DNA from: a virus
Length of the DNA: 64,000 nucleotides
Reading direction: 5' to 3' (one strand)
IMG/VR virus record: IMGVR_UViG_3300045988_122383
Span: 24,896-88,895 of that record
Part shown: piece after piece, positions 1 to 64,000 of the stretch
How the letters are laid out: the number at the start of each line of letters is the position of its first letter
How positions within the stretch are numbered: the stretch's first letter is position 1
Notes under the pieces: generated by a model
Told to the model about the DNA's origin: nothing
The model's database searches: none
Seen by the model: the letters and a program-made list of their open reading frames with translations, nothing else
Program-made: the position numbers and the translations under genes

Positions 1-1816
1 CATCCTTGATAGCATTACGATTGGCAAACTTATTTACTTTACCAGTCACAACAAAAGTCATTCCCGTAAGATCAACAGCAGATTCTTTCTTGCTTTCTGG
101 CATTTCAAATTCAAGTTCTTCGGCTAATTTCTCAACCATTTCAAGGTTTTCTTTGAAATAATCATCCATTGACAATGAAGTATTGATACCAATACCATCA
201 ATATGTCCAAAATATTTTCTCTTTTTGATTCTTTCGATAAACACATCATATGGATTTTCGTTATTCGATAGAGAAATCTTATCAATAAGCTTGCAAATAT
301 CCTTTGCCGTTGACTTCCCAACAAGTTCAATGCCAAGTGCTGTTACGAAATTAACCAGTTTACATCTGCGACTTTCCTCGATACTATTTAATAAGGAAGA
401 AACACTTTTTGCACCAAATCCATCAAGGTTCTTCATCTCAGTTTTATGCTCTGCTAAATTATAAATATCTGTATAATCTTTTAGCCATCCAAGATCAATA
501 AATCTTTTCAGAGTTGCTTCGGATAAACCTTGAATATTCATTGCATCTCTGGAAACAAAGTTTACAAACTTGCTTAATAGCTTTGCCTTGCAATCAGGAT
601 TCATGCATTTCAGAACCTTACTGCCATTCTCGTTGATGATTTTTGCTGCGCCACCGCAGGTTGGACAAGTATCTGGAATCTTAAATGTATTGCTTCTTGT
701 CAGATTATCGTGTACTTTTGGGATTACCATGTTGCTTCGATAAACCTGAATCGTATCACCTGCACCAAGTTCCAATCCTTCAATATAACTTACATTATGT
801 AATGTAGCTCTTGTAGTTTCTGCACCATCAAGATCAACTGGATCGAATACTGCGACTGGATTAATCAATCCTGTGCGAGATGTATTCCATTCAATATCTC
901 TGATCGTTGTTTCGTAGAGGTCGTCGATCCACTTTAACGCCATCATATTTAATGGATGATGTCCTGTTGTTCCAAGTGATTTACCATACTGATAATCGTT
1001 ATAAGTAAAAATCAAACCATCAACAGGATATTCATATGCCTCTGGATCAAATTTCTCAATATATTCTTCGACATTATCTCGATTAACAATCTGATGTTCT
1101 ACAACGTCAAATCCCTGCTCTGCAAGATATTTAAAACTATCAGCAATACTTGACATTTCTTCTTCAGATACGCCATCAATTTTGACTAACTCAAATGCTT
1201 TGTAAGCAAGTTTTCTTTCCTTTGCTACATTCGCATCTAACTGCCTGATTGTACCTGCTGCCAGATTTCTTGCATTCTTGTATTTACCATGCAACGCTTC
1301 ATTGATTTTCTGGAAATTTTCATAACTAATAACTGATTCGCCACGTATCTCAATACTACGCTTGTCAGGAATCTCAAGAGGTAAATTGAAAATCATACGT
1401 GCTGTATGAGTCACATCTTCTCCAATTTCGCCATTTCCCCTTGTAATTGCTTGTTTTAAGCGTCCTTTTTCGTACCTTAGTACCACCGTCAATCCGTCAA
1501 GTTTCCACGATAAAACACCAATTTTATCCGCAAGAAATTTTTTGACCTCATTGACATCCTTCGTCTTCTGAGCTGATAACATTGGGCGTGTATGCTTTAC
1601 TTTAGCCAGAGAATCAATTATAAATCCTTGAACGTGGTGGATGGGCGAATTATTCAAAACAACGCCAGAATCTCTCTCAAGTCGTTCTAAAGCAGCGCAT
1701 AAATCGTCAAATTCTTTATCTGAAATGAGCGGATTATCCTCTGCGTAGTACGCATATGAAGCATCATTGATTCTGTCGATCAAGACATTCATTTCTTTCA
1801 CATATTCAGTTTTCAT
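1..1816 (-). CDS. ligA: NAD-dependent DNA ligase (LigA). The 5' end is in the window; the C-terminal ~50-65 aa (BRCT region) run off the left edge.
   Basis: Minus-strand ATG at 1816 opens a frame that stays open to position 1. The translation gives MKTEYVKEMNVLIDRINDASYAYYAEDNPLISDKEFDDL..., the adenylation motif SWKLDG, the TRGNGEIGEDVT motif and the Cys4 zinc finger CPTCGG...C..PDC, all hallmarks of NAD+ ligase. No ORF of 60 aa or more is reported in any other frame across 464..1767. Confidence 0.85.
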   Translation of the reverse strand, partial: MKTEYVKEMNVLIDRINDASYAYYAEDNPLISDKEFDDLCAALERLERDSGVVLNNSPIHHVQGFIIDSLAKVKHTRPMLSAQKTKDVNEVKKFLADKIGVLSWKLDGLTVVLRYEKGRLKQAITRGNGEIGEDVTHTARMIFNLPLEIPDKRSIEIRGESVISYENFQKINEALHGKYKNARNLAAGTIRQLDANVAKERKLAYKAFELVKIDGVSEEEMSSIADSFKYLAEQGFDVVEHQIVNRDNVEEYIEKFDPEAYEYPVDGLIFTYNDYQYGKSLGTTGHHPLNMMALKWIDDLYETTIRDIEWNTSRTGLINPVAVFDPVDLDGAETTRATLHNVSYIEGLELGAGDTIQVYRSNMVIPKVHDNLTRSNTFKIPDTCPTCGGAAKIINENGSKVLKCMNPDCKAKLLSKFVNFVSRDAMNIQGLSEATLKRFIDLGWLKDYTDIYNLAEHKTEMKNLDGFGAKSVSSLLNSIEESRRCKLVNFVTALGIELVGKSTAKDICKLIDKISLSNNENPYDVFIERIKKRKYFGHIDGIGINTSLSMDDYFKENLEMVEKLAEELEFEMPESKKESAVDLTGMTFVVTGKVNKFANRNAIKD

Positions 1817-1900
1817 AATTTTTGGATTTTCCTTTTCTTGTTTATATTGTTTAGTTAATTATTTTAATTTGTGTTTTCTATGTCTTTCAGTAACTGCCAA

Positions 1901-2539
1901 TTACTTCACTACATATATTTTTCTGTGCTGTTGCACATTTATTGTTTCGGAATGTGTTGATTTGAACACGTCTACATGCATTCCTTTTACTTTGCCTCCG
2001 CAATCTTCTGCCACAAAGATTGTGTCACCGTATCCCTCAATCTTAACTCTTGTTCCATAAGGGATAATGTTTTTATCAACCGCAATCGTATGATATGGTC
2101 GAGCAAATTTATGCCCTGCATGATTCCAAGCAATCTTAGATCCATATCCTTCAGAACATTCATAACATGGACAATATGCCGTGATCAAAAATGTTCCAAG
2201 TGAACTCTTTTCAAGTTCTCGCTTTCGCTTCAGCCGCTGTCGTTTAATTCGCAATCGTTTCTTTCGAAGTTTTTCTAATCGAATCTGTCTTGCTTGCTCT
2301 TCATCAGCTTTCTTACATTTCTGATAATGCTCATGAACGTCTTTTAATTCAACGCTTTGACTGATTGGATTGTTTGAAATCACATTGCCTTGCTTATTTT
2401 CCGCAACAGTTGTCTCTGTTGATAAGGTTGAAGTCTCCACCGAGGGTCGCTCCTCTGCTTTAACTGTGTGAGTCATAAAGCCTGAACACATTGCTAAAAA
2501 ACTAAACGAAATAACTTTCATTAAAAATCTTTTTCTCAT
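1901..2539 (-). CDS. Secreted 3D-domain protein (MltA-like cell-wall-binding/lytic-transglycosylase fold, YuiC/YabE-like).
   Basis: Signal-peptide-like N-terminus (MRKRFLMKVISFSFLAMCSGF) followed by a 3D-domain segment ITAYCPCYECSEGYG...IPYGTRVKIEGYGDTIFVAEDCGG...HVDVF. The start was moved to the ATG at 2539, which has an AAAGGAG ribosome-binding site; the track's first ATG sits at the predicted transcription start. Confidence 0.7.
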   Translation of the reverse strand: MRKRFLMKVISFSFLAMCSGFMTHTVKAEERPSVETSTLSTETTVAENKQGNVISNNPISQSVELKDVHEHYQKCKKADEEQARQIRLEKLRKKRLRIKRQRLKRKRELEKSSLGTFLITAYCPCYECSEGYGSKIAWNHAGHKFARPYHTIAVDKNIIPYGTRVKIEGYGDTIFVAEDCGGKVKGMHVDVFKSTHSETINVQQHRKIYVVK

Positions 2540-2569
2540 TTTTGCATCTCCTTTCATTAACATATTGGT

Positions 2570-2607
2570 ATCTTATCATACTTCTTGCACCCTGTCAATA
2601 GGTGCAA
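2570..2607 (-). promoter_or_regulatory. Sigma-70-like promoter (-35 TTGACA, 17-nt spacer, -10 TAAGAT) with the -35 embedded in a 23-bp palindrome TTGCACC-N9-GGTGCAA. This is copy 1 of a duplicated promoter-operator.
   Basis: Read directly from the sequence. A near-identical copy lies at 44170..44207. Both copies sit immediately upstream (on the minus strand) of a gene start. Confidence 0.5.
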
Positions 2608-2616
2608 AGAATAAAG

Positions 2617-4890
2617 TTAATTTTTTAAGCTTAACCAGGTGCGCCTCTTATTATGATTTGTCATAATACATCTCTTAAACGCTTCTGGCTCTGCAAGGAG
2701 TGCAAATCTTTTCTTAGCTCGTGTCAACATTGTATATAACATACAGTTATCAAGCAATTTGTAATGTGTATTGTCAATAATACCGATCACAGTTTGCGCA
2801 GCTGATCCTTGAAGTTTATGCGTGGTTAATGCATATGCTAATTGCAGTTGTCCTAACTGAGCGAAAGAATATTCAATCAGCTTTTCTTCAATATTTGCAT
2901 TCATAGACACCAAACATATTTCTTTTTCTTTGTCAATCTCTGTAATGTATCCAATATCACCATTGAATACATCTCGCTCGTAATCATTTGAAGTCTGTAA
3001 TACCTTATCTCCTAAATAGTATTTACGATCTTTGAATTCAACAAATGGTTTGTTACTACTAGCAAATAATTCTTTCTGTACTGCTTTGTTCAATTCATCT
3101 GTGCTGTTCGTACAATTACTTCTTCGTGGAGAAATAATCACAACATTGTCAAGCCCTTCCTCTTTGACAGATTTGATATACTGCTTTACTGCCATATTGA
3201 ACAATGATTCTCTATTCTTCCTGAACAAATAAAACATATCATTTAGTTCACCATGAACAATTTTTAATTGTGGGCTATCCAATGGATTAATCCCTCTGCG
3301 AATCTTTCTTGCATCCGTTAAAATACCAGATTTTTCTGCTTGTCTCATCGGTTTGGTAAGCTGTACACTATTTAAACCTTTCTTTTTCAACAGATCCGAG
3401 AAAATATTACCAAATCCAATCGGTGGCAACTGCATATAGTCACCACAAAAAATTAATCGTGTTCCTGGTCGAATTGCCAATAAAAAATTATAGAAAAGGC
3501 TCGCATTTGTCATGCTACTTTCATCCATGATTACTACATCAGCAGGTAATGGGTTATCTTGGTTATAACAAAAACTATCAATACCTTCTGCTACAAGTAA
3601 CCTATGAATAGTCCGTGAGTCTAAGCCTGTTGCTTCTTTAATTCTTTGGGCTGCTTTTGCAGATAAAGCACACGCAACAATGCTATTATTTCTTTTTTGG
3701 TAGCATTTAATAATTGGTTTCAGAATTGTTGTTTTACCAGTTCCAGCTTCTCCAGAAATAAACACAACTTGGCAATTTAATGCTTTGTTAACTCCTGTAA
3801 TTTGTTCTTCTGAAAACATAAACCCTTCTTCATCTTCAACTTCAGAAATCGTCTGACTAATCTCACTATCTGTTATTGGTTCGTAATCTGTTGTATTTCC
3901 AAATGAATATTTCTCCATATCTTTAATAAATTCGTAAATATCCATTTCAATTTTATAATACGATTTCAGACCAATTTTATCTCCAGATGTATATAAATAA
4001 TTTGGTAATTTTTTATCTGATTCTTCATCAAACCATTCGTCAAATATAGGTAAGCATTCAGACGCTGCATTACTAATATTGCTTCTTAAATTTTTGATAT
4101 ACACATATGTATGTCCATCATTATCACCAACTTGATGCAAGTCGTAGGAAATAAATGCGTTTAACCGTTGATTTGAGCATCGCAATTCTGGTTTTAATTT
4201 GAGCGCAATATCATCAACTCGTTTAAAGCCCATGCCCTTTACCCTAGTTAGTATATATGGATTTTGTTCAATCTGTTTTTTTAAAACACTTGGATTAGGT
4301 TCGGATTTCAATAATCTTTCAATCGTTGGTAACGTAACCCCATATGGTTGCAACATTACAACAATATCAGAAATCACATAGTTTTTAATAATTTTATCTC
4401 TAAGCTTCTTCCAAGTTTTATCTCCTAGTCCTTTGATTTCTGAATGGTCAATCATCTCTAACTGACCATTCATTACATCTTCAACAACATTAGGATATTT
4501 CGCAATTAACTGATCTGCGATCACTGCGTTCGTCTGTGTTTTTAAAAATACCTTTTGTGCTTCAAAAGTTTTAGGAACTTCAGCAACTATAGAAAGTGGT
4601 TTATATTGGTATTCATTGTATTTCTTAGAATATGTCATATTGGCTTTAACCTTATATTTCGTTCCTAAATACAACTCCTGCATATTACCAACCAATTTGC
4701 CACATTTATTCATTTTTTTATCGGATAAGTCATCAAAATCATTATTATTATATGGTTTACATTCTGGTAAATCTTCTGCTGTACAGAATGTGTAAATCCC
4801 AAATAAAGATTCTTCATTATAATAAATCTGATATAATGGGACAATCTCAAACTCATATTCTTTTGTACTATCCACCACTTTAGGCGACAA
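2617..4890 (-). CDS. RecD-like SF1 DNA helicase with an N-terminal domain of unknown function.
   Basis: Walker A VFISGEAGTGKTT and Walker B VIMDESSM, plus a C-terminal RecD/TraA-like motif LAYALTTHKLQGSAAQTV. The ORF is 757 aa. Confidence 0.75.
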   Translation of the reverse strand: MSPKVVDSTKEYEFEIVPLYQIYYNEESLFGIYTFCTAEDLPECKPYNNNDFDDLSDKKMNKCGKLVGNMQELYLGTKYKVKANMTYSKKYNEYQYKPLSIVAEVPKTFEAQKVFLKTQTNAVIADQLIAKYPNVVEDVMNGQLEMIDHSEIKGLGDKTWKKLRDKIIKNYVISDIVVMLQPYGVTLPTIERLLKSEPNPSVLKKQIEQNPYILTRVKGMGFKRVDDIALKLKPELRCSNQRLNAFISYDLHQVGDNDGHTYVYIKNLRSNISNAASECLPIFDEWFDEESDKKLPNYLYTSGDKIGLKSYYKIEMDIYEFIKDMEKYSFGNTTDYEPITDSEISQTISEVEDEEGFMFSEEQITGVNKALNCQVVFISGEAGTGKTTILKPIIKCYQKRNNSIVACALSAKAAQRIKEATGLDSRTIHRLLVAEGIDSFCYNQDNPLPADVVIMDESSMTNASLFYNFLLAIRPGTRLIFCGDYMQLPPIGFGNIFSDLLKKKGLNSVQLTKPMRQAEKSGILTDARKIRRGINPLDSPQLKIVHGELNDMFYLFRKNRESLFNMAVKQYIKSVKEEGLDNVVIISPRRSNCTNSTDELNKAVQKELFASSNKPFVEFKDRKYYLGDKVLQTSNDYERDVFNGDIGYITEIDKEKEICLVSMNANIEEKLIEYSFAQLGQLQLAYALTTHKLQGSAAQTVIGIIDNTHYKLLDNCMLYTMLTRAKKRFALLAEPEAFKRCIMTNHNKRRTWLSLKN

Positions 4891-7800
4891 CCCCCTTCAC
4901 TTTCTTAATATCTTCTAGCCATTGTTTATATGGTTTAATTTTCTTTGCGATAACCTTCTCTTCTGAATCTTTTCTGCATAACATCGCAATCTGATTTCCT
5001 TTGGTAATCATATCTTCATATTCTTTTAATTGCGAATGCCAGACGATTGCCTCAGTCAATCCAAAACTAGAATATAAATTCACATACGCAAATGTCTTTT
5101 TATTTTTGTCTTTCTTTTTATCAACTTTAGCGATCACTGCAACCACAGTACAATCATCTCCATTTTCAACATCTTGAAATTGTTTTGACATATACTTGTA
5201 TGCCTGATCAAATGGGTTATCGTTGATAAAGATTTGCAATGCTTCAAATTCCCAAAAATCTTCATTCTCAAGATATTTTTGATTCTGTGCGATAAATTTC
5301 TGAAATCGTTCTTTTTCCTTATCTTTGTACAATTCATACTTTTTATCGTTATAAACTTTCAATATTGCATCTTTGTCGTAATCATATTTCTTCTCACCTA
5401 TACGGTAATCTTCAGCGTCAATATCCCATTTAATAAGTAATTGTTTGTAACTCGGTGCTTTTGCAACTGGCTTGAATGTTGTTGGCTGATACATAGATTT
5501 CAAATACTGAATTAAAGTTTTACGCTTATTCTTTGTTGGAATTGCACCTGCTTTGATCAACTGAATAACCTGTGATTTACTTGGATTAATACGTTCGCAA
5601 AAGTTTTCAAATCCTATGAATTTACCATTTTTATCACGGTCTTCAAGAATTACCTTTGCAATTTTTTCTCCAATGCCACTGATAGCCGATAATCCAAACA
5701 ATATATACACATCGTCAATACTGAAATTCATCATTGATTTGTTTAAGTTTGGTGGTAACACTTGAATCTTAAACGCCTTAGCATCAAGAATATATTTATT
5801 TACCATTCCTGCCTTATCTTTATTGCGATTCAATAATGCCTTAAAAAAACACAACGCATAATGTTTCTTTAAAAACGCTGTTTGTAAGCATAATACAGCG
5901 TAGGAGTACGCATGACTTTTGTTGAATAAGTATCCCCCTTTTTGGGATAATGTCTCGCTAATCTGTTTTGCAATTTCTTCGGGGTATCCATTCTCAATAA
6001 TCTCGTAATAAAGCTTTTTAGATTCAGACTTTACAAGTTCAATATTCTTCTTACCAATCGCCTTACGGAATAAGTCAGCTCCTCCATAACTTCGACCACC
6101 AAATTTACGAACAATATCAAGTAATTGCTCCTGATAAATCATACATCCATACGTTTCCTTTAAGATTGGCTCCATATCTGGATGGATATATGCAATTTTC
6201 TCTGGATGATGTTTATACTCAATGAATTCTTCTAAGACATCCATTGCATCTGGTCTATACAGTGCTAATACAGCTGCCAACTCTTCCATGTTTGAGACTT
6301 GTAACCTAACCAGCAAATCCTTCATACCAGCACTTTCGACCTGGAAAACACCATTCGTCATTGCACTACGCAATAATTCATATGATCCTTTATCCATTTC
6401 AAACTTTGGATTGTTAATATTTACATCAAACTCAGTTAACCCTGCGTCAATTTCGGCTTCTTTTACAGTGTTCAATGTAGCAACACCCAAAATATCAAAT
6501 TTAATAATCCCAATCTCTTCAACGATACGTTTATCTACTTGGATGACGTGTTCTCCATCAGTTCCAAGTTTCATTGCCATATAATCGCTAATATCTGTAT
6601 CTACAATTCCAACACCACCTGCATGAGAAGATACTGTTTTTACTCTACCTGCAAGATGAGATGCAACGTCAAAAAGCTCTTCATATCTTGGATTCTCTGC
6701 TAAATCTCTGTTATTCCATAAAGATTCTTCAATCGTGTCATATACAAATTTTTTACTTAGTTTGTCCATCTCGTGATAATTGAACCCTAAAACCTTGCCA
6801 ACATCTTTGATTGCCACAATTGGAGTAATAAAACTGAAATTGATAATCTGGCATACTCTGTTTTCGCCATACTTATCGATCAAATATTGGATAATCTCAT
6901 CTCGTGTACCAACATCTGTATCTGTATCTGGCATTGAAATTCGTTCTGGATTTAAAAATCTTTCAAAAATCAGTCCATATTTGATAGGATCTAAGTCTGT
7001 AATTGTAATCGTGTAACACACCAAACTACCTGCACAACTACCTCGACCAGCACCAATTGGAATACCATTTTCTCTTGCAAAATTGATAAAATCCCAAACG
7101 ATCAAGAAGTATCCATCGAATCCCATTGAATGAATAATATCTAACTCATAATCAATTCTTTCTTTTCTGAGTTTCTGCTCATCTTCTGGTAATTTATCGA
7201 ATCCTCGTTTTACCCACCCTGTATCAATCAGATACTTTAAATAAGAATAATTATCTTCAAATCCTTCTGGTAATGGGAAAGATGGTAACTGAGGTGCCTG
7301 AAATGGCATGTGAATTTCATCAATTAAATCTGCAATCCTATCAGTTTCTTCAAGTCCTTTAGTTACTGCGTCTTCTCCAATTTGGTTATCCATAATTGCA
7401 TGAATTTCATCGTCAGATTGTAAATAACATCCTTCATAAATTTCTGCTGCGGTTTCAGTATCGTGAGCAAGCTTTACATGCCAGTTCTGATAATACAGAT
7501 CTTCTTTTCTAGCAGCGTGACTATCAGTTGTGATAATGTATGGTGTATTAGTGTCTACTGAAAGCCGTAAGATTTTCTGATTATATACCATTTGATCCTG
7601 ATGTGAATGTGACTGCATTTCTAAATAAAAATGTGGAAAAATCTCTTTGTATTCAAGAACATATTCAACACATTTCTGATAATCTGGCTCTCTGGCAAGT
7701 TTAGATGCTAAACAAGCACTACTCACAACCAGATCCTTAGCATATGGTTTCAACGCATTCAGATCAATTCGTGGCTTGTAGTAAAATCCATGAAAATTTG

Positions 7801-8113
7801 AATCAGTTACCAATTGATTAATTGCTTTTCTACCATTCTCATTCTTTGCCAATACAATTAAATGGAAATATTTGCTATCCTTATTCTGTTCTGTCATATC
7901 AAAGCATTCATAAAATTCAACTCCAAAAATCAATTTAACACTTGGATATTTCTCATGAAGCTTATCATAATAGCACCAACTATACTCATTGCCATGTTCT
8001 GTGATAGCCAGGGCTTTTAGTCCTATCTCTTCTGCTCTTTGTAAGTTTTCTTCAGGTAATGCATATCCATCTAACAATGAATAATGCGAATGTGTATGTA
8101 ATGAACTGCTCAC
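4880..8113 (-). CDS. dnaE: DNA polymerase III alpha subunit (DnaE-type replicative polymerase).
   Basis: N-terminal PHP domain (HTHSHYSLLDG) and the polymerase active-site region GRGSCAGSLVCYTITITDLDPIKYGLIFERFLNPERISMPDTDTD. The ORF is 1077 aa. Confidence 0.85.
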   Translation of the reverse strand: MSSSLHTHSHYSLLDGYALPEENLQRAEEIGLKALAITEHGNEYSWCYYDKLHEKYPSVKLIFGVEFYECFDMTEQNKDSKYFHLIVLAKNENGRKAINQLVTDSNFHGFYYKPRIDLNALKPYAKDLVVSSACLASKLAREPDYQKCVEYVLEYKEIFPHFYLEMQSHSHQDQMVYNQKILRLSVDTNTPYIITTDSHAARKEDLYYQNWHVKLAHDTETAAEIYEGCYLQSDDEIHAIMDNQIGEDAVTKGLEETDRIADLIDEIHMPFQAPQLPSFPLPEGFEDNYSYLKYLIDTGWVKRGFDKLPEDEQKLRKERIDYELDIIHSMGFDGYFLIVWDFINFARENGIPIGAGRGSCAGSLVCYTITITDLDPIKYGLIFERFLNPERISMPDTDTDVGTRDEIIQYLIDKYGENRVCQIINFSFITPIVAIKDVGKVLGFNYHEMDKLSKKFVYDTIEESLWNNRDLAENPRYEELFDVASHLAGRVKTVSSHAGGVGIVDTDISDYMAMKLGTDGEHVIQVDKRIVEEIGIIKFDILGVATLNTVKEAEIDAGLTEFDVNINNPKFEMDKGSYELLRSAMTNGVFQVESAGMKDLLVRLQVSNMEELAAVLALYRPDAMDVLEEFIEYKHHPEKIAYIHPDMEPILKETYGCMIYQEQLLDIVRKFGGRSYGGADLFRKAIGKKNIELVKSESKKLYYEIIENGYPEEIAKQISETLSQKGGYLFNKSHAYSYAVLCLQTAFLKKHYALCFFKALLNRNKDKAGMVNKYILDAKAFKIQVLPPNLNKSMMNFSIDDVYILFGLSAISGIGEKIAKVILEDRDKNGKFIGFENFCERINPSKSQVIQLIKAGAIPTKNKRKTLIQYLKSMYQPTTFKPVAKAPSYKQLLIKWDIDAEDYRIGEKKYDYDKDAILKVYNDKKYELYKDKEKERFQKFIAQNQKYLENEDFWEFEALQIFINDNPFDQAYKYMSKQFQDVENGDDCTVVAVIAKVDKKKDKNKKTFAYVNLYSSFGLTEAIVWHSQLKEYEDMITKGNQIAMLCRKDSEEKVIAKKIKPYKQWLEDIKKVKGVVA

Positions 8114-8124
8114 TAACTTTCACC

Positions 8125-9873
8125 TCAATCCCAAATATCTTCGTCTAATTCTTCATCTGTTGTAATGCTCAGAACATTAATATCATCAACCGCAATTTGA
8201 TATTGTCTAATTCCGTTAAAGATATTAGTCTGTGCAGTTCCTACTAATTCAAATGTAACTGTGCCTTCGTCAGAAAAATCATTCATAATCCAATCATAAA
8301 TCTTATTTTTTTCATTACATCTAAACATCACGCATGGAATATCATTAATCTTGAATTGCATTGTATCCATTTTCTTACCAACAACATTAATTTCTTCCTT
8401 ATTTAATGTGATATTCTCGACAGCAATCATCGGATCATCAATGCCCTGCCCGCGAATATCATCCAATTTAGACATTTCCTGTAGTAGTTCAAACTCTAAT
8501 CTACAAGCATCTACAATGAAATCAACTCTATAAGTTGAATCATATTTAATATCTTTCAGCTTGTCGTTTAATTCTGTGAGTGCTCCAGAGATATTATCTG
8601 TCGAACATCCAAATGCATTGGCGTGACCTTTTGCCCATAAAAATGAATTTGTTTCGGATATCACATCTTTCAAACTATCAATCGGGCTATGGTCTACATT
8701 TCTTGCACTACCACTCATTTCTACTAATCCTGTTTCTGGATTAATATGTTTTCGTAATAACAAACATGGTCTGTTCATATCTTCAGCAATCTTAATGGCA
8801 ACCAATCCTGTCAAACTGCTATCTAATGTTTCTGTAACATCAAGAATAGTAATCTTACTATCTTTATCTTTTTCTGCCTCTTTCATAATAATCGGAACCA
8901 TCTTTTTCTTTTGACGATCCTGTTTGCCTTTAGCATTTTTGCATAATCGAGCGGCACGATCGTAAATATTCTCTTTGATTACTTCCGCAGGGTTGTTTTT
9001 TGTTGCTCTTTTCTTATAGTCAAATACCTCATAGTCTTCAATAAATGCTCTAAAAACTAATTCTTTATCTTTCAAAGAACCAAATCGTACCATACCATTG
9101 ATAATTGGAACGATATACCACTGAACATTATGGATATTAACAATACTGTGCATTGAATAGTCTTGTGCATTGATCAGCGCTTTGAAGCATTTATTCTGAA
9201 GATTCTGAATCCCTTTATCCACTAAACGACGTGTCTCAAATGATCTCATATCCATGACATCACCGATATTCGCTAATGCACATAAATCTAAATAATCATC
9301 AGCATAATTGATCCATAATTCGTCATCCATTGCTTGCAAAAATCTATAAACAACGCCTGCCCCACATAAGTCTTTGTTCTTATAGTGTGGACTGCACTGG
9401 TTATTTACAATTACAACTTCCTCTGGCATTTTAATTTCAGATTCTTCTTTTTCATGGTGATCAAGAATTACAATCTGTACGCCACGACTTACAAGTTCAG
9501 TACACTGTGTTACATCGTTGGTGCCTGCATCTGGAATTATTAAAAGTTTTACGTCTTCAGGTATAGTAATATCTTCACTTAATCCGTGAGCTTTTGCTTT
9601 TTTATGCAATAAGTAACAAATGTTACTCTTGCTGTCATAAAGTTCATTATTAATGCGATTTAAGTACATATATACCATTGAAGCTGAGCAAAATCCGTCT
9701 ACGTCCTCGTCAATTAAAATACCGATTTTATGTCCATTTTCAAGTGCAAAAATCGTTGTATTTACTGCGTTTTTAATACCCTCTAAATCGGCATAATCTT
9801 GAATTACGCTATCATCAAGGTTCAAATACGTTTCATAATCATCAATCCCTCTATTTCTTAAAATTTCTGGCAC
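8125..9873 (-). CDS. RecJ-like DHH-family single-strand DNA exonuclease.
   Basis: DHH motifs ILIDEDVDGFCSA, IIPDAGTND and ILDHH, plus a DHHA1-like GHANAFG. The N-terminus has RecJ-like architecture. Confidence 0.7.
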   Translation of the reverse strand: MPEILRNRGIDDYETYLNLDDSVIQDYADLEGIKNAVNTTIFALENGHKIGILIDEDVDGFCSASMVYMYLNRINNELYDSKSNICYLLHKKAKAHGLSEDITIPEDVKLLIIPDAGTNDVTQCTELVSRGVQIVILDHHEKEESEIKMPEEVVIVNNQCSPHYKNKDLCGAGVVYRFLQAMDDELWINYADDYLDLCALANIGDVMDMRSFETRRLVDKGIQNLQNKCFKALINAQDYSMHSIVNIHNVQWYIVPIINGMVRFGSLKDKELVFRAFIEDYEVFDYKKRATKNNPAEVIKENIYDRAARLCKNAKGKQDRQKKKMVPIIMKEAEKDKDSKITILDVTETLDSSLTGLVAIKIAEDMNRPCLLLRKHINPETGLVEMSGSARNVDHSPIDSLKDVISETNSFLWAKGHANAFGCSTDNISGALTELNDKLKDIKYDSTYRVDFIVDACRLEFELLQEMSKLDDIRGQGIDDPMIAVENITLNKEEINVVGKKMDTMQFKINDIPCVMFRCNEKNKIYDWIMNDFSDEGTVTFELVGTAQTNIFNGIRQYQIAVDDINVLSITTDEELDEDIWD

Positions 9874-9940
9874 AACATTAGAGGTATCATTTGTGCCACC
9901 TTCATATAATTTATATTTTATATGTATAACCTGCCTGTTC

Positions 9941-10969
9941 TTATTTAAGTGTATACAAATAGTTATTTAACAATAGTTCCCATTTTTTAGGGTCATCAGT
10001 AGGTGATTCTTTTTCGTCAAGGATTCCTTCTTTTGAGTTATCCATAATGTATGAAATCGGAACTCCATCAATAAAACGATCGCCAAGCTTTTGAATCTCT
10101 TCTAACTCAACATCTTTGTCAAAAATAAATACTATTTCAACTCCGAGTCTTGTTAACATGTCAATTTGCTGTCTTGAAACTTGCTTGCCGCCAGTCGCCA
10201 CAACATTTTGATATCCGTATGACCATAGCTGCATGACAGCTTTTTCTGCTTCAGCAACATATACTCTTCCAGCCCTTTCTATATAAGGTAGAGTTTTATT
10301 CAATCCGTATAAGATTCTTTGTCTAGCGCATGGCTCAATATATAAATATTTCAAATCATGTTTGTCTAACTCTTTCTTGAACAATCGTCCTTTAACACCT
10401 ACCAAATCGCCAATTTCAGAAAAAATAGGTATTGTAATTCTGTTGGTATCTTCGTCATAGCCAATATTAAATTCTTTCTGTGTTAAATAAGTAATATGAT
10501 CTTCATAAAACAGATCATTAACATAGTCCTTATAATAAGAAAGAATTCGTTTTGAAATTGGTTTGACTGGTTTATCTTCTTCGGTTTCTATATTTTCTTT
10601 CATATCATGAATCAATTGAGTGATCTGCAAACTTTCTGGCAATTGCTCATTAAAATCATGATAATAATCTATACCAATCAAATTGGCTAGATATTTTAAA
10701 CCGTCTGGGAAAGACAGACTTTTTGTAAAGCATACCAAGTCAATTAAATCTGTCTGTCTTTCTTTTACTGTCATTTTTCTTGTATAATTTGTGCAATTTA
10801 GGTTTTCGTTGTTATATGTAATAACTGCGGATTCATTATCCCCATCTTTATTTGCACAGCTCCAATATCCAGACGAATGATATTTAATATGATGACAGCC
10901 TATATCTTTCAGAATATTTTCTACATAATTATTGTCGTATATATATTCTTTTAGCTGTGCTACATCCAT
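9941..10969 (-). CDS. DNA primase (DnaG-like, Toprim domain).
   Basis: Toprim-like segment VYVAEAEKAVMQLWSYGYQNVVATGG...VFIFDKDVE and an N-terminal Cys/His-rich region. The gene sits between the RecJ-like and DnaB-like genes. Confidence 0.55.
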   Translation of the reverse strand: MDVAQLKEYIYDNNYVENILKDIGCHHIKYHSSGYWSCANKDGDNESAVITYNNENLNCTNYTRKMTVKERQTDLIDLVCFTKSLSFPDGLKYLANLIGIDYYHDFNEQLPESLQITQLIHDMKENIETEEDKPVKPISKRILSYYKDYVNDLFYEDHITYLTQKEFNIGYDEDTNRITIPIFSEIGDLVGVKGRLFKKELDKHDLKYLYIEPCARQRILYGLNKTLPYIERAGRVYVAEAEKAVMQLWSYGYQNVVATGGKQVSRQQIDMLTRLGVEIVFIFDKDVELEEIQKLGDRFIDGVPISYIMDNSKEGILDEKESPTDDPKKWELLLNNYLYTLK

Positions 10970-10972
10970 AAC

Positions 10973-12526
10973 CTACGCTCCGTTTTTCTCTCGTTTTATG
11001 ACATATCCTATTTCGTCCCAAGTATTTAAATCCAAATTGATTTCAAAAATTGGAATAACATTCTTGTTACCGCCTCGGTTTTTATCAACCTTAATACAGA
11101 AATATGTCTTGTCCTTTTTTAGATCGTGCGCCTGTGGCTCTCCCCAATCACTAATTGATATATACTGATATTTATAATATTCGTCAGGATGTAATCTTTT
11201 ACCAAGCATTAAGATGTCAGCAACGTGCTTAATCTGTTTTGCATTGGCAATATTATTACTACTTAGTTGGAATATATCTGTATACACCGTATCATCAGTT
11301 AACTGGAATACAGAAAAGCAAAACATATGGATCTCTTTCATAAGTTCTTTAATTTTTGTGGCTGTCTGTTTCACTGTTTGCCAATCATCAATACGATAAC
11401 CTTTTAATGTATCATAACCACAATATTTCACATCATATAACATACGATGTTTTCTAAATTCAAACTCTAATGCCGAATCTGAGTAGTCAGAGCCAACATC
11501 TTTGAAATATAATTTCCCTTGACGTTTCTGATCAACCCATTTTGCAACTTGCATAACTTTCTGGAACTCATCTGACGTAGTAGCCACTCTATGTTTGTAC
11601 TCATCTTCTGTTTCAATAAAGTCTCCATTTTCATTTGTTTTTCTTTCAATCACATTGCCATTGTTATCTCTGTAAATACCAAGAACTATTTCTTCTTCTG
11701 GTTTTTCAATATCAATACCATGAAGCTCTTTGAAGCATTTGTTGTTAATCACTGTAACGACTAAGCAATTTCGTAAATCGTCCTCATCCATCTCATTACT
11801 GAGCAATAAAAATTTCTCGTCCATTGCCAATACGATATATGCAATCAACAACATCATATTTCTTGATTTTCCTTCATTACTTAAGAATCCATTAAAAATT
11901 ACTTTTCCAAGGCGACATCCTCTGAACATCTTATTGAGAATCGCCCAAGGTAACGGAATCCCTAAATCTGGTTTTGATAAAAATGATTCAACCTGTGATT
12001 CAACACCACTATTCAATAAGACAGAATCTTCACCTGCGCTAATAACAGTATTAATTTTGTCTGCCTGAGATCGAATCACTCTATAAATATCTTTTGCTTC
12101 CCATTTTTCAAATAACCTATGGTTTAAAATTCGTTGAACAGGATATCCATTTCTGTCATACTCTCTTACAAGAGAATATTTCTTAACGAGATTATAATAT
12201 TTTTTAAAATCATCACAATCTGCAACCTGCATCCATGATGAAATTGTCTTCCACCCTTTGTATCTTTTGTATGTCCTAAGTCTTTCATCTGATTGACTCA
12301 TAAACATATTTACCTTATCTTCCTCAATCGTCTGAGTAAATGTTTTGTACATAATCTCAAACATATCATAGAAAAATTTACATGCCTCATCACTGAAATC
12401 ATACTGACTTCTCATATATCCACCATAAGAAACATATAAATCTGGTTGTTTATACAAAGCACCGATAAACATCATTTCACTCTGAATGTTAGTTACACTT
12501 TTACGTTCTACTGTTTCTTCTGTCAA
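10973..12526 (-). CDS. DnaB-like replicative DNA helicase.
   Basis: DnaB-like N-terminal region, a degenerate P-loop GFLSNEGKS and the C-terminal KNRGG motif (DnaB H4 K-x-RNG). The ORF is 517 aa. Confidence 0.6.
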   Translation of the reverse strand: MTEETVERKSVTNIQSEMMFIGALYKQPDLYVSYGGYMRSQYDFSDEACKFFYDMFEIMYKTFTQTIEEDKVNMFMSQSDERLRTYKRYKGWKTISSWMQVADCDDFKKYYNLVKKYSLVREYDRNGYPVQRILNHRLFEKWEAKDIYRVIRSQADKINTVISAGEDSVLLNSGVESQVESFLSKPDLGIPLPWAILNKMFRGCRLGKVIFNGFLSNEGKSRNMMLLIAYIVLAMDEKFLLLSNEMDEDDLRNCLVVTVINNKCFKELHGIDIEKPEEEIVLGIYRDNNGNVIERKTNENGDFIETEDEYKHRVATTSDEFQKVMQVAKWVDQKRQGKLYFKDVGSDYSDSALEFEFRKHRMLYDVKYCGYDTLKGYRIDDWQTVKQTATKIKELMKEIHMFCFSVFQLTDDTVYTDIFQLSSNNIANAKQIKHVADILMLGKRLHPDEYYKYQYISISDWGEPQAHDLKKDKTYFCIKVDKNRGGNKNVIPIFEINLDLNTWDEIGYVIKREKNGA

Positions 12527-13218
12527 TCAAGTCCCTCACCAAAAATATCACTTAAAATGTCGTCCATGTTATCGTCTTGTGTGGCTGTTACTACAGTTTT
12601 CTGAGTTGTGATATTATTTGTTTCAACAAAAGATTTTGCAAATTTTTCATTATTCTTTTTGTCTACTTCATTTAATTTCTGTTTCTCTTTCCATCGTAAA
12701 TAACTATCATACTTTCCTACTAAAACTGCCAAATCATAATTAACCTGGTGTGTTGGATTATCTTCATCCATCGTTCCTTTTTGTATCAAAAATGTTCGAT
12801 TTTTCTTAAGATATTTCATTTGACGCTTCCACATATCTAAAAGATCACTTGGTGGAATTGGTTTCGCCAGACCACGATATGTACCTTTATAAATACTTTT
12901 CAATTTTGTAAAAACATATGCTGGTACAGAACCAATGTAGTTATAATTATCAAGAATAAACCGATATACTTTGTCTTCTAACAATCTTGGTTCAAGTAAC
13001 ACTCGTGCTTTCTGATTATATTCATCAATCTTAGACAATGCAGATAACCATTTGTCATGTTTAGTATTTTTAGATAATAATTTTGCTTCACACATTTTGC
13101 GGAAACATTCTTTGTGATAATAACTATTGTCATATTTAACAATCTCTTGCACTTTATCTAAATCAAGTTCAATTACTTCTTTGCAATAAGCGCATTTTAC
13201 TGTTAAAACATCTGCCAT
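12523..13218 (-). CDS. Hypothetical protein with an N-terminal zinc-ribbon-like CxxC...H..C segment.
   Basis: ORF of 231 aa; KCAYCKEVIELD...YYHKECF. It overlaps the downstream gene by 4 nt. Confidence 0.5.
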   Translation of the reverse strand: MADVLTVKCAYCKEVIELDLDKVQEIVKYDNSYYHKECFRKMCEAKLLSKNTKHDKWLSALSKIDEYNQKARVLLEPRLLEDKVYRFILDNYNYIGSVPAYVFTKLKSIYKGTYRGLAKPIPPSDLLDMWKRQMKYLKKNRTFLIQKGTMDEDNPTHQVNYDLAVLVGKYDSYLRWKEKQKLNEVDKKNNEKFAKSFVETNNITTQKTVVTATQDDNMDDILSDIFGEGLD

Positions 13219-13297
13219 ACTACAGTTACTCCTCGTCTAATATCAAAGGATTAGGTAGCCAAAATGGCTACCATATAAACCCTTTTATAATTTCACC

Positions 13298-14512
13298 TTA
13301 TCCTTCCTGATCTTCTTTGATTTTTTTCACTAAGATTTCTTCTATCTTCTTTAGCTGATCAAGATCATTAAGACGACTAAAGGCGGTAGGTAATCCTTCT
13401 TTGGCGAGCTTATCTTTCATTTCCTGTCTTTTTGGAGGGGCTAATTTTTTAATTCTATCAGAAATTCGTTTTTTTACATCCTGAACAGAATCTTTTTTGC
13501 TAGATGAGCCACTGGATAACACACCAGATTCTTCTTTTTCTGCTTCCTCTTCGGAAACTGGTTTACCTGCTTCTCCAAGAATTTCTCTCTTATAGATTTT
13601 CTGTTCGACATCTACTGCTTTTGTAAGAGCATTACCAAGTGTAAACTCTTTGTTCCCAACAGAATTATCAATAACTTTCTGCCAAGCTAACATCTGTGGA
13701 TCTTCTACAATCTCGTTCTTTTTATATGTATGTGTTCTATCTTTCAATATCTGAGCACAAACCATATCAGTTTCACTATCAACGAATGTACGAATTACTG
13801 TTTTGGCGTTATAATCCATACCTTTAAATCCGTCAATAATTTTACGACCTGTTGTAACAGTTTCTCTTTTACCATCAATCATCTTAGATTCTGTTTCATC
13901 TTTTTCTCTTGCTGTTACAACACAATGTGCTCCAGAAGCTAATAAATCAAGAATTAAATCCTGACCTTTGAAATTTACAGTCTGGTAATCTTTTAATTCC
14001 ATACCTGCACCTTCAATCTTGACAAGTCTGGCTTCACCTGTCATATTTGCAGCATCCGCTTTTACACGATTTCTTTTCTTAGAGAACTCAATCAATCCCT
14101 GTTTTGTAGTCAGATTTAAGATTGTTGATCCATCTACAACAATTGCATCAGCTCTAAATGGAAGACCATCTGCATCTAAAACTACATCATCAGTTTCTTC
14201 TCCATCGTCATCAAGCTCGTAGAAGTCACCGTTTGTTTTAACTGTATCAATATAATGTCTTACTTCTCCTAAGCTCTGAGTGTAAACAATGTAAATGTTT
14301 TCGAGATTTACACCATTTTCCTCTAATTCTGGTAAATAATCATCAATACTTCCTGATTCAGAGTCTAAATATAAGACTCTGAAAGGTTTCCCATCTGGGC
14401 GTTTAAAATACGCTAACTGCATTGCCAGTGTACTTTTACCAGTAAAAGGTTCTCCATAAATAATAGTCATCAATTTACTCTGTGTTTTTGCTGCTTTTCT
14501 TGCTTTTGCCAA
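13298..14512 (-). CDS. AAA/RecA-like ATPase, possibly a phage AAA_24 (Sak4-like) protein.
   Basis: Walker A YGEPFTGKST and an acidic, lysine-rich C-terminal region. This is the typical position next to the SSB in phage replication modules. Confidence 0.55.
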   Translation of the reverse strand: MAKARKAAKTQSKLMTIIYGEPFTGKSTLAMQLAYFKRPDGKPFRVLYLDSESGSIDDYLPELEENGVNLENIYIVYTQSLGEVRHYIDTVKTNGDFYELDDDGEETDDVVLDADGLPFRADAIVVDGSTILNLTTKQGLIEFSKKRNRVKADAANMTGEARLVKIEGAGMELKDYQTVNFKGQDLILDLLASGAHCVVTAREKDETESKMIDGKRETVTTGRKIIDGFKGMDYNAKTVIRTFVDSETDMVCAQILKDRTHTYKKNEIVEDPQMLAWQKVIDNSVGNKEFTLGNALTKAVDVEQKIYKREILGEAGKPVSEEEAEKEESGVLSSGSSSKKDSVQDVKKRISDRIKKLAPPKRQEMKDKLAKEGLPTAFSRLNDLDQLKKIEEILVKKIKEDQEG

Positions 14513-14577
14513 ATGTAAAACTCCTTTATGTATATATTGTTTTTGTTATTTATTTGTGAAACGATTTAGAATTGCTC

Positions 14578-15690
14578 TTACCAAACATCGCCTTCAGTAT
14601 CATCTGAAGAATCATCAAAACCAGATCCCCATTCATCATCTGTAGAAGAACTACTTGTCTGTTTATCATCAGACTCACCGAAATCACTTCTTGCTGCTTC
14701 TGCCTTTTTAATAGCTTCAATCGCTGCATCAATTGCTTCTCTGGTGTATGTTTCTGAATCAATACTGTCTTTGCTTGCGCCAGTGATAATAAGTTCTTTT
14801 CTTGCAGAATTTACGACTCTCTTTGTAGGATCTGCTTCTCCCCATCCATCATCTTCTACTTCAACTTCTTCTGTCTGAATTTCTGTCTTAATATGTCCCC
14901 AAACTTCAATAGATGAATATGGCTTCACATTTTTCTTAAAAGTTTTTGCTAATTTCTTATTTGTCATATAGAATTCAGCGTCATCAACAGATGAATAACC
15001 AATAATCTTTCCATAAACGATAAAACGTCCTGTTGGCACATCATTTTCTTTTTCCTGTTCGATATTTGTGAATACCATTGTCTGTTTGAAATCAGATCTT
15101 ACTTTACGTTCTTCATCATCAAGATCAATTTCTTTACTTGTTAAACTAATCTGTGTTGGAGACATTCTTGACCACTGACGTTTAGTACCGTCTTCCCCAG
15201 TAAAACTTCCATATTCAATATCTCCTTTGATGAATACGCTCTGGTTGTCTGCCATATGTTCTGAAGTATATTTTGTTAAATCAAATGGATCTAAGACAAC
15301 TTTCTTATTAACAACCTGTCCTTTATCATTGGTCTCTTTTTCAAGACCTGCTCTTGAACCAATAATTGCCCAACCTTCGCCAAGTCCTAATTCTTCAGCC
15401 GATTTAAAACGATCCGCCCAAGGAATTTTTTTAGTTTTGTATGTACCGTCTTTCTCTCGTTTGATAAAACATACTGTAGGTTTTTCAAATGCCTGAATTT
15501 TACATCCAACTTTTACATCGGGTTCTACTTTAACTCCGAAAGATAACGTTCGTTTATCTTTGCCTTTCTGCGTTTTACCTTCCTTATAAAAGTCGTCTTT
15601 TGCACAATCAGTGATTAATCCTTCTAACTGAAATGTACCTTTAGTTTCTGGTAAGTTGAAAAGTCTTTTAGATTTTGTGTTTTCTGCCAA
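14578..15690 (-). CDS. Putative single-strand DNA-binding protein, inferred from its strongly acidic C-terminal tail.
   Basis: ORF of 370 aa that ends DDEWGSGFDDSSDDTEGDVW, an acidic tail with a hydrophobic tip of the SSB type. The gene order follows the AAA ATPase. The function is only inferred. Confidence 0.35.
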   Translation of the reverse strand: MAENTKSKRLFNLPETKGTFQLEGLITDCAKDDFYKEGKTQKGKDKRTLSFGVKVEPDVKVGCKIQAFEKPTVCFIKREKDGTYKTKKIPWADRFKSAEELGLGEGWAIIGSRAGLEKETNDKGQVVNKKVVLDPFDLTKYTSEHMADNQSVFIKGDIEYGSFTGEDGTKRQWSRMSPTQISLTSKEIDLDDEERKVRSDFKQTMVFTNIEQEKENDVPTGRFIVYGKIIGYSSVDDAEFYMTNKKLAKTFKKNVKPYSSIEVWGHIKTEIQTEEVEVEDDGWGEADPTKRVVNSARKELIITGASKDSIDSETYTREAIDAAIEAIKKAEAARSDFGESDDKQTSSSSTDDEWGSGFDDSSDDTEGDVW

Positions 15691-15899
15691 ATAAATTTAC
15701 CTCTTTCTGTTATTAAATTTGTTTAGTTAGTTTTTAGTTTGTAAATAAGTCATCAATTTATATCCACTGTCAACTCTGCCAAAGTCAACAGGAACAAAAA
15801 ATAATTTTATCTGATCGTCTTATATTGTTATAATCGTTCTAGCACGTTTATAACAAATGCGTCAAAAAAATAATAAAAGTTGTTTGCGTTATTCAACTT

Positions 15900-16442
15900 T
15901 TATAATCTGGAAAATGTTGTTGATCGCATTCTTTTAATCTTTTGTTGTATCGCTTGAAATGATGTACCAAACATTTTTGCGATTTCTTGATATGTATAAC
16001 CTTTTGATTTTAAATCAACAATCATTCTGTCCTTATTGTTTAGTGTGTAACATTTATCTTGAAAATTCAACTTGAAAATAATATTTTTTTCAAAATTTTC
16101 TTCATCCTTTAAAAGAAATGAATTTTCATTTTTGTCTTCATCCCAATCATCTAACATATGATTATATGAAATAGTATTCATATCACCCTTTCTTCTCTGC
16201 CGAAATCTGTATTTATTATATACCGTTATTTCATTTTGTATACATAAATACGCATATGTCGAAAATGATTTAGATCGTGTTTCATCATAATCAATTGCTG
16301 CCTTACACAACCCAATAGCAGCGAATCCATAATAGTCATCAAAATCTTGTCTGCGGATACCGCATTTTGTCATAGCAGAGTAAATCAAATTATGATTTTG
16401 TTCTACTAATTTTCTCTGTTCATCATTTAATTTCAACGACAT
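15900..16442 (-). CDS. Phage RNA polymerase sigma factor (sigma-70 family), paralog 1.
   Basis: Region-2-like FSTYAYLCIQNEI and a region-4 HTH YTYQEIAKMFGTSFQAIQQKIKRMR. The N-terminus LNDEQRKLVEQN is shared with the paralog at 22556..23089. Confidence 0.7.
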   Translation of the reverse strand: MSLKLNDEQRKLVEQNHNLIYSAMTKCGIRRQDFDDYYGFAAIGLCKAAIDYDETRSKSFSTYAYLCIQNEITVYNKYRFRQRRKGDMNTISYNHMLDDWDEDKNENSFLLKDEENFEKNIIFKLNFQDKCYTLNNKDRMIVDLKSKGYTYQEIAKMFGTSFQAIQQKIKRMRSTTFSRL

Positions 16443-16471
16443 TTACTCCTTTATTTACTTGTATTTATGTA

Positions 16472-16708
16472 TTATCCCTTGTAAAAAGGTTCCCATTGCT
16501 TAGGTGGAAACTGGTTTAATTTCCAGTCATCAGGATAATTATAGGAGATATGACATATTTGCCTAGCTCCCCCGTCCCACAATTCTAAAAACGGACATTT
16601 ACTACTACAACCACAGCTATCTTTGTTAATAGAACAAATATCTTGAATTGTTTTTAGCGCAACAGCCACTGCTTCTTCTGTATACTCTCCATAATTTTTC
16701 TCATCCAT
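16472..16708 (-). CDS. Small Cys-rich protein, paralog A (possible zinc-binding regulator).
   Basis: ALKTIQDICS...CGCSSKCPF...C motif, 78 aa. It is paralogous to the next gene. Confidence 0.5.
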   Translation of the reverse strand: MDEKNYGEYTEEAVAVALKTIQDICSINKDSCGCSSKCPFLELWDGGARQICHISYNYPDDWKLNQFPPKQWEPFYKG

Positions 16709-16721
16709 AAATATTTACCTC

Positions 16722-16946
16722 CTACTTTCTAAATGCTCGCCACGTAGTATCTGGATCATCATCAATCTCCCAAACATAAGGATCAGAATCTCTAATCGTG
16801 CAACTTGGTGCCCTCCCTGTCATTGTACATAATGGGCATTTTTTGCAATCTTCATCATTGCCATGAAGATAATACTCACATGTATCCTGAATTACATGCA
16901 ATGCATTTAAAATCTCTTCAGGTGTATGTAATTTACTTTTCTCCAT
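16722..16946 (-). CDS. Small Cys-rich protein, paralog B.
   Basis: Start moved to the ATG at 16946, which has an AAGGAG ribosome-binding site. ALHVIQDTCE...CKKCPLC...C aligns with paralog A. Confidence 0.5.
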   Translation of the reverse strand: MEKSKLHTPEEILNALHVIQDTCEYYLHGNDEDCKKCPLCTMTGRAPSCTIRDSDPYVWEIDDDPDTTWRAFRK

Positions 16947-17439
16947 TATATTTCTCCTTAATTGTATCAATTGCAAACTGCAACGCCTCATCTTGAATTG
17001 TTGTATAATCATTTATGGAAATCATATCATTTAATACATGGATGTACTGTGCCGCATTGGTTTTAGTAGATAGTAGCTTTTCGGAATCTCTATTCTCTAT
17101 GTCGTTCACAGTCAATGTATCGCACACATTAATACACGAATTCACCAATTCGTTCCATAACGAAAAAACAAAATATCTCGCTGCAATCGGCTGACATTTT
17201 AGTTCATCAACTAGCGGTTTCGTCAGTTGAAACGTATCAAGTAAACTACATATATTATAATATTTTCGAAGTATATGATCTTGTTTATTTGATTCAACAT
17301 CATTCATTGGAAGTGTTAAACTATCTCTTAATTCTTCTAACTGCCCGTATGTAAACACTTTATTATTTTCTTTCTTCACTCTGTCTTTCCCATTCCTTTC
17401 TCCAATAATCATCTTCTTTGATATTGCCAAGTTTAACAT
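16933..17439 (-). CDS. Hypothetical protein.
   Basis: ORF of 168 aa in the co-directional minus-strand array with no recognized motif. The true start may be internal, since it overlaps the upstream ORF. Confidence 0.45.
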   Translation of the reverse strand: MLNLAISKKMIIGERNGKDRVKKENNKVFTYGQLEELRDSLTLPMNDVESNKQDHILRKYYNICSLLDTFQLTKPLVDELKCQPIAARYFVFSLWNELVNSCINVCDTLTVNDIENRDSEKLLSTKTNAAQYIHVLNDMISINDYTTIQDEALQFAIDTIKEKYNGEK

Positions 17440-17782
17440 ATTGACTGGGCTTGATTTCTCCTAAATCAATCATATCAGAACCATAAACAGATAACATCTG
17501 CCACGCCAAATCTTCATCACTATAAATAATCAAGTAAGCGTCTTCGTCGTCATCAATCAATTGCACCACATCATATTCAAACTCATTTTCTCTACCTGTT
17601 GATCTACAGATAGACTCTGGCTTAATTTGACATCCGTACATATTAGCATTATCTTTTTCTTCTGATCCATATCCTTGGAATAACAACCACTCATTACCGA
17701 TATATGTTCCGACAAACCATTTATTATCACAGTGGTTTTGTGCTCGACAATACATTCCATTGTCTTGATAAAGCTTGTTCAT
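17363..17782 (-). CDS. Hypothetical protein.
   Basis: ORF of 139 aa in the minus-strand array. Confidence 0.45.
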   Translation of the reverse strand: MNKLYQDNGMYCRAQNHCDNKWFVGTYIGNEWLLFQGYGSEEKDNANMYGCQIKPESICRSTGRENEFEYDVVQLIDDDEDAYLIIYSDEDLAWQMLSVYGSDMIDLGEIKPSQYVKLGNIKEDDYWRKEWERQSEERK

Positions 17783-17789
17783 ATTTCAA

Positions 17790-18185
17790 TCACTCTCCTA
17801 ACTCAATTCCACAAATTTCTTTCGCCAGTTCTCTTACTGCAATACGCTCTTCCCAAACACAATATCCATCATCTTCATCAATTGTAAGATTGTTGTTATA
17901 CATGAATTTCAGCAAGTCCTCCAACGTATGAATATCTTTCTTAACTTCATTCACCTTGCCATAAAACTCTCGTTTTAAAACCGATTTTATTTCTGATTCA
18001 GTGCGATATATCTCTTCTAAAAGAACCATATATAAACCATGCGTTATACTGTCTTGTATCATTATATATATTAGATCGCCAAGGCATTTAATCTCCGTAA
18101 TAATTCCAGATTTAACAGTATATGGTTCATCGTACCAAGCAAAATACACTTCGTCTCCAACTTTAAAATCGCCCATCTTTATCAC
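17790..18185 (-). CDS. Hypothetical protein.
   Basis: ORF of 131 aa. Confidence 0.45.
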   Translation of the reverse strand: MIKMGDFKVGDEVYFAWYDEPYTVKSGIITEIKCLGDLIYIMIQDSITHGLYMVLLEEIYRTESEIKSVLKREFYGKVNEVKKDIHTLEDLLKFMYNNNLTIDEDDGYCVWEERIAVRELAKEICGIELGE

Positions 18186-18191
18186 CTCTTT

Positions 18192-18398
18192 CTAACACCA
18201 AGCCCACAAAATTACTCCAATTAAGCATACTACATGTAACATAATCCATAAGAAAAATGTCCTATAATATTTAGTCCAATTCCAATTGTCCGAGTCATCA
18301 CGAGCAGTAATTATGAACCAAACCCAAGCAGCTACATACAACAATACGCACACAGCAATTGAAAATATTCTGATTGTTAATTTAACATTATCTATCAT
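18192..18398 (-). CDS. Small membrane protein (two predicted transmembrane helices).
   Basis: 68 aa with hydrophobic stretches IFSIAVCVLLYVAAWVWFII and FFLWIMLHVVCLIGVILWAW. Confidence 0.4.
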   Translation of the reverse strand: MIDNVKLTIRIFSIAVCVLLYVAAWVWFIITARDDSDNWNWTKYYRTFFLWIMLHVVCLIGVILWAWC

Positions 18399-18407
18399 TG
18401 CATCCTA

Positions 18408-18947
18408 CTATTCATTGACTTCAACTGGCTCTAATTTGTCTTTATTTTTAACAAAATCCAACATGACTTCTTCTTGTATATCTTCATATAATTTGTCATA
18501 GTATGTTTTCTTTAATTTAAAAAATGCTACTTTCAAATCTTCACAATAAAACCTACCTCTTTGCCCATTTTTAATTTGCCGATAAGGATTTTCAGGGTGC
18601 TCGTACACAACAGAAATTGTTCCATCTCCATCATATGTAGTCTCCATCGAAATACTACCATTCTTAAGAGCATGATACATAACCTGATTATCTTCAATAA
18701 AACCATATGGATGCCACTCATAATCATCAGGAATAACAGTTGGTTCAATAACATCAAAATATTTTTCCAATTCATCTCCTGACATCACGCCAAGATGTAC
18801 TCCATCTACACCAAATCTAAAATTAATAACATTTTCATCTGTATCAATCTTAACAATCTCACATACCTCGCCAAGATTATCGAAGCATCCCATTGGTTTC
18901 TTTAATTTAATCTTATGATCTGTTGTCAATTCATTAATATTAATCAT
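18408..18947 (-). CDS. Hypothetical protein.
   Basis: ORF of 179 aa; overlaps the upstream gene by 4 nt. Confidence 0.45.
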   Translation of the reverse strand: MININELTTDHKIKLKKPMGCFDNLGEVCEIVKIDTDENVINFRFGVDGVHLGVMSGDELEKYFDVIEPTVIPDDYEWHPYGFIEDNQVMYHALKNGSISMETTYDGDGTISVVYEHPENPYRQIKNGQRGRFYCEDLKVAFFKLKKTYYDKLYEDIQEEVMLDFVKNKDKLEPVEVNE

Positions 18948-19978
18948 GCTGCCACCTTACCTTTCTTACTAAAATGTTTATTCCATGCATCAACCGCTTC
19001 TTGTTGATCGGCAGTTAGAGGATCATTGAATCTTTGCAGTGCTTGTACGATTCGTCCATTTTGTATTTCAATCGTCACTAACGATTTGTTTGGTTCTTTT
19101 ACTCTTCTCAAGAACATAATATGGCATTCGCCATCAATGACTCGATCTATGTAACTTGCCACACAATTATTTTGCTGCACCGCTTCGTCTTTAATGTCTT
19201 GAGTAGAATCTGGATAAAAGAATCTCAGTCCTTTATATGTAAATTCGTATTCTTTGTTAATACGGTTCTTAAAGACTTCTTCCGAAAATTCTTTTTGCAA
19301 TCTTTTGTAATTTCTTGTGACAATATCCATTGTTGTTTTGAAATGTCTTGGATATCTATCAAATTTATGACTGATTGCGTCCATCATACGGGCATAATCA
19401 CGCAATTCTCCGAGTAACCAATTTATACTATTGGTAGCAGCTTCAAATGTAATTATTCTATCTATATAAACAAACACATCTGCAAGATTATAGCCATAAT
19501 CCTGATTTAAAGCCTCCAAAATTTTTGTGAAACGATATCTATGATTATCCTCGAAGAAATTTATTAAATATTCTTTAGTTAATGTCATATACTCTGTCTG
19601 CAAAATCGTTTGTACATAATCTGGATACATCTTATAAAAATCAACAAAATCATTACTTAACAATCGTCTATTCTTCACACCAAGACAATAATTCCTTAAC
19701 CATTTTGGTACTTCATTGATTGAATATTTAAAATCTTCTGTGACTTGTTTATGTGTAAATCCTATAGCAAAGAACTGCTCACATACCGAATATTTACTTG
19801 CATATTTAAACAATGTTCCTAAATTATAATCAATGAAGCCCCATGTAGTTCTTCCCATTTCACAATTTTTTCGCCAGTTTACATATTTTAAAAACTCTGC
19901 ATAATGTGGATCGGACACAAATAATTTATCCAATTCATCAGCCGAATGCCCAGACAGAATATTATTTAAAGCTTTCAC
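18944..19978 (-). CDS. Hypothetical protein of about 344 aa.
   Basis: The track starts this ORF at a GTG. The same frame stays open upstream for about 35 codons to a TGA without any ATG, so the true start is uncertain. Confidence 0.45.
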   Translation of the reverse strand: MKALNNILSGHSADELDKLFVSDPHYAEFLKYVNWRKNCEMGRTTWGFIDYNLGTLFKYASKYSVCEQFFAIGFTHKQVTEDFKYSINEVPKWLRNYCLGVKNRRLLSNDFVDFYKMYPDYVQTILQTEYMTLTKEYLINFFEDNHRYRFTKILEALNQDYGYNLADVFVYIDRIITFEAATNSINWLLGELRDYARMMDAISHKFDRYPRHFKTTMDIVTRNYKRLQKEFSEEVFKNRINKEYEFTYKGLRFFYPDSTQDIKDEAVQQNNCVASYIDRVIDGECHIMFLRRVKEPNKSLVTIEIQNGRIVQALQRFNDPLTADQQEAVDAWNKHFSKKGKVAA

Positions 19979-20139
19979 TTTCTTACCACTTTTGCCATAG
20001 CAATCACCATTTGATAAATCATATTTGCAAGTTTTACCATCATCCAGATGGAAAATAATACACTTGCCTTGTTTTTCTGCCGTGATAATGTTTCAACTCC
20101 TTTCATTTCGCCTCAAATTCCTATTTTATATCATTGCAT

Positions 20140-20613
20140 TTACACCCATGCTCGAATACTACAATGACCCATCTTAAGATAAAAATCATATATATATGTA
20201 CATAATTTTTTCTCATCGTCAAATATCTTGTCAGACATTTGCACCCACCAAGCATGTAATCTTTTCTTTTCTGTATTCAAAACCAGTACAGGAATATGAC
20301 GTTCATATGCAATTGCAATCTCCATAGATGTACCAATGCTTTTCGGATCATTCGCATTTACTACAACAAGATCACTATTTCTAACAAAATTTGTATCAAA
20401 TCTCATTACTTCTTTTTCTGTATCATGCAACTCTGTTTGAAAATTGTAATAATCAACAGGGTTAATAATATTAACTTCTTTCATATTAACATTAAGAATC
20501 CTACGCATAGTAATAATTTGATTGCAAATTCTTTCTCTCCAAGCATTCTGCTCTTCAAACGATAAATCCTGCATACCGCCAGCCAAATAAATCTGAAATA
20601 TATTATTTTGCAT
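20140..20613 (-). CDS. Nucleoside 2-deoxyribosyltransferase-like (NDT/Rcl-fold) protein.
   Basis: N-terminal IYLAGGM and a catalytic-region-like SIGTSMEIAIAYERHIPVLVL, matching the NDT pattern YFAGxxF...D.GxxxExGxA. Confidence 0.55.
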   Translation of the reverse strand: MQNNIFQIYLAGGMQDLSFEEQNAWRERICNQIITMRRILNVNMKEVNIINPVDYYNFQTELHDTEKEVMRFDTNFVRNSDLVVVNANDPKSIGTSMEIAIAYERHIPVLVLNTEKKRLHAWWVQMSDKIFDDEKKLCTYIYDFYLKMGHCSIRAWV

Positions 20614-20941
20614 TTAATTTCTCCTCCACTTTCTTCGTTAAATAATCCAAAATATCTTTATCTGTTTTAAATGCCTGAGTATCTTTCATAATCCTCTCAG
20701 CACTGAGAATACATTGATTCATCTTTTTAAAATTATCCACTGTAATATGTGAGAAGAATCTGGAATCTTCTTTAACAGAGGCAGGATTCTCACCTATCTT
20801 TGTATAATGAAATTCTTCACAGATCAGTAGCATATCTTTACTACTTGGGACTCCACCCATTCTAAATGAAAAATTAACCACATGCTGAATTACTTTTGGA
20901 TTACATTTATTCTGCCAAAAATCTCCAATATGTATATCCAT
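20603..20941 (-). CDS. Hypothetical protein.
   Basis: ORF of 112 aa. Confidence 0.45.
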   Translation of the reverse strand: MDIHIGDFWQNKCNPKVIQHVVNFSFRMGGVPSSKDMLLICEEFHYTKIGENPASVKEDSRFFSHITVDNFKKMNQCILSAERIMKDTQAFKTDKDILDYLTKKVEEKLNAK

Positions 20942-21453
20942 TATTTTCTTTCTCCTTTCACAATATAGGACTCAATCAATCCTTTTCTTAAGCGATCATT
21001 CATGTCCTGAATGGCTTCCTCAATTGTTTTAAATTTACATGAACAAATATGCTCTTTTGTCAAATTAACAAATGAATATGTGCCATCGGATTTGTTCTTA
21101 AAAATAACAACTACTGATTCTTCTCCATTTGGTTTTTTGACAATGAATCGAAGTGAACCTTTTGCTGCTTTATTCGGCTTCTGTTTTTGATATTCAATAC
21201 AGATATTATAATCCGTTCTTGAGCCTCTACGGACTGCATATGCCTTTTTAATCTTATAATCTTCATTGTCTGATGCAACATAATATCCTGCCGTATCATA
21301 TTCTAATTGTTCAATACGCTTCGCATTATCATAAATATTGATATATCCCCAATCCCCAACTCTTGTTTGCATCATTTCTTCAATAAATTTTTTAACGGTA
21401 TATTCCTTGTCAAATTTTACATCACTTTTCAACAAATTAAACATTTCTGCCAC
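20941..21453 (-). CDS. Hypothetical protein.
   Basis: ORF of 170 aa. Confidence 0.45.
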   Translation of the reverse strand: MAEMFNLLKSDVKFDKEYTVKKFIEEMMQTRVGDWGYINIYDNAKRIEQLEYDTAGYYVASDNEDYKIKKAYAVRRGSRTDYNICIEYQKQKPNKAAKGSLRFIVKKPNGEESVVVIFKNKSDGTYSFVNLTKEHICSCKFKTIEEAIQDMNDRLRKGLIESYIVKGERK

Positions 21454-21706
21454 CTACTTTCTTATCAAATGTTTCTTGCAAATTTAACCAGAACTGACCA
21501 TCATCAGCAAACCCATAATGGTCTGCCATTGTTTTCGCAAATTCTTTTGTAACACTTTGTGATCCGTCAATCAACCCTTGAACATAATCAACATCCATGC
21601 CAATTTTACTCGCAAGCTGATAAGGAGTCATCCTGCAAGATTCAACAAATTCTTCTAAGCATTCGCCAGGATGAAAAGCAATTTCGTCTCCAATCTTTAC
21701 ATACAT
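21437..21706 (-). CDS. HigA-family (XRE-type) HTH protein.
   Basis: 89 aa with an HTH segment TPYQLASKIGMDVDYVQGLIDG and the HigA-hallmark C-terminus FGFADDGQFWLNLQ. Its start abuts the stop codon of the nucleotidyltransferase gene. Confidence 0.55.
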   Translation of the reverse strand: MYVKIGDEIAFHPGECLEEFVESCRMTPYQLASKIGMDVDYVQGLIDGSQSVTKEFAKTMADHYGFADDGQFWLNLQETFDKKVGGRNV

Positions 21707-21708
21707 TT

Positions 21709-22542
21709 TTACACCATTCCTCTCACAATTCGTTCATTTGTTGTCATCAAGAAGTTATTGATACGATCCCAGTCTGGTTCGTCTGGCAAATCAGTATTCA
21801 TATAATCATAATCAAATTGATAAAGTAATCCTTCAATAAAAACATCGTATGACTGATTTGGGAAATATTCTGTATGCTCATTGTGTTTGCCAAATCTATA
21901 TGTTTTATGCGTACTATTATATCCTTCTTTGATCTTTACAAGATCTTTTCCTATGTCATCCATAGATCCTAACATTGTTCCGTTATGCAATAATTCAATG
22001 CCCTGTAACAATAATCGAACTGCGTGCATCATTGATTTATTAGCGTATCGTTCCGCCTTTTGCTTTTCTTTCTCTGAATCTTTATTTTTATAATACTTAA
22101 AACTCGTTCGAGTCAGGCAATCACATATATATCCTTTATATGCATGATAAACTCTCTTAGATAAGAACATATCTCTATTTTTGATCAACTCCATACCAAT
22201 ATCGGATACACACAAATAACGGTCTGGCGCAAAATACAACAGTTCTAAATATGTAGGGTTACCTTTTGCAAGCATGTTAATCATCTTAATATGCGAATGT
22301 AACACAGTATCAACATCTTTATGATCGTCTGTCTTTTCAAGATTATTTGGATTATTATTCAACAAAATCTCTCTTTTATCACTAAGGAAAACACCACGTA
22401 AATCAATATCAGAATCCTCTGTATTTGTTCCGTAGGCATAACTTCCACCTAGCGTGAGAAAAGCGATTTTGTGAGGATAATCTCGTAAAAAGTCATACTC
22501 TGGAGACGAGTTTATGTAATCTTTTACTTCTTCAATTGTCAT
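21709..22542 (-). CDS. Pol-beta superfamily nucleotidyltransferase.
   Basis: hG[GS]x9-13Dh[DE]h motif GGSYAYGTNTEDSDIDLRGVF with a downstream acidic KDVDTVL. The start was moved to the ATG at 22542, which has an AGAGGTGAG ribosome-binding site. Confidence 0.55.
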   Translation of the reverse strand: MTIEEVKDYINSSPEYDFLRDYPHKIAFLTLGGSYAYGTNTEDSDIDLRGVFLSDKREILLNNNPNNLEKTDDHKDVDTVLHSHIKMINMLAKGNPTYLELLYFAPDRYLCVSDIGMELIKNRDMFLSKRVYHAYKGYICDCLTRTSFKYYKNKDSEKEKQKAERYANKSMMHAVRLLLQGIELLHNGTMLGSMDDIGKDLVKIKEGYNSTHKTYRFGKHNEHTEYFPNQSYDVFIEGLLYQFDYDYMNTDLPDEPDWDRINNFLMTTNERIVRGMV

Positions 22543-22555
22543 GATCTCACCTCTT

Positions 22556-23089
22556 TTATCCACATAATGCTTTCTTAAACTGTACAATATTTTGACTAAC
22601 CCACTGATGAGTGATTCCAAGCTGACTTGCAATTTGTCTTTGTGTTAAACCTTTCTGCTTTAACGTGATAATCTTTTTATTTCTCGGTGCCAATTTATCA
22701 AACTCATTTTGAAAATGTACCTTTGTAAACACCTCATCCTCTACATTATCTTTACTCATCAGTGTTGTTCCGATTGTAATATCATCTTCTGGTTCGTATC
22801 CTGCCAATGGTGTATCTAACGATTCAGCATTCCTATTCATTTTTTCTGTTAGTCTGTGCCATTTTGTATAATATTGATTCACTTCTGAACGTAATACCCA
22901 GAAGAGATATGTACCAAAAGTTCCTTTAGACTCGTCCCATTTTAATGCTGCTTTACAAATTGCCATACGACCAAGATCCATATATGTATCAAAATCTGTA
23001 AACTTTGTAAAATATTTTTCATGTAAATGCCAAATCAAAGAGTAATTATCTTCAATCAGCCTTCGCTGTTCATCATTTAGTTTCTTCAC
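22556..23089 (-). CDS. Phage RNA polymerase sigma factor (sigma-70 family), paralog 2.
   Basis: N-terminal LNDEQRRLIEDN, a region-2-like FGTYLFWVLRSEV and a region-4 HTH LTQRQIASQLGITHQWVSQNI. Confidence 0.7.
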   Translation of the reverse strand: MKKLNDEQRRLIEDNYSLIWHLHEKYFTKFTDFDTYMDLGRMAICKAALKWDESKGTFGTYLFWVLRSEVNQYYTKWHRLTEKMNRNAESLDTPLAGYEPEDDITIGTTLMSKDNVEDEVFTKVHFQNEFDKLAPRNKKIITLKQKGLTQRQIASQLGITHQWVSQNIVQFKKALCG

Positions 23090-23858
23090 ATCTCTTTGCC
23101 TCCTGTTCTTTAATGAATTTTTGTACTTCCTCTACATAACTTAATTCAAAATATCTTTCAATATACCCGCCCATTGGAACTCCAGTATATTTAAAATTAG
23201 GAATAGTTTCTTTTAGTTGACCACAAACCTCAGATCTAAATGTGTTTGTATATTTTTTCAAATCATTCATGGAATATGTTTGTTTAAAATGTGGCATATC
23301 AAGAGTGTTAAATAGTCTCCATAAAAAATTACTATTTCTATACTTTGTTAATTTAGCATCACGTAATTCATCCATAAAATCTCTCATAAATCGGATTATC
23401 TTATCAACATCTTTTGATGCTAATTCAAATACTAAATTTTCTGATTCATCATAATATGTATAATCATCATATTTTGTATTTGAATAAATCTTGTATACTT
23501 CATTTTTGCCTGATAGATTTGCTGATATATTATCAACATTCAAAACTTTGCCATTTTTCATAACTATTTCATCACTACACAATATCGCAGGAGATGTTAT
23601 AGAAAACTTATCCAATAAAACATATTGAGGGCTCAGATTAAAATGTGGATTATGATCGTCAAAATTACAAAACATCTCCGCTAACTCAATATGATCCTTG
23701 TTTCTCAATGAATTAATTTCTGTCCATTCATCACCAAGACAAATACCACGTACTGTTTTTAAAACCCTTTTTCCATAAATCTCTACATCGGCTTCCCAAT
23801 CTGGGTCTCTATGTTTACTAAAAGCAAGTTCAAATTCTCTTGTATTTTTCCTTGACAT
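23073..23858 (-). CDS. Hypothetical protein.
   Basis: ORF of 261 aa. Confidence 0.45.
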   Translation of the reverse strand: MSRKNTREFELAFSKHRDPDWEADVEIYGKRVLKTVRGICLGDEWTEINSLRNKDHIELAEMFCNFDDHNPHFNLSPQYVLLDKFSITSPAILCSDEIVMKNGKVLNVDNISANLSGKNEVYKIYSNTKYDDYTYYDESENLVFELASKDVDKIIRFMRDFMDELRDAKLTKYRNSNFLWRLFNTLDMPHFKQTYSMNDLKKYTNTFRSEVCGQLKETIPNFKYTGVPMGGYIERYFELSYVEEVQKFIKEQEAKRCEETK

Positions 23859-23861
23859 ACA

Positions 23862-24815
23862 TCACACTCCTAACACATACTTATCACTTCTGAACCCAGC
23901 TGCATTTGGATGACCACCGCCACCATATTTCACAGCAAGCTCATACACATTTACTTTATCCTGTTCTGCGGATCGCAACTGATATTCCCACATACTTCCA
24001 TTGAACGAAAAACCAATGAACATATCATATTTAGAAGCATCAATAGATTCAAAGAAATCATAATTGATTAATGCTCGGTTGATTGCATAGACTTTATGTC
24101 CCTCAAATATGGTTTCAAAACCATATGCTCTAAGATATTGTTCTGCATTTGCTGCTAAATACTCAATAATTGATAAGCCATCTGCTATCATATCACCAAT
24201 AATTTTTGCTGCTTCATAAATTCCTTGATCTTTATTTAACGTGTTTAGCAATGGACTTAACGCATCAAAATCATACGATTCAAATGCATAGTGAAATGCT
24301 TTTACGAATTGTTTTGACGTTTCACCAAAATAAAATGTATCCCACATGGCTGTATATTCTGCCAGTTTTGGATAATCTGCTTTATATTTATATATATTGA
24401 GTAATCTTTTTACATTTTTCTCATCCGTCCTCTCAATTTGCTCCCAATTTTCATCACACATATATTTAAAATATAACCATGCCAAATTCGCTCCTGAAAT
24501 ACCCGCTCCAGTAATTCTGATTCCTTTTACATCACACTTGAAATCTTTATACGCTTCAATCGTAGACTGATGATGGTCGATCCAAAATACATTCTTTGTA
24601 ATACTGAGCAACTGCCACATCTCTTCTGGCTCAATACTGTAGTCTACAATAAACACAAATTCATCCTGCTCAATGTCATGAAACGGGAATTTCATGCCGT
24701 AATTAATTTTTCGGAAGTCTTCTGGTTTAAACTCTAAACCTCGCTGTTCGCAAGCTTTTCTGACATAGAAACCAGATACGATGCCGTCCTGATCAACATG
24801 ATAAAAACATTTCAT
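23862..24815 (-). CDS. DHH-DHHA1 phosphoesterase (NrnA-like oligoribonuclease / pAp-phosphatase family).
   Basis: 317 aa with DHH motifs HVDQDGIVSG, DHHQS and the DHHA1 GGGHPNAAGF. The size matches NrnA. Confidence 0.65.
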   Translation of the reverse strand: MKCFYHVDQDGIVSGFYVRKACEQRGLEFKPEDFRKINYGMKFPFHDIEQDEFVFIVDYSIEPEEMWQLLSITKNVFWIDHHQSTIEAYKDFKCDVKGIRITGAGISGANLAWLYFKYMCDENWEQIERTDEKNVKRLLNIYKYKADYPKLAEYTAMWDTFYFGETSKQFVKAFHYAFESYDFDALSPLLNTLNKDQGIYEAAKIIGDMIADGLSIIEYLAANAEQYLRAYGFETIFEGHKVYAINRALINYDFFESIDASKYDMFIGFSFNGSMWEYQLRSAEQDKVNVYELAVKYGGGGHPNAAGFRSDKYVLGV

Positions 24816-24821
24816 TCTTCT

Positions 24822-25235
24822 TTACCCCTTTCGTTTATTCATTAAGTTAAGAAAATCTGCAACATCCTGCATAGCATGTACGCCAGAATATACTTTAATA
24901 CGATTTTCTTTCAATAAATTTTCGACTGCTTTTAAACTGTGGCTCATCTGCTTAGATTCTTTATTCTTTTGTTCCTGATAGAGATTAAGAAAGATCACTT
25001 TATCTGGTCGCTTATGAGAATCATCAACTACTTCTGCAATACTGTATACTCCTTTAATACCATTCGTAATGCCATACAGAACATAGTCAGATTCTTCTCT
25101 TTCCTTGACTTCCCGCAGTCGGTCTTCTTCACTCCAATTTTTTACGATTGGATTATAATAATCACAATCCAACATCTTCTGTAGCTGGTCTCTCCACTTC
25201 CATCCAGAGCATGTTCCGCCTAAAAACACTTTCAT
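24822..25235 (-). CDS. Small NDT/Rcl(DNPH1)-like fold protein; the assignment is tentative.
   Basis: N-terminal KVFLGGTCSGWKWRD resembles the Rcl YFCGSIRGG motif. The ORF is 137 aa. Confidence 0.35.
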   Translation of the reverse strand: MKVFLGGTCSGWKWRDQLQKMLDCDYYNPIVKNWSEEDRLREVKEREESDYVLYGITNGIKGVYSIAEVVDDSHKRPDKVIFLNLYQEQKNKESKQMSHSLKAVENLLKENRIKVYSGVHAMQDVADFLNLMNKRKG

Positions 25236-25531
25236 TCTTCTTTCTCCTTCACCTTTGCTTTTGATTGATTTGGCTTTTTAACCGATTCAACATATATTTC
25301 CCAGTCATCTGCATATACATCTTCCGCAAGAGGTATCCAAACTTCTGCGTTTTCTTTATCAAATAAAAAAATAATTGAATCTGGCTTATATTCACCCATA
25401 TCATTACACTCAAAATAAACATTAGTTAATTCTGACGAATAAATTTTCAAATACTTTTCCTTTCCCCAAATGCCTCTTCTTATAGTAGTTTTGTCTTTTT
25501 TTATTGCGATCATTGCTTTTATAAAATTCAA
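25232..25531 (-). CDS. Hypothetical protein.
   Basis: ORF of 99 aa. Confidence 0.4.
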   Translation of the reverse strand: MNFIKAMIAIKKDKTTIRRGIWGKEKYLKIYSSELTNVYFECNDMGEYKPDSIIFLFDKENAEVWIPLAEDVYADDWEIYVESVKKPNQSKAKVKEKEE

Positions 25532-25539
25532 TTAATTAT

Positions 25540-25851
25540 TCACCTCTTCCTTTTACTGTTAAAATCCCATCCTTGCTCAACCCAATCATTTGCGAAAATA
25601 TCCTCTTGTGTAGGCAACCATCCCAATGTTATAACTCCATTTTGGTCTCTACATAAGAGTGGTTTCATTTTATATTTTTTATCAAATGGAATAATCTCAT
25701 TTAATTCTTCTTCGCACATCATAAACACATAATCATAAGTTGTTCGTGTCTTCTTCCACGAACTACGACGATACAATTGTCTTGGATTAATTTCCATATT
25801 TTGCATCATCATTTCAAACGACATTCCTTGTTTCTTTTTTGCCATTGGCAT
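25540..25851 (-). CDS. Hypothetical protein.
   Basis: ORF of 103 aa. Confidence 0.4.
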   Translation of the reverse strand: MPMAKKKQGMSFEMMMQNMEINPRQLYRRSSWKKTRTTYDYVFMMCEEELNEIIPFDKKYKMKPLLCRDQNGVITLGWLPTQEDIFANDWVEQGWDFNSKRKR

Positions 25852-26156
25852 TATTTCTCCTTTACAATCTTAACTTTATAACCAAGTTCCTTTTCAATTT
25901 CTGCAACCGTCATTTCTTTTGGCGGTGATAAACTCATATTTAAACTATCAATATCAGATTCCATATTCCAAACGCTTCTGTAGATCAATCGTCCCGTCAA
26001 AATACAAATTGCTTTCTTAACTTCGTCTGCCGTCGGTGGATAATGATCTAATGATGAAATAATATGTTTGTAATTTTCTTCATTCAATAAAACACGTTTA
26101 GAATCGAGGGATGTATTCTCTTCTTCCCGTGATTCAATATATAAGAAGTTGTTCAT
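25851..26156 (-). CDS. Hypothetical protein.
   Basis: ORF of 101 aa. Confidence 0.4.
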   Translation of the reverse strand: MNNFLYIESREEENTSLDSKRVLLNEENYKHIISSLDHYPPTADEVKKAICILTGRLIYRSVWNMESDIDSLNMSLSPPKEMTVAEIEKELGYKVKIVKEK

Positions 26157-26160
26157 TATA

Positions 26161-26334
26161 TCTCTCCTTTCTCAATTTCTTCTTTAATAATTCTATATGC
26201 AAGAGCCTCATCAGACTCTTTGTCATTAATTCCATTTCTTTCTAACAGCCTGTCCAATTCACTGGGACTCAGCCGATCAAAGAATCGTTTTATTTCCTGT
26301 TTACGTTCTTGTCTTGTTTTCATTTTTTGTTTAA
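26161..26334 (-). CDS. Small hypothetical protein of about 58 aa, below the track cutoff.
   Basis: ATG at 26334 with an AAAGGAA ribosome-binding site. Its stop (TAA) overlaps the ATG of the next gene (ATAATGAAC coupling). The translation begins MKTRQERKQEIKRFFDRLSPSELDRLLERNGIND... Confidence 0.35.
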
Positions 26335-26529
26335 ATTCCTTTAGTTCTGTTATTTTTTATAGTTGCCAAACCCCCAAATAACATAAATCCGACAAAATAA
26401 CATAGATTTTAGTGAGTGCTATAACAAACCTCACTTTTGGCGTACTCAAAAACTATTTGAGCAGAATATTTTTATATTCCAAAAACACACCAAATATTTT
26501 AAAATTTTTATTTTGTTTCTTGGTCATAT

Positions 26530-26715
26530 CTACTTCACTTCCTTACCATCTGGCATTATAAATTCCCAATATCCATCACTATTTTCAACTTCTTTTGGTT
26601 CTTCTTTTTTCATTTTCTCCATCAATTTCCGACCTCGCTCAATATCTTCTTTTGTCCAATTTTCTACTTCGTCAATCAAACCTTGCAAAAACTTCAATGA
26701 TTCTTGTTTACTCAT
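26530..26715 (-). CDS. Small hypothetical protein.
   Basis: Start moved to the internal ATG at 26715 (GGAAGG ribosome-binding site), which removes the overlap with the J-domain gene. Confidence 0.4.
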   Translation of the reverse strand: MSKQESLKFLQGLIDEVENWTKEDIERGRKLMEKMKKEEPKEVENSDGYWEFIMPDGKEVK

Positions 26716-27028
26716 GAGTCTTACCTTCCATTTCTTCATATAACTCTCTGAATTTTCTAAAATCATCTGCACTGCCACCATTATCTGGATGACTTTTCTT
26801 CATTGCATACTTCACTGCGTCCTTAACATCTGAACGAGTTTCTTCCTTATTATATGTATCATTTTCTTTGTTGTTAGCATCAGCCATAAACGACATCTTA
26901 TCTAAGATCAAACTTACATTTACCTGCCTCATCCGATCTAACTTTCTTTCGTATCTCAGAAATACAATCGCTCCAACGATACAAAATCCAATCGCATAGC
27001 CAATGACAAACTCAATATTTGCTCCCAT
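26708..27028 (-). CDS. Membrane-anchored J-domain (DnaJ-like) protein.
   Basis: N-terminal transmembrane segment IEFVIGYAIGFCIVGAIVFL and a C-terminal J-domain signature KKSHPDNGGSADDFRKFRELYEEM containing the HPD tripeptide. Confidence 0.5.
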   Translation of the reverse strand: MGANIEFVIGYAIGFCIVGAIVFLRYERKLDRMRQVNVSLILDKMSFMADANNKENDTYNKEETRSDVKDAVKYAMKKSHPDNGGSADDFRKFRELYEEMEGKTHE

Positions 27029-27061
27029 GTCTAATCACCTCCCGTAAATAAAACTCAGATT

Positions 27062-27370
27062 TTACATTTCACTCAGTAATCCTTTTACGATTTCTTTATC
27101 TTCATCTTTAACTTTTTTTGATTTCGTTGTTGCCATGAACTCTAGCCACTCTTTTCTCATTTTCTTTTCATCATCATTTAGGTGTTCGATGACAATTAAT
27201 TGCTTAGGATTAAGTTTGTCGTGACTAGAAATATAGTTATTCCATCCGTCTTTCCAAAACAGCTTGTTTGAGATAACTAATGCATATCCCATCAATGTTT
27301 CTCCATTTACCATTCTTGATCTAAAACACAGATTTCCATTTTCAATGGGATTATTTCTCATATCTTTCAT
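27062..27370 (-). CDS. Hypothetical protein.
   Basis: ORF of 102 aa. Confidence 0.45.
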   Translation of the reverse strand: MKDMRNNPIENGNLCFRSRMVNGETLMGYALVISNKLFWKDGWNNYISSHDKLNPKQLIVIEHLNDDEKKMRKEWLEFMATTKSKKVKDEDKEIVKGLLSEM

Positions 27371-27549
27371 TTTTCATCACCCTCTTCTGGTCTTAACATA
27401 ATGCCAAGACCTGTGCACATACCCGTAAGTTTCTTATCCATTGCCTTAATTCTTTTGTAATTGTAATAGGTCATATATGGTACTCCAATTCCAATTGCTA
27501 CGATTACCATAAACGCCAATACCCAAATTATGTAAAACAAAACGTCCAT
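27367..27549 (-). CDS. Small membrane protein.
   Basis: 60 aa with the hydrophobic segment FYIIWVLAFMVIVAIGIGVPY. Confidence 0.4.
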   Translation of the reverse strand: MDVLFYIIWVLAFMVIVAIGIGVPYMTYYNYKRIKAMDKKLTGMCTGLGIMLRPEEGDEK

Positions 27550-27572
27550 TTTATCTTTCTCCTTTTCTACGA

Positions 27573-27893
27573 CTATTTCCTAAAATCAAACCACCATACT
27601 GTGTAAAAATTCTTCTGAAAATATGTATCGTCTCCATCATCAAGTTCTGTGAAATATTTTCTGCCTCGTTCCTTGACATCGTCTTCATTGAAATAACTAT
27701 ATGCCCATGCAGGAATTGTATAAGATTCTTTATCTTCTAAGCAGAGATTCAACAAATCTTTGACCATCATCTGCAATTCTTCTTCATCATATCCCTGTGT
27801 CATTACGTCAAAATATGGGATATATGCCATATATGGAACTGAGTCATTCTCATCTTTTAGAACTACGACAGGAAATGTTAGATTATAATTCAT
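27573..27893 (-). CDS. HicB-like (UPF0150) protein.
   Basis: Start moved to ATG 27893 (AAGGGAG ribosome-binding site). MNYNLTFPVVVLKDENDSVPYMAYIPYFDVMTQGYDEEELQMMVKDLLNLCLED fits the HicB N-terminal pattern. Confidence 0.35.
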   Translation of the reverse strand: MNYNLTFPVVVLKDENDSVPYMAYIPYFDVMTQGYDEEELQMMVKDLLNLCLEDKESYTIPAWAYSYFNEDDVKERGRKYFTELDDGDDTYFQKNFYTVWWFDFRK

Positions 27894-27993
27894 ATCAGCC
27901 TTACTCCCTTGAACTGTAAATATTATTTTTTCTTCATCGGTTGTATCGTCAGTAAGCGCAAATAGCGAAACATCTCTAAGTGCGTATCTAATA

Positions 27994-28191
27994 TCATTTA
28001 CCCTCTTCCTTCTTATGTTTTTTCTTTTTATATGGTATACAATAATCAGCATAAACCCACAACCATCTATCATCTATATATATTAAGAACGATGCAACTG
28101 CTTCCCCCTCTACGTTGGCAAGATCTCTCCCAGTATGTTTTGTATGTGTTCCATACACTTTGTATGGCTTACCTCTATATAAAACTTTCAT
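27994..28191 (-). CDS. Small hypothetical protein of about 65 aa.
   Basis: ATG at 28191 preceded by GAGGTGGA. It is basic and lysine-rich at the C-terminus. It is not convincingly HicA. Confidence 0.35.
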   Translation of the reverse strand: MKVLYRGKPYKVYGTHTKHTGRDLANVEGEAVASFLIYIDDRWLWVYADYCIPYKKKKHKKEEGK

Positions 28192-28192
28192 A

Positions 28193-36221: not shown

Positions 36222-36818
36222 TTACTCATTGATTACTTCAATCTGGCACATCTTCATTGCTTCGAGTGCATTCTTGTGACTCTCTGGTGTTACACCTGCA
36301 CAACACGATGCATCTACAAGAATCTTTGCCTCTGGCAACGTTGCTTTTAGCAACATTGCATTTGAGATTACACAAATATCTGTACAAAGACCAATTAAGG
36401 TAATTTCAACATCTTCTGGATGAGACCTACCATCTTCACCGAATTCATCAGAACAATCGTCCATAAGTTCTAATGACCCAAATGTTTCTTTACAATAGTT
36501 CTCAAGAAGCCAAATAGCATTTTCTTGCTTGTCATTGCGACAAAACATCTCTGACGATAATAATGCCTTTCTAACTTCTTCATTTAAATGCCACCCATCT
36601 TCTCCGCAGATGCAATGCTTTACTGGAAGATTCTTTCCTTCCTGTGTAGATAAATAATTTTCATCGTGTGTGTCCATTGTTGCAACAATAATGCCATCAA
36701 AATTTTTAATTTTCTCAATTACTTTGGGAACAATTTCCTGTGCTTCTTTGGTTCCAAGGCTTCCGTCGATAAAATCATTCTGCATATCGACGACAACCAA
36801 TAATTTATTAACGTCCAT
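36222..36818 (-). CDS. Isochorismatase-family cysteine hydrolase (nicotinamidase PncA-like).
   Basis: VVVDMQNDF ... conserved Lys ... GLCTDICV catalytic Cys pattern. The ORF is 198 aa. Confidence 0.6.
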   Translation of the reverse strand: MDVNKLLVVVDMQNDFIDGSLGTKEAQEIVPKVIEKIKNFDGIIVATMDTHDENYLSTQEGKNLPVKHCICGEDGWHLNEEVRKALLSSEMFCRNDKQENAIWLLENYCKETFGSLELMDDCSDEFGEDGRSHPEDVEITLIGLCTDICVISNAMLLKATLPEAKILVDASCCAGVTPESHKNALEAMKMCQIEVINE

Positions 36819-36849
36819 TGTTTTCTCCTTCCATTAAATTACTGTTTTA

Positions 36850-37317
36850 TTAATCAAATAATCCATACCCAAAGTGCTGTCTCAGTTCATCATTCCAACT
36901 ATTAATCGATTCAACTTTTGGCTCTTGGACAAGCTTATATCGAAAATCTTCAGGCATAGACAGTGCGATAAAATTCATAATAAGTTTTGCACAATCTTTC
37001 CTTTCTTCGATATAATACACGCCATCTTCTTTATAGAAATCAACCTCTTTAAAACACCCAGAATTATTTAAAATTTCAAATGCTGTTTCGCTCATTTCTG
37101 ATTCTTGATACTCTGTCCAAATCAGTCTCTCACTTCTATAACCAAGACCTAGACCCGTATAATCTTCATTGTAATTAAAAGCTACTCCTAGCTTTTTACA
37201 ACTGTCTTTATACGCTTGTCGAATTTTATGAATATCATAGTTACAATCAAATAAAAAACTTTCTGATATTTTATGCCCATCTTCCGACCAGTCGCCTAAT
37301 TCTAATTTATAAATCAT
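36850..37317 (-). CDS. Hypothetical protein.
   Basis: ORF of 155 aa. Confidence 0.45.
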   Translation of the reverse strand: MIYKLELGDWSEDGHKISESFLFDCNYDIHKIRQAYKDSCKKLGVAFNYNEDYTGLGLGYRSERLIWTEYQESEMSETAFEILNNSGCFKEVDFYKEDGVYYIEERKDCAKLIMNFIALSMPEDFRYKLVQEPKVESINSWNDELRQHFGYGLFD

Positions 37318-37337
37318 TCCAGTCTCCTTTCTTTAAG

Positions 37338-37367
37338 CACCCACCCGTCAAATTTGACGGGTGGGTG
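37338..37367. repeat. Perfect 30-bp GC-rich palindrome (stem-loop): CACCCACCCGTCAAATTTGACGGGTGGGTG.
   Basis: Read from the sequence. It lies in the 5' UTR directly before the ribosome-binding site of the 36850..37317 gene. It is a GC island in an AT-rich genome and lacks a U-tract on the minus strand. Confidence 0.5.
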
Positions 37368-37374
37368 TATTCTC

Positions 37375-37764
37375 TTAATCTTCTAACGAATCAATCATTG
37401 CACGTAATTCTGCTTCTGACATCTTCTCAATAGCCTCATCCTGTTTCTTGGAAAGAGCATCAATATATTTTCTCTGTGTCAGTTTCTTATTAATACGTTC
37501 CTTCTCAGCAAGTCTCTCATTACGTTTTGTTGTAAAGATATACTTCACAATACCAATCGCAGCCGTTAATCTTGGATCAACATTTGCATCATCCAACAGA
37601 CTTTCTTCTGAAGATTTAACTTCCTGATCTTTCAGATTTTTATAAACCACGTCTAAATCTTTATCAGATAAATCCCATAAATCTTCTACGGATAATTCTC
37701 CCTTTGTTGATGGGAATCTCATTTTGTTTCTAGTTGCCATTTCAAATAAGTTTTCTGTTGTCAT
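37375..37764 (-). CDS. Hypothetical protein.
   Basis: ORF of 129 aa. Confidence 0.45.
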   Translation of the reverse strand: MTTENLFEMATRNKMRFPSTKGELSVEDLWDLSDKDLDVVYKNLKDQEVKSSEESLLDDANVDPRLTAAIGIVKYIFTTKRNERLAEKERINKKLTQRKYIDALSKKQDEAIEKMSEAELRAMIDSLED

Positions 37765-37786
37765 AATTCAATCTCCTTTGTCTATA

Positions 37787-39856
37787 TTAAAATTTAATTT
37801 TAAAAACTCTTTCTGTTGCACCCTTGATTTTAACGATCACATCATCTCGTTTTGTAGAACTGAAACCAATTCCTGATAGCTGATTTGGGTCATCTGCGAC
37901 ATGCATCTTACTTCCTAAAGCCTCGAATACTCTCTTGTGCTGTACTAATTCCTGCTTCAAAAACTCATTGAAGAATCCATTTGGAGTATCTTCATTCACA
38001 CATCCGTTTAACATGAACAGATAATGTTTATGCCCAATACCTGTCTGTTCGTCCCAATAGTTAGGTGAATAACACATTACTGTTACTGGCACAAACTGAT
38101 TTGTATTGATACCCCAAATTTCTCTTGAAGATGTTGTTGATGGAAGTTTTTCTTTGATTGTGAACACACCATCTTTTAATGTAACTGTAGCTACTGGAAC
38201 ATCTTCGTTCTGACGTAAAGGCTTATCATATTCAAATTCATAAATCTGTCCATCAAATTCAATCTCTGCTGTAAATCCAGAAACTCCATTTCTATGAGCA
38301 AAATTTCTTACGAAAAATTCATATTCTCCGTCAACCATTTTGGATTTATCTGCCCATGTAATATTTTCTACGGCAGGCTCTCCTCTATGTGGATGAGTTA
38401 CATCAACATCAAGGCTTCCACCAGTTGCATAATCATGCATTGAAGCATAATAGATATGATGACGTGGAGTTCTGCAATGTGCATCAAAATCGTCCTGATT
38501 CCAATCTGTATTTGCATTCCACTGAATTGAGAATCTTAAAACTCCATCAACTGCACCACCTGCGTTCTTAACTCTTTCTTTCATTTCACTGTCTGTCATA
38601 TTTCCTGAATATGCCCAGCTGAAAGGATTACTCCACTTCATCATGTTCTTAGCATCTTTATTTACAGGTGCGATCAGTGAAACCATATTCTTCTTGTGAC
38701 GATTTTCAAACAGAACTTCTAATTCTTTTGCCGTTGGAAGTACATCTGATACGAATTTCTCTGCACTGATTTCTTCGACTTTAGAGAACTTCTTAGGATT
38801 TACTGCGACTTCCTTACTCATTTCATCAAAAATATCTAAGCCACCTTGAATACGTGGTGCTGCATCACGATTACAAAACAGAATATTGTTTACTGTAATA
38901 TCGTCAAGTCTTGCAAATCTACGCTGTAATGAATCCATATATCCTAAATCGGTTACAGTTTTCTTTGCATCCTCAAGCATCTTCTTTGTAAAGATTGCCT
39001 TTGGTCGTTTGTAATTCGCAGGAGCTACGACATTTTCATAGGCTTTTACTGCATTATCTAAGTCCATGCCTTCGCTGATATTCACAAGTAATGTACCGAT
39101 GCTATGATTTCTAATACGACCAATTACATCTCCGATGGTCATGGCTTTTGTCCATGTATATGTATCTTTTTCTTCATCGGATAAACCATTGTATTCTCGC
39201 TGATATTTTCTAAAGTCCTTTAAGACTCTTTCCCACTCCTGTCCTCTATAAAGAGTATTTGAAGCGATCAGCTCTAACACTGTATCAACAGCTTCTTCTG
39301 TGATTTCATCAAGTGATCTTTTAAACACATTCTTTCGATCTCTCACTTTTGCTTTTGCTGTAGGAATATCGGATTTTCTTTCTAGTAATCTCTCTGGAAT
39401 CGGTGTATACATATGAGTCCATTTGATAATCTGCTTATCTTCTGTATACTCATTTGTGGTTTTTGTACCAACTGTATTTGTAAAATGTCTCCAAATATCT
39501 TTGATCGGCTTTGATTCTACATATGTTCGTAAAGCATCAACTACTGGCTGAAATACGGCATCCTCAGTATCAATTTCCCAAATTGTATGAATCTTGCCGT
39601 CAACAATTGCCACAGCTCCACCGATTGTTTTAATAAAGTTACGGCAATGACCACAGTCATATTCTCGTCGCTTGCGATACATCTTATTAGTTCCTTCAGG
39701 AAAACTGCTCAGATATACTTCCCACAGCACATCTTTATCAATATCAGTTTCATACAATGTAGAATTGTTTTTCTCTACATAGTCGAGCATCTTATTTAAA
39801 CGCTCTGACAATTTGTTTAAAAAATTGCTCCAGTTTTCATTCATTGGTGTGCACAT
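37787..39856 (-). CDS. Large hypothetical protein (689 aa).
   Basis: Long ORF with no motif I can name. It contains YDCGHC and His-rich stretches. Confidence 0.5.
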   Translation of the reverse strand: MCTPMNENWSNFLNKLSERLNKMLDYVEKNNSTLYETDIDKDVLWEVYLSSFPEGTNKMYRKRREYDCGHCRNFIKTIGGAVAIVDGKIHTIWEIDTEDAVFQPVVDALRTYVESKPIKDIWRHFTNTVGTKTTNEYTEDKQIIKWTHMYTPIPERLLERKSDIPTAKAKVRDRKNVFKRSLDEITEEAVDTVLELIASNTLYRGQEWERVLKDFRKYQREYNGLSDEEKDTYTWTKAMTIGDVIGRIRNHSIGTLLVNISEGMDLDNAVKAYENVVAPANYKRPKAIFTKKMLEDAKKTVTDLGYMDSLQRRFARLDDITVNNILFCNRDAAPRIQGGLDIFDEMSKEVAVNPKKFSKVEEISAEKFVSDVLPTAKELEVLFENRHKKNMVSLIAPVNKDAKNMMKWSNPFSWAYSGNMTDSEMKERVKNAGGAVDGVLRFSIQWNANTDWNQDDFDAHCRTPRHHIYYASMHDYATGGSLDVDVTHPHRGEPAVENITWADKSKMVDGEYEFFVRNFAHRNGVSGFTAEIEFDGQIYEFEYDKPLRQNEDVPVATVTLKDGVFTIKEKLPSTTSSREIWGINTNQFVPVTVMCYSPNYWDEQTGIGHKHYLFMLNGCVNEDTPNGFFNEFLKQELVQHKRVFEALGSKMHVADDPNQLSGIGFSSTKRDDVIVKIKGATERVFKIKF

Positions 39857-39878
39857 AATTTATCTCCTTTTCATTTTG

Positions 39879-41219
39879 TTATTTAATTGCTACGAAGATT
39901 TCATAACTCTTATTGTCATTGATATAAATTTCTTTGCCCTTGAGTTCTGGGAAATACTTCTTAGCAAGTTTCTTAAATTCCTTAATCTTTTGACCATTCT
40001 CGTCCTCATATGATTCTTTAAGTGGATCAAACATTAATTCTTCTTTCTTTACGACAAAGAATTTTGCATGAGGTAAACCTTTGCGTTCCTCTTCTCTGTG
40101 CTTATCATTCTCGATGATCTCTTCCAGTTTGCATAAATTTTCTGTCACTTCAATGCAGCTACTTGGATATTTCACATATTTGTTTGTCCAAAAATCAACT
40201 GCATCATGAGCACCTGCGTTACCAAACAGGTATTTTAATACACAAGTCTTGAAACCTTCTTCTCTGTTAAATCTGTCGAATCTGCTTGTATAAGCAACAG
40301 TTTCAGTACCACAGTTCCAAACCACCTTAACCATACCTCTGTAAAATTTAGCCTTAGTTACTGGTTTACCACCTCTTTCGAGTGGCTTACCATTACTATC
40401 TAAAACAGGTTCCCTAACTGTCATCTCTTTGTCTACATAAATAACTTTTTTGATTTTGTCTTTTAATTTTTCTGTATTCATATCTTTCTCCTCTTCGTTT
40501 CCTGTAAGTTCACTCATGATTTCATCCAATTTTTCTGACGCAAATGTTAAAGTTGCACTCATTTCACCATTCCAATCAATATGTGTTGGTGCATAAGGAC
40601 TCAACCCACGGTCGTCATGTATCATCCATGATTTCCCTGTGGTTGAAAGCTCACCAGCCTCATTCTTTATTGGTTCTGACGTTGCAGTAATTGGTTTTTG
40701 TTGATAGTGTGACAGAGCAGACACTCTTCTTTCTGAAAGTGACGGTAGGGTTAATGTATTAACCTTTATTTTGTCGGCTGAAATCGTACCTGTCTTAATC
40801 TCAATATCTTCATTCATTGTTTCTTTTCTTGTAATTCTTCTGATTATAATAGTTGCCTCTGTCGACTTTATACTTTGTAGTCTATATCGCAGTTTTTCAT
40901 ACCAATATGGAACAATAATATTTACTTTACCATCTCTATACACATCCATTTCAATCGACTCAGCATCATCAAATGTAATATCGTGCCAAGGTTGCGTTGT
41001 TTTAGCAACTTTGGTATGTGGCTTTATCATATAAGTTTCGGTTATTGGAAGATCTCCTTTGAATTCTACTGTTTCAATTTTAAACATCGCATATACATCA
41101 TTATTCTCTACCTCAACAACATCTCCTACATTAAATGGCGCCATACCATCTCGTGGATTATATTTAACTTCTTTACCATTCATACAGCGTACCCAAACGC
41201 CCGTTTTATTTTCATCCAT
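39879..41219 (-). CDS. Large hypothetical protein (446 aa).
   Basis: Long ORF with no recognizable motif. Confidence 0.5.
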   Translation of the reverse strand: MDENKTGVWVRCMNGKEVKYNPRDGMAPFNVGDVVEVENNDVYAMFKIETVEFKGDLPITETYMIKPHTKVAKTTQPWHDITFDDAESIEMDVYRDGKVNIIVPYWYEKLRYRLQSIKSTEATIIIRRITRKETMNEDIEIKTGTISADKIKVNTLTLPSLSERRVSALSHYQQKPITATSEPIKNEAGELSTTGKSWMIHDDRGLSPYAPTHIDWNGEMSATLTFASEKLDEIMSELTGNEEEKDMNTEKLKDKIKKVIYVDKEMTVREPVLDSNGKPLERGGKPVTKAKFYRGMVKVVWNCGTETVAYTSRFDRFNREEGFKTCVLKYLFGNAGAHDAVDFWTNKYVKYPSSCIEVTENLCKLEEIIENDKHREEERKGLPHAKFFVVKKEELMFDPLKESYEDENGQKIKEFKKLAKKYFPELKGKEIYINDNKSYEIFVAIK

Positions 41220-41414
41220 ATAATTCTCCTCTCTAATGTATCAATTTGTTACTTTACATTTTCACGGTATTGATATTCATCGACACTCAATACCTGCGTA
41301 CCCATCTCTAGTACCAAGACGGTACTGGAATTTATCTCCTTTCTAACATAATATTTACATTTTAATTTTGCACAAATGCCTGTGCGAGTCATTACATATA
41401 ATAAGGAAGAAACT

Positions 41415-42065
41415 CTACCCAATTATATTCTGGATAAGCTCATAATACTTTGTCCTGCCGACATACGACTTATGTTCTGCATCTTTTAATTCTTTCTTCA
41501 AAGTACATATATCTTTCTGATTATCCATGCAATTCTGCATCACTTCTATGTATCGAATACAATTCTTGATCTTTCTATGCAATTCTTGTAAGGTTTTAAG
41601 ATACCCAACAATCACTGCACGTTTCGCAGCATCAATCTTTTTAAACTCAATCGCATGAAGAATATCACTTCTGGCAGAATCGGCATATGATAATGCCTGT
41701 TCTAATTCAAACTTCTTTTCTCCTAATTGATCTGAGTCATATGCTAGAAGTCCTACTATAGCTCTTTCCTCAGTCTCTATATTGTCGATCAATGTATTAT
41801 CACATTCCCAATCCATAAAGCAATTTCCATTACCTTTACGCATTATTTCACTAGATTCCATAGGTTTTCCAACTTTACCTAGCTCAATTTCTCTGGCATG
41901 AAATCCGTCTTTCATCCACGTATATTTATGCTTCAAACCTAAAATGTGCTTTGCTTGCTTAGAGGTAAATTGAGTAGCTTCAGACTTACGATTATCACGA
42001 ACGTATTTATTTCTTGCATGATCTCTTTTCACATAGAACTCTCCATTCGTAATTATGTATTTCAT
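41415..42065 (-). CDS. Hypothetical protein.
   Basis: ORF of 216 aa. Confidence 0.45.
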   Translation of the reverse strand: MKYIITNGEFYVKRDHARNKYVRDNRKSEATQFTSKQAKHILGLKHKYTWMKDGFHAREIELGKVGKPMESSEIMRKGNGNCFMDWECDNTLIDNIETEERAIVGLLAYDSDQLGEKKFELEQALSYADSARSDILHAIEFKKIDAAKRAVIVGYLKTLQELHRKIKNCIRYIEVMQNCMDNQKDICTLKKELKDAEHKSYVGRTKYYELIQNIIG

Positions 42066-42111
42066 ACATCACTCCTGTATTTAATTGTAGTTTTTTGGAA
42101 AAATTTTCATG

Positions 42112-42140
42112 TTGACGAACATGTTTAGAATTGTTATAAT
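42112..42140 (+). promoter_or_regulatory. Near-consensus sigma-70 promoter on the plus strand: TTGACG, 17-nt spacer, TG-extended TATAAT.
   Basis: Read from the sequence. It lies in the intergenic region between two minus-strand genes and points away from any plus-strand ORF. Confidence 0.45.
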
Positions 42141-42146
42141 GATTTT

Positions 42147-42243
42147 AAGGATAATAATATCCTTATCTATTAAACAATTCTAAATATCAAATTCGATTTT
42201 CTATCGTGCTGCCAACACGGTAGATTCAAAAAATCTTTTTTTG
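42147..42243 (+). ncRNA. Candidate small RNA of about 95 nt transcribed from the orphan plus-strand promoter.
   Basis: The predicted start is followed by hairpin AAGGATA-ATAA-TATCCTT and hairpin TCTATCGTG-ctgccaa-CACGGTAGA, then ...AAAAAATCTTTTTTT. It contains no ATG. This is an inference only. Confidence 0.3.
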
Positions 42244-42258
42244 TTATCTATGATTTGT

Positions 42259-42624
42259 TTAGTTGAAATTTTTAGTTTGTGTGAAAGTAGAAGTTTTACC
42301 AAAGACTTCTGCTTTCTTTTTTATTGTCTGTATTTTTATTCCAACATTGTATCTCTCTTTGTATGTAAATTGCAGGCATTTGATTATGTCAAATATGTCG
42401 TCCTGCCTAATATGAGAGAACAAATTCTCATCTTGAATAAATTCGATCCAATGATATGAAAGATCTTTATCTTTGCCATAGATCTTCATCTTTCTATCAT
42501 CTGCTCGAATCTTATATTCACTCAGAAACCACGATGACATTTCTGATGAGTGTAAATCAAGTACATCAATATGCATTTGATTTGATTGATTCGCTACCAA
42601 TGTTTTTAATATTTGATTGTCCAT
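42259..42624 (-). CDS. Hypothetical protein.
   Basis: ORF of 121 aa; last gene of the operon that begins with the MazF-like gene. Confidence 0.45.
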   Translation of the reverse strand: MDNQILKTLVANQSNQMHIDVLDLHSSEMSSWFLSEYKIRADDRKMKIYGKDKDLSYHWIEFIQDENLFSHIRQDDIFDIIKCLQFTYKERYNVGIKIQTIKKKAEVFGKTSTFTQTKNFN

Positions 42625-42638
42625 ACATATACCTTCCT

Positions 42639-43667
42639 TTATTCTGTCATAATTTGATGTACACGATAATTCTTATAGTCCTCATCTTTATATAAATAAC
42701 CAATAGTTTTACCAATTACAGTTTGACGATCACTAAATTGTTTCTTTTTTAATCTATATGATATATAATAATTATAATAAAATTCAATTGCAATTTCACT
42801 AAATTGACGTGCGATTATAGATCGTGCGATTCCTTCTTTTGATTTAATATAATATAAATCTGCAATTGCCTTGATATCCATTTTAGATTTTAAATATTGT
42901 ATAAAACCAGAATTAATAACATCAATGGTTGTCAATTTCTCATAAGATAAAGTGTTACCAGTTAATTCTAATTGAGACTGCACATTGTTATATATCCTCT
43001 TTTGCTCTGCTTGATATTCTTCTATATTATTACATTTTTTTCGTGGTATTAATACAAAATCATCATATATATTCGTATCTCCCATTTTCAATTTATATTC
43101 ATTCAATGTCTCGATAAAATCTTTGGAGACTGGTTTCCCAAAAATTGTTAAATCATTTTGATTAATATCTGAGAATTTTAGATTTCTTAACTCCTTTCCA
43201 TTTATCCCATTATATAAACTCACAATATGAAATCTAGTATTCAATTTGGTATCGGCTGATGCATTGCACGACATCAGATTCGAAATAAACGCATTTATTT
43301 TATCTGGTGTAACATAATTAACATTAACTCTATTTGAAAAATATATATCAACTGCTAATTGCAAGTTTATAAATTTATCATTAACAAATGGATTATATTT
43401 AATGTAATTTTGTTCATATGCATAAGTATATAGTTTAACGAGCTGGTCATATCTTTTTTTAATAGAATTCATACTTTTGGTTTTTTTACCTCTAGTATCT
43501 GATAATATAGCCTCTTGGATTGTACCTGGTGCATACGTTAACCCAGATTCATTGTCGTCCGCAATATCAGAATCTAACAACCAATTCCATGTTGGGCGAC
43601 GTGATTCTGATACGTGAGAATCTATATAATTTTGTATCAATTCTTTATTATTCATAATATTCTCCAT
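42639..43667 (-). CDS. Hypothetical protein.
   Basis: ORF of 342 aa. Confidence 0.45.
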   Translation of the reverse strand: MENIMNNKELIQNYIDSHVSESRRPTWNWLLDSDIADDNESGLTYAPGTIQEAILSDTRGKKTKSMNSIKKRYDQLVKLYTYAYEQNYIKYNPFVNDKFINLQLAVDIYFSNRVNVNYVTPDKINAFISNLMSCNASADTKLNTRFHIVSLYNGINGKELRNLKFSDINQNDLTIFGKPVSKDFIETLNEYKLKMGDTNIYDDFVLIPRKKCNNIEEYQAEQKRIYNNVQSQLELTGNTLSYEKLTTIDVINSGFIQYLKSKMDIKAIADLYYIKSKEGIARSIIARQFSEIAIEFYYNYYISYRLKKKQFSDRQTVIGKTIGYLYKDEDYKNYRVHQIMTE

Positions 43668-43669
43668 TT

Positions 43670-44119
43670 CTAGGATGCCATTGCATTCATGTACGATAAC
43701 ATGCCGTTTTGTATTAAAATGCCATGTCCTATTTTTAACATTAAAGATAGATCAGATATTCTTCCCCAATACTCTAAAAGATTATTCTTTGGAATTGTTC
43801 TTCCTTGCTCTAAATACACCTGTGATACCATTTTTAATCCATTACTGGTATTTGGATAAATGGTTACATGTGTCGGTATCCAGTTCCTTAATTTTTTTGT
43901 AATTGGATACACGTTAATCTCTGTGCTCGTATTATTACAAATATTATTAGAATATACGATGACTGGTCTTTTCCCATGCAAGATATGACTACCTTCAATT
44001 TTCGGCAAATCTGCAAAATATATTCCCCAAACTTGAGGATTTTGATATTTGCCATATACATATTCTTTTCTTTTTCTGTTATCGTTTCCTTTTCTTTCTT
44101 TGTTAGTATATCCGTTCAT
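43670..44119 (-). CDS. MazF/PemK/EndoA-family endoribonuclease (toxin-like mRNA interferase).
   Basis: VWGIYFADLPKIEGSHILHGKRPVIVYSNN...VYPITKKLRNWIPTHVTI...SQVYLEQGRTIPKNNL aligns block-for-block with Bacillus EndoA (VYFADLSPVVGSEQGGVRPVLV...KLPTHVEI...LEQIRTIDK). The start was moved to ATG 44119, which has a GAGGGA ribosome-binding site. There is no upstream antitoxin ORF. Confidence 0.7.
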   Translation of the reverse strand: MNGYTNKERKGNDNRKRKEYVYGKYQNPQVWGIYFADLPKIEGSHILHGKRPVIVYSNNICNNTSTEINVYPITKKLRNWIPTHVTIYPNTSNGLKMVSQVYLEQGRTIPKNNLLEYWGRISDLSLMLKIGHGILIQNGMLSYMNAMAS

Positions 44120-44169
44120 TTTTACGTCCCTCAACTTTCCCCAGTTGCATTTTTTGTTTTCATGAATTA

Positions 44170-44207
44170 AATATACCATACTTTTTGCACCCTGTCAATA
44201 GGTGCAA
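44170..44207 (-). promoter_or_regulatory. Promoter-operator copy 2: -35 TTGACA, 17-nt spacer, -10 TATATT, with the -35 inside the same TTGCACC-N9-GGTGCAA palindrome.
   Basis: About 60 bp are near-identical to 2570..2628, including an A/T-rich block upstream of the -35. Confidence 0.5.
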
Positions 44208-44279
44208 GAAAGAAAGTTAATTTTTGTTGTGAACAAAGAATCTCTACATTTCTTATTATAATGCTACCATAGAACAAAA

Positions 44280-44600
44280 TCAAGATATTTTTCGAACAGA
44301 TGTTCTCTTTTTGTTCGAACACTTTACTTTGTGCTTACTTGGAAGGGGGAAATACTGTCTAACTTTATGAGGCTTATCCAGTTTCCATTTCTTTTCTTCA
44401 AAATCATAGTCACAAAAATCAAGCACTTCGTCCACACATCCATCATTATATTTGTAATCCACAATAACAGGATATGTTTTATACCTCATGTAACGTGATG
44501 CATTATCTGGTTTTAATGGTGGAATCTCTGCTGAAATCCACATAAGATTCTGGTTTGCTTTCTTTTCTTCCTTATTTTGTCTAATCGTATTTATCTTCAT
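44280..44600 (-). CDS. Hypothetical protein.
   Basis: ORF of 106 aa. Confidence 0.45.
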   Translation of the reverse strand: MKINTIRQNKEEKKANQNLMWISAEIPPLKPDNASRYMRYKTYPVIVDYKYNDGCVDEVLDFCDYDFEEKKWKLDKPHKVRQYFPLPSKHKVKCSNKKRTSVRKIS

Positions 44601-44611
44601 ACAAAATTCTC

Positions 44612-45358
44612 CTATAAAATCCTAATAATTTGTTCGTAAATTGCAATCGCATTATCTTCTGGAAAGTTCTGGTTCACATGCATATGCCCAAAGAACCATT
44701 TTTGATAAATCACTTTGTCTTTTATTTGCTGTAAATAATCCGTTAACTTGTCAGATTTGTACACTCCTGATCCTTGATCCATTTGTCTTAAAACAGATGT
44801 GTATGGACTATGTGTAATAACGTAATCTACTTGGAAGTCATTTTTCTCTAAATTCATCACACCTTCTGCCATCTCTTTATCAGATGGCAATTCTTCTTTC
44901 CACCAGCTCACATGATTAATCCTAAACATTTTGTCATAATCTCTGTACCATTCATTAATTCTTGGATCGTCTGGCTCTAAAATTCCATCTTGCACATCAT
45001 GGGAACTGGCACCGCCAAATGTAAAGAATTTCTTTCCTTGAATTTCAAACACCTGTCCACGCATAAGATGAAATACAGAGTCTTTGATCTTGTGAATCTT
45101 TCCGCCACACCATTTCTCTACAGGATATTGATATAAGCGGTCGTAATTTTCATGATTCCCACATACAAACAATGTAGTAAATGGCTTGTTATCTAACCAT
45201 TCCAGATTATATCGTTCTTCTTTTGTGTCATGCCACAGTCCAAAATCTCCGCAGATAATCACATAATCATCTTTGGTTAACTCAACTCCCTCTGGGAAAG
45301 AACGACTGTTTAATCGAGTCATCCAATCCCCATGTGTATCTCCTGTTACAAATATCAT
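44612..45358 (-). CDS. Calcineurin-like metallophosphoesterase.
   Basis: Motifs GDTHGD, GDFG and GNHE. Confidence 0.7.
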   Translation of the reverse strand: MIFVTGDTHGDWMTRLNSRSFPEGVELTKDDYVIICGDFGLWHDTKEERYNLEWLDNKPFTTLFVCGNHENYDRLYQYPVEKWCGGKIHKIKDSVFHLMRGQVFEIQGKKFFTFGGASSHDVQDGILEPDDPRINEWYRDYDKMFRINHVSWWKEELPSDKEMAEGVMNLEKNDFQVDYVITHSPYTSVLRQMDQGSGVYKSDKLTDYLQQIKDKVIYQKWFFGHMHVNQNFPEDNAIAIYEQIIRIL

Positions 45359-46305
45359 ACAATTACTCCTTCCAATAACTCTTCTAATGCCTGCATATTA
45401 TCTTCATGTACTCTATCATCTTGATCTGCATCATCTTTGCCAGTCTTATAAGCAAACTTGATAATCTCCATAACTCTATCATAACTCACATTAACAACAT
45501 TTTCCTTCAATCCGTTAAAAGCCCCACTGATAATTTCCTTGTATGTCTGCGCAATATCATCAAACAATACATGAGTTTCTTCCTCTGTGATTGTTGCATA
45601 CAGAAATGTCATTGCAGGGCTACTATGATTCAATAATCTCATAAGTGTATACAATACGTTCTGATCATCTTTATGATCGACAAGTGTCCAATACACAAAG
45701 TTCTTTCGTAATGTATGCGTACCAATATTGTCCTCAATTCCAACTGCTTTAGCACCTTTTTTAACAAAATCCAAAGCATTTGCTTCAGTCATGTGTCCTA
45801 ATCCAGACTTACATGTTCCAAAAACATAATCATCCATTGGCACTTCGCCATCAATCTTGACATCATATTTAGTTCCTGCAACAGCTTCAAAGAAAATATC
45901 CACTGCTTCAGTTACCAAATCGTTAAAGTATACCGTTCTGAATTTCTTTGTTTTCTTTTCCTGCTTACGAGTCTTATCGTCTAATAAATCGCCCCATTTG
46001 AGTCTGACGATATCAGAGATACGATATGCTGTATTGTTTCCAACTGCAACCAAAAGATTGTTTCTGGCAGCTACATATCGTTTGTACTCTGTGTACGATT
46101 TATCAATCTGGTCTCTAAAATATGCATTAAAGGCTGCAAATTTTTCTTTGTTCTTAATTGGATACACTAAAGATGATACGCCTTTTTGTTTATTAGATCG
46201 AGTCCATTTAGGATTTCCGTCCTTACGTCTTTTGATCTTTGCTTCAGGTTCTTCTGCGTTATTATTGTTTGCTGTTTTAATAACTTCAAATTGTGTTGCT
46301 GCCAT
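45355..46305 (-). CDS. Tyrosine site-specific recombinase (phage integrase/Xer family).
   Basis: Catalytic Arg (AYRISDIVRLKW), His-x-x-Arg (GTHTLRKNF) and a C-terminal LLNHSSPAMTFLY containing the catalytic Tyr. Confidence 0.7.
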   Translation of the reverse strand: MAATQFEVIKTANNNNAEEPEAKIKRRKDGNPKWTRSNKQKGVSSLVYPIKNKEKFAAFNAYFRDQIDKSYTEYKRYVAARNNLLVAVGNNTAYRISDIVRLKWGDLLDDKTRKQEKKTKKFRTVYFNDLVTEAVDIFFEAVAGTKYDVKIDGEVPMDDYVFGTCKSGLGHMTEANALDFVKKGAKAVGIEDNIGTHTLRKNFVYWTLVDHKDDQNVLYTLMRLLNHSSPAMTFLYATITEEETHVLFDDIAQTYKEIISGAFNGLKENVVNVSYDRVMEIIKFAYKTGKDDADQDDRVHEDNMQALEELLEGVIV

Positions 46306-46331
46306 GATAATCTCTCCTCTCTTAATTATTC

Positions 46332-46664
46332 TTACACTCTCTTAATTACTTTTTCTATTTCCTGTGCCAACAGAAAATCATTTATTGCATTTTCATCGTC
46401 AGTAATCAATGTATATTTCCATACTGGGGAACCATGATATGATATATCTTCAACCTTAAATAATGCTCTTTTACCAGTGTTATTTTCTCTATGATCTGAC
46501 TCCAATAACTCTGTATGAATTCCCCAACTATCATATAGATGTCCATCGTATAGTATTTGAGCCGCAGCTATTAATATATTATATTTACTCACATCAACCT
46601 CTGTATTCACTGTTCCGTATAATTTCATTGTTCCAATCTCCTCTCTAATTATTGCACTGTTCAC
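46332..46664 (-). CDS. Hypothetical protein.
   Basis: ORF of 110 aa. Confidence 0.45.
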   Translation of the reverse strand: MNSAIIREEIGTMKLYGTVNTEVDVSKYNILIAAAQILYDGHLYDSWGIHTELLESDHRENNTGKRALFKVEDISYHGSPVWKYTLITDDENAINDFLLAQEIEKVIKRV

Positions 46665-46730
46665 GTACTTCTGGTCTAATTTCTACTTCGATTAATTCCA
46701 TAATTCTTACTCCTATTCTCTAAATTTAGG

Positions 46731-46757
46731 CAAAATAAAAAGAAGCCATAAGCTTCT
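46731..46757 (-). terminator. Rho-independent terminator.
   Basis: Hairpin GAAGCTTATGGCTTC followed by TTTTTATTTTG on the minus strand. Confidence 0.55.
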
Positions 46758-46781
46758 CAATCTCATTCTGTTATTCAATTT

Positions 46782-47246
46782 CTACAATGGTCTAATAATA
46801 TCAGGATTCATGATCAGAATACTATCACAATCCCAACCGTAAAGCTCATAATATAACTCATAATCACCTTTGGATAAATTAAGCTTAATTGCATCAACTC
46901 CATCTTCGACCATCTTCTCAAAATCTGGCACAACGCCCATTGTATCAAATAAATATTCTGGGAGATATCCCGATAGATCTTGCGTTGGAACCTGCTTTAA
47001 ATCGGCTTTCGCTGTCCATTCAACAATATTTGCCGAATCATCCAATGTAAATTTAAAGTTTTTGTCTAGTTTATCAATTCTAAAATCATTATCAATACAC
47101 CATTTCTCCCACGGCTGATCCGCCTTTATATCCGATGCCCATAAACCTCTAAATGGTTTGTTAATCATGTTTCTGTTCACAATTGACATAAACAACTCTT
47201 TCTCAAACTTATCACTTCCGTAGTGAATATAAATATTTTCTGACAT
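46782..47246 (-). CDS. Hypothetical protein.
   Basis: ORF of 154 aa. Confidence 0.45.
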   Translation of the reverse strand: MSENIYIHYGSDKFEKELFMSIVNRNMINKPFRGLWASDIKADQPWEKWCIDNDFRIDKLDKNFKFTLDDSANIVEWTAKADLKQVPTQDLSGYLPEYLFDTMGVVPDFEKMVEDGVDAIKLNLSKGDYELYYELYGWDCDSILIMNPDIIRPL

Positions 47247-47267
47247 TTTTCCATCCTTTCGTCAAAC

Positions 47268-47990
47268 TTATCCTGTCATCTGCTTCTCAAACAACTGTCT
47301 TTCCAACGCACCAAAATCATAATCACGATCACATTCCAAGTGTGCAAGGTTCGTTACCTTTGGCTTTTGTTTAGCGTTCTTCTTAGCCTGATTTCGTTCC
47401 CAGTTTCGTACTGCTGCCTTCCAGTCTTGCATCTTGCTATTGCCCATCATCCAATCTTTGGCTGTGTAATAATCCACAAACTCTTCTGGATCAATCCCAT
47501 TGTTTCTTTGTTGACAATATCTGGAGACTTGCTCGCAATCAGGCGGTGTGAATCGCTTTATATTATTATTATTATATTTATTATTATTCTTTACTTTCTT
47601 TTTATGTGTCGCTTCTGCGTCGTTTTGGTGTCGTTTCTGTGTAGCTTGTTCGTCTACAAAACCTTGATAAACACTGTAATTTACTATGGTTATGACCGTC
47701 TTTTTAGTGTCGCTTTTTACATGTATGATACTGTCGTTTTCCAGTGTCTTTAAAAATTTGATAATCTTTGAATTACTCCACCCCCATCGATCACACAATC
47801 TTCTGATCGAAGTAACCATCGATCCTCGCTCGACTATTTCTAAGTTTCCATCAACATACTTAGGTTGATTATTATAACCTGCGAGAATAAGTAAGTCAAT
47901 CATTGCTTGTCCTCTGGCAAATGGTTTGTCTTCCCATAGCCAATGATCTGTAATTTTCCGATGGAGTTTGATCCATCCTGTGTTACTCAT
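47268..47990 (-). CDS. Phage replication initiator / replisome-organizer-like protein (winged-helix N-terminus).
   Basis: N-terminal WIKLHRKITDHWLW...ARGQAMIDLLILAGY...WGWSNSKIIKFLKTLE resembles phage replisome-organizer N-domains. There is an internal Asn-rich low-complexity stretch. The call is tentative. Confidence 0.4.
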   Translation of the reverse strand: MSNTGWIKLHRKITDHWLWEDKPFARGQAMIDLLILAGYNNQPKYVDGNLEIVERGSMVTSIRRLCDRWGWSNSKIIKFLKTLENDSIIHVKSDTKKTVITIVNYSVYQGFVDEQATQKRHQNDAEATHKKKVKNNNKYNNNNIKRFTPPDCEQVSRYCQQRNNGIDPEEFVDYYTAKDWMMGNSKMQDWKAAVRNWERNQAKKNAKQKPKVTNLAHLECDRDYDFGALERQLFEKQMTG

Positions 47991-48028
47991 GGCATCACTC
48001 CCCTCTATATATGGAGATAAAATTCTCC

Positions 48029-48278
48029 TTTCACTGTTTTAAATGCTTACCTGTTAATTCATCAATTGCATAATGTGTCATAAATTCATCATAACTCATT
48101 ATACGTTTACCACAGTCACAGCATGTCATACATTTATTATATGTACAGCATTCAATAATTTCTTCATCTTGAAAATGTCCATCAAAACTATATATATATC
48201 GGTTCCAGTAGCTTTAAACCTAACAGCCATTCCACGATCACTTCCGCAGTGCGGACATTTTGTTATTGGTTTTCTCAT
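48029..48278 (-). pseudogene. Small zinc-ribbon ORF split by a frameshift in a (TA)n run.
   Basis: ATG at 48278 overlaps the upstream stop (ATGA). The first frame gives MRKPITKCPHCGSDRG... and the other frame continues ...ECCTYNKCMTCCDCGKRIMSYDEF... after TATATATATA at about 48196..48206. Confidence 0.3.
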
Positions 48279-48661
48279 TTAGCACCTTCTTCTAATTCTA
48301 TCTCTTTAATTTCATTCTGTTTAATCCAACGATCAGAAATTTCCGCTAACATATTAATATACGAGATAGGGAAATTTCCATTATAAATTTCTTTTCGTTC
48401 CTTATAAAATTTCAACAACTTATCATCGCTCCAGCTTTTGAACTGATTACTCACGATATTTTCTTTCTTCATATTTTCATGTTCTCGAATCCATCGCTTG
48501 CCGATTTCTTCCAAGACTATATATTGTTCTAAAAAAGTTCTATCGTCTCTTATTCCATGTGATCTTACCTGAATGTCTAACTTTCCCTGCTCCAACAGTT
48601 CATCATCTGTATATTCAAACGTACATTTGTGATCATTCAAATCCACCATTCGTACCACCAC
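48275..48661 (-). CDS. Hypothetical protein.
   Basis: ORF of 128 aa. Confidence 0.45.
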   Translation of the reverse strand: MVVRMVDLNDHKCTFEYTDDELLEQGKLDIQVRSHGIRDDRTFLEQYIVLEEIGKRWIREHENMKKENIVSNQFKSWSDDKLLKFYKERKEIYNGNFPISYINMLAEISDRWIKQNEIKEIELEEGAK

Positions 48662-48677
48662 CTATCAAATTTTCGTT

Positions 48678-49406
48678 TTATTCTTCATTAATCTCCATAT
48701 GATTTACATCAACAGGGTTCTCTAATTTGAGAATATCTTCTTTCTGTTCTACTAAAGCCTGTTGAGCAATCGCATTAATTTTATTCTGTGCAAAAGCTTC
48801 TATTTCGCCTTTAGCTTCTGTAATTGTTTTATCCATTTGTTCTTGAAACTGATCGAAAATAAATTTTGATTCAGATTCCATTGATTTGGTGATCCTTCCT
48901 AATTTTTTAAGAATCATTTCTTTGTCACCCTTACTAATAGATTTCTTTGTGCTAAAAAGCTCCTTTACTTCATCATAAAATTCCTGTGCGTCGTTCATAT
49001 GATCATTCATAGAATCTTTAAATTCATTAGTAATCTGCTGTCTTTTATTAATAAAATCCGCTTCATCAATGTGTCCTTTGCCTTGTATATATTTAATAGT
49101 ACAAGGTACACCAGCATCTACATTCATTGAGGTAATAACTTCTGCAAATTGAGACTGAGACATTGCAACTTCAATAATTTCATGTCCACCAACATACCAG
49201 TCTTCATTTAATCCTCTAGTAACTTTTCCTTCTCTTAATACCATGTGGATGGTATCATTATGTTGAATACTACTACCAAACAAATTACTGTGTCCACCAT
49301 GAGTACGCCTAAATGACAACATGCCAAATGATGGGTGTTTATATGATGTTCCAAGTGCATTTTCTGAGATTTCATAATCTCCTTCTTTTTTGATATTTTC
49401 TTCCAT
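48678..49406 (-). CDS. Hypothetical protein.
   Basis: ORF of 242 aa. Confidence 0.45.
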   Translation of the reverse strand: MEENIKKEGDYEISENALGTSYKHPSFGMLSFRRTHGGHSNLFGSSIQHNDTIHMVLREGKVTRGLNEDWYVGGHEIIEVAMSQSQFAEVITSMNVDAGVPCTIKYIQGKGHIDEADFINKRQQITNEFKDSMNDHMNDAQEFYDEVKELFSTKKSISKGDKEMILKKLGRITKSMESESKFIFDQFQEQMDKTITEAKGEIEAFAQNKINAIAQQALVEQKEDILKLENPVDVNHMEINEE

Positions 49407-49426
49407 TTATTTCCGTTTCCTTTCTA

Positions 49427-49930
49427 TCAAAGTTTCATTTTATCTATACGATCGTCACATTCCCATACCGCTTCATAGCAGACATCTAACATATCTCTTA
49501 CGATTTGTTTCCTTTGACTTAACTTTGCTTCTGTTTTTTCAATATCCTCTTTATCACGCAATAAATACATATATTTTTGATACGGCATGTTTGTATCTGC
49601 TAGTTTTTCTTCTATGGCGATCCTTTCATCAATTACTTTTCTTAGTTTATTACCTAATTCCTTATTCTTATCTTTAAGCGCTTTGATAATTGTATATCCA
49701 TACATTCTTTGATATTTAGACTCAAATTTTCCATCTTTGAATTCATAACGATCCTCAACCTTGCAGGCATCTAAAATCTTATCTCCGTTTTCTCTGCACT
49801 CATTTAACAATTCTAATAAACTCTGTTCATTATCAAATGTCGCATAGCCAATACCATCTTCTTTTGTTTCGTAAACACACATATATGGTTTTTCTGATGT
49901 ATATGCTTTAGATTTTTCCATTTTAATCAC
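49427..49930 (-). CDS. Hypothetical protein.
   Basis: ORF of 167 aa. Confidence 0.45.
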   Translation of the reverse strand: MIKMEKSKAYTSEKPYMCVYETKEDGIGYATFDNEQSLLELLNECRENGDKILDACKVEDRYEFKDGKFESKYQRMYGYTIIKALKDKNKELGNKLRKVIDERIAIEEKLADTNMPYQKYMYLLRDKEDIEKTEAKLSQRKQIVRDMLDVCYEAVWECDDRIDKMKL

Positions 49931-49945
49931 TCCTTTTTAATTCCT

Positions 49946-50302
49946 TTATTCCTTACAAGCTACAATGCAAGTTAGCTCTTTAAAGAACGGTTGATCTTTA
50001 ACCTGATTTAATAAATAATATACATCCAAATTGATCATATCTTTTTCGGATTTATCTATACTATATATTATTAAATATTCCAGTTTGTCACTCCAATTCT
50101 CAACAATTCCTAAATATTTTTCCATTTCCTCTTTAATGCTCTGCGAATCATCTAAAATAAAATTATCACATCTTGAAAACAGACTGCGAGAAATGTTTTC
50201 ATCTTCAAATATGATTACAAAACATTTTTCTGATCGAGAACTATCAATAAAATCACTGAGAAATTTAGATTTTCCGTTCCCTTTTAATGTTAATATATTC
50301 AT
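49946..50302 (-). CDS. Hypothetical protein.
   Basis: ORF of 118 aa. Confidence 0.45.
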   Translation of the reverse strand: MNILTLKGNGKSKFLSDFIDSSRSEKCFVIIFEDENISRSLFSRCDNFILDDSQSIKEEMEKYLGIVENWSDKLEYLIIYSIDKSEKDMINLDVYYLLNQVKDQPFFKELTCIVACKE

Positions 50303-50340
50303 TTTTCTATCACTCCTTCTGATCGAATATTTGTTTTATT

Positions 50341-50610
50341 TCAATATCCCATATTGGTTTCTTTTGTAATTTTTGTTGCTACAGAATCTAATACCTCATA
50401 TTTTTCAATAATATTAGATACTTCTTCTTTTGTTAGGAGTCTCCATTCATCAGTTCCATTCTTTTTAAACTCTAGTGTATGAGAGCCACGATCTACCCAT
50501 ACAGGAATACCAAATGTAATTCCCACGTATTTATCCATTAAAGCTAAACATTTATCAACTAATTTCCTATATTCTTTAGCTTCTTCTTTTCTCTTTTCTA
50601 ATTTATTCAT
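50341..50610 (-). CDS. Hypothetical protein.
   Basis: ORF of 89 aa. Confidence 0.4.
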   Translation of the reverse strand: MNKLEKRKEEAKEYRKLVDKCLALMDKYVGITFGIPVWVDRGSHTLEFKKNGTDEWRLLTKEEVSNIIEKYEVLDSVATKITKETNMGY

Positions 50611-50659
50611 TTTGAGACAACTCCTTTTTCGTTTTGTGTCATAATTATATCACACCTCT

Positions 50660-51754
50660 CTATTCTTCTGAAATAATTTCCACCGCTGCTTCGTAAAATC
50701 TGTTGTACAAAGTTGCATTAGTTTTAATAAGCTGAGATTTAGACAACCCATGAGCATATTCATCCCAGTTAACTCCATTCTCTGTCATCTTAGTGTAGAT
50801 TTTCCGATAAACAGACGTTCCACCTTTAGACTTATTTCCAATATGATTAGCATAATTGGTAATCTTGATCTTCATTTCTTCCCAATCAGGCTGTGCATTT
50901 TCTTTTCTGAACTGTCGCAGAAGTTTTTCCAATGAATTAACTAGCAGATCAGGGTATTTATCATAGCAAAGGTCAATTGTTGGGACATTACCTCTTTCTC
51001 CAATATTATACTTCTCTTTGTATTCTTTTCGATCCTGTTCCCACACAATCCCATATGTGTTAGTAAGATACCTGTATGCCTCTCTAAGAATATCTCTAGT
51101 AGTGGTTCCTAGTTCGTCAGATTCTTTTAGAATATCATTAATGATAGAATATACGTTGGATTTCCATTCGTTAAGTTTGTATTCTGCAATAACACTTTCA
51201 ATATCTACTACTGGAATATCTTTCGTAGGTTTACCGATCTGCTTATATAATTCTTTCCGTTCGGCTTTCATCTCTTTTACAATGTCTGCCAACTGATTGA
51301 AACCTTTGATAGTAACATTGTATAGGCGTTCATTGTTTCTTTCCATCTGCCTCATAAGTTCTGTCTGTTCTGTAAGAAATTGCTCCACTGTTGTTACGGG
51401 AGTTCCTGTTCTTAAATTTCCATGACGATAAGAGGAAATCACGTCCCAAACCCAATCCATGAAGGCGTTTGCCTTTGGCTGTCTGCTCCATCTACAAATT
51501 TCCATCACGCCACGTTCATTATAGAGTGTAGTGTCATACTTCTTGTTATCAGTAGCCCCCAGTTTGAGGGTAACTGAATATTTATCCAGTCTATCTCTAT
51601 ATCTATTGTGCAAATTATCAATTGCTTTCTGTGGATCTCCATATTCCAGTGCCTCTCCGATCTGCTTTCTTGTCATCCAAATATCGTCCTCGGCACTATA
51701 AAAATCACACGCTATATCATTAAAATTTTCCGTTTTTACTAACTGTAGGTTCAT
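50660..51754 (-). CDS. Bro-N domain antirepressor-like protein.
   Basis: FYSAEDDIWMTRKQIGEALEYGDPQKAI...NERGVMEICRWSRQPKANAFMDWVWDVI fits the Bro-N/KilA-N pattern. Confidence 0.65.
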   Translation of the reverse strand: MNLQLVKTENFNDIACDFYSAEDDIWMTRKQIGEALEYGDPQKAIDNLHNRYRDRLDKYSVTLKLGATDNKKYDTTLYNERGVMEICRWSRQPKANAFMDWVWDVISSYRHGNLRTGTPVTTVEQFLTEQTELMRQMERNNERLYNVTIKGFNQLADIVKEMKAERKELYKQIGKPTKDIPVVDIESVIAEYKLNEWKSNVYSIINDILKESDELGTTTRDILREAYRYLTNTYGIVWEQDRKEYKEKYNIGERGNVPTIDLCYDKYPDLLVNSLEKLLRQFRKENAQPDWEEMKIKITNYANHIGNKSKGGTSVYRKIYTKMTENGVNWDEYAHGLSKSQLIKTNATLYNRFYEAAVEIISEE

Positions 51755-51789
51755 TCTTCATCTTCCTTTCTAAACTGTCTTATTTTTCT

Positions 51790-51960
51790 CTACACTCATT
51801 ATTTTTGTATAACTGTATTCCGTAAACCAATAGGAATAAAATCAACATTTAATTCCAACTATTAGTGTGCCAATCCTAATAGAAACCTATTCTATTCCTA
51901 TTAGCTCTCTATGTATTAACACCCTATCCTATTAACAATTCTATGTCTAGTTAGTTATTA
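51790..51960. promoter_or_regulatory. Regulatory region upstream of the Bro-N gene, with inverted repeats CCAATAGGAATA / TATTCCTATTAG and CTAATAG-N-CTATTAG.
   Basis: Read from the sequence. The arrangement is operator-like. Confidence 0.35.
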
Positions 51961-51973
51961 GTTTGTATAATAA

Positions 51974-52054
51974 ATTTGACAAAGAACCGACCTGCCAAAT
52001 CGGTTCCTGTCAAATGTTTTCGCAAAATAAAAAGAACCTTCTGCTCGGTTCTTT
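51974..52054 (-). terminator. Two tandem rho-independent terminators.
   Basis: AAAGAACCGAGCAGAAGGTTCTTT followed by TTATTTTG, and GAACCGATTTGGCAGGTCGGTTC followed by TTTGTCAAATTT, both on the minus strand. Confidence 0.5.
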
Positions 52055-52074
52055 GCCAAAATTATTATATGGAA

Positions 52075-52320
52075 TTAAATCAGTTGGTAAACGAGCATTC
52101 CGAAGTCCACAATAACCCATAATGTCGTGATTACTTTCATAGGCTTCATAATAGCCTCTAATATTTCTTCTGATATGACTATATACTTCTTTAAATATAC
52201 TTGATTATATTCATGGTCAATTTTTCTTAATAAAATCCACGTCAAGAAAATAATCACATATAATACAAAAGATATTCCGCAGAACTGTTCAAAGAAATGA
52301 ACAACTTGTTCTAATTCCAT
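52075..52320 (-). CDS. Small membrane protein.
   Basis: 81 aa with two hydrophobic segments. Confidence 0.4.
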   Translation of the reverse strand: MELEQVVHFFEQFCGISFVLYVIIFLTWILLRKIDHEYNQVYLKKYIVISEEILEAIMKPMKVITTLWVIVDFGMLVYQLI

Positions 52321-53675
52321 ACTTCATCATCCTCATCTTCATTATCATATAAATTTTCCACTGGTGCTGTCTGTTGGAACATATCTGTTGGAGATAGGTT
52401 TCTAGCTTCACACATTGCACAAAAGACTTTCAGTACCTTATCCCATTCATGCTCCTGAATCCACTGTAGAAATGGTTTCTTTCCACGTTTCTTAACATCA
52501 ATCTGATATTTATATTGCAAGTTCTTATAAAGCTCGTTCCACATAACAGAGAATTGCGTTCCTGTTACCGCAGCCAACTTCCTAATCCCAGCGTTCATCT
52601 TATTGCGATCATCCCATGTTAAAATTTCCGCTGCTAATAGCTTATTATCATTCTGTAACTTCTGGTTCTCTTCTTTAAGTTCTTTATTCTGTGTTCGTAG
52701 ATCGGTTACCATAGCAAGCTTGACATCCTCAGAAAATGACGGGAAGTAGTGTTCAATGAACTGTGACTCTTTCCCAAAGTCAACCGCACCGCCTGTCTTA
52801 CGAATGTTTTTAAGATATTCTTTAATCTGTTTCTTCATCTGCTTTGCAATCGGCTTACGTGACTGCATACACACTTCATAGAGTCCATCTTCTGTGAGGA
52901 ACCAAAATGGAACTTTAGTTTTTCCATTAGCATCAAGCTGACCTAAATTTTGTACGTTAACATTATTAACGGTCAAAATTTTGGTCTTATATTTTTCCTC
53001 GCTATCAATAGTATTGATCATTTGACTAATCTGCCTAGTTCCGTCAGGACGTTTACTATAATCAATCCATTCTGCTACATCCTTCGCCAAAAATAACGGA
53101 TCTTCAATACTTCTGTATAAGTCAATTCGTCTACCTAAAATTTCCGTTGTGTCAACAAGTTTAACGCCTGCCTCTACCTGTTCTTGTTCTCTCTGTTCTT
53201 CTATCGTGATATAATCATTAATGAAAACATAATATCTTACGCTCTCGGCAAGCTTTGAAGTTTCCATTAGTAAAGATAATCTGATCAAACATTTAAGAGT
53301 AAACACCTTAGCACCTTTATAGCCGAATGAGATATTTAATCCGTTCGGATACGTTACCATGATTCTTCCCTTCTGTTTTTCCGTTGTTGCGTCCTGACCG
53401 TCAATGATCTCCTGCACCGTCTTAACTTCCATTCCATCTGCTAAAAACTCTTTACGATACTTCGTACACAGCCTCTTAACCTCGTCAACATCTCCGTCAA
53501 AGAATCGTGCTACCTGTTCCGTAGTAATATAATCTCGTCCAGGAAGCCACGGGATCGGCTTGATTGTAACCTGTTTTAAAAGTTCTGTGTTCTGCACCAA
53601 CTCATCCCTCTTTTCTTTGTCCAAAATTGGATCGCAAGGGATTTCCATTTCGTTTAGATTCATAATCAATTCCAC
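52311..53675 (-). CDS. Antirepressor-like protein with a central Bro-N-like domain and a KilAC-like C-terminal region.
   Basis: LFLAKDVAEWIDYSKRPDGTRQISQMI...WFLTEDGLYEVCMQSRKPIAKQMKKQIKEYL matches the Bro-N pattern. It is a paralog of the previous Bro-N gene. Confidence 0.6.
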   Translation of the reverse strand: MELIMNLNEMEIPCDPILDKEKRDELVQNTELLKQVTIKPIPWLPGRDYITTEQVARFFDGDVDEVKRLCTKYRKEFLADGMEVKTVQEIIDGQDATTEKQKGRIMVTYPNGLNISFGYKGAKVFTLKCLIRLSLLMETSKLAESVRYYVFINDYITIEEQREQEQVEAGVKLVDTTEILGRRIDLYRSIEDPLFLAKDVAEWIDYSKRPDGTRQISQMINTIDSEEKYKTKILTVNNVNVQNLGQLDANGKTKVPFWFLTEDGLYEVCMQSRKPIAKQMKKQIKEYLKNIRKTGGAVDFGKESQFIEHYFPSFSEDVKLAMVTDLRTQNKELKEENQKLQNDNKLLAAEILTWDDRNKMNAGIRKLAAVTGTQFSVMWNELYKNLQYKYQIDVKKRGKKPFLQWIQEHEWDKVLKVFCAMCEARNLSPTDMFQQTAPVENLYDNEDEDDEVWN

Positions 53676-53756
53676 CTTTCTTATGTAAAAATTTGTATTA
53701 AAAAAGACACTCTGGAATTTTCCATAAGTGTCCTAGTTACCTATATTAATTTGTAT

Positions 53757-54296
53757 TCACTCTAATTCTAGTTCATCAATTTCTGGCGTATCGGAATGAT
53801 CCATTTCCCTTAGTTCCTCGATACTTGTTCCAAGCAAAGTAAGAGCCGACTTAAATCGTTTAGGATCAATATATCCTGTAGGTCTATGCCAAAAGTTTTT
53901 AGCAAAATCGGGATCTTCTTTTTCCCATTCATATGCTATGCGATCGGCTTCATCGTATAATAGCCTTGCTCGTGTTGGCAGTTTCATTGGATCATGCCCT
54001 CTGCTCTGCTGTCTGTAATCTTCTATTATATTATCCCAGCTAAGATCATCAGGAATCTTTTCTATTATATATACTTCTTGCAAAGCTTCTTCTGGTACAT
54101 CAGGATAATGAATCAGAGCATACCTCTCTTTTCCATTCGTAACATATTTGTATACTTCATGTTCAAGATCTGGAAGTGCTACATATTCGAATCCATTTTT
54201 CTTTAGTCCCTCTACCCAGTTTGTTTCTGTAAATGTTTGAACCCATACGTCTTTTCCATAATGCTTGCATTTATTCATGTCCGTCACTCCTTCCAT
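53757..54296 (-). CDS. Hypothetical protein.
   Basis: ORF of 179 aa. Confidence 0.45.
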   Translation of the reverse strand: MEGVTDMNKCKHYGKDVWVQTFTETNWVEGLKKNGFEYVALPDLEHEVYKYVTNGKERYALIHYPDVPEEALQEVYIIEKIPDDLSWDNIIEDYRQQSRGHDPMKLPTRARLLYDEADRIAYEWEKEDPDFAKNFWHRPTGYIDPKRFKSALTLLGTSIEELREMDHSDTPEIDELELE

Positions 54297-54330
54297 ATAT
54301 AATCTGCTTTCTTAAATAATATTTTCCGCC

Positions 54331-54501
54331 CTATCTTCCGTTCCAAAGATCGGAAAAGAACTTATAAATCCCATACAGAATAGCAACAAATGCTATAATC
54401 ATTAAAATTCCATAACCACCACCTAAGATAGCTCCTAACATATATTCCAAAGTGTCCTCTGGAACGATAAATATAATTATTAATAATAAAACCAACGGCA
54501 T
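54331..54501 (-). CDS. Small membrane protein of about 56 aa, below the track cutoff.
   Basis: ATG at 54501 with an AAGGAG ribosome-binding site; MPLVLLLIIIFIVPEDTLEYMLGAILGGGYGILMIIAFVAILYGIYKFF... Confidence 0.35.
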   Translation of the reverse strand: MPLVLLLIIIFIVPEDTLEYMLGAILGGGYGILMIIAFVAILYGIYKFFSDLWNGR

Positions 54502-54609
54502 AATTTACTCTCCTTTGTTCCATTCTTTAAGTTTTTCTGATCATCTGGTATCTCAACCAATATGTATATATTATCATTTTCTCTGACTGTAGTACACAAT
54601 CCTTGAAAA

Positions 54610-54804
54610 TTACACTTCACTTTCCTCTACCTCACTTGCGAATAACTCATACTCATAGTCGTAGCCACCGCCATCACAAGGAATATCAATATCTCCTGTA
54701 TTAATCTTTTCCGCTACAATATTTCTTGCTTCATTCTCTGTTTCTGCTTTGATTTCCACTGATCTCTTATATGTTTCTACAACATCTATTATGTATTTTT
54801 TCAT
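54610..54804 (-). CDS. Small hypothetical protein.
   Basis: Start moved to the ATG at 54804, using the GGATGGAAATTTAC-ATG context. Confidence 0.4.
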   Translation of the reverse strand: MKKYIIDVVETYKRSVEIKAETENEARNIVAEKINTGDIDIPCDGGGYDYEYELFASEVEESEV

Positions 54805-54843
54805 GTAAATTTCCATCCTTCCTACAATAAAATTGACATTTAA

Positions 54844-55377
54844 TTAGTTAATAGATCCATCTGCGTTGACAAGTTTGTTTTCCATTTCTGCATTATCATC
54901 TGCAATATTCTGTAATACATGGAACAGCGGATCATCTATCATAGATAAATTTCCAATACTTTTAGTCAGCATTTCCATATCCTCTCTGTAGTCATCAACA
55001 GAGCTATCATAATCCATATCTAAAGACATATTAAATAAAATATTTGCAATTCTCTCTTCTTCTGATCCGCTAATAAGACTTATAACATTATCAATGTCAT
55101 AACATTCTGTAATATAAGGATAACACTTTTCTTTCCATACAAAAGACGTTTCATATGGTGTTACATGACTATGCGAATCTACAATATCGCATATATAACC
55201 TTCTTTTTCCAATACACCTGCCCAAACTGGAATGTCAGTATTGTTTGTATATGCTTTACAGCTTTCTACTTCTAACGCTTTCAATCTTTCCACAGGTGCG
55301 TTTGTTCTAAAAATAACTAACTCTCCATCCATTCCAGGACTATCAGATAAAGTAATTAATCTTGTTTTATTTTCCAT
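54844..55377 (-). CDS. Hypothetical protein.
   Basis: ORF of 177 aa. Confidence 0.45.
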   Translation of the reverse strand: MENKTRLITLSDSPGMDGELVIFRTNAPVERLKALEVESCKAYTNNTDIPVWAGVLEKEGYICDIVDSHSHVTPYETSFVWKEKCYPYITECYDIDNVISLISGSEEERIANILFNMSLDMDYDSSVDDYREDMEMLTKSIGNLSMIDDPLFHVLQNIADDNAEMENKLVNADGSIN

Positions 55378-55414
55378 TGTTCGTCACTCCTATTCATATG
55401 ATAAAACTTTTCTT

Positions 55415-55897
55415 TTACATAAATCCATGTGCTAACCGATAGGCTATATCTTCATCTACTGGTAACGGATTATATATATCTTTTGCATTTGGATTAGGTC
55501 TATATACATGAAGAATATTCCCATCGTTCAAAATGTATCCTGTAACAAGTCTACCATTAGATAATAACGTAATTGATTTTGCTCCTTTTGGTATTTCATC
55601 TAAGCTCCAAAATGAATTACTATCATCAATGTCAATATTGACTGAATATCTTTTCCATGTACCACACTCTTTGTTTAAGGCTTCTTTTTCTTCTTCTAAA
55701 CTAATTTCTACACCACAATATTCACACCATTTTTTAAATGCTTCATCTGTAGGAAATTCCGCAAAATACCACATCCAATCTCGATGTACAATAACTTTTG
55801 ATCTATGAAAAGGTCTCCAATCTGTTTTATCTCTATCTTTCCATATTGTATCTGCGTTATCTACTACCGTTACATACATTTCCTTCTTACTATACAT
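55415..55897 (-). CDS. Hypothetical protein.
   Basis: Start moved to ATG 55897, with GAGGTGGAAATT-ATG. Confidence 0.45.
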   Translation of the reverse strand: MYSKKEMYVTVVDNADTIWKDRDKTDWRPFHRSKVIVHRDWMWYFAEFPTDEAFKKWCEYCGVEISLEEEKEALNKECGTWKRYSVNIDIDDSNSFWSLDEIPKGAKSITLLSNGRLVTGYILNDGNILHVYRPNPNAKDIYNPLPVDEDIAYRLAHGFM

Positions 55898-55936
55898 AAT
55901 TTCCACCTCTATTCTTTCTTCCAAATCTGCATTTTA

Positions 55937-56224
55937 TTATCCGACCAGTTCTAAGTATCCAGCTTTCACAAGATCTTCTTTTTGTGATAGTGGTTGCGGT
56001 ACATACTGCATACCCTTTTCTCGATCATAGTCGTAATACCACACTCCGTACTCTTCAATCGGTTCCAGTATATGAATTGCAAGGCTAACTTCCATCACGT
56101 TAACTGCATCAACGCAAGCGTTCTTCATATCTTCTAAGCTACATAATGTGTCATATTGTGGTTTTAATTTTTCCACAAAGTCCTCAAAATCTAATCTTTC
56201 GTACTCTTCTTTACTAACTTTCAT
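55937..56224 (-). CDS. Hypothetical protein.
   Basis: ORF of 95 aa. Confidence 0.4.
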   Translation of the reverse strand: MKVSKEEYERLDFEDFVEKLKPQYDTLCSLEDMKNACVDAVNVMEVSLAIHILEPIEEYGVWYYDYDREKGMQYVPQPLSQKEDLVKAGYLELVG

Positions 56225-56315
56225 TCGTTCTTACCTCGTTTCTTTCCATCAAAAAAGGAAGATACATTTCTGCATCTTCCTAGATTACTTTGTTTTTATT
56301 TAATTTTCCGTTAGT

Positions 56316-56594
56316 CTATAAACAATAATTAATCAAATATTCTTTTCCATTATATTCTACAAAACTATATCCACTCATCGGTTTTTTAGTTTCAAGCATC
56401 TTCTTATATGCTTCAATTCCTTCCTTGTCTTCTTGCCAATCTTCCATAAACTGACCAAAATGTTCTGTAAAATCTTTCAATTCATATACTACTGTGCTAT
56501 TTTTTAACAATCGTTCCGCTTCTTTTCGTGTACAACGATCTTCCATTAAAATTTCCACATTCTTTTCAAATTCTTTTCTTTCATAATCAAACAT
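56316..56594 (-). CDS. Hypothetical protein.
   Basis: ORF of 92 aa. Confidence 0.4.
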   Translation of the reverse strand: MFDYERKEFEKNVEILMEDRCTRKEAERLLKNSTVVYELKDFTEHFGQFMEDWQEDKEGIEAYKKMLETKKPMSGYSFVEYNGKEYLINYCL

Positions 56595-56604
56595 AATTTA
56601 CCAC

Positions 56605-57357
56605 CTACATTCCCTTCTTGATCATATTTTCCGCTACTATTCTAACCAACCATGAATATTTCCAGTGCATATTAAGGTAGTCATTATAAGCATTTCTGAT
56701 AATCTCATCTGCCCTATCTTTATCATAATTTTCTTGAGTCCATTCAACGTCCCACTTTTCTGCATCGGTTGATAATAGCCAATCTTCAAAATCCATTGCA
56801 TGATCACGATTATCTTTAATATCTGCGACAGCTTTTTCCATATCATCATCCATGATTTTTACTATAAGATTTCCGTTGTCGTCAACAATATTCCACCATT
56901 CTTCTTCAAATTTTCCGTAATAATCACGTTGTACTAGTATCTTGATCTTGTCGTATTTTTTCCAATCGTACTTAGTGCTTGTCACACATAAACTTCCGTC
57001 AGAACTCTTCCCGTAGTACCAATCACAGTTATATTGATTTAATTTGATTGTATAACCATGATAAGTGATTTTTGTAAATCCATCAGGCATTTCAGGAATC
57101 TTATGGATCTCAAAGCACTCAGGATATTTAATATATTCAAATAAAAGTGTTTCGATTGTGTTTCCATATTCCATAACATCAAAGTGATCAATTCCACTCA
57201 TAATATCATCATTAAGGTTTTCATAATCATTCTCGCTATACCCATACTTCATCATAAGATTACTTAGATAATCAAAGTTCTTGAACTCTTCATTCTCATA
57301 AAGCACCGTTTTCTTTCCAGTAGATTGTTCTGTCATAATAAGTTCTTTGTACTTCAT
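56605..57357 (-). CDS. Hypothetical protein.
   Basis: Start moved to ATG 57357, with GGTGGAAATT-ATG. Confidence 0.45.
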   Translation of the reverse strand: MKYKELIMTEQSTGKKTVLYENEEFKNFDYLSNLMMKYGYSENDYENLNDDIMSGIDHFDVMEYGNTIETLLFEYIKYPECFEIHKIPEMPDGFTKITYHGYTIKLNQYNCDWYYGKSSDGSLCVTSTKYDWKKYDKIKILVQRDYYGKFEEEWWNIVDDNGNLIVKIMDDDMEKAVADIKDNRDHAMDFEDWLLSTDAEKWDVEWTQENYDKDRADEIIRNAYNDYLNMHWKYSWLVRIVAENMIKKGM

Positions 57358-57452
57358 AATTTCCACCATCCTTTTTAGGAACTGACTGCCTTGCGGTCAG
57401 ATTTTAAGTTAACTGTTCTCTTATATTATACACGATAATTTCCATCGTGTGA

Positions 57453-57510
57453 AGTGGCGGAGTGGAAATTGAACCCACCGATAAAAGCACTCTTTTATCT
57501 ACCATACGCC
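57453..57510 (-). ncRNA. tRNA-like mini-structure (acceptor-like stem, 8-bp hairpin, T-arm-like GTGGG-TTCAATT-TCCAC) that lacks a D arm. It is not a canonical tRNA.
   Basis: Read from the sequence. Flanked by three TTTCCGTT direct repeats spaced about 41 bp apart (57521..57612). Confidence 0.2.
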
Positions 57511-57664
57511 ACCGTTTTTCCGTTCCAATACGTCACTACTAGCAATCAGTAGTACAGTCTTTCCGTTCATTTAAAGTAACTATTAGCTTCAATAGTCCAG
57601 TATTTCCGTTAGGGTGTATACTCATATCATCATGAGTAGTAAAAGCCTTTAATTGGCTATGTAA

Positions 57665-57907
57665 CTAAATAAGTTTTGACGGATCTTCTTTTAAAATTTC
57701 CGTCATGCCATTAATTGCTTCTTCTTGCGTTTTATATTTCTGAAAAATTCCGAACGTGTTCTTGAATAGCAAGAAATATTTATAACCATGTAAGCTATCA
57801 TCAATTCCAGCGTTCGGAGGATTTTCCGTGTAGTACAGTGTGTTGTACTTTCGTTCAATGTGACACGCTAATGCTTCCATAGTCGTTCTGCGACTCATTC
57901 TTTCCAC
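57665..57907 (-). CDS. Hypothetical protein.
   Basis: ORF of 80 aa. Confidence 0.4.
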   Translation of the reverse strand: MERMSRRTTMEALACHIERKYNTLYYTENPPNAGIDDSLHGYKYFLLFKNTFGIFQKYKTQEEAINGMTEILKEDPSKLI

Positions 57908-57914
57908 CTACTTT

Positions 57915-58091
57915 CTATTTATAATAAACATCTACGTTGTTCTTATCATCGTGTGACCAACTAGATCCAACGTATTTTCCACTGTTACCGCAATCTTCAA
58001 GATCGTATTCACAACATAAGTCGTTATACTCGTCAGGTGTATCACAGAAAATTTCCGTTCTACCGTCAGGATATTCATTTCTTACTATCAT
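57915..58091 (-). CDS. Small hypothetical protein.
   Basis: Start moved to the ATG after GGTGGAAATT. Confidence 0.35.
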   Translation of the reverse strand: MIVRNEYPDGRTEIFCDTPDEYNDLCCEYDLEDCGNSGKYVGSSWSHDDKNNVDVYYK

Positions 58092-58107
58092 AATTTCCAC
58101 CTTCCTT

Positions 58108-58380
58108 CTATAATCTTTCCATCAGTTCTACAGCTAAGATATATGCTACATATTTCCACACGTTCACATATCCGTTCAGATCTTCTAACTTACATTGTAA
58201 AGCTGTATGAATCATTCCATCGCAGAACCCTTTGCTTTTAAGTTCTGCGATAAGATCTTTCTTTGCGATCGGTGGCAAGGCTGCGACTTTGATTTTTCCA
58301 ATATCAAAAGTGTTACGTTCTTCCTTTTCGATTGTCTGTATCACTACCATGTTTGTTTTTGTCATCTTTAAAATTTCCAT
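58108..58380 (-). CDS. Hypothetical protein.
   Basis: Start moved to ATG 58380 (AAGGAG ribosome-binding site). Confidence 0.4.
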   Translation of the reverse strand: MEILKMTKTNMVVIQTIEKEERNTFDIGKIKVAALPPIAKKDLIAELKSKGFCDGMIHTALQCKLEDLNGYVNVWKYVAYILAVELMERL

Positions 58381-58402
58381 TTGATATACACTCCTTTGCT
58401 TT

Positions 58403-58741
58403 TTAATTTTCTTTATTTTTCCATTCTTTAGAACAACGAAACACAAAATAAAATGACGTTCCATAGTCCTCGATAGAATCTTCTGTTCTTGTCAATCCAT
58501 AATTTCCAGCAACCTTGACAACATTGTTTACAACTTCTTTCCGTGCTTTAAAATAATTTTCTAAAGTAATTGAAATATCGTATGTTGCTAAGATAATAAC
58601 TTGATATATGTTGCTATAAAATCCATCAAGATCAAATTCTATCTTTTCAACTCTGTCAATTTGTAAGAGTTCTTTTTCCAATGCTTGACATTTATTTAAA
58701 ATGCCGAACTTCTGTGCCGTCTTTAATTCTCTTTCTTTCAT
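58403..58741 (-). CDS. Hypothetical protein.
   Basis: ORF of 112 aa. Confidence 0.4.
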   Translation of the reverse strand: MKERELKTAQKFGILNKCQALEKELLQIDRVEKIEFDLDGFYSNIYQVIILATYDISITLENYFKARKEVVNNVVKVAGNYGLTRTEDSIEDYGTSFYFVFRCSKEWKNKEN

Positions 58742-58758
58742 CTTCCAACACTCCTATT

Positions 58759-59070
58759 CTATGCCGTTTCTAATTCTTCTTTCTCATACTCTTCACGATC
58801 CTTATAATAAGCATCATAGAGTTCTTTATATTTCTCATAGCTGTCTGTCATGTACAGTTCGTTGACACTAGACCATTCATTCAAGCCCTTTTCTAAGATC
58901 ATCACGTACTTTCTTAGTTTGACTCTGCCCCATCTCATGTTACTATTTCCAATATCAAAGAAATAGTTATCCAGCATACAACCTTCAAAACTATCTTCTA
59001 AGTAATTATTTAAAGTCGTGCAAAACATTTCTACTGTATCACTATCAATAATCGTTCTATAATCTTTCAT
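58759..59070 (-). CDS. Hypothetical protein.
   Basis: Start moved to ATG 59070 (AGGTGTGGAAATT-ATG). Confidence 0.4.
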   Translation of the reverse strand: MKDYRTIIDSDTVEMFCTTLNNYLEDSFEGCMLDNYFFDIGNSNMRWGRVKLRKYVMILEKGLNEWSSVNELYMTDSYEKYKELYDAYYKDREEYEKEELETA

Positions 59071-59088
59071 AATTTCCACACCTTCTTT

Positions 59089-59697
59089 CTATCTGATTTT
59101 TCCATTGTCTGCCACGGCTTCTACATCATCACAGTAGCTATTGCAAGGATTCCATATGCAATAACTTGTTACGTGTTTGCCCTTGCGTACACGCTTGTTA
59201 TACGCAATGTAGTAGTTTTTTCCATATGTTCCATGCTTACCACCAGCAGAAACACTTTTAATAATTTCCACATAAATTGTATGCCGTGTGGCACGTTCAC
59301 GGATCATTTTAGGCGTTAGTTTTCCAGTGCTGATATACTTTACCTTATAGGCGTTTAGATCGTAATTTCTACGTATATAATCGTTTACAAGCTGGATATT
59401 TTTATTCTTTGCTGTGATCTTTGCAATACTATCATCGAGCTTGTTTCTAGTGCCGTGAGTATTGAATTTTACAGTTACAACGGTAGTCTCTGGATAGGCA
59501 TATGATTCCTTGCGTACTTTCCAGCAATAGCCATCTGCCGTATCAATTGTGCCGTCACTGTTATAAATGCCGTTTATCGTTCTGTACGTGCTTCTTTTTG
59601 TCTTTGCGTGTACAGTATTTCCAAAGATTAAAAAAGCCGTAAACATGAGTGCTACGGCTAATAAGATCTTAATTGTTTTGTTCTGTTTTGTTCTCAT
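59089..59697 (-). CDS. Secreted or membrane-anchored hypothetical protein.
   Basis: Probable start MRTKQNKTIKILLAVALMFTAFLIFGNTVHA (signal peptide). The body is basic and Tyr-rich. Confidence 0.45.
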   Translation of the reverse strand: MRTKQNKTIKILLAVALMFTAFLIFGNTVHAKTKRSTYRTINGIYNSDGTIDTADGYCWKVRKESYAYPETTVVTVKFNTHGTRNKLDDSIAKITAKNKNIQLVNDYIRRNYDLNAYKVKYISTGKLTPKMIRERATRHTIYVEIIKSVSAGGKHGTYGKNYYIAYNKRVRKGKHVTSYCIWNPCNSYCDDVEAVADNGKIR

Positions 59698-59716
59698 TGT
59701 GTTTTTACCTTCTTTC

Positions 59717-60118
59717 TTAATATTCAAAATTCGGAAATAGTTCGTATAAATCTTCTTCATCTATGTATTTTCCATTAATTGTGATACTAACGGCATAGGA
59801 TACAAAATATTTTCCATTATCATCTTCTAAACCATCATCATCTTCTTGTTTCCAAAAAGAAAAGCAACTACCACAAATACAAATATCTTTTGCTTCTAAA
59901 TTGTTAATAAAATGCTGATTGATTTCATTAAGAACGAATTGTTCAAAATTGAAATTTTCCGCTTTTGCCAATGTGGATTTTCCCGTTAACCAGTCTGCAT
60001 CTTTTCCACGTAAAGGATCAATAAGTTCTCCGTGTTCATTCTCTTGAAATATGTCGGCAGAAATCCCATGCAATTTAATTGTGTCAAGTTCTCTATATTT
60101 TTCAAAATTCATAATCAT
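59717..60118 (-). CDS. Hypothetical protein.
   Basis: ORF of 133 aa. Confidence 0.45.
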   Translation of the reverse strand: MIMNFEKYRELDTIKLHGISADIFQENEHGELIDPLRGKDADWLTGKSTLAKAENFNFEQFVLNEINQHFINNLEAKDICICGSCFSFWKQEDDDGLEDDNGKYFVSYAVSITINGKYIDEEDLYELFPNFEY

Positions 60119-60130
60119 TTACCTTCTTTC

Positions 60131-60322
60131 TTATTTTGTATCTGTATCATCATCAAAAAATCCAACGCAAGCAAGCATATAGACAGCGGTAATCATTACC
60201 AACAACGCTTCTAATATAAAGGCTTGCGGGATCTTGATAAACGTAATAATAGCCATTGCGATTCCTACAAGTGCAATGACTATATCTATCGGTTGTGGTT
60301 TATGTAATTGTATTTTTTCCAT
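60131..60322 (-). CDS. Small membrane protein.
   Basis: 63 aa; IVIALVGIAMAIITFI and LLVMITAVYMLACVGFF. Confidence 0.4.
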   Translation of the reverse strand: MEKIQLHKPQPIDIVIALVGIAMAIITFIKIPQAFILEALLVMITAVYMLACVGFFDDDTDTK

Positions 60323-60337
60323 TGTTCTTTCCTCCTC

Positions 60338-60589
60338 CTACTCGTCAACTCTTTCTATCATAAAATTACCACCGTGATATAAGTTGAGTCCGTGATTTCC
60401 ACCAGTGATATATGCATCATCAGTGATCCCATCACGTTCTATATCTTCATCTGTAATGAATACACCCATATTTCCATCAGATTCTAGTTGATCGATCGCA
60501 AGATCTAAGATTGCATCATAATCCGTTGTAGGTTCGTCAACTGTTACAAGTTCGCTAAAATAACCGAAAATCACTCTGTATTTTGTCAT
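60338..60589 (-). CDS. Hypothetical protein.
   Basis: ORF of 83 aa. Confidence 0.4.
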   Translation of the reverse strand: MTKYRVIFGYFSELVTVDEPTTDYDAILDLAIDQLESDGNMGVFITDEDIERDGITDDAYITGGNHGLNLYHGGNFMIERVDE

Positions 60590-60632
60590 ATCTTTCCTTC
60601 TTTCTGCCCTTTACGGGACTTTCTTTTTTTAT

Positions 60633-60661
60633 AAGTTCAACAAAATAGACAAGCCGTGTTT
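60633..60661 (-). terminator. Rho-independent terminator.
   Basis: 9-bp stem ATAGACAAG / CTTGTCTAT followed by TTTGTTG on the minus strand. Confidence 0.45.
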
Positions 60662-60683
60662 TGACTTGTCTATAATATTCGAC

Positions 60684-61037
60684 TTATAAAAACTGTATTA
60701 AGTCAATTGTATCTGTTAGGTTGGTTAGTTTTTCGTGTTCCACGTTCTCAAGTTCTTTTTCAGTGTCTACCCAACTAATGCCGTCAAAAACCTTTGTACA
60801 TTCTTGTAAGATATATTCTTTGTAGAGTGCTGGAAGTTCTGCGACTGTCAAGTGCATTTTGTCCTTTATACTGAATGGATATAAAAGACTTCTTTTTAGT
60901 AAGTCATACATCCATGAATCAAAAGTAGATCCATTTTCCTTATCTTGCGACTTGTCAAAAAGTTCTACAAGTTGTTCTTTGGAAAAAACTTCTATTTCAT
61001 CGGATTCAATTGACAAGTAAAAGTTTTCTATTTTCAT
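60684..61037 (-). CDS. Hypothetical protein.
   Basis: ORF of 117 aa. Confidence 0.45.
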   Translation of the reverse strand: MKIENFYLSIESDEIEVFSKEQLVELFDKSQDKENGSTFDSWMYDLLKRSLLYPFSIKDKMHLTVAELPALYKEYILQECTKVFDGISWVDTEKELENVEHEKLTNLTDTIDLIQFL

Positions 61038-61052
61038 TTTAAAACACTCCTT

Positions 61053-61268
61053 TTATTTAATATCGTTTAGTGTATATGGTTTATCGTTAATATAATCTTG
61101 TGATTCTAACCCTTCTTTACAATTATGGTAATAATTTAACAACATTACTATTTCATGATCGGGTATACACATTTCATTATCGTCATGACCAAACCCTTTA
61201 ACAAAAATCCCGTTTGGCGTTTCTTTGATTGTAAATAAACTATCGTTGTTTGTATGTATTATTTTCAT
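61053..61268 (-). CDS. Hypothetical protein.
   Basis: ORF of 71 aa. Confidence 0.4.
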   Translation of the reverse strand: MKIIHTNNDSLFTIKETPNGIFVKGFGHDDNEMCIPDHEIVMLLNYYHNCKEGLESQDYINDKPYTLNDIK

Positions 61269-61281
61269 GATTAATAACCTC

Positions 61282-61680
61282 CTAAATAATAATATTACTT
61301 TCTTTTTTAAGTAGCTTTCTAAACTCCCTAAAGCAAAGATAATCCATTAAGTTTGCCGTTTCTTCCACGTCAACAACTTCTCTTCCAGTCCAGTCTTTCA
61401 TGATAATACTTGATACTCTTTCATCATCTTTGTATAGACAATAAATATCAGCACCAAAACCACGCAACCCCATGTGGAAATGTTTCCACTTTTCAAAGTT
61501 GGTGTATTTATCATAAATACCGCCGTTGATTTCATCTGTTATGATATTCCAGTAAGTAAGAAAAGGACTGTTTTCACAGTCCTTTTTATCATACTCGTGT
61601 GCTTCTAACCAATCTTTGATTGATTCCGTTAAATAGATTCTGATTTTTTTGTTGATTTCTTTGTTATATGTAATACTCAT
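61282..61680 (-). CDS. Hypothetical protein.
   Basis: ORF of 132 aa. Confidence 0.45.
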   Translation of the reverse strand: MSITYNKEINKKIRIYLTESIKDWLEAHEYDKKDCENSPFLTYWNIITDEINGGIYDKYTNFEKWKHFHMGLRGFGADIYCLYKDDERVSSIIMKDWTGREVVDVEETANLMDYLCFREFRKLLKKESNIII

Positions 61681-61700
61681 AATATACCTTCTTTCTAAAT

Positions 61701-62063
61701 CTAATTATAGAAAATAGCATGAACTAATTCTTGTATGCCTCCATTTGTTGTATCTTTTGCACCAATTAATGGATACCATGACACATAAAAAAGATCTAGT
61801 CCATAGATTTCTTTGAAAGTTTTTTGTAATCGTTTAAACCATTTACTTTCTCGTTCTTCACTCTTATGAGTGCTTACTCGATTATAAGTATTTTCATTGT
61901 TTGTAAGCATTAAATTCCTATTAGCTAATCCACACAAACGATAATAAGAATTCATTATTTTACGTGCTTCTTTATAATCCGCTGGTGTTGGGTTGCTAGT
62001 TTTATAACTAATTAATATATCTAGTTCTTTTTCTCTTCTTTCTGCGATTGTTAGTTTTTTCAT
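61701..62063 (-). CDS. Hypothetical protein.
   Basis: ORF of 120 aa. Confidence 0.45.
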   Translation of the reverse strand: MKKLTIAERREKELDILISYKTSNPTPADYKEARKIMNSYYRLCGLANRNLMLTNNENTYNRVSTHKSEERESKWFKRLQKTFKEIYGLDLFYVSWYPLIGAKDTTNGGIQELVHAIFYN

Positions 62064-62162
62064 AATAATATACCTTCTTTCTTAAGTTACCCTACATAAA
62101 AGCGGGATTTTAAATAGTTACAAATAAAAAAGACACAATCTTTTTTAGATCGTGCCTTTGGT

Positions 62163-62852
62163 TTACTGGTTACAATGGCAAGATACCCAACAATTCGGTT
62201 GATTGCAAGGGTGTAAACCTTTACCGCCGTTATTCTCCGGGCAATGTTCACAATTGCCAATGTTATTTTCAGAGTACATAAATTTTATATACTCATTTTG
62301 TGTAAAGCTAACACCATACACGTTTCTTGTATATGGGCTGTATGCTTTATATACTTCCAACATACCGTAGTAGGCTTTTACACCTACTCTACCGATATTT
62401 CTTTTTTCTGAAGGACTTAAAAATAAAGATCCTTCATTGTTTAATTTGTTTTCAAACAATCTTACAACTTTTGTGTTTTCACTTTCTTTTTCATGATTCT
62501 CAAAATAATCTAATGGCAAAGATTCAAATGCTGTATACATTTCAATATCGTATTCATGCGTTTCTTTCCCATATGCTTCTAGCTTCATGGAAATTGTATC
62601 ATCTAACCAATGACCAGCATTAAGACAATACTCTTTCTCATCATCATTTTCTAAGAAGAAATAAATTACAACTTGATTGTTTTTCATCAAAGGGATCTCA
62701 TAGATTTCTGCATTTGATGGAATATTAACCATGTCCATCAATGTTCTACAAAGATTTAACAGTTCTTTACCATCTTCTTCTGTGCGATCTAGTGCTGAAG
62801 GTGGGAAAGAACAGATTTTTTCAACAATTGGCATAAAATTATTTTTATTCAT
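62163..62852 (-). CDS. Hypothetical protein with a Cys/His-rich C-terminus.
   Basis: Start moved to ATG 62852 (GAAGGA ribosome-binding site). The C-terminus is CEHCPENNGGKGLHPCNQPNCWVSCHCNQ. Confidence 0.45.
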   Translation of the reverse strand: MNKNNFMPIVEKICSFPPSALDRTEEDGKELLNLCRTLMDMVNIPSNAEIYEIPLMKNNQVVIYFFLENDDEKEYCLNAGHWLDDTISMKLEAYGKETHEYDIEMYTAFESLPLDYFENHEKESENTKVVRLFENKLNNEGSLFLSPSEKRNIGRVGVKAYYGMLEVYKAYSPYTRNVYGVSFTQNEYIKFMYSENNIGNCEHCPENNGGKGLHPCNQPNCWVSCHCNQ

Positions 62853-63145
62853 AATTTCCTTCTTTCTACTTATCAGACTTGATAAGATTTTAAAATTTAA
62901 TAGTTCTATAATGCCGATTAAAGCGGTATGCAAGACAGTGAACAATGTTCATATAATTTGTATACAAATTACTAACTACTATGGTACAAGCCGTTGGCGT
63001 TCATTTATAAATACAAATATACTACTAATTGATATACTTGCCATTGTGCTATAATCAGCACTAACAACCATTAAAAAGTTGTTTAAAGTTTGAACCATGT
63101 CTTTTCTACTCTAAGACAAGAAAAGAGTTGCTACAATTTGTTACA

Positions 63146-63180
63146 AAAAACAGAGTATCAAAAAATGATACCCTTAAGTT
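63146..63180 (-). terminator. Rho-independent terminator on the minus strand, inside the long non-coding region.
   Basis: GGGTATCA-TTTTTT-GATACTC followed by TGTTTTTTGT. There is no annotated minus-strand CDS upstream of it. Confidence 0.4.
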
Positions 63181-63739
63181 TAGATCCGTTCAATGTTAAG
63201 TTGTTAACTTCACATATAACAAATATATGAAGGTTTGCCAGTCGTACCCTTTACCCGTTATCCTATGATTGCGGTTTATTCCCTACTCTGCCACACGGCG
63301 ATTACTCATCACGTTTACACCTTTTTATGGTGCTTCTATGTATACCCTGGAAGCTTTACCCTCCGTTATCTAGGGTATACAATCCTATCATGATAAAGGA
63401 CTGAAATCATTCAATTTTTCGCCGTTCGTGGGAGATTGTCAAAAGAATTATTGACAATAAAGAATAATATCTGATATACTTTAGTTGCGAAGTAAAGGTA
63501 TATCTTATATCTTTAAAGGCTTGCTGGAATCATCACGACTTTAGCAAGTCTTTTTTCTTTGCCTAAATAACCTATATCATCATAGGTAATGTGTTAAATT
63601 GTATAATTGTTTATTTTTTATCATCTCCTTTTATAAAGCTTAATTTACAAGCTGTAAGTTAATTGAGATTTTAAAACTCTGCGGATCAATCAAGATCGTT
63701 TGTTTTACTACTCTTTTAACTTGTCTTTATTATATCATG

Positions 63740-63895
63740 ACTAGTATTGTTATGTCAATACTTTTTTCAATTTTTTTGATTTACTTTTTTGAGTAAATCG
63801 TGATATAATAATATCAATCGGATTGGACTTGTATGTCTTATCCTTTTGACAGTTATAATTATACAATACTAGTATTGCTATGTCAATACTTTTTT
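63740..63895. promoter_or_regulatory. Two copies (63740..63767 and 63868..63895) of a 28-bp operator-like repeat ACTAGTATTG(T/C)TATGTCAATACTTTTTT, each holding the inverted repeat GTATTG-N6-CAATAC. Copy 2 overlaps a TTGACA-N17-TAGTAT promoter upstream of the rightward edge gene.
   Basis: Read from the sequence. An extended -10 promoter (TGATATAAT) lies between the two copies. Confidence 0.4.
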
Positions 63896-63919
63896 GAATA
63901 AATTTAGGAGTAATTTTAT

Positions 63920-64000
63920 ATGTATAATATTGTAAAAAATCAAGATGATCTTATCTTGCAGATCAAACATTATATGCTAGATAATAAGTTAAAGCAAAAA
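63920..64000 (+). CDS. Start of a plus-strand gene (MYNIVKNQDDLILQIKHYMLDNKLKQK...), truncated by the window edge.
   Basis: ATG at 63920, 9 nt after an AGGAG ribosome-binding site. Confidence 0.4.
   Translation, partial: MYNIVKNQDDLILQIKHYMLDNKLKQK

Follow-up and report, generated by a model that had tools for sequence, protein, structure and literature searches.

Two distant promoters of an uncultured gut phage share a lineage-specific inverted repeat around the -35 hexamer, a putative operator for one phage-encoded regulator

We identified two near-identical promoters, 41.6 kb apart in the genome of an uncultured ~160-kb gut phage, in which a perfect inverted repeat encloses the -35 hexamer. 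In related phages the dyad symmetry of this element is maintained through complete turnover of the arm sequences, and the arms at the two sites change together. Both genes were originally predicted to be under one trans-acting phage factor, and the kept dyad and the shared arms, the latter in three independent lineages, lend this strong though indirect comparative support. We consider it reasonably probable that the two promoters share a phage-encoded, lineage-specific symmetric regulator acting at a dyad operator, probably as a repressor, and that a 342-aa integrase-related protein encoded behind one of them is the most likely candidate. The analysis was built on a single stretch of this genome, 64,000 nt in length (the window).

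A repeat search of the window recovered the two sites, A and B, as a 52-nt direct repeat (2574-2625 and 44174-44225) with 90% identity, and alignment stretches their likeness to about 56 nt, so that the near-identical promoter repeat of the original prediction is real. Both copies read as sigma-A-type promoters on the minus strand and present, in order, an A/T block, TTGACA, a 17-nt spacer, and TGnTAAGAT (site A) or TGnTATATT (site B). The full module of A/T block, arms, -35, spacer, and extended -10 occupies 2570..2626 at site A, upstream of a 3D-domain gene, and 44170..44226 at site B, upstream of a PemK-like gene. At site A, a promoter scan placed the -35 at 2598-2593 and the -10 TAAGAT at 2575-2570, within the extended -10 TGATAAGAT (2570..2578), and the UP-element-like A/T block AAAAATTAACTTT lies at 2613..2625. 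The corresponding elements of site B are the -35 at 44198-44193, the -10 TATATT at 44175-44170, and the same A/T block at 44225-44213. Both sites have the near-consensus hexamers and the 16-18-nt gap of sigma-70/sigma-A promoters: TTGACA-17-TAAGAT agrees with the consensus at 10 of 12 positions (the -10 alone at 4 of 6) and TTGACA-17-TATATT at 11 of 12. Each -10 is preceded, one base 5' of the hexamer, by the TG of an extended -10 (the Gram-positive TRTG -16 region; TATGATAAGAT and TATGGTATATT), which is kept in nearly all relatives. This combination of -35, spacer length, and extended -10 suggests that the promoters would need no activator.

From its position, site A is predicted to drive a secreted 3D-domain gene, and site B a PemK-like gene followed by the 342-aa ORF. 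The 3D-domain gene (1901..2539, minus strand; 212 aa from ATG 2539; Pfam 3D, E=4.4e-12) has a signal-peptide-like N-terminus and is preceded by the RBS AAAGGAGA at 2547-2554. A RecD2-like helicase gene (2617..4890, minus strand; Pfam AAA_30, SH3_13, and HHH_RecD2) overlaps the upstream edge of site A with its 3' end, its stop codon (2617-2619) falling within the A/T block. The PemK/MazF-like gene (43670..44119, minus strand; 149 aa; Pfam PemK_toxin, E=1.7e-15; phrog_1936, MazF-like) is the first gene of an apparent operon, with no ORF between it and the site B promoter; the 342-aa ORF (42639..43667, minus strand) comes next and a 121-aa ORF (42259..42624, minus strand) last. Both downstream genes are thus of the kinds that had been claimed for them. 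Judging by the sequence, the true starts are probably 2539 and 44119, each behind an RBS, rather than the starts of the longest ORFs. No small PemI/MazE-type antitoxin gene was found adjoining the PemK gene, and PADLOC returned no model match.

The inverted repeat TTGCACC-TATTGACAG-GGTGCAA is a perfect 7-9-7 arrangement in both copies and occupies 2585..2607 at site A and 44185..44207 at site B, on the minus strand, with the -35 inside. A TTGACA within a palindrome, the 17-nt spacer, the two -10 hexamers, and the upstream A/T block had all been described beforehand and are all present; the arms had also been given correctly, and only the loop needs correction from CTATTGACAG (10 nt) to 9 nt, because its C belongs to the left arm. 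At site B the arms reach out to CTTTcTTGCACC / GGTGCAAAAAG if a single bulged base is allowed. The window has the exact 23-mer (TTGCACC-N9-GGTGCAA) at these two positions only; at up to 2 mismatches 2 were found, against 0.12 expected by chance, and the scan for additional copies proposed with the original prediction produced no third one in the window at spacings of 3 to 15 and up to 2 mismatches. Compared with shuffled flanks, the repeat enclosing the -35 is significant at both sites (p=0.007 for A, p=0.003 for B), while none of 14 other coding-strand promoter-like sites of the window has one (all p>0.17). The dyad is centred at about -33, on the -35, and its half-site centres are about 16 bp apart. 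As single-stranded DNA the sites are predicted to form hairpins of -7.3 kcal/mol (A, z=-4.0) and -7.4 kcal/mol (B, z=-3.6). A terminator scan reported no intrinsic terminator on either strand at either site, and the stem is followed by GAAGTATG or AAAGTATG and no T-run, so the dyad is not an intrinsic terminator; an Rfam search found nothing at site A or site B.

Orthologous promoters were found in at least 8 lineages, in which TATTGACAN and the -10 are kept and the arms are different, yet still form inverted repeats. Paired cells amount to 85%, compared with 60% in shuffles (0 of 500 reach the observed value) and 35-45% in slid controls; 8 of 10 arm pairs are altered on both sides, and 13 of 14 promoters have p<=0.02 against flank shuffles. 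The arms may pair across a one-base bulge, some lineages have 10-15 bp of complementarity, and in distant lineages the loop varies from 7 to 17 nt.

Both sites are readable in three lineages (that of the window; P0003, with a contig of 204,764 bp; and P0007, with contigs 3300045988_120021 and 3300045988_133024), and in each of them A and B carry the lineage's own arms. Within a lineage the two sites have 21-22 of 25 arm and flank positions in common, whereas the same site compared between lineages has 9-16 of 25. In the P0007 lineage, for instance, the dyad is ATATCTTTAAAYGC-N9-GCAYATAAAGRTAT in place of TTGCACC-N9-GGTGCAA. The -10 hexamers follow the opposite pattern, being site-specific and kept across lineages, with site A retaining a TAAGAT/TATGAT type throughout. 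The change is sharply delimited in contig 120021: around site A it agrees with the window at 94.7% over 3.6 kb, but the figure falls to 65-70% exactly at the arms, and these arms match site B of its own genome. Moreover, some relatives have a third promoter (site C) at the head of a divergent operon, and it bears the same arms in three contigs; Pfam searches on the first genes of this operon were uninformative. The window thus has 2 copies and a few relatives have 3. One site B variant has an upstream flank resembling that of site C, which indicates that the copies recombine and that gene conversion contributes to their similarity. Searches of IMG/VR with the site versions of L117 and L118 gave no matches, and a search pattern fixed on the flanks of site A picked up the window's lineage alone. 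More broadly, a megablast of 12 kb against cultured phages gave no match, and no cultured phage exceeds 32% identity to the helicase. Neither the exact 23-mer nor the 342-aa family occurs in 185,579 species-representative bacterial genomes; the element is therefore no host promoter, and these genomes yielded no prophage copy.

The PemK gene and the 342-aa ORF diverge in every lineage, and the arms turn over together with this cassette. Between lineages the PemK protein is 70-72% identical and the 342-aa protein, among the most divergent of the region, 55-66%, compared with 90-99% for most neighbours. Lineages whose 342-aa proteins group together also have more similar arms. One apparent counter-example, L258, with the window's arms and a 342-aa ORF that scored 69% identity, was discarded, its ORF being a frameshift-ridden copy of the window's type. 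Three of 8 members of the 342-aa family match the integrase profile phrog_1 (E=4.2e-10, aa 6-214), and the match to Pfam Phage_int_SAM_5 is below threshold. The Arg-I position is N, S, or D in 8 of 8 members (alignment read by eye), and the protein therefore appears to be without the first catalytic arginine. In public collections the homologues comprise just 7 clusters plus 2 further full-length representatives, the latter being all that a profile search of 1.84 billion representatives added and too few for a deeper alignment to be built. The AlphaFold2 model is poor (pLDDT 56), and with it Foldseek returned nothing significant, its matches including Tn1549 integrase (E=0.44) and, over the size of an N-terminal domain, 2kob (probability 0.96); neither phmmer nor a profile found a PDB sequence match.

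These properties make the 342-aa protein, most likely, the leading candidate regulator. The poor model, the want of a significant fold match, and the absence of similarity to the SPbeta repressor MrpR weigh against it, as does a 446-aa ORF (39879-41219) that is as hypervariable as the cassette and counts against singling out one protein. In addition, phylogeny alone would make linked loci diverge together. The 121-aa ORF is unlikely to set specificity, because it is 93% conserved in a lineage where the arms differ. An XRE protein (29979-30197), which had been put forward as a candidate regulator together with a HigA-like HTH protein (21437-21706), does not differ in a single residue between genomes whose arms are entirely different, and so cannot set arm specificity; one of the named candidates thus drops out, and the comparisons favour instead the hypervariable cassette behind site B.

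We propose that each copy is a host sigma-A-type promoter with its -35 inside a dyad-symmetric operator, and we infer that what reads the dyad is a protein and not a fold of the nucleic acid itself. This DNA-binding protein would be encoded by the phage, symmetric, and probably a dimer; it would recognise both arms and, lying across the -35, most likely block RNA polymerase. The genes repressed would be the 3D-domain gene, the PemK/342-aa operon, and, in some relatives, the divergent operon headed by the third promoter. The specificity of the regulator would vary by lineage, with the operators at all sites tracking it, as in heteroimmune phage variants. If the 342-aa protein is this regulator, its position in the site B operon, possibly with the PemK-like protein as a partner, would make the operon autoregulated. 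Two features weigh against an operator: a half-site spacing of ~16 bp is unusual for simple HTH dimers, and 2-3 copies make a small regulon.

An alternative is that the dyad acts as a nucleic-acid hairpin, either a DNA cruciform or the stem-loop of a read-through RNA with a role in processing, stability, or attenuation, and that the sites are alike by gene conversion. The read-through could come from the helicase gene or from a conserved promoter-like site upstream of site B (44255-44283). Covariation that keeps pairing rather than sequence would fit such a structure, and so would stable single-stranded predictions (-7.3 to -10.2 kcal/mol, z from -3.5 to -5.5) and the signs that copies recombine; the tolerated one-base bulge, the complementarity of 10-15 bp in some lineages, and the variable loops are more natural for a hairpin than for a rigid protein dimer. 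However, a hairpin needs no common arm sequence at sites 41.6 kb apart, and one is seen in three lineages. Conversion tracts would, moreover, have to end before the -10 every time, since these hexamers stay site-specific. The dyad also precedes the predicted start of its own transcript, and a 9-nt loop on a 7-bp stem is poor for cruciform extrusion. On balance we regard the hairpin as unlikely.

RNA polymerase might instead be recruited through the dyad, by a bound transcription activator or sigma-associated factor. This would suit a dyad that flanks the -35 hexamer instead of replacing it, the site A -10 with its 4 of 6 consensus positions, and the two sigma-70-family proteins that the phage encodes. 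Against it, the promoters look self-sufficient, given a consensus -35, a 17-nt spacer, and an extended -10 at both sites. In addition, the dyad centre, at about -33, is on the face that sigma region 4 takes up, whereas that of class II activators is near -41.5, and promoters of a phage sigma factor would be expected at many genes rather than 2-3. We consider activation improbable.

Two further explanations are very improbable. The first is a plain duplicated strong promoter (a moron-type cassette) with an incidental palindrome: an unrelated environmental phage contig group does have a palindrome-free promoter of similar build (A/T block, TTGACA, and AAGTATGnTATAAT), which makes a large part of the repeat generic for Gram-positive promoters, but covariation already contradicts this reading, the dyad symmetry having survived complete turnover in at least 8 lineages, and the dyad is missing from the 14 other promoter-like sites. 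The second, equally hard to credit, treats the inverted repeats as core sites (lox/dif/attP type) for resolution, inversion, or excision by the 316-aa tyrosine recombinase, a bona fide Phage_integrase gene (45355-46305) 1.1 kb upstream of site B. The 7-9-7 geometry is loosely similar to such sites; however, known tyrosine-recombinase core sites have 6-8-bp spacers, the central 9 bp here are the constant -35 box, recombination across 41.6 kb between direct repeats would remove the replication and early region, and the integrase retains 81-95% identity as the arms turn over completely (92-95% for two lineages that differ entirely in their arms, 81% for a third).

For a repressor acting on dispersed operators, the nearest parallel is the SPBRE/MrpR system of SPbeta, in which a repressor of tyrosine-recombinase fold, MrpR (YopR), binds a repeated promoter element, SPBRE, at targets including the promoter of its own operon (yopM-yopR) and the 3D-domain gene yorM beside the DNA polymerase gene (PMC10516654). 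In both systems the large genome of a Firmicutes phage carries scattered copies of one promoter that has an inverted repeat built into it. The SPbeta element stands before yorM, directly after the DNA polymerase gene yorL, and here the element stands before a 3D gene that ends a replication module syntenic with yorG-yorM (helicase, site A, 3D gene). In the same way, SPBRE precedes the repressor's own operon and site B an operon with an integrase-related protein. The two elements nevertheless have nothing in common beyond the -35 and -10 hexamers, with no match here to the SPBRE consensus TAGACAAATACAAAWAATATGTATATAAT (copies from NC_001884). The SPBRE repeat, ATACA-N7-TGTAT, lies in the -35/-10 spacer, whereas the arms here enclose the -35, and SPbeta has about 10 copies rather than 2-3. 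The 342-aa protein has no detectable similarity to MrpR, or to YopP (BLASTP, plus hhalign of the family for YopR), and the 316-aa ORF has no significant match to YopR. The candidate regulator is, moreover, paired with a PemK-like toxin, and binding is proven for MrpR, whereas the operator here is predicted from its sequence.

The concerted change of dispersed sites has a parallel in the Cluster A mycobacteriophages, whose immunity repressor and stoperators co-evolve (PMC6550527, PMC9283540). In both cases sites change between lineages in step with a diverging repressor, or here a candidate one, giving a heteroimmune-like recognition. Stoperators, however, are 13 bp long, asymmetric, bound by monomers, present in tens per genome, and partly elongation-blocking, whereas the sites described here are symmetric, number 2-3, and enclose the -35. 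The site B operon also resembles autoregulated type II toxin-antitoxin operons of the MazF/PemK family (kis-kid/parD and mazEF) and systems with the toxin first, such as higBA and mqsRA, in that a PemK-fold gene lies behind a promoter overlapping a palindromic operator and the toxin and its adjacent gene diverge together. Unlike those systems, the predicted toxin has no small PemI/MazE-type antitoxin here, its partner being the 342-aa integrase-related protein encoded 3' of it. Control reaching beyond the operon has a precedent among these systems in the reported binding of MqsA to palindrome copies at promoters other than its own.

To our knowledge, almost nothing is known of regulation in large uncultured gut phages. 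The promoters described here offer a concrete and testable putative regulon, in which 2-3 promoters share a predicted 23-37-bp operator, at least 8 lineages supply natural variants of its specificity, and the candidate regulators are few. More tentatively, and with considerable doubt on our part, we hypothesize that the PemK-like toxin and a catalytically dead, integrase-derived 342-aa repressor form a new hypervariable specificity cassette that arose apart from MrpR, autoregulates, and controls distant promoters through matching operators (that in front of the cell-wall 3D gene and, in certain genomes, the leading one of a divergent operon), with diversifying selection producing heteroimmune-like lineages within one gut phage species. 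The natural arm variants provide a ready-made specificity swap. Binding of the dyad by the 342-aa protein, if it occurs, would mean that a phage group distant from SPbeta also uses recombinase-derived repressors on repeated promoter elements, and would connect a repressor of this kind with a MazF-like toxin and with a 3D protein that is secreted and acts on the cell wall.

Two distant genes on the coding (minus) strand are preceded by the same promoter module, a direct repeat of 52 nt with 90% identity at 2574-2625 and 44174-44225. Its exact 23-mer, TTGCACC-N9-GGTGCAA, occurs in the window only at 2585-2607 (site A) and 44185-44207 (site B), where the chance expectation for up to two mismatches is 0.12. 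A duplicated promoter with a palindrome around the -35 box, as the original prediction had it, is thus borne out, and its description was correct apart from a loop given with one C too many. Both copies run AAAAATTAACTTT, seven variable bases, the left arm TTGCACC of the inverted repeat, TA-TTGACA-G, the right arm GGTGCAA, the rest of the 17-nt spacer, ending in TATG, and then the -10 (TAAGAT at site A, TATATT at site B). As read from the sequence, each copy is a predicted promoter: the -35 is consensus, the spacer optimal and the -10 of the extended, Gram-positive type. On its upstream side, site A meets the helicase stop codon inside the A/T block; downstream lies a 3D-domain gene that has a ribosome-binding site and a signal-peptide-like N-terminus. 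Site B precedes a PemK/MazF-like gene followed, at gaps of 2-14 nt, by 342-aa and 121-aa ORFs.

When the best ungapped inverted repeat with the -35 hexamer in its loop was compared with flank shuffles, sites A and B gave p=0.003-0.007, and of 14 further promoter-like sites on that strand of the window none fell below p=0.17. No degenerate copies of the dyad were found elsewhere in the window at spacings of 3 to 15. A T-run after the stem is absent at both sites, and the terminator scan did not report the stem. In addition, all lineages including the most distant keep a promoter-like site (TTGATT, 17 nt, TATAAT) at 44255-44283 (minus), some 75 nt upstream of site B, and a similar CATAATAAGAG string at 2640-2670, in the 3' coding end of the helicase gene, lies at an equal distance upstream of site A. 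RNA starting at this promoter-like site would contain the dyad as a stem.

The sequence is a portion of a large uncultured phage genome, with every long ORF on the minus strand, a G+C of about 34% and a negative GC skew throughout. Related contigs in IMG/VR are up to about 165 kb long and derive chiefly from human gut samples; cultured phages have no nucleotide match to the window. For the RecD2-like helicase, identity to its counterparts in Brevibacillus phage Sundance, SPbeta-like staphylococcal phages and large Bacillus phages does not exceed 32%. The replication module starts with a 404-aa ORF (a Sak4-like ATPase by eye) and continues through putative genes for a DnaB-like helicase, a primase, a RecJ-like protein and a DnaE-type polymerase to the RecD2 helicase, the 3D-domain gene and finally an NAD-ligase, an order syntenic with SPbeta yorG-yorM; the RecD2 helicase is named by Pfam, and the putative labels are readings of translations rather than family-library assignments. 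Two sigma-70-family proteins (22556-23089 and 15900-16442, minus; Pfam Sigma70_r2 and r4) imply that middle/late transcription is phage-directed, which suggests that consensus sigma-A promoters are early or host-read.

Homologues of the 342-aa ORF form only seven clusters (55-98% identity) among 5.8 billion proteins, and only two further full-length members emerged when 1.84 billion representatives were searched with a profile. Their contigs keep the gene order: a 316-aa integrase, in some a metallophosphatase, a 106-aa ORF and the promoter, then PemK, the 342-aa ORF, and 121-aa and 216-aa ORFs. Some lineages (loci L117 and L120-L122) lack the metallophosphatase gene, which lies at 44612-45358 between the integrase and the 106-aa ORF, or retain only a 37-aa remnant of it. 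At the orthologous site B promoter, TATTGACAN, the 17-nt spacing and TATATT/TATAGT are conserved, but the arms differ in every lineage with the inverted repeat retained. Naming lineages by their 342-aa protein cluster, left arm, core and right arm are TTGCACC, TATTGACAG and GGTGCAA in the window (P0001; 7/7 pairs); ATTAATTGGCAC, TGTTGACAA and GTGGCAATTAAT in P0002 (11/12); TTGACAC, TGTTGACAA and GTGGCAA in P0003 (6/7); TTGAAAC, TATTGACAA and GTATCAA in P0004 (6/7); TTATCTGC, TATTGACTA and GAAGATAA in P0005 (7/8); TTAACTGC, TATTGACTA and GCAGTTAA in P0006 (8/8); ATATCTTTAAACGC, TATTGACAA and GCATATAAAGGTAT in P0007 (11/14); and ATTACCAATCCAA, CTCTTGACAAA and TTGGATTGGTAAT in P0064 (13/13). Only in the P0063 lineage is the repeat weak. 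In an ungapped alignment of 10 sequences, 85% of cells were paired, compared with 60% in column shuffles (0/500 reached 85%) and 35-45% with slid partners; both sides had changed in 8 of 10 pairs, and the covariation score was 0.593 versus 0.187.

Protein identities to the window, computed in three lineages (L117, L118 and L120, respectively), were 81, 95 and 92% for the 316-aa integrase, 81, 92 and 93% for the 106-aa ORF, 89, 58 and 97% for the 216-aa ORF, 76, 74 and 93% for the 121-aa ORF, 72, 71 and 70% for PemK, and 57, 66 and 55% for the 342-aa ORF. The lowest G+C in the window (0.284 at 42001-44000, versus about 0.33-0.36 elsewhere) coincides with the PemK, 342-aa and 121-aa genes. Together, this composition and the pattern of divergence mark the arms, PemK and the 342-aa ORF as a hypervariable cassette in a conserved background, and the arms fall into three families that match the three clades of the 342-aa protein. 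A 446-aa ORF without a family match (39879-41219, minus; 51, 60 and 52%) is hypervariable like this cassette, amid neighbours about 90% identical or more.

Both sites could be read in three lineages: the window, P0003 and P0007, where P0003 and the 3D protein P0014 are taken to be on one contig because 204,764 bp is the length of the longest contig for each. The P0003 site B (TTGACAC, TGTTGACAA, GTGGCAA) is matched at site A by TTGGCAC, TATTGACAG and GCGGCAA. For P0007, represented by contigs 120021 and 133024 (342-aa ORF 98.8% identical to that type), the arms are ATATCTTTAAACGC and GCATATAAAGGTAT at site B and ATATCTTTAAATGC and GCACATAAAGATAT at site A. Sites A and B of one lineage share 21-22/25 arm and flank positions and 3-4/6 of the -10 hexamer, versus 9-16/25 and 5-6/6 for the same site across lineages. 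Moreover, contig 120021 matches the window at 94.7% identity over 3.6 kb of the site A locus, and identity falls to 65-70% across the arms only. The left arm at site A of locus L127 equals that at site B of the P0064 lineage, a probable fourth concerted case, although the samples differ.

A sequence-specific trans-acting factor requires identical arms at distant sites and a structure-only function does not, which counts against the main rival, a hairpin function of the nucleic acid together with gene conversion between the copies, and we consider that explanation improbable. The most likely mechanism, held with moderate confidence, is that a symmetric phage protein, specific to each lineage, would sit over the -35 and act as a repressor. 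The claim that one phage regulator co-controls both genes is supported by comparative evidence, namely arms shared within lineages, short of proof.

Within the window's lineage, the exact 23-mer was found in 87 IMG/VR stretches, at 2-3 copies per contig. A third copy (site C), present in only three contigs (L025, L033 and L067), has the same arms and -10 region as sites A and B and a different upstream flank. By alignment it lies about 3.1 kb past the window's right end in the opposite orientation, where it heads an operon that is preceded by more than 1.8 kb without convincing ORFs and is divergent from perfect-consensus promoters at 63886 and 63758. A flank-anchored search that left arms and loop free (about 100 instances) found variation in the flanks, in the loop (TA to CG, G to A) and, as two singletons, in the innermost arm pair; the six outer base pairs were invariant. 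Directly outside the arms, the A/B difference is compensatory with a one-base bulge (ATTCT...GAAG versus CTTTC...AAAG). One site B promoter among L238-L263 carries a site C-like flank (ATAACCAACTTCCCTCC before the left arm), suggesting that copies of the element recombine. Unrelated environmental viral contigs also match the flank-anchored pattern (L088-L095, L098, L099, L101-L104, L106, L107, L110-L112 and L114). Their promoter, AATTAACTTTTTATTAAAAAACAC-TTGACA-...AAGTATGCTATAAT, has no palindrome, so much of the repeat outside the arms is generic strong-promoter sequence.

The leading candidate for the regulator, put forward tentatively, is the 342-aa protein. Its PHROG match is to the integrase family phrog_1 (E=4.2e-10, residues 6-214), with 3 of 8 family members passing E<=0.001, and Pfam Phage_int_SAM_5 and Phage_integrase match below threshold only. 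In all members, N, S or D occupies the position (LYNGI-x) that we infer to be that of the first catalytic arginine. With a pLDDT of 56 the AF2 model is poor, and a Foldseek search with it returned nothing significant. These results lead us to treat the protein as integrase-related and probably non-catalytic; that it binds DNA is our hypothesis. The XRE/Cro-like ORF (72 aa; 29979-30197, plus), the sole convincing plus-strand gene in 64 kb, and a HigA-like HTH protein had been proposed as candidate regulators. The XRE sequence is identical in 3 contigs with P0007-type arms and 21 with the window's arms, so the XRE protein cannot determine arm specificity and is ruled out in that role. This ORF, 86-100% conserved across relatives, adjoins an Rfam tRNA match (43.8 bits, 139 nt; 30238-30376, minus), possibly a tRNA-like element that is interrupted or atypical; ARAGORN detected no tRNA in the whole window.

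A PemK-type toxin gene with a palindrome on its promoter recalls toxin-antitoxin autoregulation; a small antitoxin gene is absent at the PemK locus, and PADLOC models gave no match. In SPbeta, the tyrosine-recombinase-fold repressor MrpR binds SPBRE, a promoter element repeated at about 10 promoters including yorM, aimR, spbT and yopM (PMC10516654). The copies that we extracted from SPbeta read TAGACA-AATACAAAWAATATGTA-TATAAT, with the inverted repeat in the promoter spacer, and one directly follows the polymerase gene yorL, before the 3D-domain gene yorM. This yorM promoter falls within the annotated coding start (L116 882-930), and the start codon in NC_001884 is probably annotated too far upstream. 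As in SPbeta, an element precedes the 3D gene ending the replication module (site A, yorM) and an operon encoding a recombinase-like protein (site B, yopM). However, the two systems differ in element sequence, geometry, copy number and protein sequence, and sequence comparison detected no similarity between MrpR and the 342-aa protein. Two perfect-consensus sigma-A promoters (63729-63758 and 63858-63886, minus; TTGACA, 17/18 nt, TATAAT, 12/12), spaced by 128 bp within a repeat of 94% identity (63740-63771 and 63868-63899), stand at the head of about 1 kb of non-coding sequence (62946-64000). Both carry the palindrome CAATACTAGTATTG in the spacer, with a third AGTATTG half-site overlapping the -35, a geometry nearer to SPBRE than that of sites A and B. 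SPBRE/MrpR is an analogue of sites A and B, which are not members of that system. More generally, the dispersed stoperators of Cluster A mycobacteriophages co-evolve with their diverging repressor (PMC6550527), and co-evolution of operator and regulator is thus precedented.

Follow-up and report, generated by a model that had tools for sequence, protein, structure and literature searches.

The window analysed here (a stretch of 64,000 nucleotides of viral DNA) encodes two proteins, A and B, that share the NDT/TIR ('DrHyd') fold, are only remotely related to each other and are both predicted to be catalytically competent. The reading that we prefer, and to which we lend about half of our credence, is that protein A is a nucleotide-pool enzyme of the DNPH1/Rcl type and protein B an NAD-linked glycosidase acting in counter-defence, the two having separate jobs and not belonging to one cassette. 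Relatives of protein B are repeatedly tied to NAD+-based bacterial immunity and to NAD+ salvage, and protein B may play a part in phage counter-defence, possibly an anti-defence role previously undescribed for this fold in phages. Both reading frames, which an earlier note had picked out, are present exactly at the positions given in Table 1, as are the NrnA-like DHH and RlaP nucleotidyltransferase genes that it had placed between them and the motifs that it had quoted: in the ORF translations, IYLAGGM and GTSMEIAIAYERHIPVL form residues 8-14 and 94-110 of protein A, and KVFLGGTCSGWKWRD residues 2-16 of protein B. The DNA that carries both genes is that of a large gut phage.

Table 1. Positions in the window of proteins A and B, their neighbours and the NAD+ operon.
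Feature	Position	Strand	Remarks
Protein A	20140..20613	-	157 aa; NDT-family PF05014 enzyme with DNPH1-like active-site pattern Y9/D73/S92/E98
Three small genes between RlaP and protein A	20603..21706	-	
Protein without functional annotation	20603-20941	-	one of the three small genes; overlaps protein A start
Protein without functional annotation	20941-21453	-	one of the three small genes
HigA-like HTH	21437-21706	-	one of the three small genes
RlaP-type Pol-beta nucleotidyltransferase	21709..22542	-	PF10127 at 2.6e-23, phrog_388 at 2.7e-41
Phage sigma factor	22556..23089	-	Sigma70 r2 and r4 matches, phrog_351
DHH/DHHA1 phosphoesterase	23862..24815	-	317 aa, NrnA/RecJ-core size; begins 6 nt past protein B; DHH and GGGH motifs intact
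Protein B	24822..25235	-	137 aa; uncharacterised PF15891 clade of the NDT/TIR superfamily
Tad2-like (DUF2829) protein	25232..25531	-	99 aa; PF11195 at 1.3e-11; stop overlaps protein B start (ATGA)
Second Tad2-like (DUF2829) protein	25540..25851	-	103 aa; PF11195 at 3.8e-8
NAD+ operon, NARP1-like (context only)	33117..36818	-	8.7 kb from protein B
NadE	33117-33887	-	NAD+ operon
NadV/NAMPT-like	33905-35374	-	NAD+ operon
Prs-like, possible Adps	35371-36207	-	NAD+ operon
PncA-like isochorismatase	36222-36818	-	NAD+ operon

The NDT/Rcl-type fold that had been proposed for both proteins is borne out by their AF2 models, and for protein A also by Pfam and Foldseek. Protein A scores 31.9 bits (E=1.6e-7) against the Pfam HMM PF05014, above its gathering threshold of 28.8 bits, and the top Foldseek matches of its model (pLDDT 83.9) in the PDB are exclusively NDT, DNPH1, MilB and BcmB structures (TM 0.6-0.72), the best being the NDT 7m5h. 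An alignment of 26 homologues shows no variation at Y9, E68, S92, E98 or H120 and conservation of D73 at 90% or more, and the protein combines a Glu nucleophile, on the helix that follows strand 3, with a general-acid Asp and a Tyr in strand 1, as expected of this fold. It shares the Glu nucleophile motif with the NDTs (PF05014; 7m5h, L. leichmannii NDT), but differs from them six residues N-terminal to the catalytic Glu, where NDTs have an Asp that binds the 5'-OH. This Asp at -6 from the nucleophile, a feature of nucleoside-specific NDTs, is absent from protein A, whose invariant Ser92 faces it in the HMM alignment to 7m5h. A D92S change in an NDT reportedly served to construct a phosphodeoxyribosyltransferase and, together with the Ser of protein A, this points to a nucleotide and not a nucleoside as the substrate.

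Protein A also shares its fold with DNPH1/Rcl (Foldseek TM 0.57-0.63), and hhalign pairs D73/S92/E98 with D80/S98/E104 of DNPH1, so that Y9/D73/S92/E98 match Tyr24/Asp80/Ser98/Glu104, the Ser preceding the Glu by six residues in both. Identity is, however, only 15-19%, the Arg of the DNPH1 GSIRGG loop is missing from the counterpart loop of protein A (GGMQDLS), His120-x-Trp122 is an extra invariant element of protein A, and the latter is encoded by a phage gene beside a replication module. In DNPH1 a second phosphate-binding Ser is contributed by the partner subunit; the roles of its residues, and the ribose-to-deoxyribose switch caused by F17Y in MilB, have been described (PMC10603095). On this pattern, Glu98 of protein A would form a covalent 2-deoxyribosyl intermediate with Asp73 as acid/base; a preference for 2'-deoxy sugars would come from Tyr9, and the 5'-phosphate would be bound by Ser92. 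Judged by its sequence, the protein is most likely an ordinary 2'-deoxynucleotide N-glycosidase or transferase, which would hydrolyse or base-exchange 2'-deoxynucleoside 5'-monophosphates as a nucleotide-pool enzyme encoded just upstream of the replication module. In other SPbeta-like phages, homologues with 42-49% identity likewise precede the replication genes, and distant homologues lie between RNA-repair genes (those for RNA ligase and PNK), FolD and the replication module. No NAD-related association appeared when the gene contexts of protein A homologues were compared, and for this protein the idea of an NAD-linked function, which the earlier note had extended to both, is unsupported.

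Protein B scores 28.0 bits (E=3e-6) against PF15891 ('Nuc_deoxyri_tr2', which includes 4mcj (BDI_0649) and YtoQ (8of6)), 2 bits below the gathering threshold of 30 bits and over residues 2-66 only. Its full-length homologues (41-47% identity) reach 37-42 bits, and a near-identical protein (P0001) is labelled PF15891 in the precomputed annotation of the collection. To our knowledge, no member of this family has a known activity. The protein has 630 close homologues (its kin fall into 1039 clusters at 50% identity) and no PHROG, NCBIfam or PADLOC match; the profile of its clade retrieves no PDB sequence, none of the Pfam profiles TIR, TIR_2 and ThsB_TIR matches it, and no homology to Tad1/2, RyDEP, Acb or Apyc was found in Pfam, PHROG, PADLOC or PDB sequences. 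Its AF2 model (pLDDT 96.7) has the NDT-superfamily fold, with Glu68 within the helix that follows strand 3, and is equally close to TIR adaptors and to NDTs.

It was protein B that had been likened to Rcl for a YFCGSIRGG motif; in sequence that likeness finds no support (hhalign probability 0.45%), protein B having no such strand-1 loop with a Tyr, and the DNPH1-type residue pattern is found in protein A instead. The MilB/BcmB CMP N-glycosidases are likewise unrelated to protein B at the sequence level, the phosphate site of MilB (Arg23 and Ser97) having only a loose parallel in Arg15 and Ser65. The residues conserved in the clade are F4, G6-G7-T8, W14-R15, P29, W34, E42, Y54, T57 and G62 and, in the C-terminal part, Y64-S65, A67-E68, D71-D72 and N130; they include a Trp-Arg pair following strand 1 and an acidic face (Glu68/Asp71/Asp72) on the helix following strand 3, and the set is equally kept in 100 short, 14 mid-size and 15 giant proteins. 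The candidate nucleophile is ambiguous, since the helix register favours Glu68 and a low-confidence hhalign alignment to protein A sets Asp71 opposite Glu98. A Phe occupies the position of the Tyr of deoxy-specific enzymes, a MilB-like, ribose-tolerant pattern, and protein B would most likely act on a phosphorylated adenine/nicotinamide-type ribonucleotide (NAD+-derived or AMP-like), whose N-glycosidic bond it would cleave or exchange.

The link to NAD+ comes from relatives of protein B. Domains of this clade are fused to 3-5 TIR domains plus WD40/TPR in giant proteins, to TIR, NUDIX, a HAD-like domain or a phiKZ internal-head protein in others, and to RHS/YD repeats as RHS toxin tips; NUDIX, NADAR, RHS and patatin are found among their partners. 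TIR fusion or adjacency (a TIR ORF within 6 kb) was found in 21 of the 80 bacterial genome loci of B-like genes (26%). In four loci (L177, L178, L197 and L236) the gene order is Prs-B-NAMPT, in L237 it is NAMPT-B, Prs being undetected at that locus, and in a Pfam-labelled locus (L251) it is NrtR-Prs-B/HAD-NAMPT (NadV), with overlapping stop and start codons; in two more (L235 and L230) the B-like gene is followed by one for a CapV-like patatin. In bacteria, B-like genes thus stand where Adpp stands in NARP1-AP, between a Prs-like and a NadV-like gene. There is a precedent in accessory enzymes that are inserted between Adps and Namat and prepare non-canonical products of NAD breakdown, and RyDEP, a known phage glycosidase of a different fold, degrades cADPR signals and feeds NARP1. 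Tad2, RyDEP, NARP1 and NARP1-AP (Adpp) differ from protein B in fold and have no sequence similarity to it. These contexts, which lie outside the window, support a role of protein B in the NAD+/ADPR network; together with the coupling to a Tad2-like gene, they lend partial support to the NAD-linked idea of the earlier note for this protein.

DrHyd domains have been predicted to be NAD+-targeting effectors in bacterial conflict systems, and in a 2022 survey of viral NAD+/ADPr networks those of the ARC type were the only ones reported in viruses. Protein B differs from such TIR NADases and DrHyd effectors in being a free-standing 137-aa domain with neither a sensor nor a TIR Pfam match. It could itself serve host takeover as a toxin-like effector, with an NADase or adenine-nucleotide nucleosidase activity that shuts down host metabolism or excludes rival phages, given that its conserved residues recur in RHS tips, in TIR giants and in the phiKZ internal-head-protein fusions, which would be injected into the cell. 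We consider this very unlikely: an NADase would work against the phage's own NAD+ operon, presence within an NrtR-regulated chromosomal salvage operon suits an unregulated toxin badly, and a temperate C. difficile phage carries a homologue as a moron. On the preferred reading, protein B probably belongs to the phage's response against TIR/NADase immunity, to which it could contribute either by eliminating or converting a product derived from NAD or by feeding the Prs-like/NadV-like pathway with ribose-5-phosphate or ADPR-type intermediates.

In phages the setting is another one. B-like genes lie most commonly between RNR and DNA polymerase genes, and their neighbours include RNR, DNA polymerase B, ThyX and homing-endonuclease insertions, with TSCPD and FolD among the partners of A-like and B-like genes in nucleotide-metabolism/replication modules. 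Tad2, TIR or NAMPT were found near a B-like gene in no viral locus beyond the lineage of this phage. Some protein B homologues are interrupted by homing endonucleases, which typically split conserved nucleotide-metabolism genes. A plain nucleotide-pool role would suffice for this context, and A and B might then both serve in ordinary salvage, as nucleoside 2-deoxyribosyltransferases or as (d)NMP N-glycosidases that rebalance or sanitise DNA precursor pools; in the mosaic early region, their Tad2 and NAD neighbours would be there by chance. The presence of such genes in these modules of many phages speaks for it, as does the published action of phage PF05014 NDTs on dA in dZ phages. A comparison of relatives showed, moreover, that alleles are mixed in mosaic fashion throughout the 20-31 kb region, where gene adjacency is therefore weak evidence; that A and B are two ends of one functional cassette was rejected, the intervening region being mosaic. 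This alternative, the most serious that we weighed and still somewhat unlikely, leaves several features of the B clade unexplained: the TIR links, the RHS toxin tips, the internal-head-protein fusions, the NrtR-Prs-B-NadV operons and the CapV-like patatin partner.

Protein B lies directly behind the two Tad2-like genes, and a Prs-like/NadV-like pair is present in the same genome, features that recall the known phage counter-measures to NAD-based immunity (Tad2 sponges and NARP1). The 99-aa Tad2-like protein matches SPO1 Gp34.65/Tad2 (PDB 8sme) over its full length (E=3.9e-4), and the PDB matches of the 103-aa one are the AcrIIA7-type protein 8kbi and SptTad2. The pair is accessory, being present in 11 of the 23 relatives. 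Translational coupling to a Tad2-like gene would also fit a non-catalytic or slow-turnover binder, that is, a sponge for TIR-derived nucleotide signals or a decoy capping TIR assemblies, active side by side with the pair of Tad2-like sponges. Bacterial B-like domains occur inside or adjoining TIR proteins, the fold is no nearer to NDTs than to TIR adaptors, and the TIR-DrHyd-SLOG class includes some non-catalytic nucleotide sensors (PMC9503650). We nevertheless find such a binder improbable, because Glu68/Asp71/Asp72 and the entire pocket set are conserved with enzyme-like strictness, use as RHS toxin tips implies catalysis, and the 12 of 23 relatives that lack the Tad2 pair retain protein B. 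Co-occurrence with the NAD+ operon, which the earlier note had used as an argument, is undercut by several observations: the operon is distant (Table 1) and accessory, one relative (L001) keeping A, B and DHH in the absence of NadE and NAMPT, and the NAMPT match list omits 3 of the 12 large contigs of the same lineage and a second lineage.

The enzymatic reading of protein B includes a probable partner in the DHH phosphoesterase encoded immediately downstream, which has Pfam DHH and DHHA1 matches, a phrog_4771 match at 2e-34 and weak RecJ and NrnA matches in NCBIfam. Its gene is present in all 23 of the 23 relatives, and its adjacency to B is retained, in reversed order, in a second lineage (L045-47). 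RlaP, DHH and B-like genes cluster in both lineages in differing order, and might act together in RNA repair or turnover, for instance in clearing damaged or modified nucleotides that a nanoRNase releases once tRNAs have been cleaved. RtcB, Thg1 and an exoribonuclease flank protein B homologues, and distant homologues of protein A adjoin RNA ligase and PNK genes. We give this proposal hardly any credence, since each of these RNA-repair neighbours was seen only once among 133 neighbours, we know of no RNA-repair pathway that uses an N-glycosidase, and the clustering may reflect shared early expression alone. The sigma factor encoded between RlaP and DHH has no functional tie to protein A or B. 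The RlaP reading frame, listed as 21709-22632, begins mechanically at 22632, and the ATG at 22542 is the likely real start, the homologue in L001 being 276 aa long.

The earlier note had described two proteins, A and B, as N-glycosidase-like members of the NDT/Rcl fold that flank one gene set and may be linked to NAD+ and act in anti-defence. Both ORFs lie exactly where it placed them and contain the motifs that it quoted, and no unrelated fold emerged from structure prediction (pLDDT 83.9 for A, with NDT-type Foldseek matches, and 96.7 for B). Throughout the window the genes are read from the minus strand, at a GC content of about 33% (it falls to 0.284 across 42-44 kb). A scan of 19.5-27.5 kb returned no intrinsic terminator, and sigma-70-like promoter sites were as frequent as in shuffled sequence, so that operon boundaries are not given by it.

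Features of the window around proteins A and B, and bacterial loci with B-like genes (L numbers, retrieved loci)
Feature	Position	Strand	Remarks
Tad2-like gene	25851-25540	-	PF11195; 1st in transcription order
Tad2-like gene	25531-25232	-	PF11195 at 1.3e-11; full-length match to SPO1 Tad2, PDB 8sme; 2nd
Protein B (137 aa)	24822-25235	-	ATG overlaps stop codon of upstream Tad2-like gene; 3rd
DHH/DHHA1 phosphoesterase	starts 6 nt past B	-	4th
261-aa protein of unknown function		-	5th, after DHH
Sigma factor	22556-23089	-	6th
RlaP-type Pol-beta nucleotidyltransferase, then HigA-like HTH protein	21437-22542	-	7th, 8th
Two proteins of unknown function		-	9th, between HTH and A
Protein A (157 aa)	20140-20613	-	10th
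PcfJ		-	11th, after A
Replication module	2.6-15 kb	-	RecD2-like helicase, Pol III alpha, RecJ-like protein, primase; beyond PcfJ
Second sigma-factor gene	15900-16442	-	Early/replication region, like 22556-23089
NAD+ operon	33117-36818	-	NadE, NadV-type phosphoribosyltransferase, Prs-like, PncA-like isochorismatase
NrtR - Prs - B/HAD fusion - NAMPT type operon, Bacteroidota	L251 4246-8274		
Same type	L177 528-3714		
Same type	L197 4382-8511		
B-like gene and patatin, Chitinophagaceae	L235 5995-11194		
B-like gene and patatin, Chitinophagaceae	L230 5035-11175		

The NAD+ operon is situated 8.7 kb upstream of B. Its NadV-type phosphoribosyltransferase matches NF006629 with 428 bits and its Prs-like protein matches TIGR01251 at 1e-24, under the cut-off; this pair looks like the Adps and Namat of NARP1, a phage NAD+ reconstitution pathway, accompanied by extra Preiss-Handler-type enzymes. 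The window also carries a phage-encoded SPFH/Band 7 protein of 486 aa with a flotillin domain (31256-32716, minus strand) and a tyrosine-integrase-family gene adjoining a calcineurin-like phosphoesterase (44612-46305, minus strand), in a phage of about 160 kb.

Protein A is unremarkable: it joins a family already known, as a further DNPH1/NDT-like gene from a phage. It scores 31.9 bits against PF05014 (curated threshold 28.8 bits), and its 35 significant Foldseek matches in the PDB are all NDTs, DNPH1/Rcl, MilB or BcmB. Y9, G12, E68, S92, E98 and H120 are invariant in 26 homologues and D73 nearly so; hhalign places D73, S92 and E98 opposite D80, S98 and E104 of human DNPH1, which serve as acid, in phosphate binding and as nucleophile, respectively (PMC10603095), and in the HMMER alignment to the NDT 7m5h, S92 faces an Asp. 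MilB retains the equivalent Ser, and a Phe-to-Tyr change turns it from ribose to deoxyribose (PMC10603095). The Tyr and Ser of A at the DNPH1/MilB-type positions suggest, from these alignments, an enzyme that acts on 2'-deoxynucleotides and not a transferase of nucleosides. In other SPbeta-like phages, homologues with 42-49% identity are found at the corresponding position, bordered by replication genes on one flank and by RNA-repair genes, FolD and YopX on the other. No link of A to NAD was found. Participation of A in dZ (2-aminoadenine) synthesis was also considered, but no supporting Pfam match was obtained among the 50 larger ORFs of the window that were scanned.

When the region was compared by megablast with 50,697 phage records there was no match, and the same phage is represented in IMG/VR by contigs of about 160-169 kb. 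Across 23 relatives the gene order B-DHH-...-sigma-RlaP-HTH-...-A is kept, B and DHH being present in all of them, and from 20 to 31 kb nearly all genes exist as two or three alleles (96-99%, 80% and 63-69% identity for A; 100%, 82% and 64% for B). Since nearly every gene there is multiallelic, the idea that B is a hot-spot allele was discarded. The Tad2-like pair directly upstream of B is an accessory insertion, as only 11 of these 23 close relatives carry it; its upstream gene (25851-25540) matches an AcrIIA7-type protein and SptTad2. The NAD genes are accessory in this phage group as well: locus L001 retains only the PncA-like one, and the list of NAMPT matches lacks three of the 12 large contigs of the same lineage and also a second lineage. 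Judged from these relatives, A and B do not delimit a cassette and neither co-varies with the NAD genes; the proposed co-occurrence does not hold. A conserved pairing of A with B was likewise rejected: outside this lineage, a single Romboutsia-type phage has an A-like gene within 8 kb of B.

By sequence comparison, the relationship between A and B is no more than remote: hhalign aligns them with a probability of 23% and with a register shift at the catalytic helix, and therefore Glu68 is not preferred here over Asp71 as the nucleophile of B. The assignment of B to Rcl from its motif was not sustained. Its sole Pfam match is PF15891, restricted to residues 2-66 and two bits under threshold, and B gave no match in PHROGs, NCBIfam or PADLOC; a profile of its clade found no meaningful sequence match in the PDB. 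B has 630 close homologues, and the clade comprises 1039 clusters at 50% identity. Conserved in it are F4, G6-G7-T8, W14-R15, P29, W34, E42, Y54, T57, G62, Y64-S65, A67-E68, D71-D72 and N130, residues retained in all architectural contexts. E68, D71 and D72 share one face of the helix after strand 3, the catalytic spot common to NDT/TIR enzymes. No function was found in the literature for YtoQ, a structural-genomics PF15891 protein, and in the literature searched PF15891 is not mentioned and no NDT-like gene is tied to nadV-prs operons.

Giant proteins of 1000-2300 aa combine an N-terminal B-like domain with three to five TIR domains and WD40/TPR repeats; they make up 15 of the 150 top clusters of the clade, at least one comes, judged by its name, from a Bacteroidales MAG, and giant-type loci occur in Bacteroidota assemblies. 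Other fusions join the domain to a single TIR domain, NUDIX, a HAD-like domain, RHS/YD repeats or phiKZ internal-head proteins. With one genome per species, the domain is encoded in only 134 places, and at 21 of the 80 such loci read a TIR ORF is fused to the B-like gene or lies within 6 kb of it. Among the same 80 loci, the arrangement Prs-B-NAMPT was found in L177, L178, L197 and L236, and L237 has NAMPT-B, followed by a close homologue of 4mcj, another structural-genomics PF15891 protein. The Pfam-labelled operon of L251, from Chitinophagales, has overlapping stop and start codons, L197 also holds NUDIX-like and NADAR-like genes (recognised by sequence motifs only), and one Bacteroidota variant reads NUDIX - Prs - B - NADAR-like - NAMPT. 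In these Bacteroidota operons the slot between two NARP1-like genes is occupied by a B-like gene, a position that parallels that of the accessory Macro phosphatase in NARP1-AP. In two chromosomal Chitinophagaceae loci the B-like gene is followed at once by a CapV-like patatin phospholipase (PDB 8zr9, E=4.7e-23), with a P-loop NTPase of about 750 aa and a TIR-like protein of 433 aa on the opposite strand; at one of them (L230) there are also a second, degraded copy of B and a small gene pair of toxin-antitoxin type in appearance. Such a locus may be an undescribed defence module.

Taken as a set, these partners (TIR, NrtR-Prs-NadV, NUDIX, NADAR, patatin, RHS) point to the NAD+/ADPR network for the clade, which accords with what has been predicted computationally for DrHyd domains in the literature. 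Of the activities that would fit every context, the simplest is cleavage or exchange of the N-glycosidic bond of a phosphorylated ribonucleotide. An AMP/NMP nucleosidase is an alternative of equal chemical logic; it would supply ribose-5-phosphate for Prs or, as a toxin, destroy adenylate pools. A plain role in nucleotide pools is also kept alive by the phage contexts, where the commonest neighbours of B-like genes are RNR, DNA polymerase B, ThyX and homing endonucleases. In a temperate C. difficile phage the gene is a moron, and in a second phage lineage DHH adjoins B in reversed order (in its locus L045 RlaP clusters with both). Two metagenomic proteins, P0215 and P0232, join the domain to phiKZ-type internal head proteins; this fusion implies that in some jumbo phages a B-like enzyme would be packaged in the capsid and injected.

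An NAD-linked role of B in conflict, as the earlier note proposed, is made no more than plausible by the bacterial and phage associations. A wider reading, which we consider unlikely, is that the PF15891 clade is a TIR-equivalent enzyme family on both sides of the NAD+ conflict. On the bacterial side, the B-like domain would serve as an effector or handle signals, in company with TIR arrays, patatin and RHS toxins; on the phage side, the free domain, even packaged in the capsid, would intercept NAD-derived products, either hydrolysing them or exchanging their base for nicotinamide in the manner of an NDT, and yield substrates for the Prs-like/NadV-like reconstitution pathway. One phage glycosidase, RyDEP, is already known to degrade 2'/3'cADPR and to feed NARP1, but it has a RyR fold, unlike B, and a 2022 survey of viral NAD+/ADPr systems listed only ARC-type DrHyd in viruses. 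If this wider reading were true, the family would add a third fold, with a mechanism of its own, to the Tad sponges and the RyDEP glycosidases. The clade, with more than 1000 clusters, is uncharacterised and has no PHROG or defence-database entry, and it occurs in TIR giants, RHS toxins, NrtR-regulated Prs-NadV operons, jumbo-phage internal-head proteins and, here, behind Tad2-like genes. An NAD-derived substrate would make B a hitherto unrecognised enzyme of the NAD+-centred arms race and explain the unannotated gene of many NAD salvage operons; with a plain nucleotide as substrate, it would be a (ribo)nucleotide N-glycosidase widespread in phages and bacteria.

Some B homologues are interrupted or altered: in locus L078 (4056-5578) the homologue is cut in two by an oppositely oriented gene for a GIY-YIG homing endonuclease, the retrieved protein P0203 is a GIY-YIG plus B read-through, and the B gene of L023 is frameshifted. 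In a phage-like Romboutsia contig (L002), a DUF4062 gene (1411-2352, minus strand) is separated by about 3.6 kb from the B homologue and runs in the opposite direction to it; the DUF4062 family has been described as TIR-like NADases (2026 preprint).

Follow-up and report, generated by a model that had tools for sequence, protein, structure and literature searches.

A phage-borne DHH-DHHA1 phosphoesterase with relatives in RNA-repair cassettes, a possible trimmer of RNA ends

We analyzed a predicted phosphoesterase gene in a 64-kb stretch of viral DNA (this whole stretch is referred to as the window) and found that its product belongs to a family whose genes, in several divergent phages, lie on the same strand as RNA-repair genes in compact cassettes. 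The gene encodes a predicted soluble, divalent-metal-dependent DHH-DHHA1 exonuclease/phosphoesterase. Our tentative reading is that the protein is an exonuclease that may take part in tRNA repair by trimming RNA ends. Since the conserved neighbors of the gene are RNA-repair enzymes and not signal-degrading genes, trimming of damaged RNA ends is a more likely role than the destruction of second messengers of immunity. The gene and the putative translation signal in front of it are located as follows:

23862..24815, minus strand: DHH-DHHA1 phosphoesterase gene, an ORF with an ATG start encoding 317 aa
24825..24830, minus strand: putative Shine-Dalgarno sequence (AAGGGG) located 9 nt ahead of the start codon (ATG at 24815)

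A sequence-only reading of this DNA had already proposed a 317-aa ORF at these positions, with no strand given, and had described it as a DHH-DHHA1 phosphoesterase. Both points were borne out: the ORF lies on the minus strand and encodes an intact, stand-alone protein of this type, and the three motifs quoted at the time can be found at residues 6-11 (HVDQDG), 80-84 (DHHQS), and 299-308 (GGGHPNAAGF). The AAGGGG motif overlaps the final codons of the gene upstream, pointing to translationally tight operon packing. The catalytic motifs of the protein are H6-x-D8-x-D10 (motif I), D58 (motif II), D80-H81-H82 (motif III), and D159 (motif IV), and the DHHA1 part carries L280-R281-S282 and G298-GGG-H302. 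An alignment of 47 relatives with 40-89% identity shows no variation at H6, D10, D58, D80-H81-H82, D159, or G298-GGG-H302, and almost none at D8 and R281.

The AlphaFold2 model of the protein (pLDDT 93.5, pTM 0.84) has the two-domain alpha/beta fold with a helical linker that characterizes the superfamily. A DHH domain with a helical insert occupies approximately residues 1-195 and is followed by a long helix that serves as the linker (199-231) and by the compact DHHA1 domain (233-317); the top fold matches of the model in both the PDB and BFVD are DHH-family folds. The Pfam scores are below the gathering thresholds for DHH (PF01368, 21.7 bits vs 28.1) as well as for DHHA1 (PF02272, 21.5 bits vs 25.9). 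Since relatives at 40-45% identity have precomputed matches to PF01368 and PF02272, these scores reflect divergence and not the absence of the domains. The Pfam search detected no additional domain beyond DHH and DHHA1, and no transmembrane segment was predicted in the protein (maximum Kyte-Doolittle mean over 19 residues, 1.09).

The family is large and almost exclusively phage-borne. A word-indexed search identified 438 homologs (best E-value 2e-211), and an exhaustive search retrieved 5213 clusters at 50% identity with E<=1e-3, numbers well outside what chance would produce. IMG/VR contains at least 358 matches to the family, and 185,579 species genomes of cellular organisms yielded 37 weak matches, the best of them at 39%. 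The description of the gene as an accessory phage gene, also part of the sequence-only reading, agrees with these results. The protein matches the profile of PHROG 4771 over its full length (residues 3-312, 120 bits, E=2e-34), and so does the cassette-linked relative in locus L072 (E=5e-45). PHROG 4771 includes viral DHH phosphohydrolases from jumbo phages and giant viruses, such as those of Erwinia phage PhiEaH1, Pseudomonas phage PaBG, Ralstonia phage RP12, Bacillus phage AR9 (where it is named 'NrnB'), Klosneuvirus, and Hokovirus. These proteins share with the window protein a length of approximately 280-320 aa and the position of motif I right at the N-terminal start, but their identity to it is just 17-21%. 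The best Foldseek matches of the model in BFVD have E-values of 1e-18 to 1e-15 and TM-scores of 0.6-0.72. The tblastn search of GenBank phages revealed no homolog with more than 27.5% identity in cultured phages, and no match was obtained when 20 kb of the window were compared with GenBank phages by megablast. The window phage itself is a large human-gut phage with a genome of roughly 165 kb. No experimental study of a phage DHH enzyme turned up in our literature searches. In a neighbor-joining tree, the clade of the window protein is the sister of the clade that holds the cassette-linked DHH genes.

The protein had also been classified as NrnA-like, and this assignment does not stand beyond the common architecture. 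NrnA is a bifunctional oligoribonuclease/pAp phosphatase that acts in the 5'-to-3' direction on 2-4-mer RNAs. NanoRNase A, Pde2, CnpB (Rv2837c), and TmPDE share the two-domain architecture of the window protein and are comparable to it in length, and the DHHA1 segment W-x-x-S-x-R-S...GGGGH of the window protein aligns with that of NrnA/CnpB (E about 1e-5). However, the score for the NCBIfam NrnA equivalog NF053633 is 15.8 bits vs a cut-off of 350, with the match limited to residues 263-307; profile searches align just about 35 residues around GGGGH with NrnA/CnpB, and NrnA-type structures are not the closest solved structures to the model.

NrnB, above all in its compact classes NrnB-B and NrnB-C, is among the known systems nearest to the window protein; it is known as a 3'-to-5' exoribonuclease. 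Two relatives, one of them 86% identical (P0016, along with P0071), carry the JGI label COG2404, 'oligoribonuclease NrnB/cAMP/cGMP phosphodiesterase'. By its published definition, NrnB combines COG2404 with a DHH domain and a GGGH motif, and its branch includes clades A, B, and C (PMC12709177). The window protein has no detectable sequence match to a solved NrnB-like chain, and NrnB is a cellular housekeeping gene, whereas the window family is phage-borne and linked to RNA repair. The DHH nuclease domain of archaeal HAN (PF0399) and RecJ-Cdc45/GAN show 12-19% identity to the window protein, which lacks the N-terminal Zn-finger, S1, and OB domains of HAN. By analogy with NrnB and HAN, the polarity of the window enzyme would be 3'-to-5'.

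It is improbable that the gene provides a second single-strand-DNA exonuclease of the HAN/RecJ type that degrades host DNA or acts in replication or recombination. Among NCBIfam models, RecJ_archaeal indeed gives the best match (residues 4-124, 23.1 bits vs a cut-off of 360); RecJ_Meth scores 15.4 bits vs 550. Homologs in Brevundimonas jumbo phages are annotated as ssDNA-specific exonucleases, an SNF2 helicase adjoins the DHH gene in two loci (L054 and L061), and ResIII/DEAD helicases are the commonest Pfam family within three genes of DHH genes (4 of 148 neighbors). However, the Brevundimonas annotation is by similarity only, the window protein contains no OB domain (no Pfam match to RecJ_OB) or other DNA-binding domain, and the phage already has a canonical RecJ. 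The latter is encoded at 8125..9873 and is a genuine RecJ, with 59.6 bits for Pfam DHH and an additional match to RecJ_OB. It had been set apart from the DHH gene on sequence grounds, rightly so, as the similarity of the two proteins in pairwise BLASTP is confined to GH.NA.G. The RecJ gene belongs to a replication module that also contains PolIII alpha, a RecD2-like helicase, and a primase; the DHH gene is 14 kb away, in a block of small genes and a sigma factor.

Around the DHH gene, the window contains the following features:

23073..23858, minus strand: unannotated protein of 261 aa, separated by a 3-nt gap from the DHH gene upstream of it
22556..23089, minus strand: sigma-70-family phage sigma factor of 177 aa (Sigma70_r2 and r4; PHROG 351, E=7e-27)
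21709..22632, minus strand: RlaP-family Pol-beta nucleotidyltransferase (PF10127, 83.4 bits, E=2.6e-23; PHROG 388)
24822-25235 and 20140-20613: nucleoside 2-deoxyribosyltransferase (NDT)-like genes, directly upstream and 3 kb downstream of the DHH gene, respectively
29884..29912, minus strand: candidate early promoter, TTGACA-17-TATATT with an extended -10 TG, 11/12 match

The block of DHH gene, unannotated gene, sigma factor, and RlaP gene is retained in 23 of 24 sibling loci. The 261-aa protein has no Pfam or PHROG match, and the slot 3' of the DHH gene is occupied in the siblings by one of two alternative unannotated proteins of ~261 or ~175 aa (c17/c86). The sigma factor downstream is kept in the window lineage and in a sister clade at 46% identity. 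RlaP is an RNA-repair enzyme that adds one or two NMPs to RNA 3'-OH ends (PMC12776372); gene callers choose a later start for the gene in the window, giving ~277 aa. The DHH gene is probably expressed early and as one transcription unit with the sigma factor and RlaP genes. The candidate promoter, which is the best sigma-70-like match on the coding strand, occupies an intergenic gap; the small genes that follow it run up to the DHH gene. Promoter-like matches in total do not exceed the shuffled expectation, and this one is singled out by its position and match quality alone.

Two Tad2-like genes (PF11195) are located directly upstream of the DHH gene in the same orientation, and they are the one point of local support for an earlier suggestion that the enzyme degrades messengers of CBASS or type III CRISPR. 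More generally, the protein might hydrolyze cyclic or linear oligonucleotide messengers of these or related systems. Such a role is already a published prediction: Iyer et al. (2021) predicted a role against SMODS and type III signals for the DHH phosphodiesterases of jumbo phages, with reference to a cA4-degrading DHH-DHHA1 nuclease (PMC7824862). It would also fit the presence of GdpP, PggH, and TmPDE among the fold matches, the position of the gene where a variable hotspot of small accessory genes ends, and an NAD+ salvage island 9-12 kb upstream, which shows that the phage invests against nucleotide- and NAD-based immunity. However, the Tad2-like pair belongs to this hotspot; 13 of 24 sibling loci have it but none of the 25 other DHH lineages does, so its adjacency to the DHH gene is not conserved. 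Functional coupling of the DHH and Tad2-like genes was rejected, as the presence of the latter varies even among near-identical phages. No other known anti-signaling family recurs near the DHH gene in the 26 lineages sampled, and the linkage that is conserved is with RNA repair. Furthermore, characterized NrnB proteins do not cleave c-di-AMP (PMC12709177). The window protein, with motif I at residue 6, has neither the membrane anchor of the archaeal cA4-degrading MAD enzyme nor a PAS-GGDEF region, in which it differs from MAD and GdpP. We thus assign a low probability to messenger hydrolysis; of the sequence-only interpretation as a whole, the domain architecture, the accessory status, and the distinction from RecJ hold, NrnA membership does not, messenger degradation is weakly supported, and nucleotide recycling stays a competing explanation.

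Part of the evidence that favors trimming of RNA ends comes from more distant phages. A tight cassette of genes on one strand is present in sister clades at 37-44% identity, with RlaP, an unannotated gene, and a CCA-adding enzyme in this order and the DHH gene at the end. This arrangement was observed in five divergent loci (L072, L006, L036, L052, and L093), with a Thg1-like gene following the cassette in L006 and RtcB upstream of it in L093. A Thg1-like gene is also present within 4-5 kb of the DHH gene in L042, L053, L055, and L059, RtcB is two genes away in L038, and a P-loop kinase-HD protein of the end-healing type lies at a distance of 3-8 kb in L067, L076, and L080. True RtcB proteins were identified by the HSGSR motif together with Pfam; neighbor cluster c94 was rejected as RtcB, being SNF2 helicase according to Pfam. 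The short 'CCA' proteins of L067, L076, and L080 were likewise rejected, as Pfam assigned them to the P-loop kinase-HD proteins.

In the reciprocal test, a DHH gene was found directly downstream in 43 of the best 80 phage CCA-enzyme loci. It is missing from 37 of these best 80 cassettes and is thus dispensable for the CCA cassette; no contig of the window lineage is among the 80. Same-strand linkage is conserved across divergent phages, in raw counts that include many close relatives. As genes for nucleic acid metabolism cluster in phages anyway, the linkage overstates functional coupling. An RNA-repair neighbor is absent in 19 of the 26 DHH lineages sampled, and in some of these the DHH gene adjoins genes for helicases (SNF2 and others), DNA methylases, or dNMP metabolism. 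The cassettes also contain a conserved ~320-aa protein with no Pfam, PHROG, or PDB sequence match, and a six-frame search revealed no such protein in the window. No CCA-adding enzyme, Thg1-like, or RtcB gene was found in the 64 kb of the window either, so the repair link here rests on RlaP, two genes away from the DHH gene.

Through its linkage to RlaP, the window gene resembles components of known RNA-repair cassettes (T4 Pnkp/Rnl, RtcB-RtcA-RlaP, and the CCA/Thg1-like genes of jumbo phages), whose presumed purpose in phages and bacteria is to restore toxin-damaged tRNA (PMC7824862; PMC12776372). A DHH enzyme as a component of such cassettes is not described in the literature searched, and the phage DHH enzymes treated by Iyer et al. 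(2021) are assigned there to counter-signaling and not to RNA repair (PMC7824862).

The likely hosts are Clostridia, in which nanoRNases of host origin are to be expected, a point against a further explanation, which we consider rather unlikely, that the protein is a phage nanoRNase with NrnB/NrnA-like function, converting short oligonucleotides from the breakdown of host RNA and DNA into mononucleotides for replication and stopping nanoRNA priming. The COG2404 label of close relatives agrees with this explanation, and so does the compact protein without a C-terminal extension, a feature that correlates with short-RNA preference in bacterial NrnB (PMC12709177). The NDT-like genes on both sides of the DHH gene might serve salvage, but the upstream one is present in just 10 of 24 sibling loci. 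Thy1 and dCMP deaminase neighbor the DHH gene in other lineages; even so, the most repeated specific neighbors are RNA-repair and not salvage enzymes. P0106 and P0145 are fusions of the DHH protein with a small kinase-like P-loop domain (AAA_17/18), which could be an NMP kinase. This fusion is real but ambiguous: the domain has no informative PDB match, and in phage AR9 it does not adjoin the DHH gene. A GIY-YIG fusion in P0179 was rejected as a functional clue, being a homing-endonuclease artefact. The sigma factor near the DHH gene could also be relevant here, as nanoRNA priming affects transcription initiation (PMC4488433). If the protein is a plain nanoRNase, the finding is an ordinary one.

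In the favored reading of RNA-end trimming, the DHH enzyme would trim or clean damaged single-stranded RNA ends, above all those of tRNAs, and would leave a proper end for template-independent or reverse polymerases to rebuild. The rebuilding polymerase would be RlaP in the window phage, and the CCA-adding enzyme and the Thg1-like protein in the sister phages; ligases such as RtcB may also profit from trimmed ends. The enzyme would then be the nuclease step of a phage RNA-repair counter-defense against host toxins that cleave tRNAs or modify their ends. Hydrolytic steps of this kind appear in previous work. RNase PH, a 3'-exoribonuclease, has been used in the in vitro repair of tRNA 3' ends extended by MenT3 (PMC11541572), and the authors of the RlaP study stated that RlaP products need an extra hydrolytic step to become compatible with RtcB (PMC12776372). 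A broader and more doubtful proposal is that the DHH family is the missing exonuclease of phage tRNA-end repair, in cassettes that include the ~320-aa protein. Its members may trim tRNA 3' ends damaged or extended by toxins, or mismatched 5' ends, which RlaP, CCA-adding, or Thg1-like enzymes would rebuild, and may thereby counter MenT/AbiEii-type nucleotidyltransferases or acceptor-stem nucleases.

For annotation, the locus calls for caution: a DHH gene beside Tad2-like genes looks like an anti-signaling gene, an impression that the conserved synteny contradicts. Should the RNA-repair reading be true, a nuclease step would be added to phage tRNA-repair systems, which have so far been described as consisting of kinases/phosphatases, ligases, and nucleotidyltransferases. 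It would also point to a testable class of host defense, namely toxins that damage or extend tRNA ends and that are resisted by the abundant 130-180-kb phages of the human gut.

The ORF proposed for the DHH gene was borne out: it occupies 23862..24815 on the minus strand of the window, begins with ATG and encodes 317 aa, and every motif quoted in the sequence-only reading is present (HVDQDG at residues 6-11, DHHQS at 80-84, and GGGHPNAAGF at 299-308). An AAGGGG ribosome-binding site, 9 nt before the start, lies within the final codons of the preceding gene, and a gap of 3 nt separates the DHH gene from the next one; it is therefore located within a tightly packed operon. A word-indexed protein search returned 438 homologues (top match 98% identity, E=2e-211), and when 1.84 billion cluster representatives were searched exhaustively, 5213 clusters matched at E<=1e-3, 1979 of them at E<=1e-10. 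In an alignment of 47 relatives (40-89% identity), the metal ligands H6, D10, D58, D80-H81-H82 and D159 as well as the DHHA1 motif G298-GGG-H302 are invariant, and D8 and R281 are nearly so. In the AlphaFold2 model computed from this alignment (pLDDT 93.5, pTM 0.84), a long linker helix (199-231) connects the alpha/beta domain at the N-terminus to a compact domain at the C-terminus. The protein is acidic, and none of its hydrophobic stretches has the length of a membrane helix.

The gene belongs to the known DHH-DHHA1 phosphoesterases, more precisely to PHROG 4771 ('DHH phosphoesterase'; full-length match, E=2e-34), a phage family that is still uncharacterised, and its product is a divergent superfamily member: Pfam DHH (21.7 bits vs a gathering score of 28.1) and DHHA1 (21.5 vs 25.9) both remained under threshold. 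Several lines of evidence separate it from NrnA and bring it nearer to exonucleases of single-stranded nucleic acid. The NCBIfam NrnA equivalog gave 15.8 bits against a cut-off of 350, the top NCBIfam match being the archaeal RecJ model (N-terminal domain, 23 bits vs a cut-off of 360). When the family profile was compared with PDB sequences, only ~35 residues around S-x-R-S...GGGGH aligned to NrnA/CnpB (E ~1e-5). Foldseek against the PDB retrieved archaeal RecJ-Cdc45, TmPDE, PggH, NrnA, GdpP and RecJ with similar E-values and 12-17% identity, and the top BFVD matches were jumbo-phage and giant-virus DHH phosphohydrolases (E 1e-18 to 1e-15, TM <=0.72).

Comparison of the DHH model with solved structures (structure, score)
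DHH nuclease domain of P. furiosus HAN (5yh1), 15.7, 266 residues aligned
RecJ-Cdc45 (7bhi), 15.3
PggH, 12.2
H. pylori 6mtz, 12.2
GdpP, 11.4
NrnA-type structures, 8.6-10.9

HAN is a Mn-dependent 3'-exonuclease acting on both ssDNA and ssRNA (PMC6158738). The structural neighbours would also suit an enzyme that processes ssDNA, as would the helicases adjoining the DHH gene in some lineages and the annotation of homologues in Brevundimonas phages; we regard this role as improbable.

Two relatives, P0016 (86% identical) and P0071, carry the JGI label 'oligoribonuclease NrnB/cAMP/cGMP phosphodiesterase', which is COG2404. A 2025 study defined NrnB by COG2404, a DHH domain and a GGGH motif, and reported that NrnB of all three bacterial clades degrades RNA from the 3' end, that short RNAs are the preferred substrates of compact forms lacking the C-terminal extension, and that c-di-AMP was not cleaved by the NrnB proteins tested (PMC12709177). 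The description 'NrnA-like' is therefore right for the architecture but not for family membership, and 'Phage NrnB-like / HAN-like DHH exonuclease' is a better name for this predicted exonuclease. Scavenging of nanoRNA is a rather unlikely alternative, favoured by the COG2404 label on relatives, the compact form of the protein, its deoxyribosyltransferase-like neighbours and two relatives fused to a small P-loop domain. In these two relatives, at ~41-44% identity, the fused P-loop domain is C-terminal (P0106, residues ~300-458; P0145, residues ~300-462), with Walker A motifs GCGKT and CSGKST and a weak AAA_18 match in P0145. Bacillus phages AR9 and PBS1 and Clostridium phage c-st, among many other phages, have the same domain (~50% identical) as a separate 'AAA family ATPase'.

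ORFs were called by a simple longest-ORF filter. The window's long ORFs all lie on the minus strand, its G+C content is ~33%, and no tRNA genes were found in it. Transcription around the DHH gene runs from high to low coordinates.

Genes around the DHH gene, in order of transcription
~30000 down to 25851, minus, run of small genes of no known function
25540-25851, minus, Tad2-like, 103 aa (PF11195/DUF2829, E=4e-8)
25232-25531, minus, Tad2-like, 99 aa (PF11195/DUF2829, E=1e-11)
24822-25235, minus, nucleoside 2-deoxyribosyltransferase-like (28 bits, just under cut-off)
23862-24815, minus, DHH gene
23073-23858, minus, 261-aa protein with no match
22556-23089, minus, phage-encoded sigma-70-family sigma factor (Sigma70_r2 + r4)
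21709-22632, minus, RlaP nucleotidyltransferase (PF10127, 83 bits)
20140-20613, minus, second deoxyribosyltransferase-like gene, further downstream

Among sigma-70-like promoter candidates of the coding strand the best, a consensus match only, is at 29912..29884, ahead of the run of small genes, and would fit early expression. The two deoxyribosyltransferase-like genes flanking the DHH-sigma-RlaP block match PF15891 and PF05014, the second with an additional weak match to SLOG LDcluster4. The sigma factor ORF overlaps the extended RlaP ORF, for which gene callers choose a later start (277 aa).

Elsewhere in the window, a replication module (2617-10969, minus) encodes a RecD2-like helicase, PolIII alpha (1077 aa), a canonical RecJ and a Toprim primase-like protein, and a PcfJ-like protein is encoded at 18944-19978 (minus). 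An integrase (45355-46305) may point to a phage that is temperate or lives as a phage-plasmid. An SPFH/Band 7-flotillin protein of 486 aa (31256-32716, minus) has counterparts in the examined AR9 region and near the DHH gene in one other lineage (L008); Iyer et al. 2021 reportedly discussed Band-7 proteins together with RNA repair. An NAD+ salvage island (33117-36818, minus) resembles phage NAD+ reconstitution pathways that act against NAD-depleting defences.

Genes of the NAD+ salvage island
33117-33887, minus, NAD synthase NadE
33905-35374, minus, NAMPT-type phosphoribosyltransferase
35371-36207, minus, PRPP-synthetase-like protein (weak)
36222-36818, minus, isochorismatase/nicotinamidase

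Among 24 sibling loci whose DHH proteins are 81-99% identical, the block of DHH, unknown protein, sigma factor and RlaP was present in 23, the Tad2-like pair in 13 and the deoxyribosyltransferase-like gene in 10, with TnpB insertions and alternative small genes directly upstream of DHH. Given this variable upstream content, the DHH gene borders a variable hotspot of accessory genes. Since the Tad2-like genes occur in only 13/24 near-identical siblings, they behave as mobile cargo in a hotspot that also takes TnpB/IS605 insertions, and a conserved Tad2-DHH pairing was rejected, the adjacency being an accident of the hotspot. Three genes on each side were scanned with Pfam in 26 lineages of DHH, dereplicated at 60% identity; among the neighbours annotated, Tad2-like genes occurred in the window lineage only, RlaP in at least three lineages, poly(A) polymerase/CCA-adding enzyme in at least two, RtcB in at least one, ResIII/DEAD helicases in at least four and sigma factors in at least two. 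Degradation of immune second messengers, already published as a prediction for jumbo-phage DHH proteins (PMC7824862), draws support in the present data only from non-conserved neighbours, and we consider it doubtful. The sequence-only reading is confirmed as to what was observed and partly supported as to its interpretation.

In the lineages that, beyond the window clade's own group, are nearest to it (L072, 44% identity; L006 and L093, 41%; L036, 40%; L052, 37%), DHH is the last gene of a tight same-strand cassette, in the order RlaP, a ~320-aa conserved protein (missing in L036), CCA-adding enzyme (PolyA_pol, HD and tRNA_NucTran2_2 domains) and DHH. A Thg1-like gene follows DHH in L006 (PHROG 4717, E=6e-91), and RtcB lies upstream of the cassette in L093. 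Outside these lineages, RNA-repair genes also occur in the vicinity: Thg1-like genes 4-5 kb or less from DHH in L042, L053, L055 and L059, RtcB two genes upstream in L038, and a P-loop kinase-HD protein at 3-8 kb in L067, L076 and L080. A neighbour-joining tree places the window clade and a 46% sister group beside the clade holding all cassette-linked genes. Reciprocally, among the best 80 IMG/VR loci centred on the cassette-type CCA enzyme, DHH starts where the CCA gene ends in 43. In loci without DHH (L098-L174), the ~2 kb or less downstream contains small ORFs and, by motif reading only, look-alikes of Macro, Sir2, nicotinamidase, calcineurin-like phosphoesterase and C5 DNA methyltransferase, which suggests a putative RNA-repair and ADP-ribose/NAD neighbourhood. 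In L094 a Metallophos gene comes immediately before DHH. We found no description of the conserved DHH-RNA-repair linkage in the accessible literature. Separately, L053, L055 and L059 (37-38% identity, with Thg1-like genes) carry a reverse transcriptase (RVT_1, 381 aa; L053:4040-5185) ~3-4 kb upstream of DHH; L055 has two copies of the Thg1-like gene.

The ~320-aa protein (313-334 aa; copies 60-63% identical to one another) lies between RlaP and the CCA-adding enzyme and had no match in Pfam, PHROG or PDB sequences, which makes it a candidate RNA-repair component that lacks annotation.

Copies of the ~320-aa cassette protein
L072:5625-6629
L006:3701-4642
L052:5678-6634
L093:3715-4668

DHH relatives were found in at least 358 viral contigs of IMG/VR, where contigs of the window lineage reach ~160-170 kb, and the identical protein was found in human-gut metagenome assemblies. 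A scan of 185,579 prokaryotic species, each represented by a single genome, yielded no more than 37 weak matches (best 39%, a Eubacteriales MAG), and no homologue above 27.5% identity was detected in cultured phages. The nearest relative of the sister-phage CCA-adding enzyme is that of a Clostridioides phage-plasmid (45%), which suggests Clostridia hosts.

RlaP adds 1 or 2 nucleotides at RNA 3'-OH ends with a preference for damaged tRNA, and its authors stated that an extra hydrolytic step is required before the products fit RtcB (PMC12776372). CCA-adding enzymes restore tRNA 3' ends and Thg1-like proteins 5' ends (PMC7824862; PMC3061083). RNase PH, a 3'-exoribonuclease, served in the in-vitro repair of tRNA over-extended by the toxin MenT3 (PMC11541572). 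Given this chemistry and the position of DHH between the CCA enzyme and a Thg1-like polymerase, our best explanation, a tentative one that falls short of an even chance, is that the DHH exonuclease would perform a trimming or cleaning step in tRNA-end repair. The neighbourhood counts are raw, without permutation control, and many loci are close relatives; moreover, phage nucleic-acid genes cluster through timing as well as function. The tRNA-repair model is weaker for the window phage than for its cassette-bearing cousins, because RlaP was the sole RNA-repair partner in the 64 kb examined. What is new is the conserved linkage of DHH with RNA-repair enzymes, which shifts the obvious experiment away from cyclic nucleotides and towards tRNA ends.

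Follow-up and report, generated by a model that had tools for sequence, protein, structure and literature searches.

Analysis of a 64,000-nucleotide stretch of phage DNA (hereafter the window, to which all coordinates refer) identified a genuine non-coding RNA gene on the plus strand from 42147 to about 42322, with a product of about 176 nt whose two ends are predicted from the sequence. This small RNA (sRNA) faces a minus-strand pemK/mazF-like operon encoding PemK, a 342-aa protein and a 121-aa protein, and we give a probability of roughly 0.55 to the reading that it acts as a cis-antisense regulator of this operon, by a mechanism that we infer from the arrangement of the locus.

The locus was compared with 47 distinct close relatives and with divergent metagenome loci whose flanking proteins are 58-78% identical. 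An initial annotation of this DNA had described a plus-strand promoter, TTGACG, a 17-nt spacer and a TG-extended TATAAT, opposite to every flanking gene. Both points were confirmed: the promoter is present at 42112-42140, the minus strand carries all plausible genes of the 64-kb window, whose GC skew is negative over its whole length. The promoter region contains the following elements:

42096-42108, plus strand: A/T tract TGGAAAAATTTTC, UP-element-like, near-invariant in the 47 distinct relatives and the divergent loci
42112-42117, plus strand: -35 hexamer TTGACG, of which TTGAC is kept in all relatives, including those with a flanking protein 58% identical
42121-42135, no strand assigned: left arm, ATGTTTAGAATTGTT, of a 15-nt inverted repeat, within the promoter spacer (partner at 42173-42187)
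42132-42140, plus strand: extended -10 element TGnTATAAT (TG at 42132-42133, TATAAT at 42135-42140), invariant in all relatives
42173-42187, no strand assigned: right arm of the inverted repeat, AACAATTCTAAATAT, overlapping the invariant block of the RNA

The hexamers match the consensus at 11 of 12 positions, and the arrangement TTGACG-17-TGnTATAAT is that of a sigma-70/sigma-A promoter with an extended -10 element. Such a match (11/12) is reached by only two plus-strand sites in the 64-kb window, and first-order Markov simulations gave an expected count of 0.04 per strand for sites that also have the 17-nt spacer and the TG. Across close and divergent relatives the hexamers and the TG are unchanged and the upstream A/T tract is nearly so; by function this tract would be an UP element. 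Transcription by the host RNA polymerase is predicted from this near-consensus promoter, with a start at about 42147 (A42147/A42148), directly at the 5' hairpin. The inverted repeat, which had not been described before, brackets the -10 element and the 5' hairpin; its core (TTAGAATTGTT / AACAATTCTAA) is invariant, and a change of T to A at 42124 is found without compensation. It is a candidate operator or, alternatively, a candidate hairpin of a minus-strand read-through RNA. A 16-mer of the locus, TTAGAATTGTTATAAT, was evaluated in an IMG/VR scan as a shared promoter element and was rejected, its matches outside the lineage having no common context, as is expected by chance in AT-rich DNA.

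Folding of the 180 nt downstream from the promoter gave a z-score of -7.7, and four stem-loops are found in the predicted RNA of about 176 nt. The parts of the RNA are:

42146-42165, plus strand: 5' stem-loop SL1, TAAGGATA-ATAA-TATCCTTA, obtained by folding and covariation, at the predicted start
42166-42199, plus strand: A/U-rich region with the block ACAAUUCUAAAUA (42174-42186), which is invariant in all sequences
42200-42224, plus strand: stem-loop SL2, TCTATCGTG-CTGCCAA-CACGGTAGA, with a 9-bp stem and an invariant loop CUGCCAA (42209-42215)
42225-42282, plus strand: U/G-rich linker with a weak A/U hairpin (42227-42243), crossing the stop codon (42259-42261) of a 121-aa ORF
42283-42322, plus strand: intrinsic terminator with a 15-bp stem (42283-42316), the loop ACCA and T6, inside the 3' end of the convergent ORF

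The two hairpins and the A6/T7 runs (42228-42242) reported in the initial annotation are present, and the RNA of about 95 nt deduced from them is unlikely: the T7 run (42236-42242) lies 11 nt past SL2 and is broken in relatives (TTTTGTTG in L186, TTGTTTATG in L347). Its alternative proposal, in which an antisense transcript enters the 42259-42624 gene from the 3' end, fits the data, since the only conserved plus-strand terminator, which had been overlooked, is located at 42283-42322, inside that ORF. On the plus strand a stable stem-loop is followed directly by a U-run, as in an intrinsic terminator; on the minus strand the terminator stem is followed by ACACAAAC, and the T-run exists on the plus strand only. 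The T6 is kept in all relatives but L347 and L348, which have T5.

The transcript does not appear to code for a protein. As had been stated, no ATG occurs in the first 100 nt or so: the first ATG past the predicted start is at 42250, after 103 ATG-free nucleotides; it is not preceded by a Shine-Dalgarno (SD) sequence, and in many haplotypes the substitution G42252T removes it. A search of the transcript for a small protein-coding gene, defined by a conserved ORF with its own start codon and SD sequence, found none. A 24-aa hydrophobic plus-strand ORF (42109-42183), considered as a type I toxin, was rejected on the grounds that it begins upstream from the transcription start; its apparent conservation is the conservation of the promoter.

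The stems of the RNA covary. In the 47 sequences, 97.8% of the cells were paired, compared with 44-53% when the partners were slid, and five pairs with changes on both sides were observed against 0.8 in shuffles (0 of 500 shuffles). RNAalifold recovered the same helices from diverse sets, with 7-10 compensatory pairs. Compensatory changes in homologues, the criterion for a structured non-coding RNA, are thus found at this locus. In SL1, which at the extreme 5' end of the RNA probably has a stabilising role, A-U is changed to G-C in 4 of 11 diverse sequences and U-A to U.G in L189; the loop is found in two orientations, ATAA and TTAT, and in L190 and L358 a longer 12-bp hairpin with one G.U pair occupies the position. 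Both-side changes were found at six of the nine pairs of SL2 (TCTGGTGTG...CACACCAGA in the L347 type), while its loop is invariant in all relatives, down to 58% identity of the flanking proteins. The linker is the least conserved part of the RNA. Between these elements, the A/U-rich region may pair with 42255-42263 as a long-range helix: RNAalifold placed a helix at 42169-42177 / 42255-42263, in which one change is compensatory and some cells are broken. A pairing of 42166-42167 with 42265-42266, suggested by the single-sequence fold, was rejected because the variants do not co-occur. In L190-type relatives CAATTCTA is present twice.

The G.U pairs indicate which strand is functional. Pairing in the terminator, which contains two U.G pairs, reaches 99.4% when it is read as plus-strand RNA and 86.8% when it is read as minus-strand RNA; for SL2, which has a U.G pair in most sequences, the corresponding values are 99.8% and 90.5%. 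One terminator pair goes from A-U to G.U in L190 and to G-C in L358-360. Since the G.U pairs, and the transitions that create them, fit the plus strand only, the functional strand is the plus strand. In L190 the stop codon of the ORF falls in the terminator loop, and the distal arm, although non-coding there, is still conserved; by this comparison, its retention is a constraint at the RNA level. All relatives come from one narrow phage lineage, so that the conservation in part reflects shared descent.

The convergent genes are arranged as follows:

42259-42624, minus strand: convergent ORF of 121 codons, hydrophilic product, last 64 nt overlapped by the sRNA
42639-44207, minus strand: upstream part of the presumed target operon, with its promoter, a PemK/MazF-like gene and an integrase-like gene

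The operon has a sigma-70-type promoter (44198-44170, minus strand) with a palindromic operator-like site (44207-44170). The PemK/MazF-like gene (43670-44179, minus strand, or starting at 44119) belongs to PF02452, and its product aligns with MazF at the catalytic Arg and Thr, both of which are retained. The 342-aa integrase-like gene (42639-43667, minus strand) matched an N-terminal SAM-like domain only, below threshold; with a second integrase-like gene at 45355-46305 there are two tyrosine-recombinase-like neighbours in all. For the 121-aa ORF no match was found in Pfam, PHROG, PADLOC, NCBIfam or PDB, nor any protein match among phages. The AlphaFold model of its product is poor (pLDDT 52), with a pLDDT under 50 in the C-terminal tail (residues 98-121). 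The DNA of the antisense terminator hairpin also encodes the tail of this protein. Defence-system and NCBIfam scans of the cassette were uninformative.

The MazF-containing operon had been thought to terminate in this gap, which did not hold: no minus-strand terminator-like site was found between the operon and the downstream 216-aa gene, and the gap has no minus-strand promoter either. In L015 a 450-bp insertion separates the sRNA promoter from the 216-aa gene, and the sRNA stays attached to the 121-aa gene.

The earlier proposal that the RNA regulates the MazF-containing operon is plausible from this geometry. Transcription is predicted to start at about 42147, 112 nt past the stop of the 121-aa ORF, and the RNA overlaps the ORF by 64 nt and is complementary to the 3' end of the operon mRNA, the reach of that mRNA being deduced from the missing terminator. 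An operon with its own promoter and no minus-strand terminator would yield an mRNA that continues across the gap and contains the full complement of the sRNA. The first contact would probably be a loop-loop kiss between CUGCCAA and the mirror-image loop UUGGCAG (a YUNR motif), and pairing could extend to a duplex of up to 176 bp, open to cutting by a double-strand RNase such as RNase III. After such a cut the operon mRNA might become unstable from its 3' end, lose its link to the 216-aa gene that follows, or suffer both effects, and head-on transcription from the convergent promoters might add interference. The overlap lies 1.4-2 kb from pemK, so that any effect on the toxin would be indirect.

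The arrangement is of the OOP type: the convergent promoter lies downstream from the presumed target gene, and the terminator falls within the 3' part of its coding sequence. Like lambda OOP, the sRNA is a short RNA with a constitutive, host-type promoter in the gap downstream from a convergent gene and a terminator hairpin in the 3' coding end of that gene. OOP is 77 nt long, against about 176 nt with four stem-loops here, and the two RNAs have no sequence relation. The target of OOP is a lysogeny regulator, whereas the predicted target here is an operon with a MazF/PemK homologue, in a phage with a Gram-positive-like host. OOP terminates inside cII with an overlap of 52 nt (PMC5869508), compared with 64 nt for the phage sRNA; according to references given in that paper, it is an antisense RNA and cleavage of its target mRNA is RNase III-dependent. 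The B. subtilis RNA SR4, of about 180 nt, also has four stem-loops, the last being the terminator. Its first contact with bsrG mRNA is made by loops that have YUNR motifs, and pairing at the 3' end of that mRNA leads to RNase III-dependent decay (PMC3834814). SR4/bsrG of SP-beta and RatA/txpA are B. subtilis prophage systems in which the antitoxin sRNA overlaps the 3' end of its target; SR4 is convergent and of similar size, and the present phage shares SP-beta-like genes such as YorF. In contrast to both systems, the overlapped gene here encodes a hydrophilic 121-aa protein, is the last of a three-gene operon and is not a hydrophobic peptide under 60 aa, and the toxin homologue is a type II-style MazF/PemK endoribonuclease 1.4 kb away.

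A toxin-antitoxin-like RNA, as first suggested, was not borne out by the defining features that were examined. No type I toxin peptide (about 20-60 aa, hydrophobic) is encoded under the RNA, where the minus-strand ORFs are the 121-aa ORF and a 33-aa ORF that is basic, has a TTG start and is unconserved; nor were type III tandem repeats found in 41400-44700. ToxI/ToxN (type III) is similar in that an RNA stands beside an endoribonuclease toxin in a mobile element; here the RNA is on the opposite strand and 1.4 kb downstream from the toxin, not directly upstream, and the toxin is PemK/MazF (PF02452), not ToxN.

The Rfam comparison recommended in the initial annotation was performed with Rfam 15, phage RNA families included. 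No match at gathering score was found in the whole window, and for the region searched at E up to 10 the best scores were 10-18 bits against thresholds of 50-100. ARAGORN found nothing, and the sRNA locus was matched in none of the GenBank phages, PLSDB plasmids and 185,579 representative genomes searched.

A purely cis-antisense RNA could vary in its unpaired sequence, and the fact that ACAAUUCUAAAUA and the SL2 loop do not vary may point to a trans target, to a protein partner or to a site that acts in the DNA. The same RNA could have its main role in trans, pairing with phage mRNA leaders and blocking translation, with the overlap of the 121-aa gene being incidental; we regard this as possible, though clearly less probable than the cis-antisense reading. 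The chief candidate target may be the YorF-like (SSB-like) gene of the replication module (14578-15690), an SP-beta-like gene (PF27337), followed by the leader of a Bro-N/Ant-like gene (51922-51966). The first site is:

15684-15742, minus strand: 5'UTR, SD sequence (GAAAGAGG) and TTG start of the YorF-like 370-aa gene, a candidate trans target found by alignment

The top match of the sRNA on both strands of the window is antisense to this leader (15701-15742; 46 nt, 80%, E = 5.8e-5) and covers the SD sequence, the complementary sRNA positions being 42235-42280. An equal alignment score against any translation start region was reached by 3 of 1000 natural plus-strand segments, one of which overlaps the sRNA itself. 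In addition, the SL2 loop CUGCCAA is complementary at all seven positions to UUGGCAG (the TTG start and the next 4 nt), colinear with the long pairing block, and UUGGCAG and the SD sequence are retained in the leaders of YorF-like homologues at 86% and 72% identity. Invariant unpaired blocks are also what is expected of a trans-acting seed. Other measures did not distinguish the site, which was singled out by alignment alone: the RNAduplex energy was ordinary, being equalled by 47 of 240 natural segments and marginal against shuffled sRNA, and the sense strand of the window has 11 copies of TTGGCAG. The pairing block lies in the linker, where conservation is lowest, and may be taken up by an internal helix of the RNA. 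In 32 relatives (IMG/VR) the YorF-like site is invariant while the sRNA block varies, so that no covariation supports the pairing. The divergent sRNAs L347, L351 and L186 had no good complementarity to the leader variants compared, in a comparison of unmatched genomes; leaders L344 and L345 could not be assigned to the genomes of the divergent sRNAs, and cross-comparisons were inconsistent.

The leader motif ACAAACTAAWAACTAACTARAC occurs again at 51945-51966, followed by sequence resembling the minus strand of the sRNA locus. This could support a second target, but the similarity between sRNA and leader may also be mere duplicated leader sequence. The gap at 51755-52074 was considered as a paralogous sRNA gene and rejected: it has no plus-strand promoter or terminator and shares the leader motif alone. 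P22 sar and P1/P7 C4 are small constitutive phage RNAs that pair with leaders or ribosome-binding sites of phage regulatory genes, and the Bro-N/Ant-like leader gives the present locus a likeness to them. The sar RNA lies opposite the ant ribosome-binding site, which is a different layout, and the link to an anti-repressor here consists in the shared leader motif only.

It is unlikely, but conceivable, that the RNA is a dual regulator, a cis-acting RNA antitoxin that would trigger decay of the MazF/PemK operon from its 3' end and at the same time block the SD sequence and start of the YorF-like gene in trans through the SL2 loop and the linker.

The hairpins could instead belong to a minus-strand mRNA, as a 3'UTR or as an element for processing or stability between the cistrons of the 121-aa and 216-aa proteins, with the promoter a chance look-alike. 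The minus-strand fold of the whole gap has a z-score of -4.6, the arms of the 15-nt inverted repeat can pair with each other in DNA or in minus-strand RNA but not in the sRNA (the left arm being upstream from the plus-strand start), and a gap with neither minus-strand promoter nor terminator makes a read-through RNA likely. Against this, the G.U pairs of the terminator and SL2 become A.C mismatches on the minus strand, and the substitutions seen create G.U and are never A.C-compatible. Nor is there any minus-strand reason for an invariant -35 element, TG, -10 element and A/T tract; the placement of the T-run and the uncompensated change at 42124 point the same way. We therefore consider this explanation quite improbable.

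Slightly weaker still is the case for a DNA-level site, in which nested palindromes at about 42108-42187 would form a repressor operator or a recombination or cruciform site of a recombinase. The palindromes comprise CATGTT-GACG-AACATG over the -35 element, the 15-nt inverted repeat and the 8-4-8 hairpin, whose loop in both orientations favours such a site; the promoter spacer is invariant, more than a promoter alone demands, and integrase-like genes are located nearby (42639-43667 and 45355-46305). The 12-mer TTTAGAATTGTT, allowing one mismatch, occurs 10 times against 1.9 expected, equally on both strands, but the enrichment of its 11-mer version is marginal (11 against 4.9 expected, a number reached by 1 of 100 shuffles), and the sequence was rejected as a dispersed protein-binding motif. 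A DNA-level site fails to explain SL2, the terminator and their covariation, all of which lie outside the palindromes. In L190-type relatives the arms of the inverted repeat are about 74 nt apart instead of 37 nt, and the sub-threshold, N-terminal domain match of the 342-aa protein weakens the recombinase version. An operator on the sRNA promoter, for its part, would agree with the cis-antisense model rather than compete with it.

The reading of SL2 as a mimic of a CRISPR repeat, either an RNA anti-CRISPR or a solitary repeat unit titrating host Cas proteins, started as a lead from the resemblance of AUUUUCUAUCGUG...CACGGUAGAU to what we take to be the Cas12a repeat, AAUUUCUAC-loop-GUAGAU (handle UUUCUA...UAGAU). 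RNA anti-CRISPRs are, according to PMC10651486, a known phage strategy, but here this reading is largely refuted: the UCUA/UAGA ends are not conserved (GUUA/UAAC in the L190 type; stem UCUGGUGUG/CACACCAGA in the L347 type), the SL2 pattern occurs in IMG/VR in this phage lineage only, once per contig, and among 185,579 representative genomes of bacteria and archaea none contains the pattern TATCGTRCTGCCAAYACGRTA, in a CRISPR array or elsewhere, although the repeat of the host may lie outside this set.

The sRNA is thus most likely a fresh example of a familiar kind of phage antisense regulator, found in a gut phage. The sRNAs of gut Firmicutes phages are almost unexplored, and the comparative evidence is unusually clean for this one, with an invariant promoter, covarying stems, strand-specific G.U pairs and exact predicted ends. 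At this locus, an RNA signal of one strand has also shaped the coding sequence of the other. If the cis-antisense reading is true, an operon containing MazF/PemK would be under antisense control in a phage; if the trans lead is true, an sRNA would be tied to the phage replication module; and a dual regulator would be a type I / type II toxin-antitoxin hybrid, tying toxin control to the replication decision. Adding the family to RNA libraries would improve the annotation of gut phages of about 160 kb.

The phage to which the window belongs is approximately 160 kb long and has been recovered from human-gut metagenomes only. Contigs of IMG/VR and ENA/Logan match it with 93-100% identity, no DNA match was found among GenBank phages, and comparison of one conserved protein gave large Bacillus phages and Clostridioides pCD1602_4 as the nearest cultured relatives, with no more than 57% identity. 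The minus strand carries all plausible genes of the window and the GC skew is negative throughout. Two features of the region analyzed here are:

42066-42258: the gap flagged in the initial annotation, between the minus-strand 121-aa ORF (42259-42624) and the 216-aa ORF (41415-42065)
44198-44170, minus strand: near-consensus promoter of the pemK-342-121 gene group

Two genes lie upstream of the 121-aa ORF, a 342-aa integrase-like ORF and a homologue of PemK/MazF (PF02452, E = 2e-15); the latter keeps the catalytic Arg and Thr when aligned with solved MazF structures. The whole group falls in a G+C dip (0.28 versus about 0.34). The gene order is constant in relatives: integrase, (phosphoesterase), 106 aa, PemK, ~340 aa, ~121 aa, gap, ~216 aa. 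For the 342-aa protein (42639-43667, minus strand) the matches were to an N-terminal SAM-like domain, below threshold, and to part of PHROG 1; on visual inspection, GINGKEL seems to stand in place of the usual catalytic Arg motif, and the protein may be an inactive, DNA-binding derivative. Two minus-strand promoters share an identical 23-bp palindrome, TTGCACCCTGTCAATAGGTGCAA, which overlaps their -35; the copy at 44185-44207 precedes the PemK operon and that at 2585-2607 a 3D-domain peptidase-like gene (1901-2563). The flanks are similar over about 50 bp, and the element appears to be a shared operator/promoter.

The plus-strand promoter, hairpins and A6/T7 runs listed for the gap in the initial annotation were all found where it had placed them. 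On the plus strand, only two sites in 64 kb reach 11 or more of 12 matches, and the promoter, TTGACG-17-TGnTATAAT, is one of them; 0.04 sites of that kind with TG and a 17-nt spacer are expected per strand. Two structures had been missed: the strongest terminator-like structure of the neighbourhood, a plus-strand 15-bp stem (42283-42316) followed by TTTTTT and located within the 3'-terminal 64 nt of the 121-aa ORF, and a 15-nt inverted repeat (42121-42135 / 42173-42187) flanking the -10 and the 5' hairpin on both sides. From the predicted start (A42147/A42148) to the T-run the RNA would be approximately 176 nt long; the segment 42146-42325 folds far better than its shuffles (z = -7.7). Of the two alternatives in the initial annotation, an antisense transcript reaching into the 3' end of the 121-aa gene agrees with these findings; the other, an RNA of ~95 nt, is unlikely because the T7 run lies 11 nt beyond hairpin 2 (42200-42224) and is interrupted in relatives. 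The first 103 nt contain no ATG; the first one to follow lacks an SD and is missing in many haplotypes. Judged from its sequence, the locus is a genuine gene for a small non-coding RNA on the plus strand. It converges on the pemK-342-121 operon, whose 3' end it overlaps.

One arm of this promoter's inverted repeat, the 12-mer TTTAGAATTGTT, was counted 10 times in the window (at most one mismatch) versus 1.9 expected, equally on both strands; with an 11-mer version the excess was only marginal. A second candidate plus-strand small RNA was seen at 63451-63560, with a TTGACA-18-TATACT promoter carrying TG (63451-63480) and an RNA of ~70 nt with two hairpins (fold z = -5.8), the second being a 13-bp terminator with T6 (~63516-63555). 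It lies in about 1 kb without long ORFs, where two 12/12 minus-strand promoters (63758, 63886) are also found. At 30238-30376 (minus strand) the Rfam tRNA model scored 43.8 bits, with both acceptor/T-arm ends intact and a 76-nt insertion in the middle; ARAGORN called no tRNA there, and the match could represent a tRNA gene that contains an intron or has been disrupted.

Homologous regions were gathered from 52 IMG/VR contigs, 34 metagenome contigs and divergent loci (L186-L190, L347-L351 and L358-L360), the latter found via homologues of the 121-aa protein (58-78% identity). In 47 distinct sequences and the divergent loci, the -35 (TTGAC), TG, TATAAT, the A/T tract upstream of the -35, the block ACAATTCTAAATA, the loop CTGCCAA and the terminator T-run are invariant or nearly so. 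The arms of hairpin 2, UCUAUCGUG/CACGGUAGA, become GUUAUCGUA/UACGGUAAC in the L190 type and UCUGGUGUG/CACACCAGA in the L347 type, with both-sided changes at 6 of the 9 pairs. The 5' hairpin shows an A-U to G-C covariation and gives way, in the L190 type, to a 12-bp hairpin in the same position; one terminator pair passes from A-U through G.U to G-C across relatives. Among the 47 sequences, 97.8% of the pairing cells were paired, versus 44-53% with slid partners, and five double-change pairs were counted versus 0.8 in shuffles (0/500). Independent RNAalifold runs on diverse subsets agreed on the four stem-loops, in which 7-10 pairs were compensatory, and added a possible long-range helix (42169-42177 / 42255-42263).

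The 5'-hairpin loop (42154-42157, alignment A3) reads ATAA in about one third of haplotypes and its reverse complement TTAT in about two thirds, with one intermediate (L302); this looks like a short-palindrome flip-flop or two point changes. In one relative (L015:3532-3990, contig IMGVR_UViG_3300045988_110202) an insertion of ~450 bp separates the sRNA promoter from the 216-aa gene, and L358-L360 have a different one of ~350 bp at the same place; the junction appears to be a gene-gain hot spot.

A CRISPR-repeat mimic was rejected because the Cas12a-like ends vary and no array in 185,579 representative genomes contains the motif. Assignment of the hairpins to a minus-strand RNA element is argued against by strand-specific pairs: U.G occurs at several stem positions and G.U arises through several substitutions, and the minus-strand equivalents would be A.C mismatches. 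Pairing reaches 99.4% on the plus strand versus 86.8% on the minus strand for the terminator, and 99.8% versus 90.5% for hairpin 2; a U-run follows the terminator stem on the plus strand only. In L190 the ORF stops in the terminator loop (...KKKAEVL*) and the distal arm, non-coding there, is still conserved; the constraint is therefore on RNA, not protein. The 121-aa protein gave a poor model with a low-confidence C-terminal tail, which would be consistent with such constraint. A DNA-level operator or recombination site would account for the nesting of palindromes and for the invariance of the promoter spacer, and an operator acting on the sRNA promoter is quite plausible, but hairpin 2 and the terminator are left unexplained.

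No minus-strand terminator was found 3' of the 121-aa gene; transcripts from the operon promoter should therefore cross the gap, with full complementarity to the sRNA. The pemK-342-121 mRNA, made from its own promoter, would read through the gap and pair with the sRNA, the invariant hairpin-2 loop making the first, kissing-loop contact, a role it fits because the mirror-image target loop UUGGCAG carries a YUNR motif. Pairing may lead to decay of the operon mRNA from its 3' end, to its uncoupling from the 216-aa gene, or both, and the convergent host-type promoters may add mutual interference. The geometry is that of lambda OOP, with its promoter just beyond cII, its terminator inside cII and a 52-nt overlap (PMC5869508). 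The convergent 3' overlap is also shared with the SP-beta antitoxin SR4, an RNA of ~180 nt with four stem-loops which pairs at the 3' end; its YUNR-motif loops make first contact and RNase III-dependent decay is triggered (PMC3834814). This geometry and the fit of the hairpin-2 loop therefore favour cis-antisense control of the pemK-342-121 operon mRNA as the putative function.

Pairing in trans with the leader of the YorF-like gene is improbable as the main function, at roughly one chance in four. The best match of the sRNA in the whole window (15701-15742, antisense; 46 nt, 80%, E = 5.8e-5) covers the 5'UTR and SD of this SSB-like gene of the replication module. The TTG start of the gene together with the next four bases, UUGGCAG, is perfectly complementary to the invariant hairpin-2 loop, in colinear order. 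Only 3 of 1000 natural plus-strand segments matched any start region equally well, one being the sRNA itself and the other two a duplicated promoter. However, the duplex energy is unremarkable, the target is invariant and so provides no covariation, and divergent sRNAs showed no consistent match to the available divergent leaders. The leader motif ACAAACTAAWAACTAACTARAC (15721-15742) recurs at 51945-51966 (both minus strand) upstream of a Bro-N/Ant-like gene, in both cases just downstream of a putative promoter. At the second site the sequence that follows is similar to the sRNA locus, and the match may thus be left over from a duplication. A third, interrupted copy lies under the sRNA (42253-42280, minus strand). 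The second-best match (3914-3957, plus strand; 45 nt, 80%, E = 7e-4) involves the 5' single-stranded region of the sRNA and lies inside the coding region of a 757-aa gene (2617-4890).

The sRNA matched no Rfam family; the hairpin-2 signature occurs within IMG/VR only in this phage lineage and does not occur in 185,579 representative genomes, and PLSDB plasmids gave no match to the complete sRNA region. The suggestion of a toxin-antitoxin-like RNA failed on the testable defining features: a small hydrophobic toxin ORF, the mark of type I, and tandem repeats, the mark of type III, are both lacking. The cis-antisense candidate represents a new family of a kind already known, convergent antisense sRNAs of phages, and would gain in interest if its connection with the MazF/PemK operon or with the replication gene could be shown.
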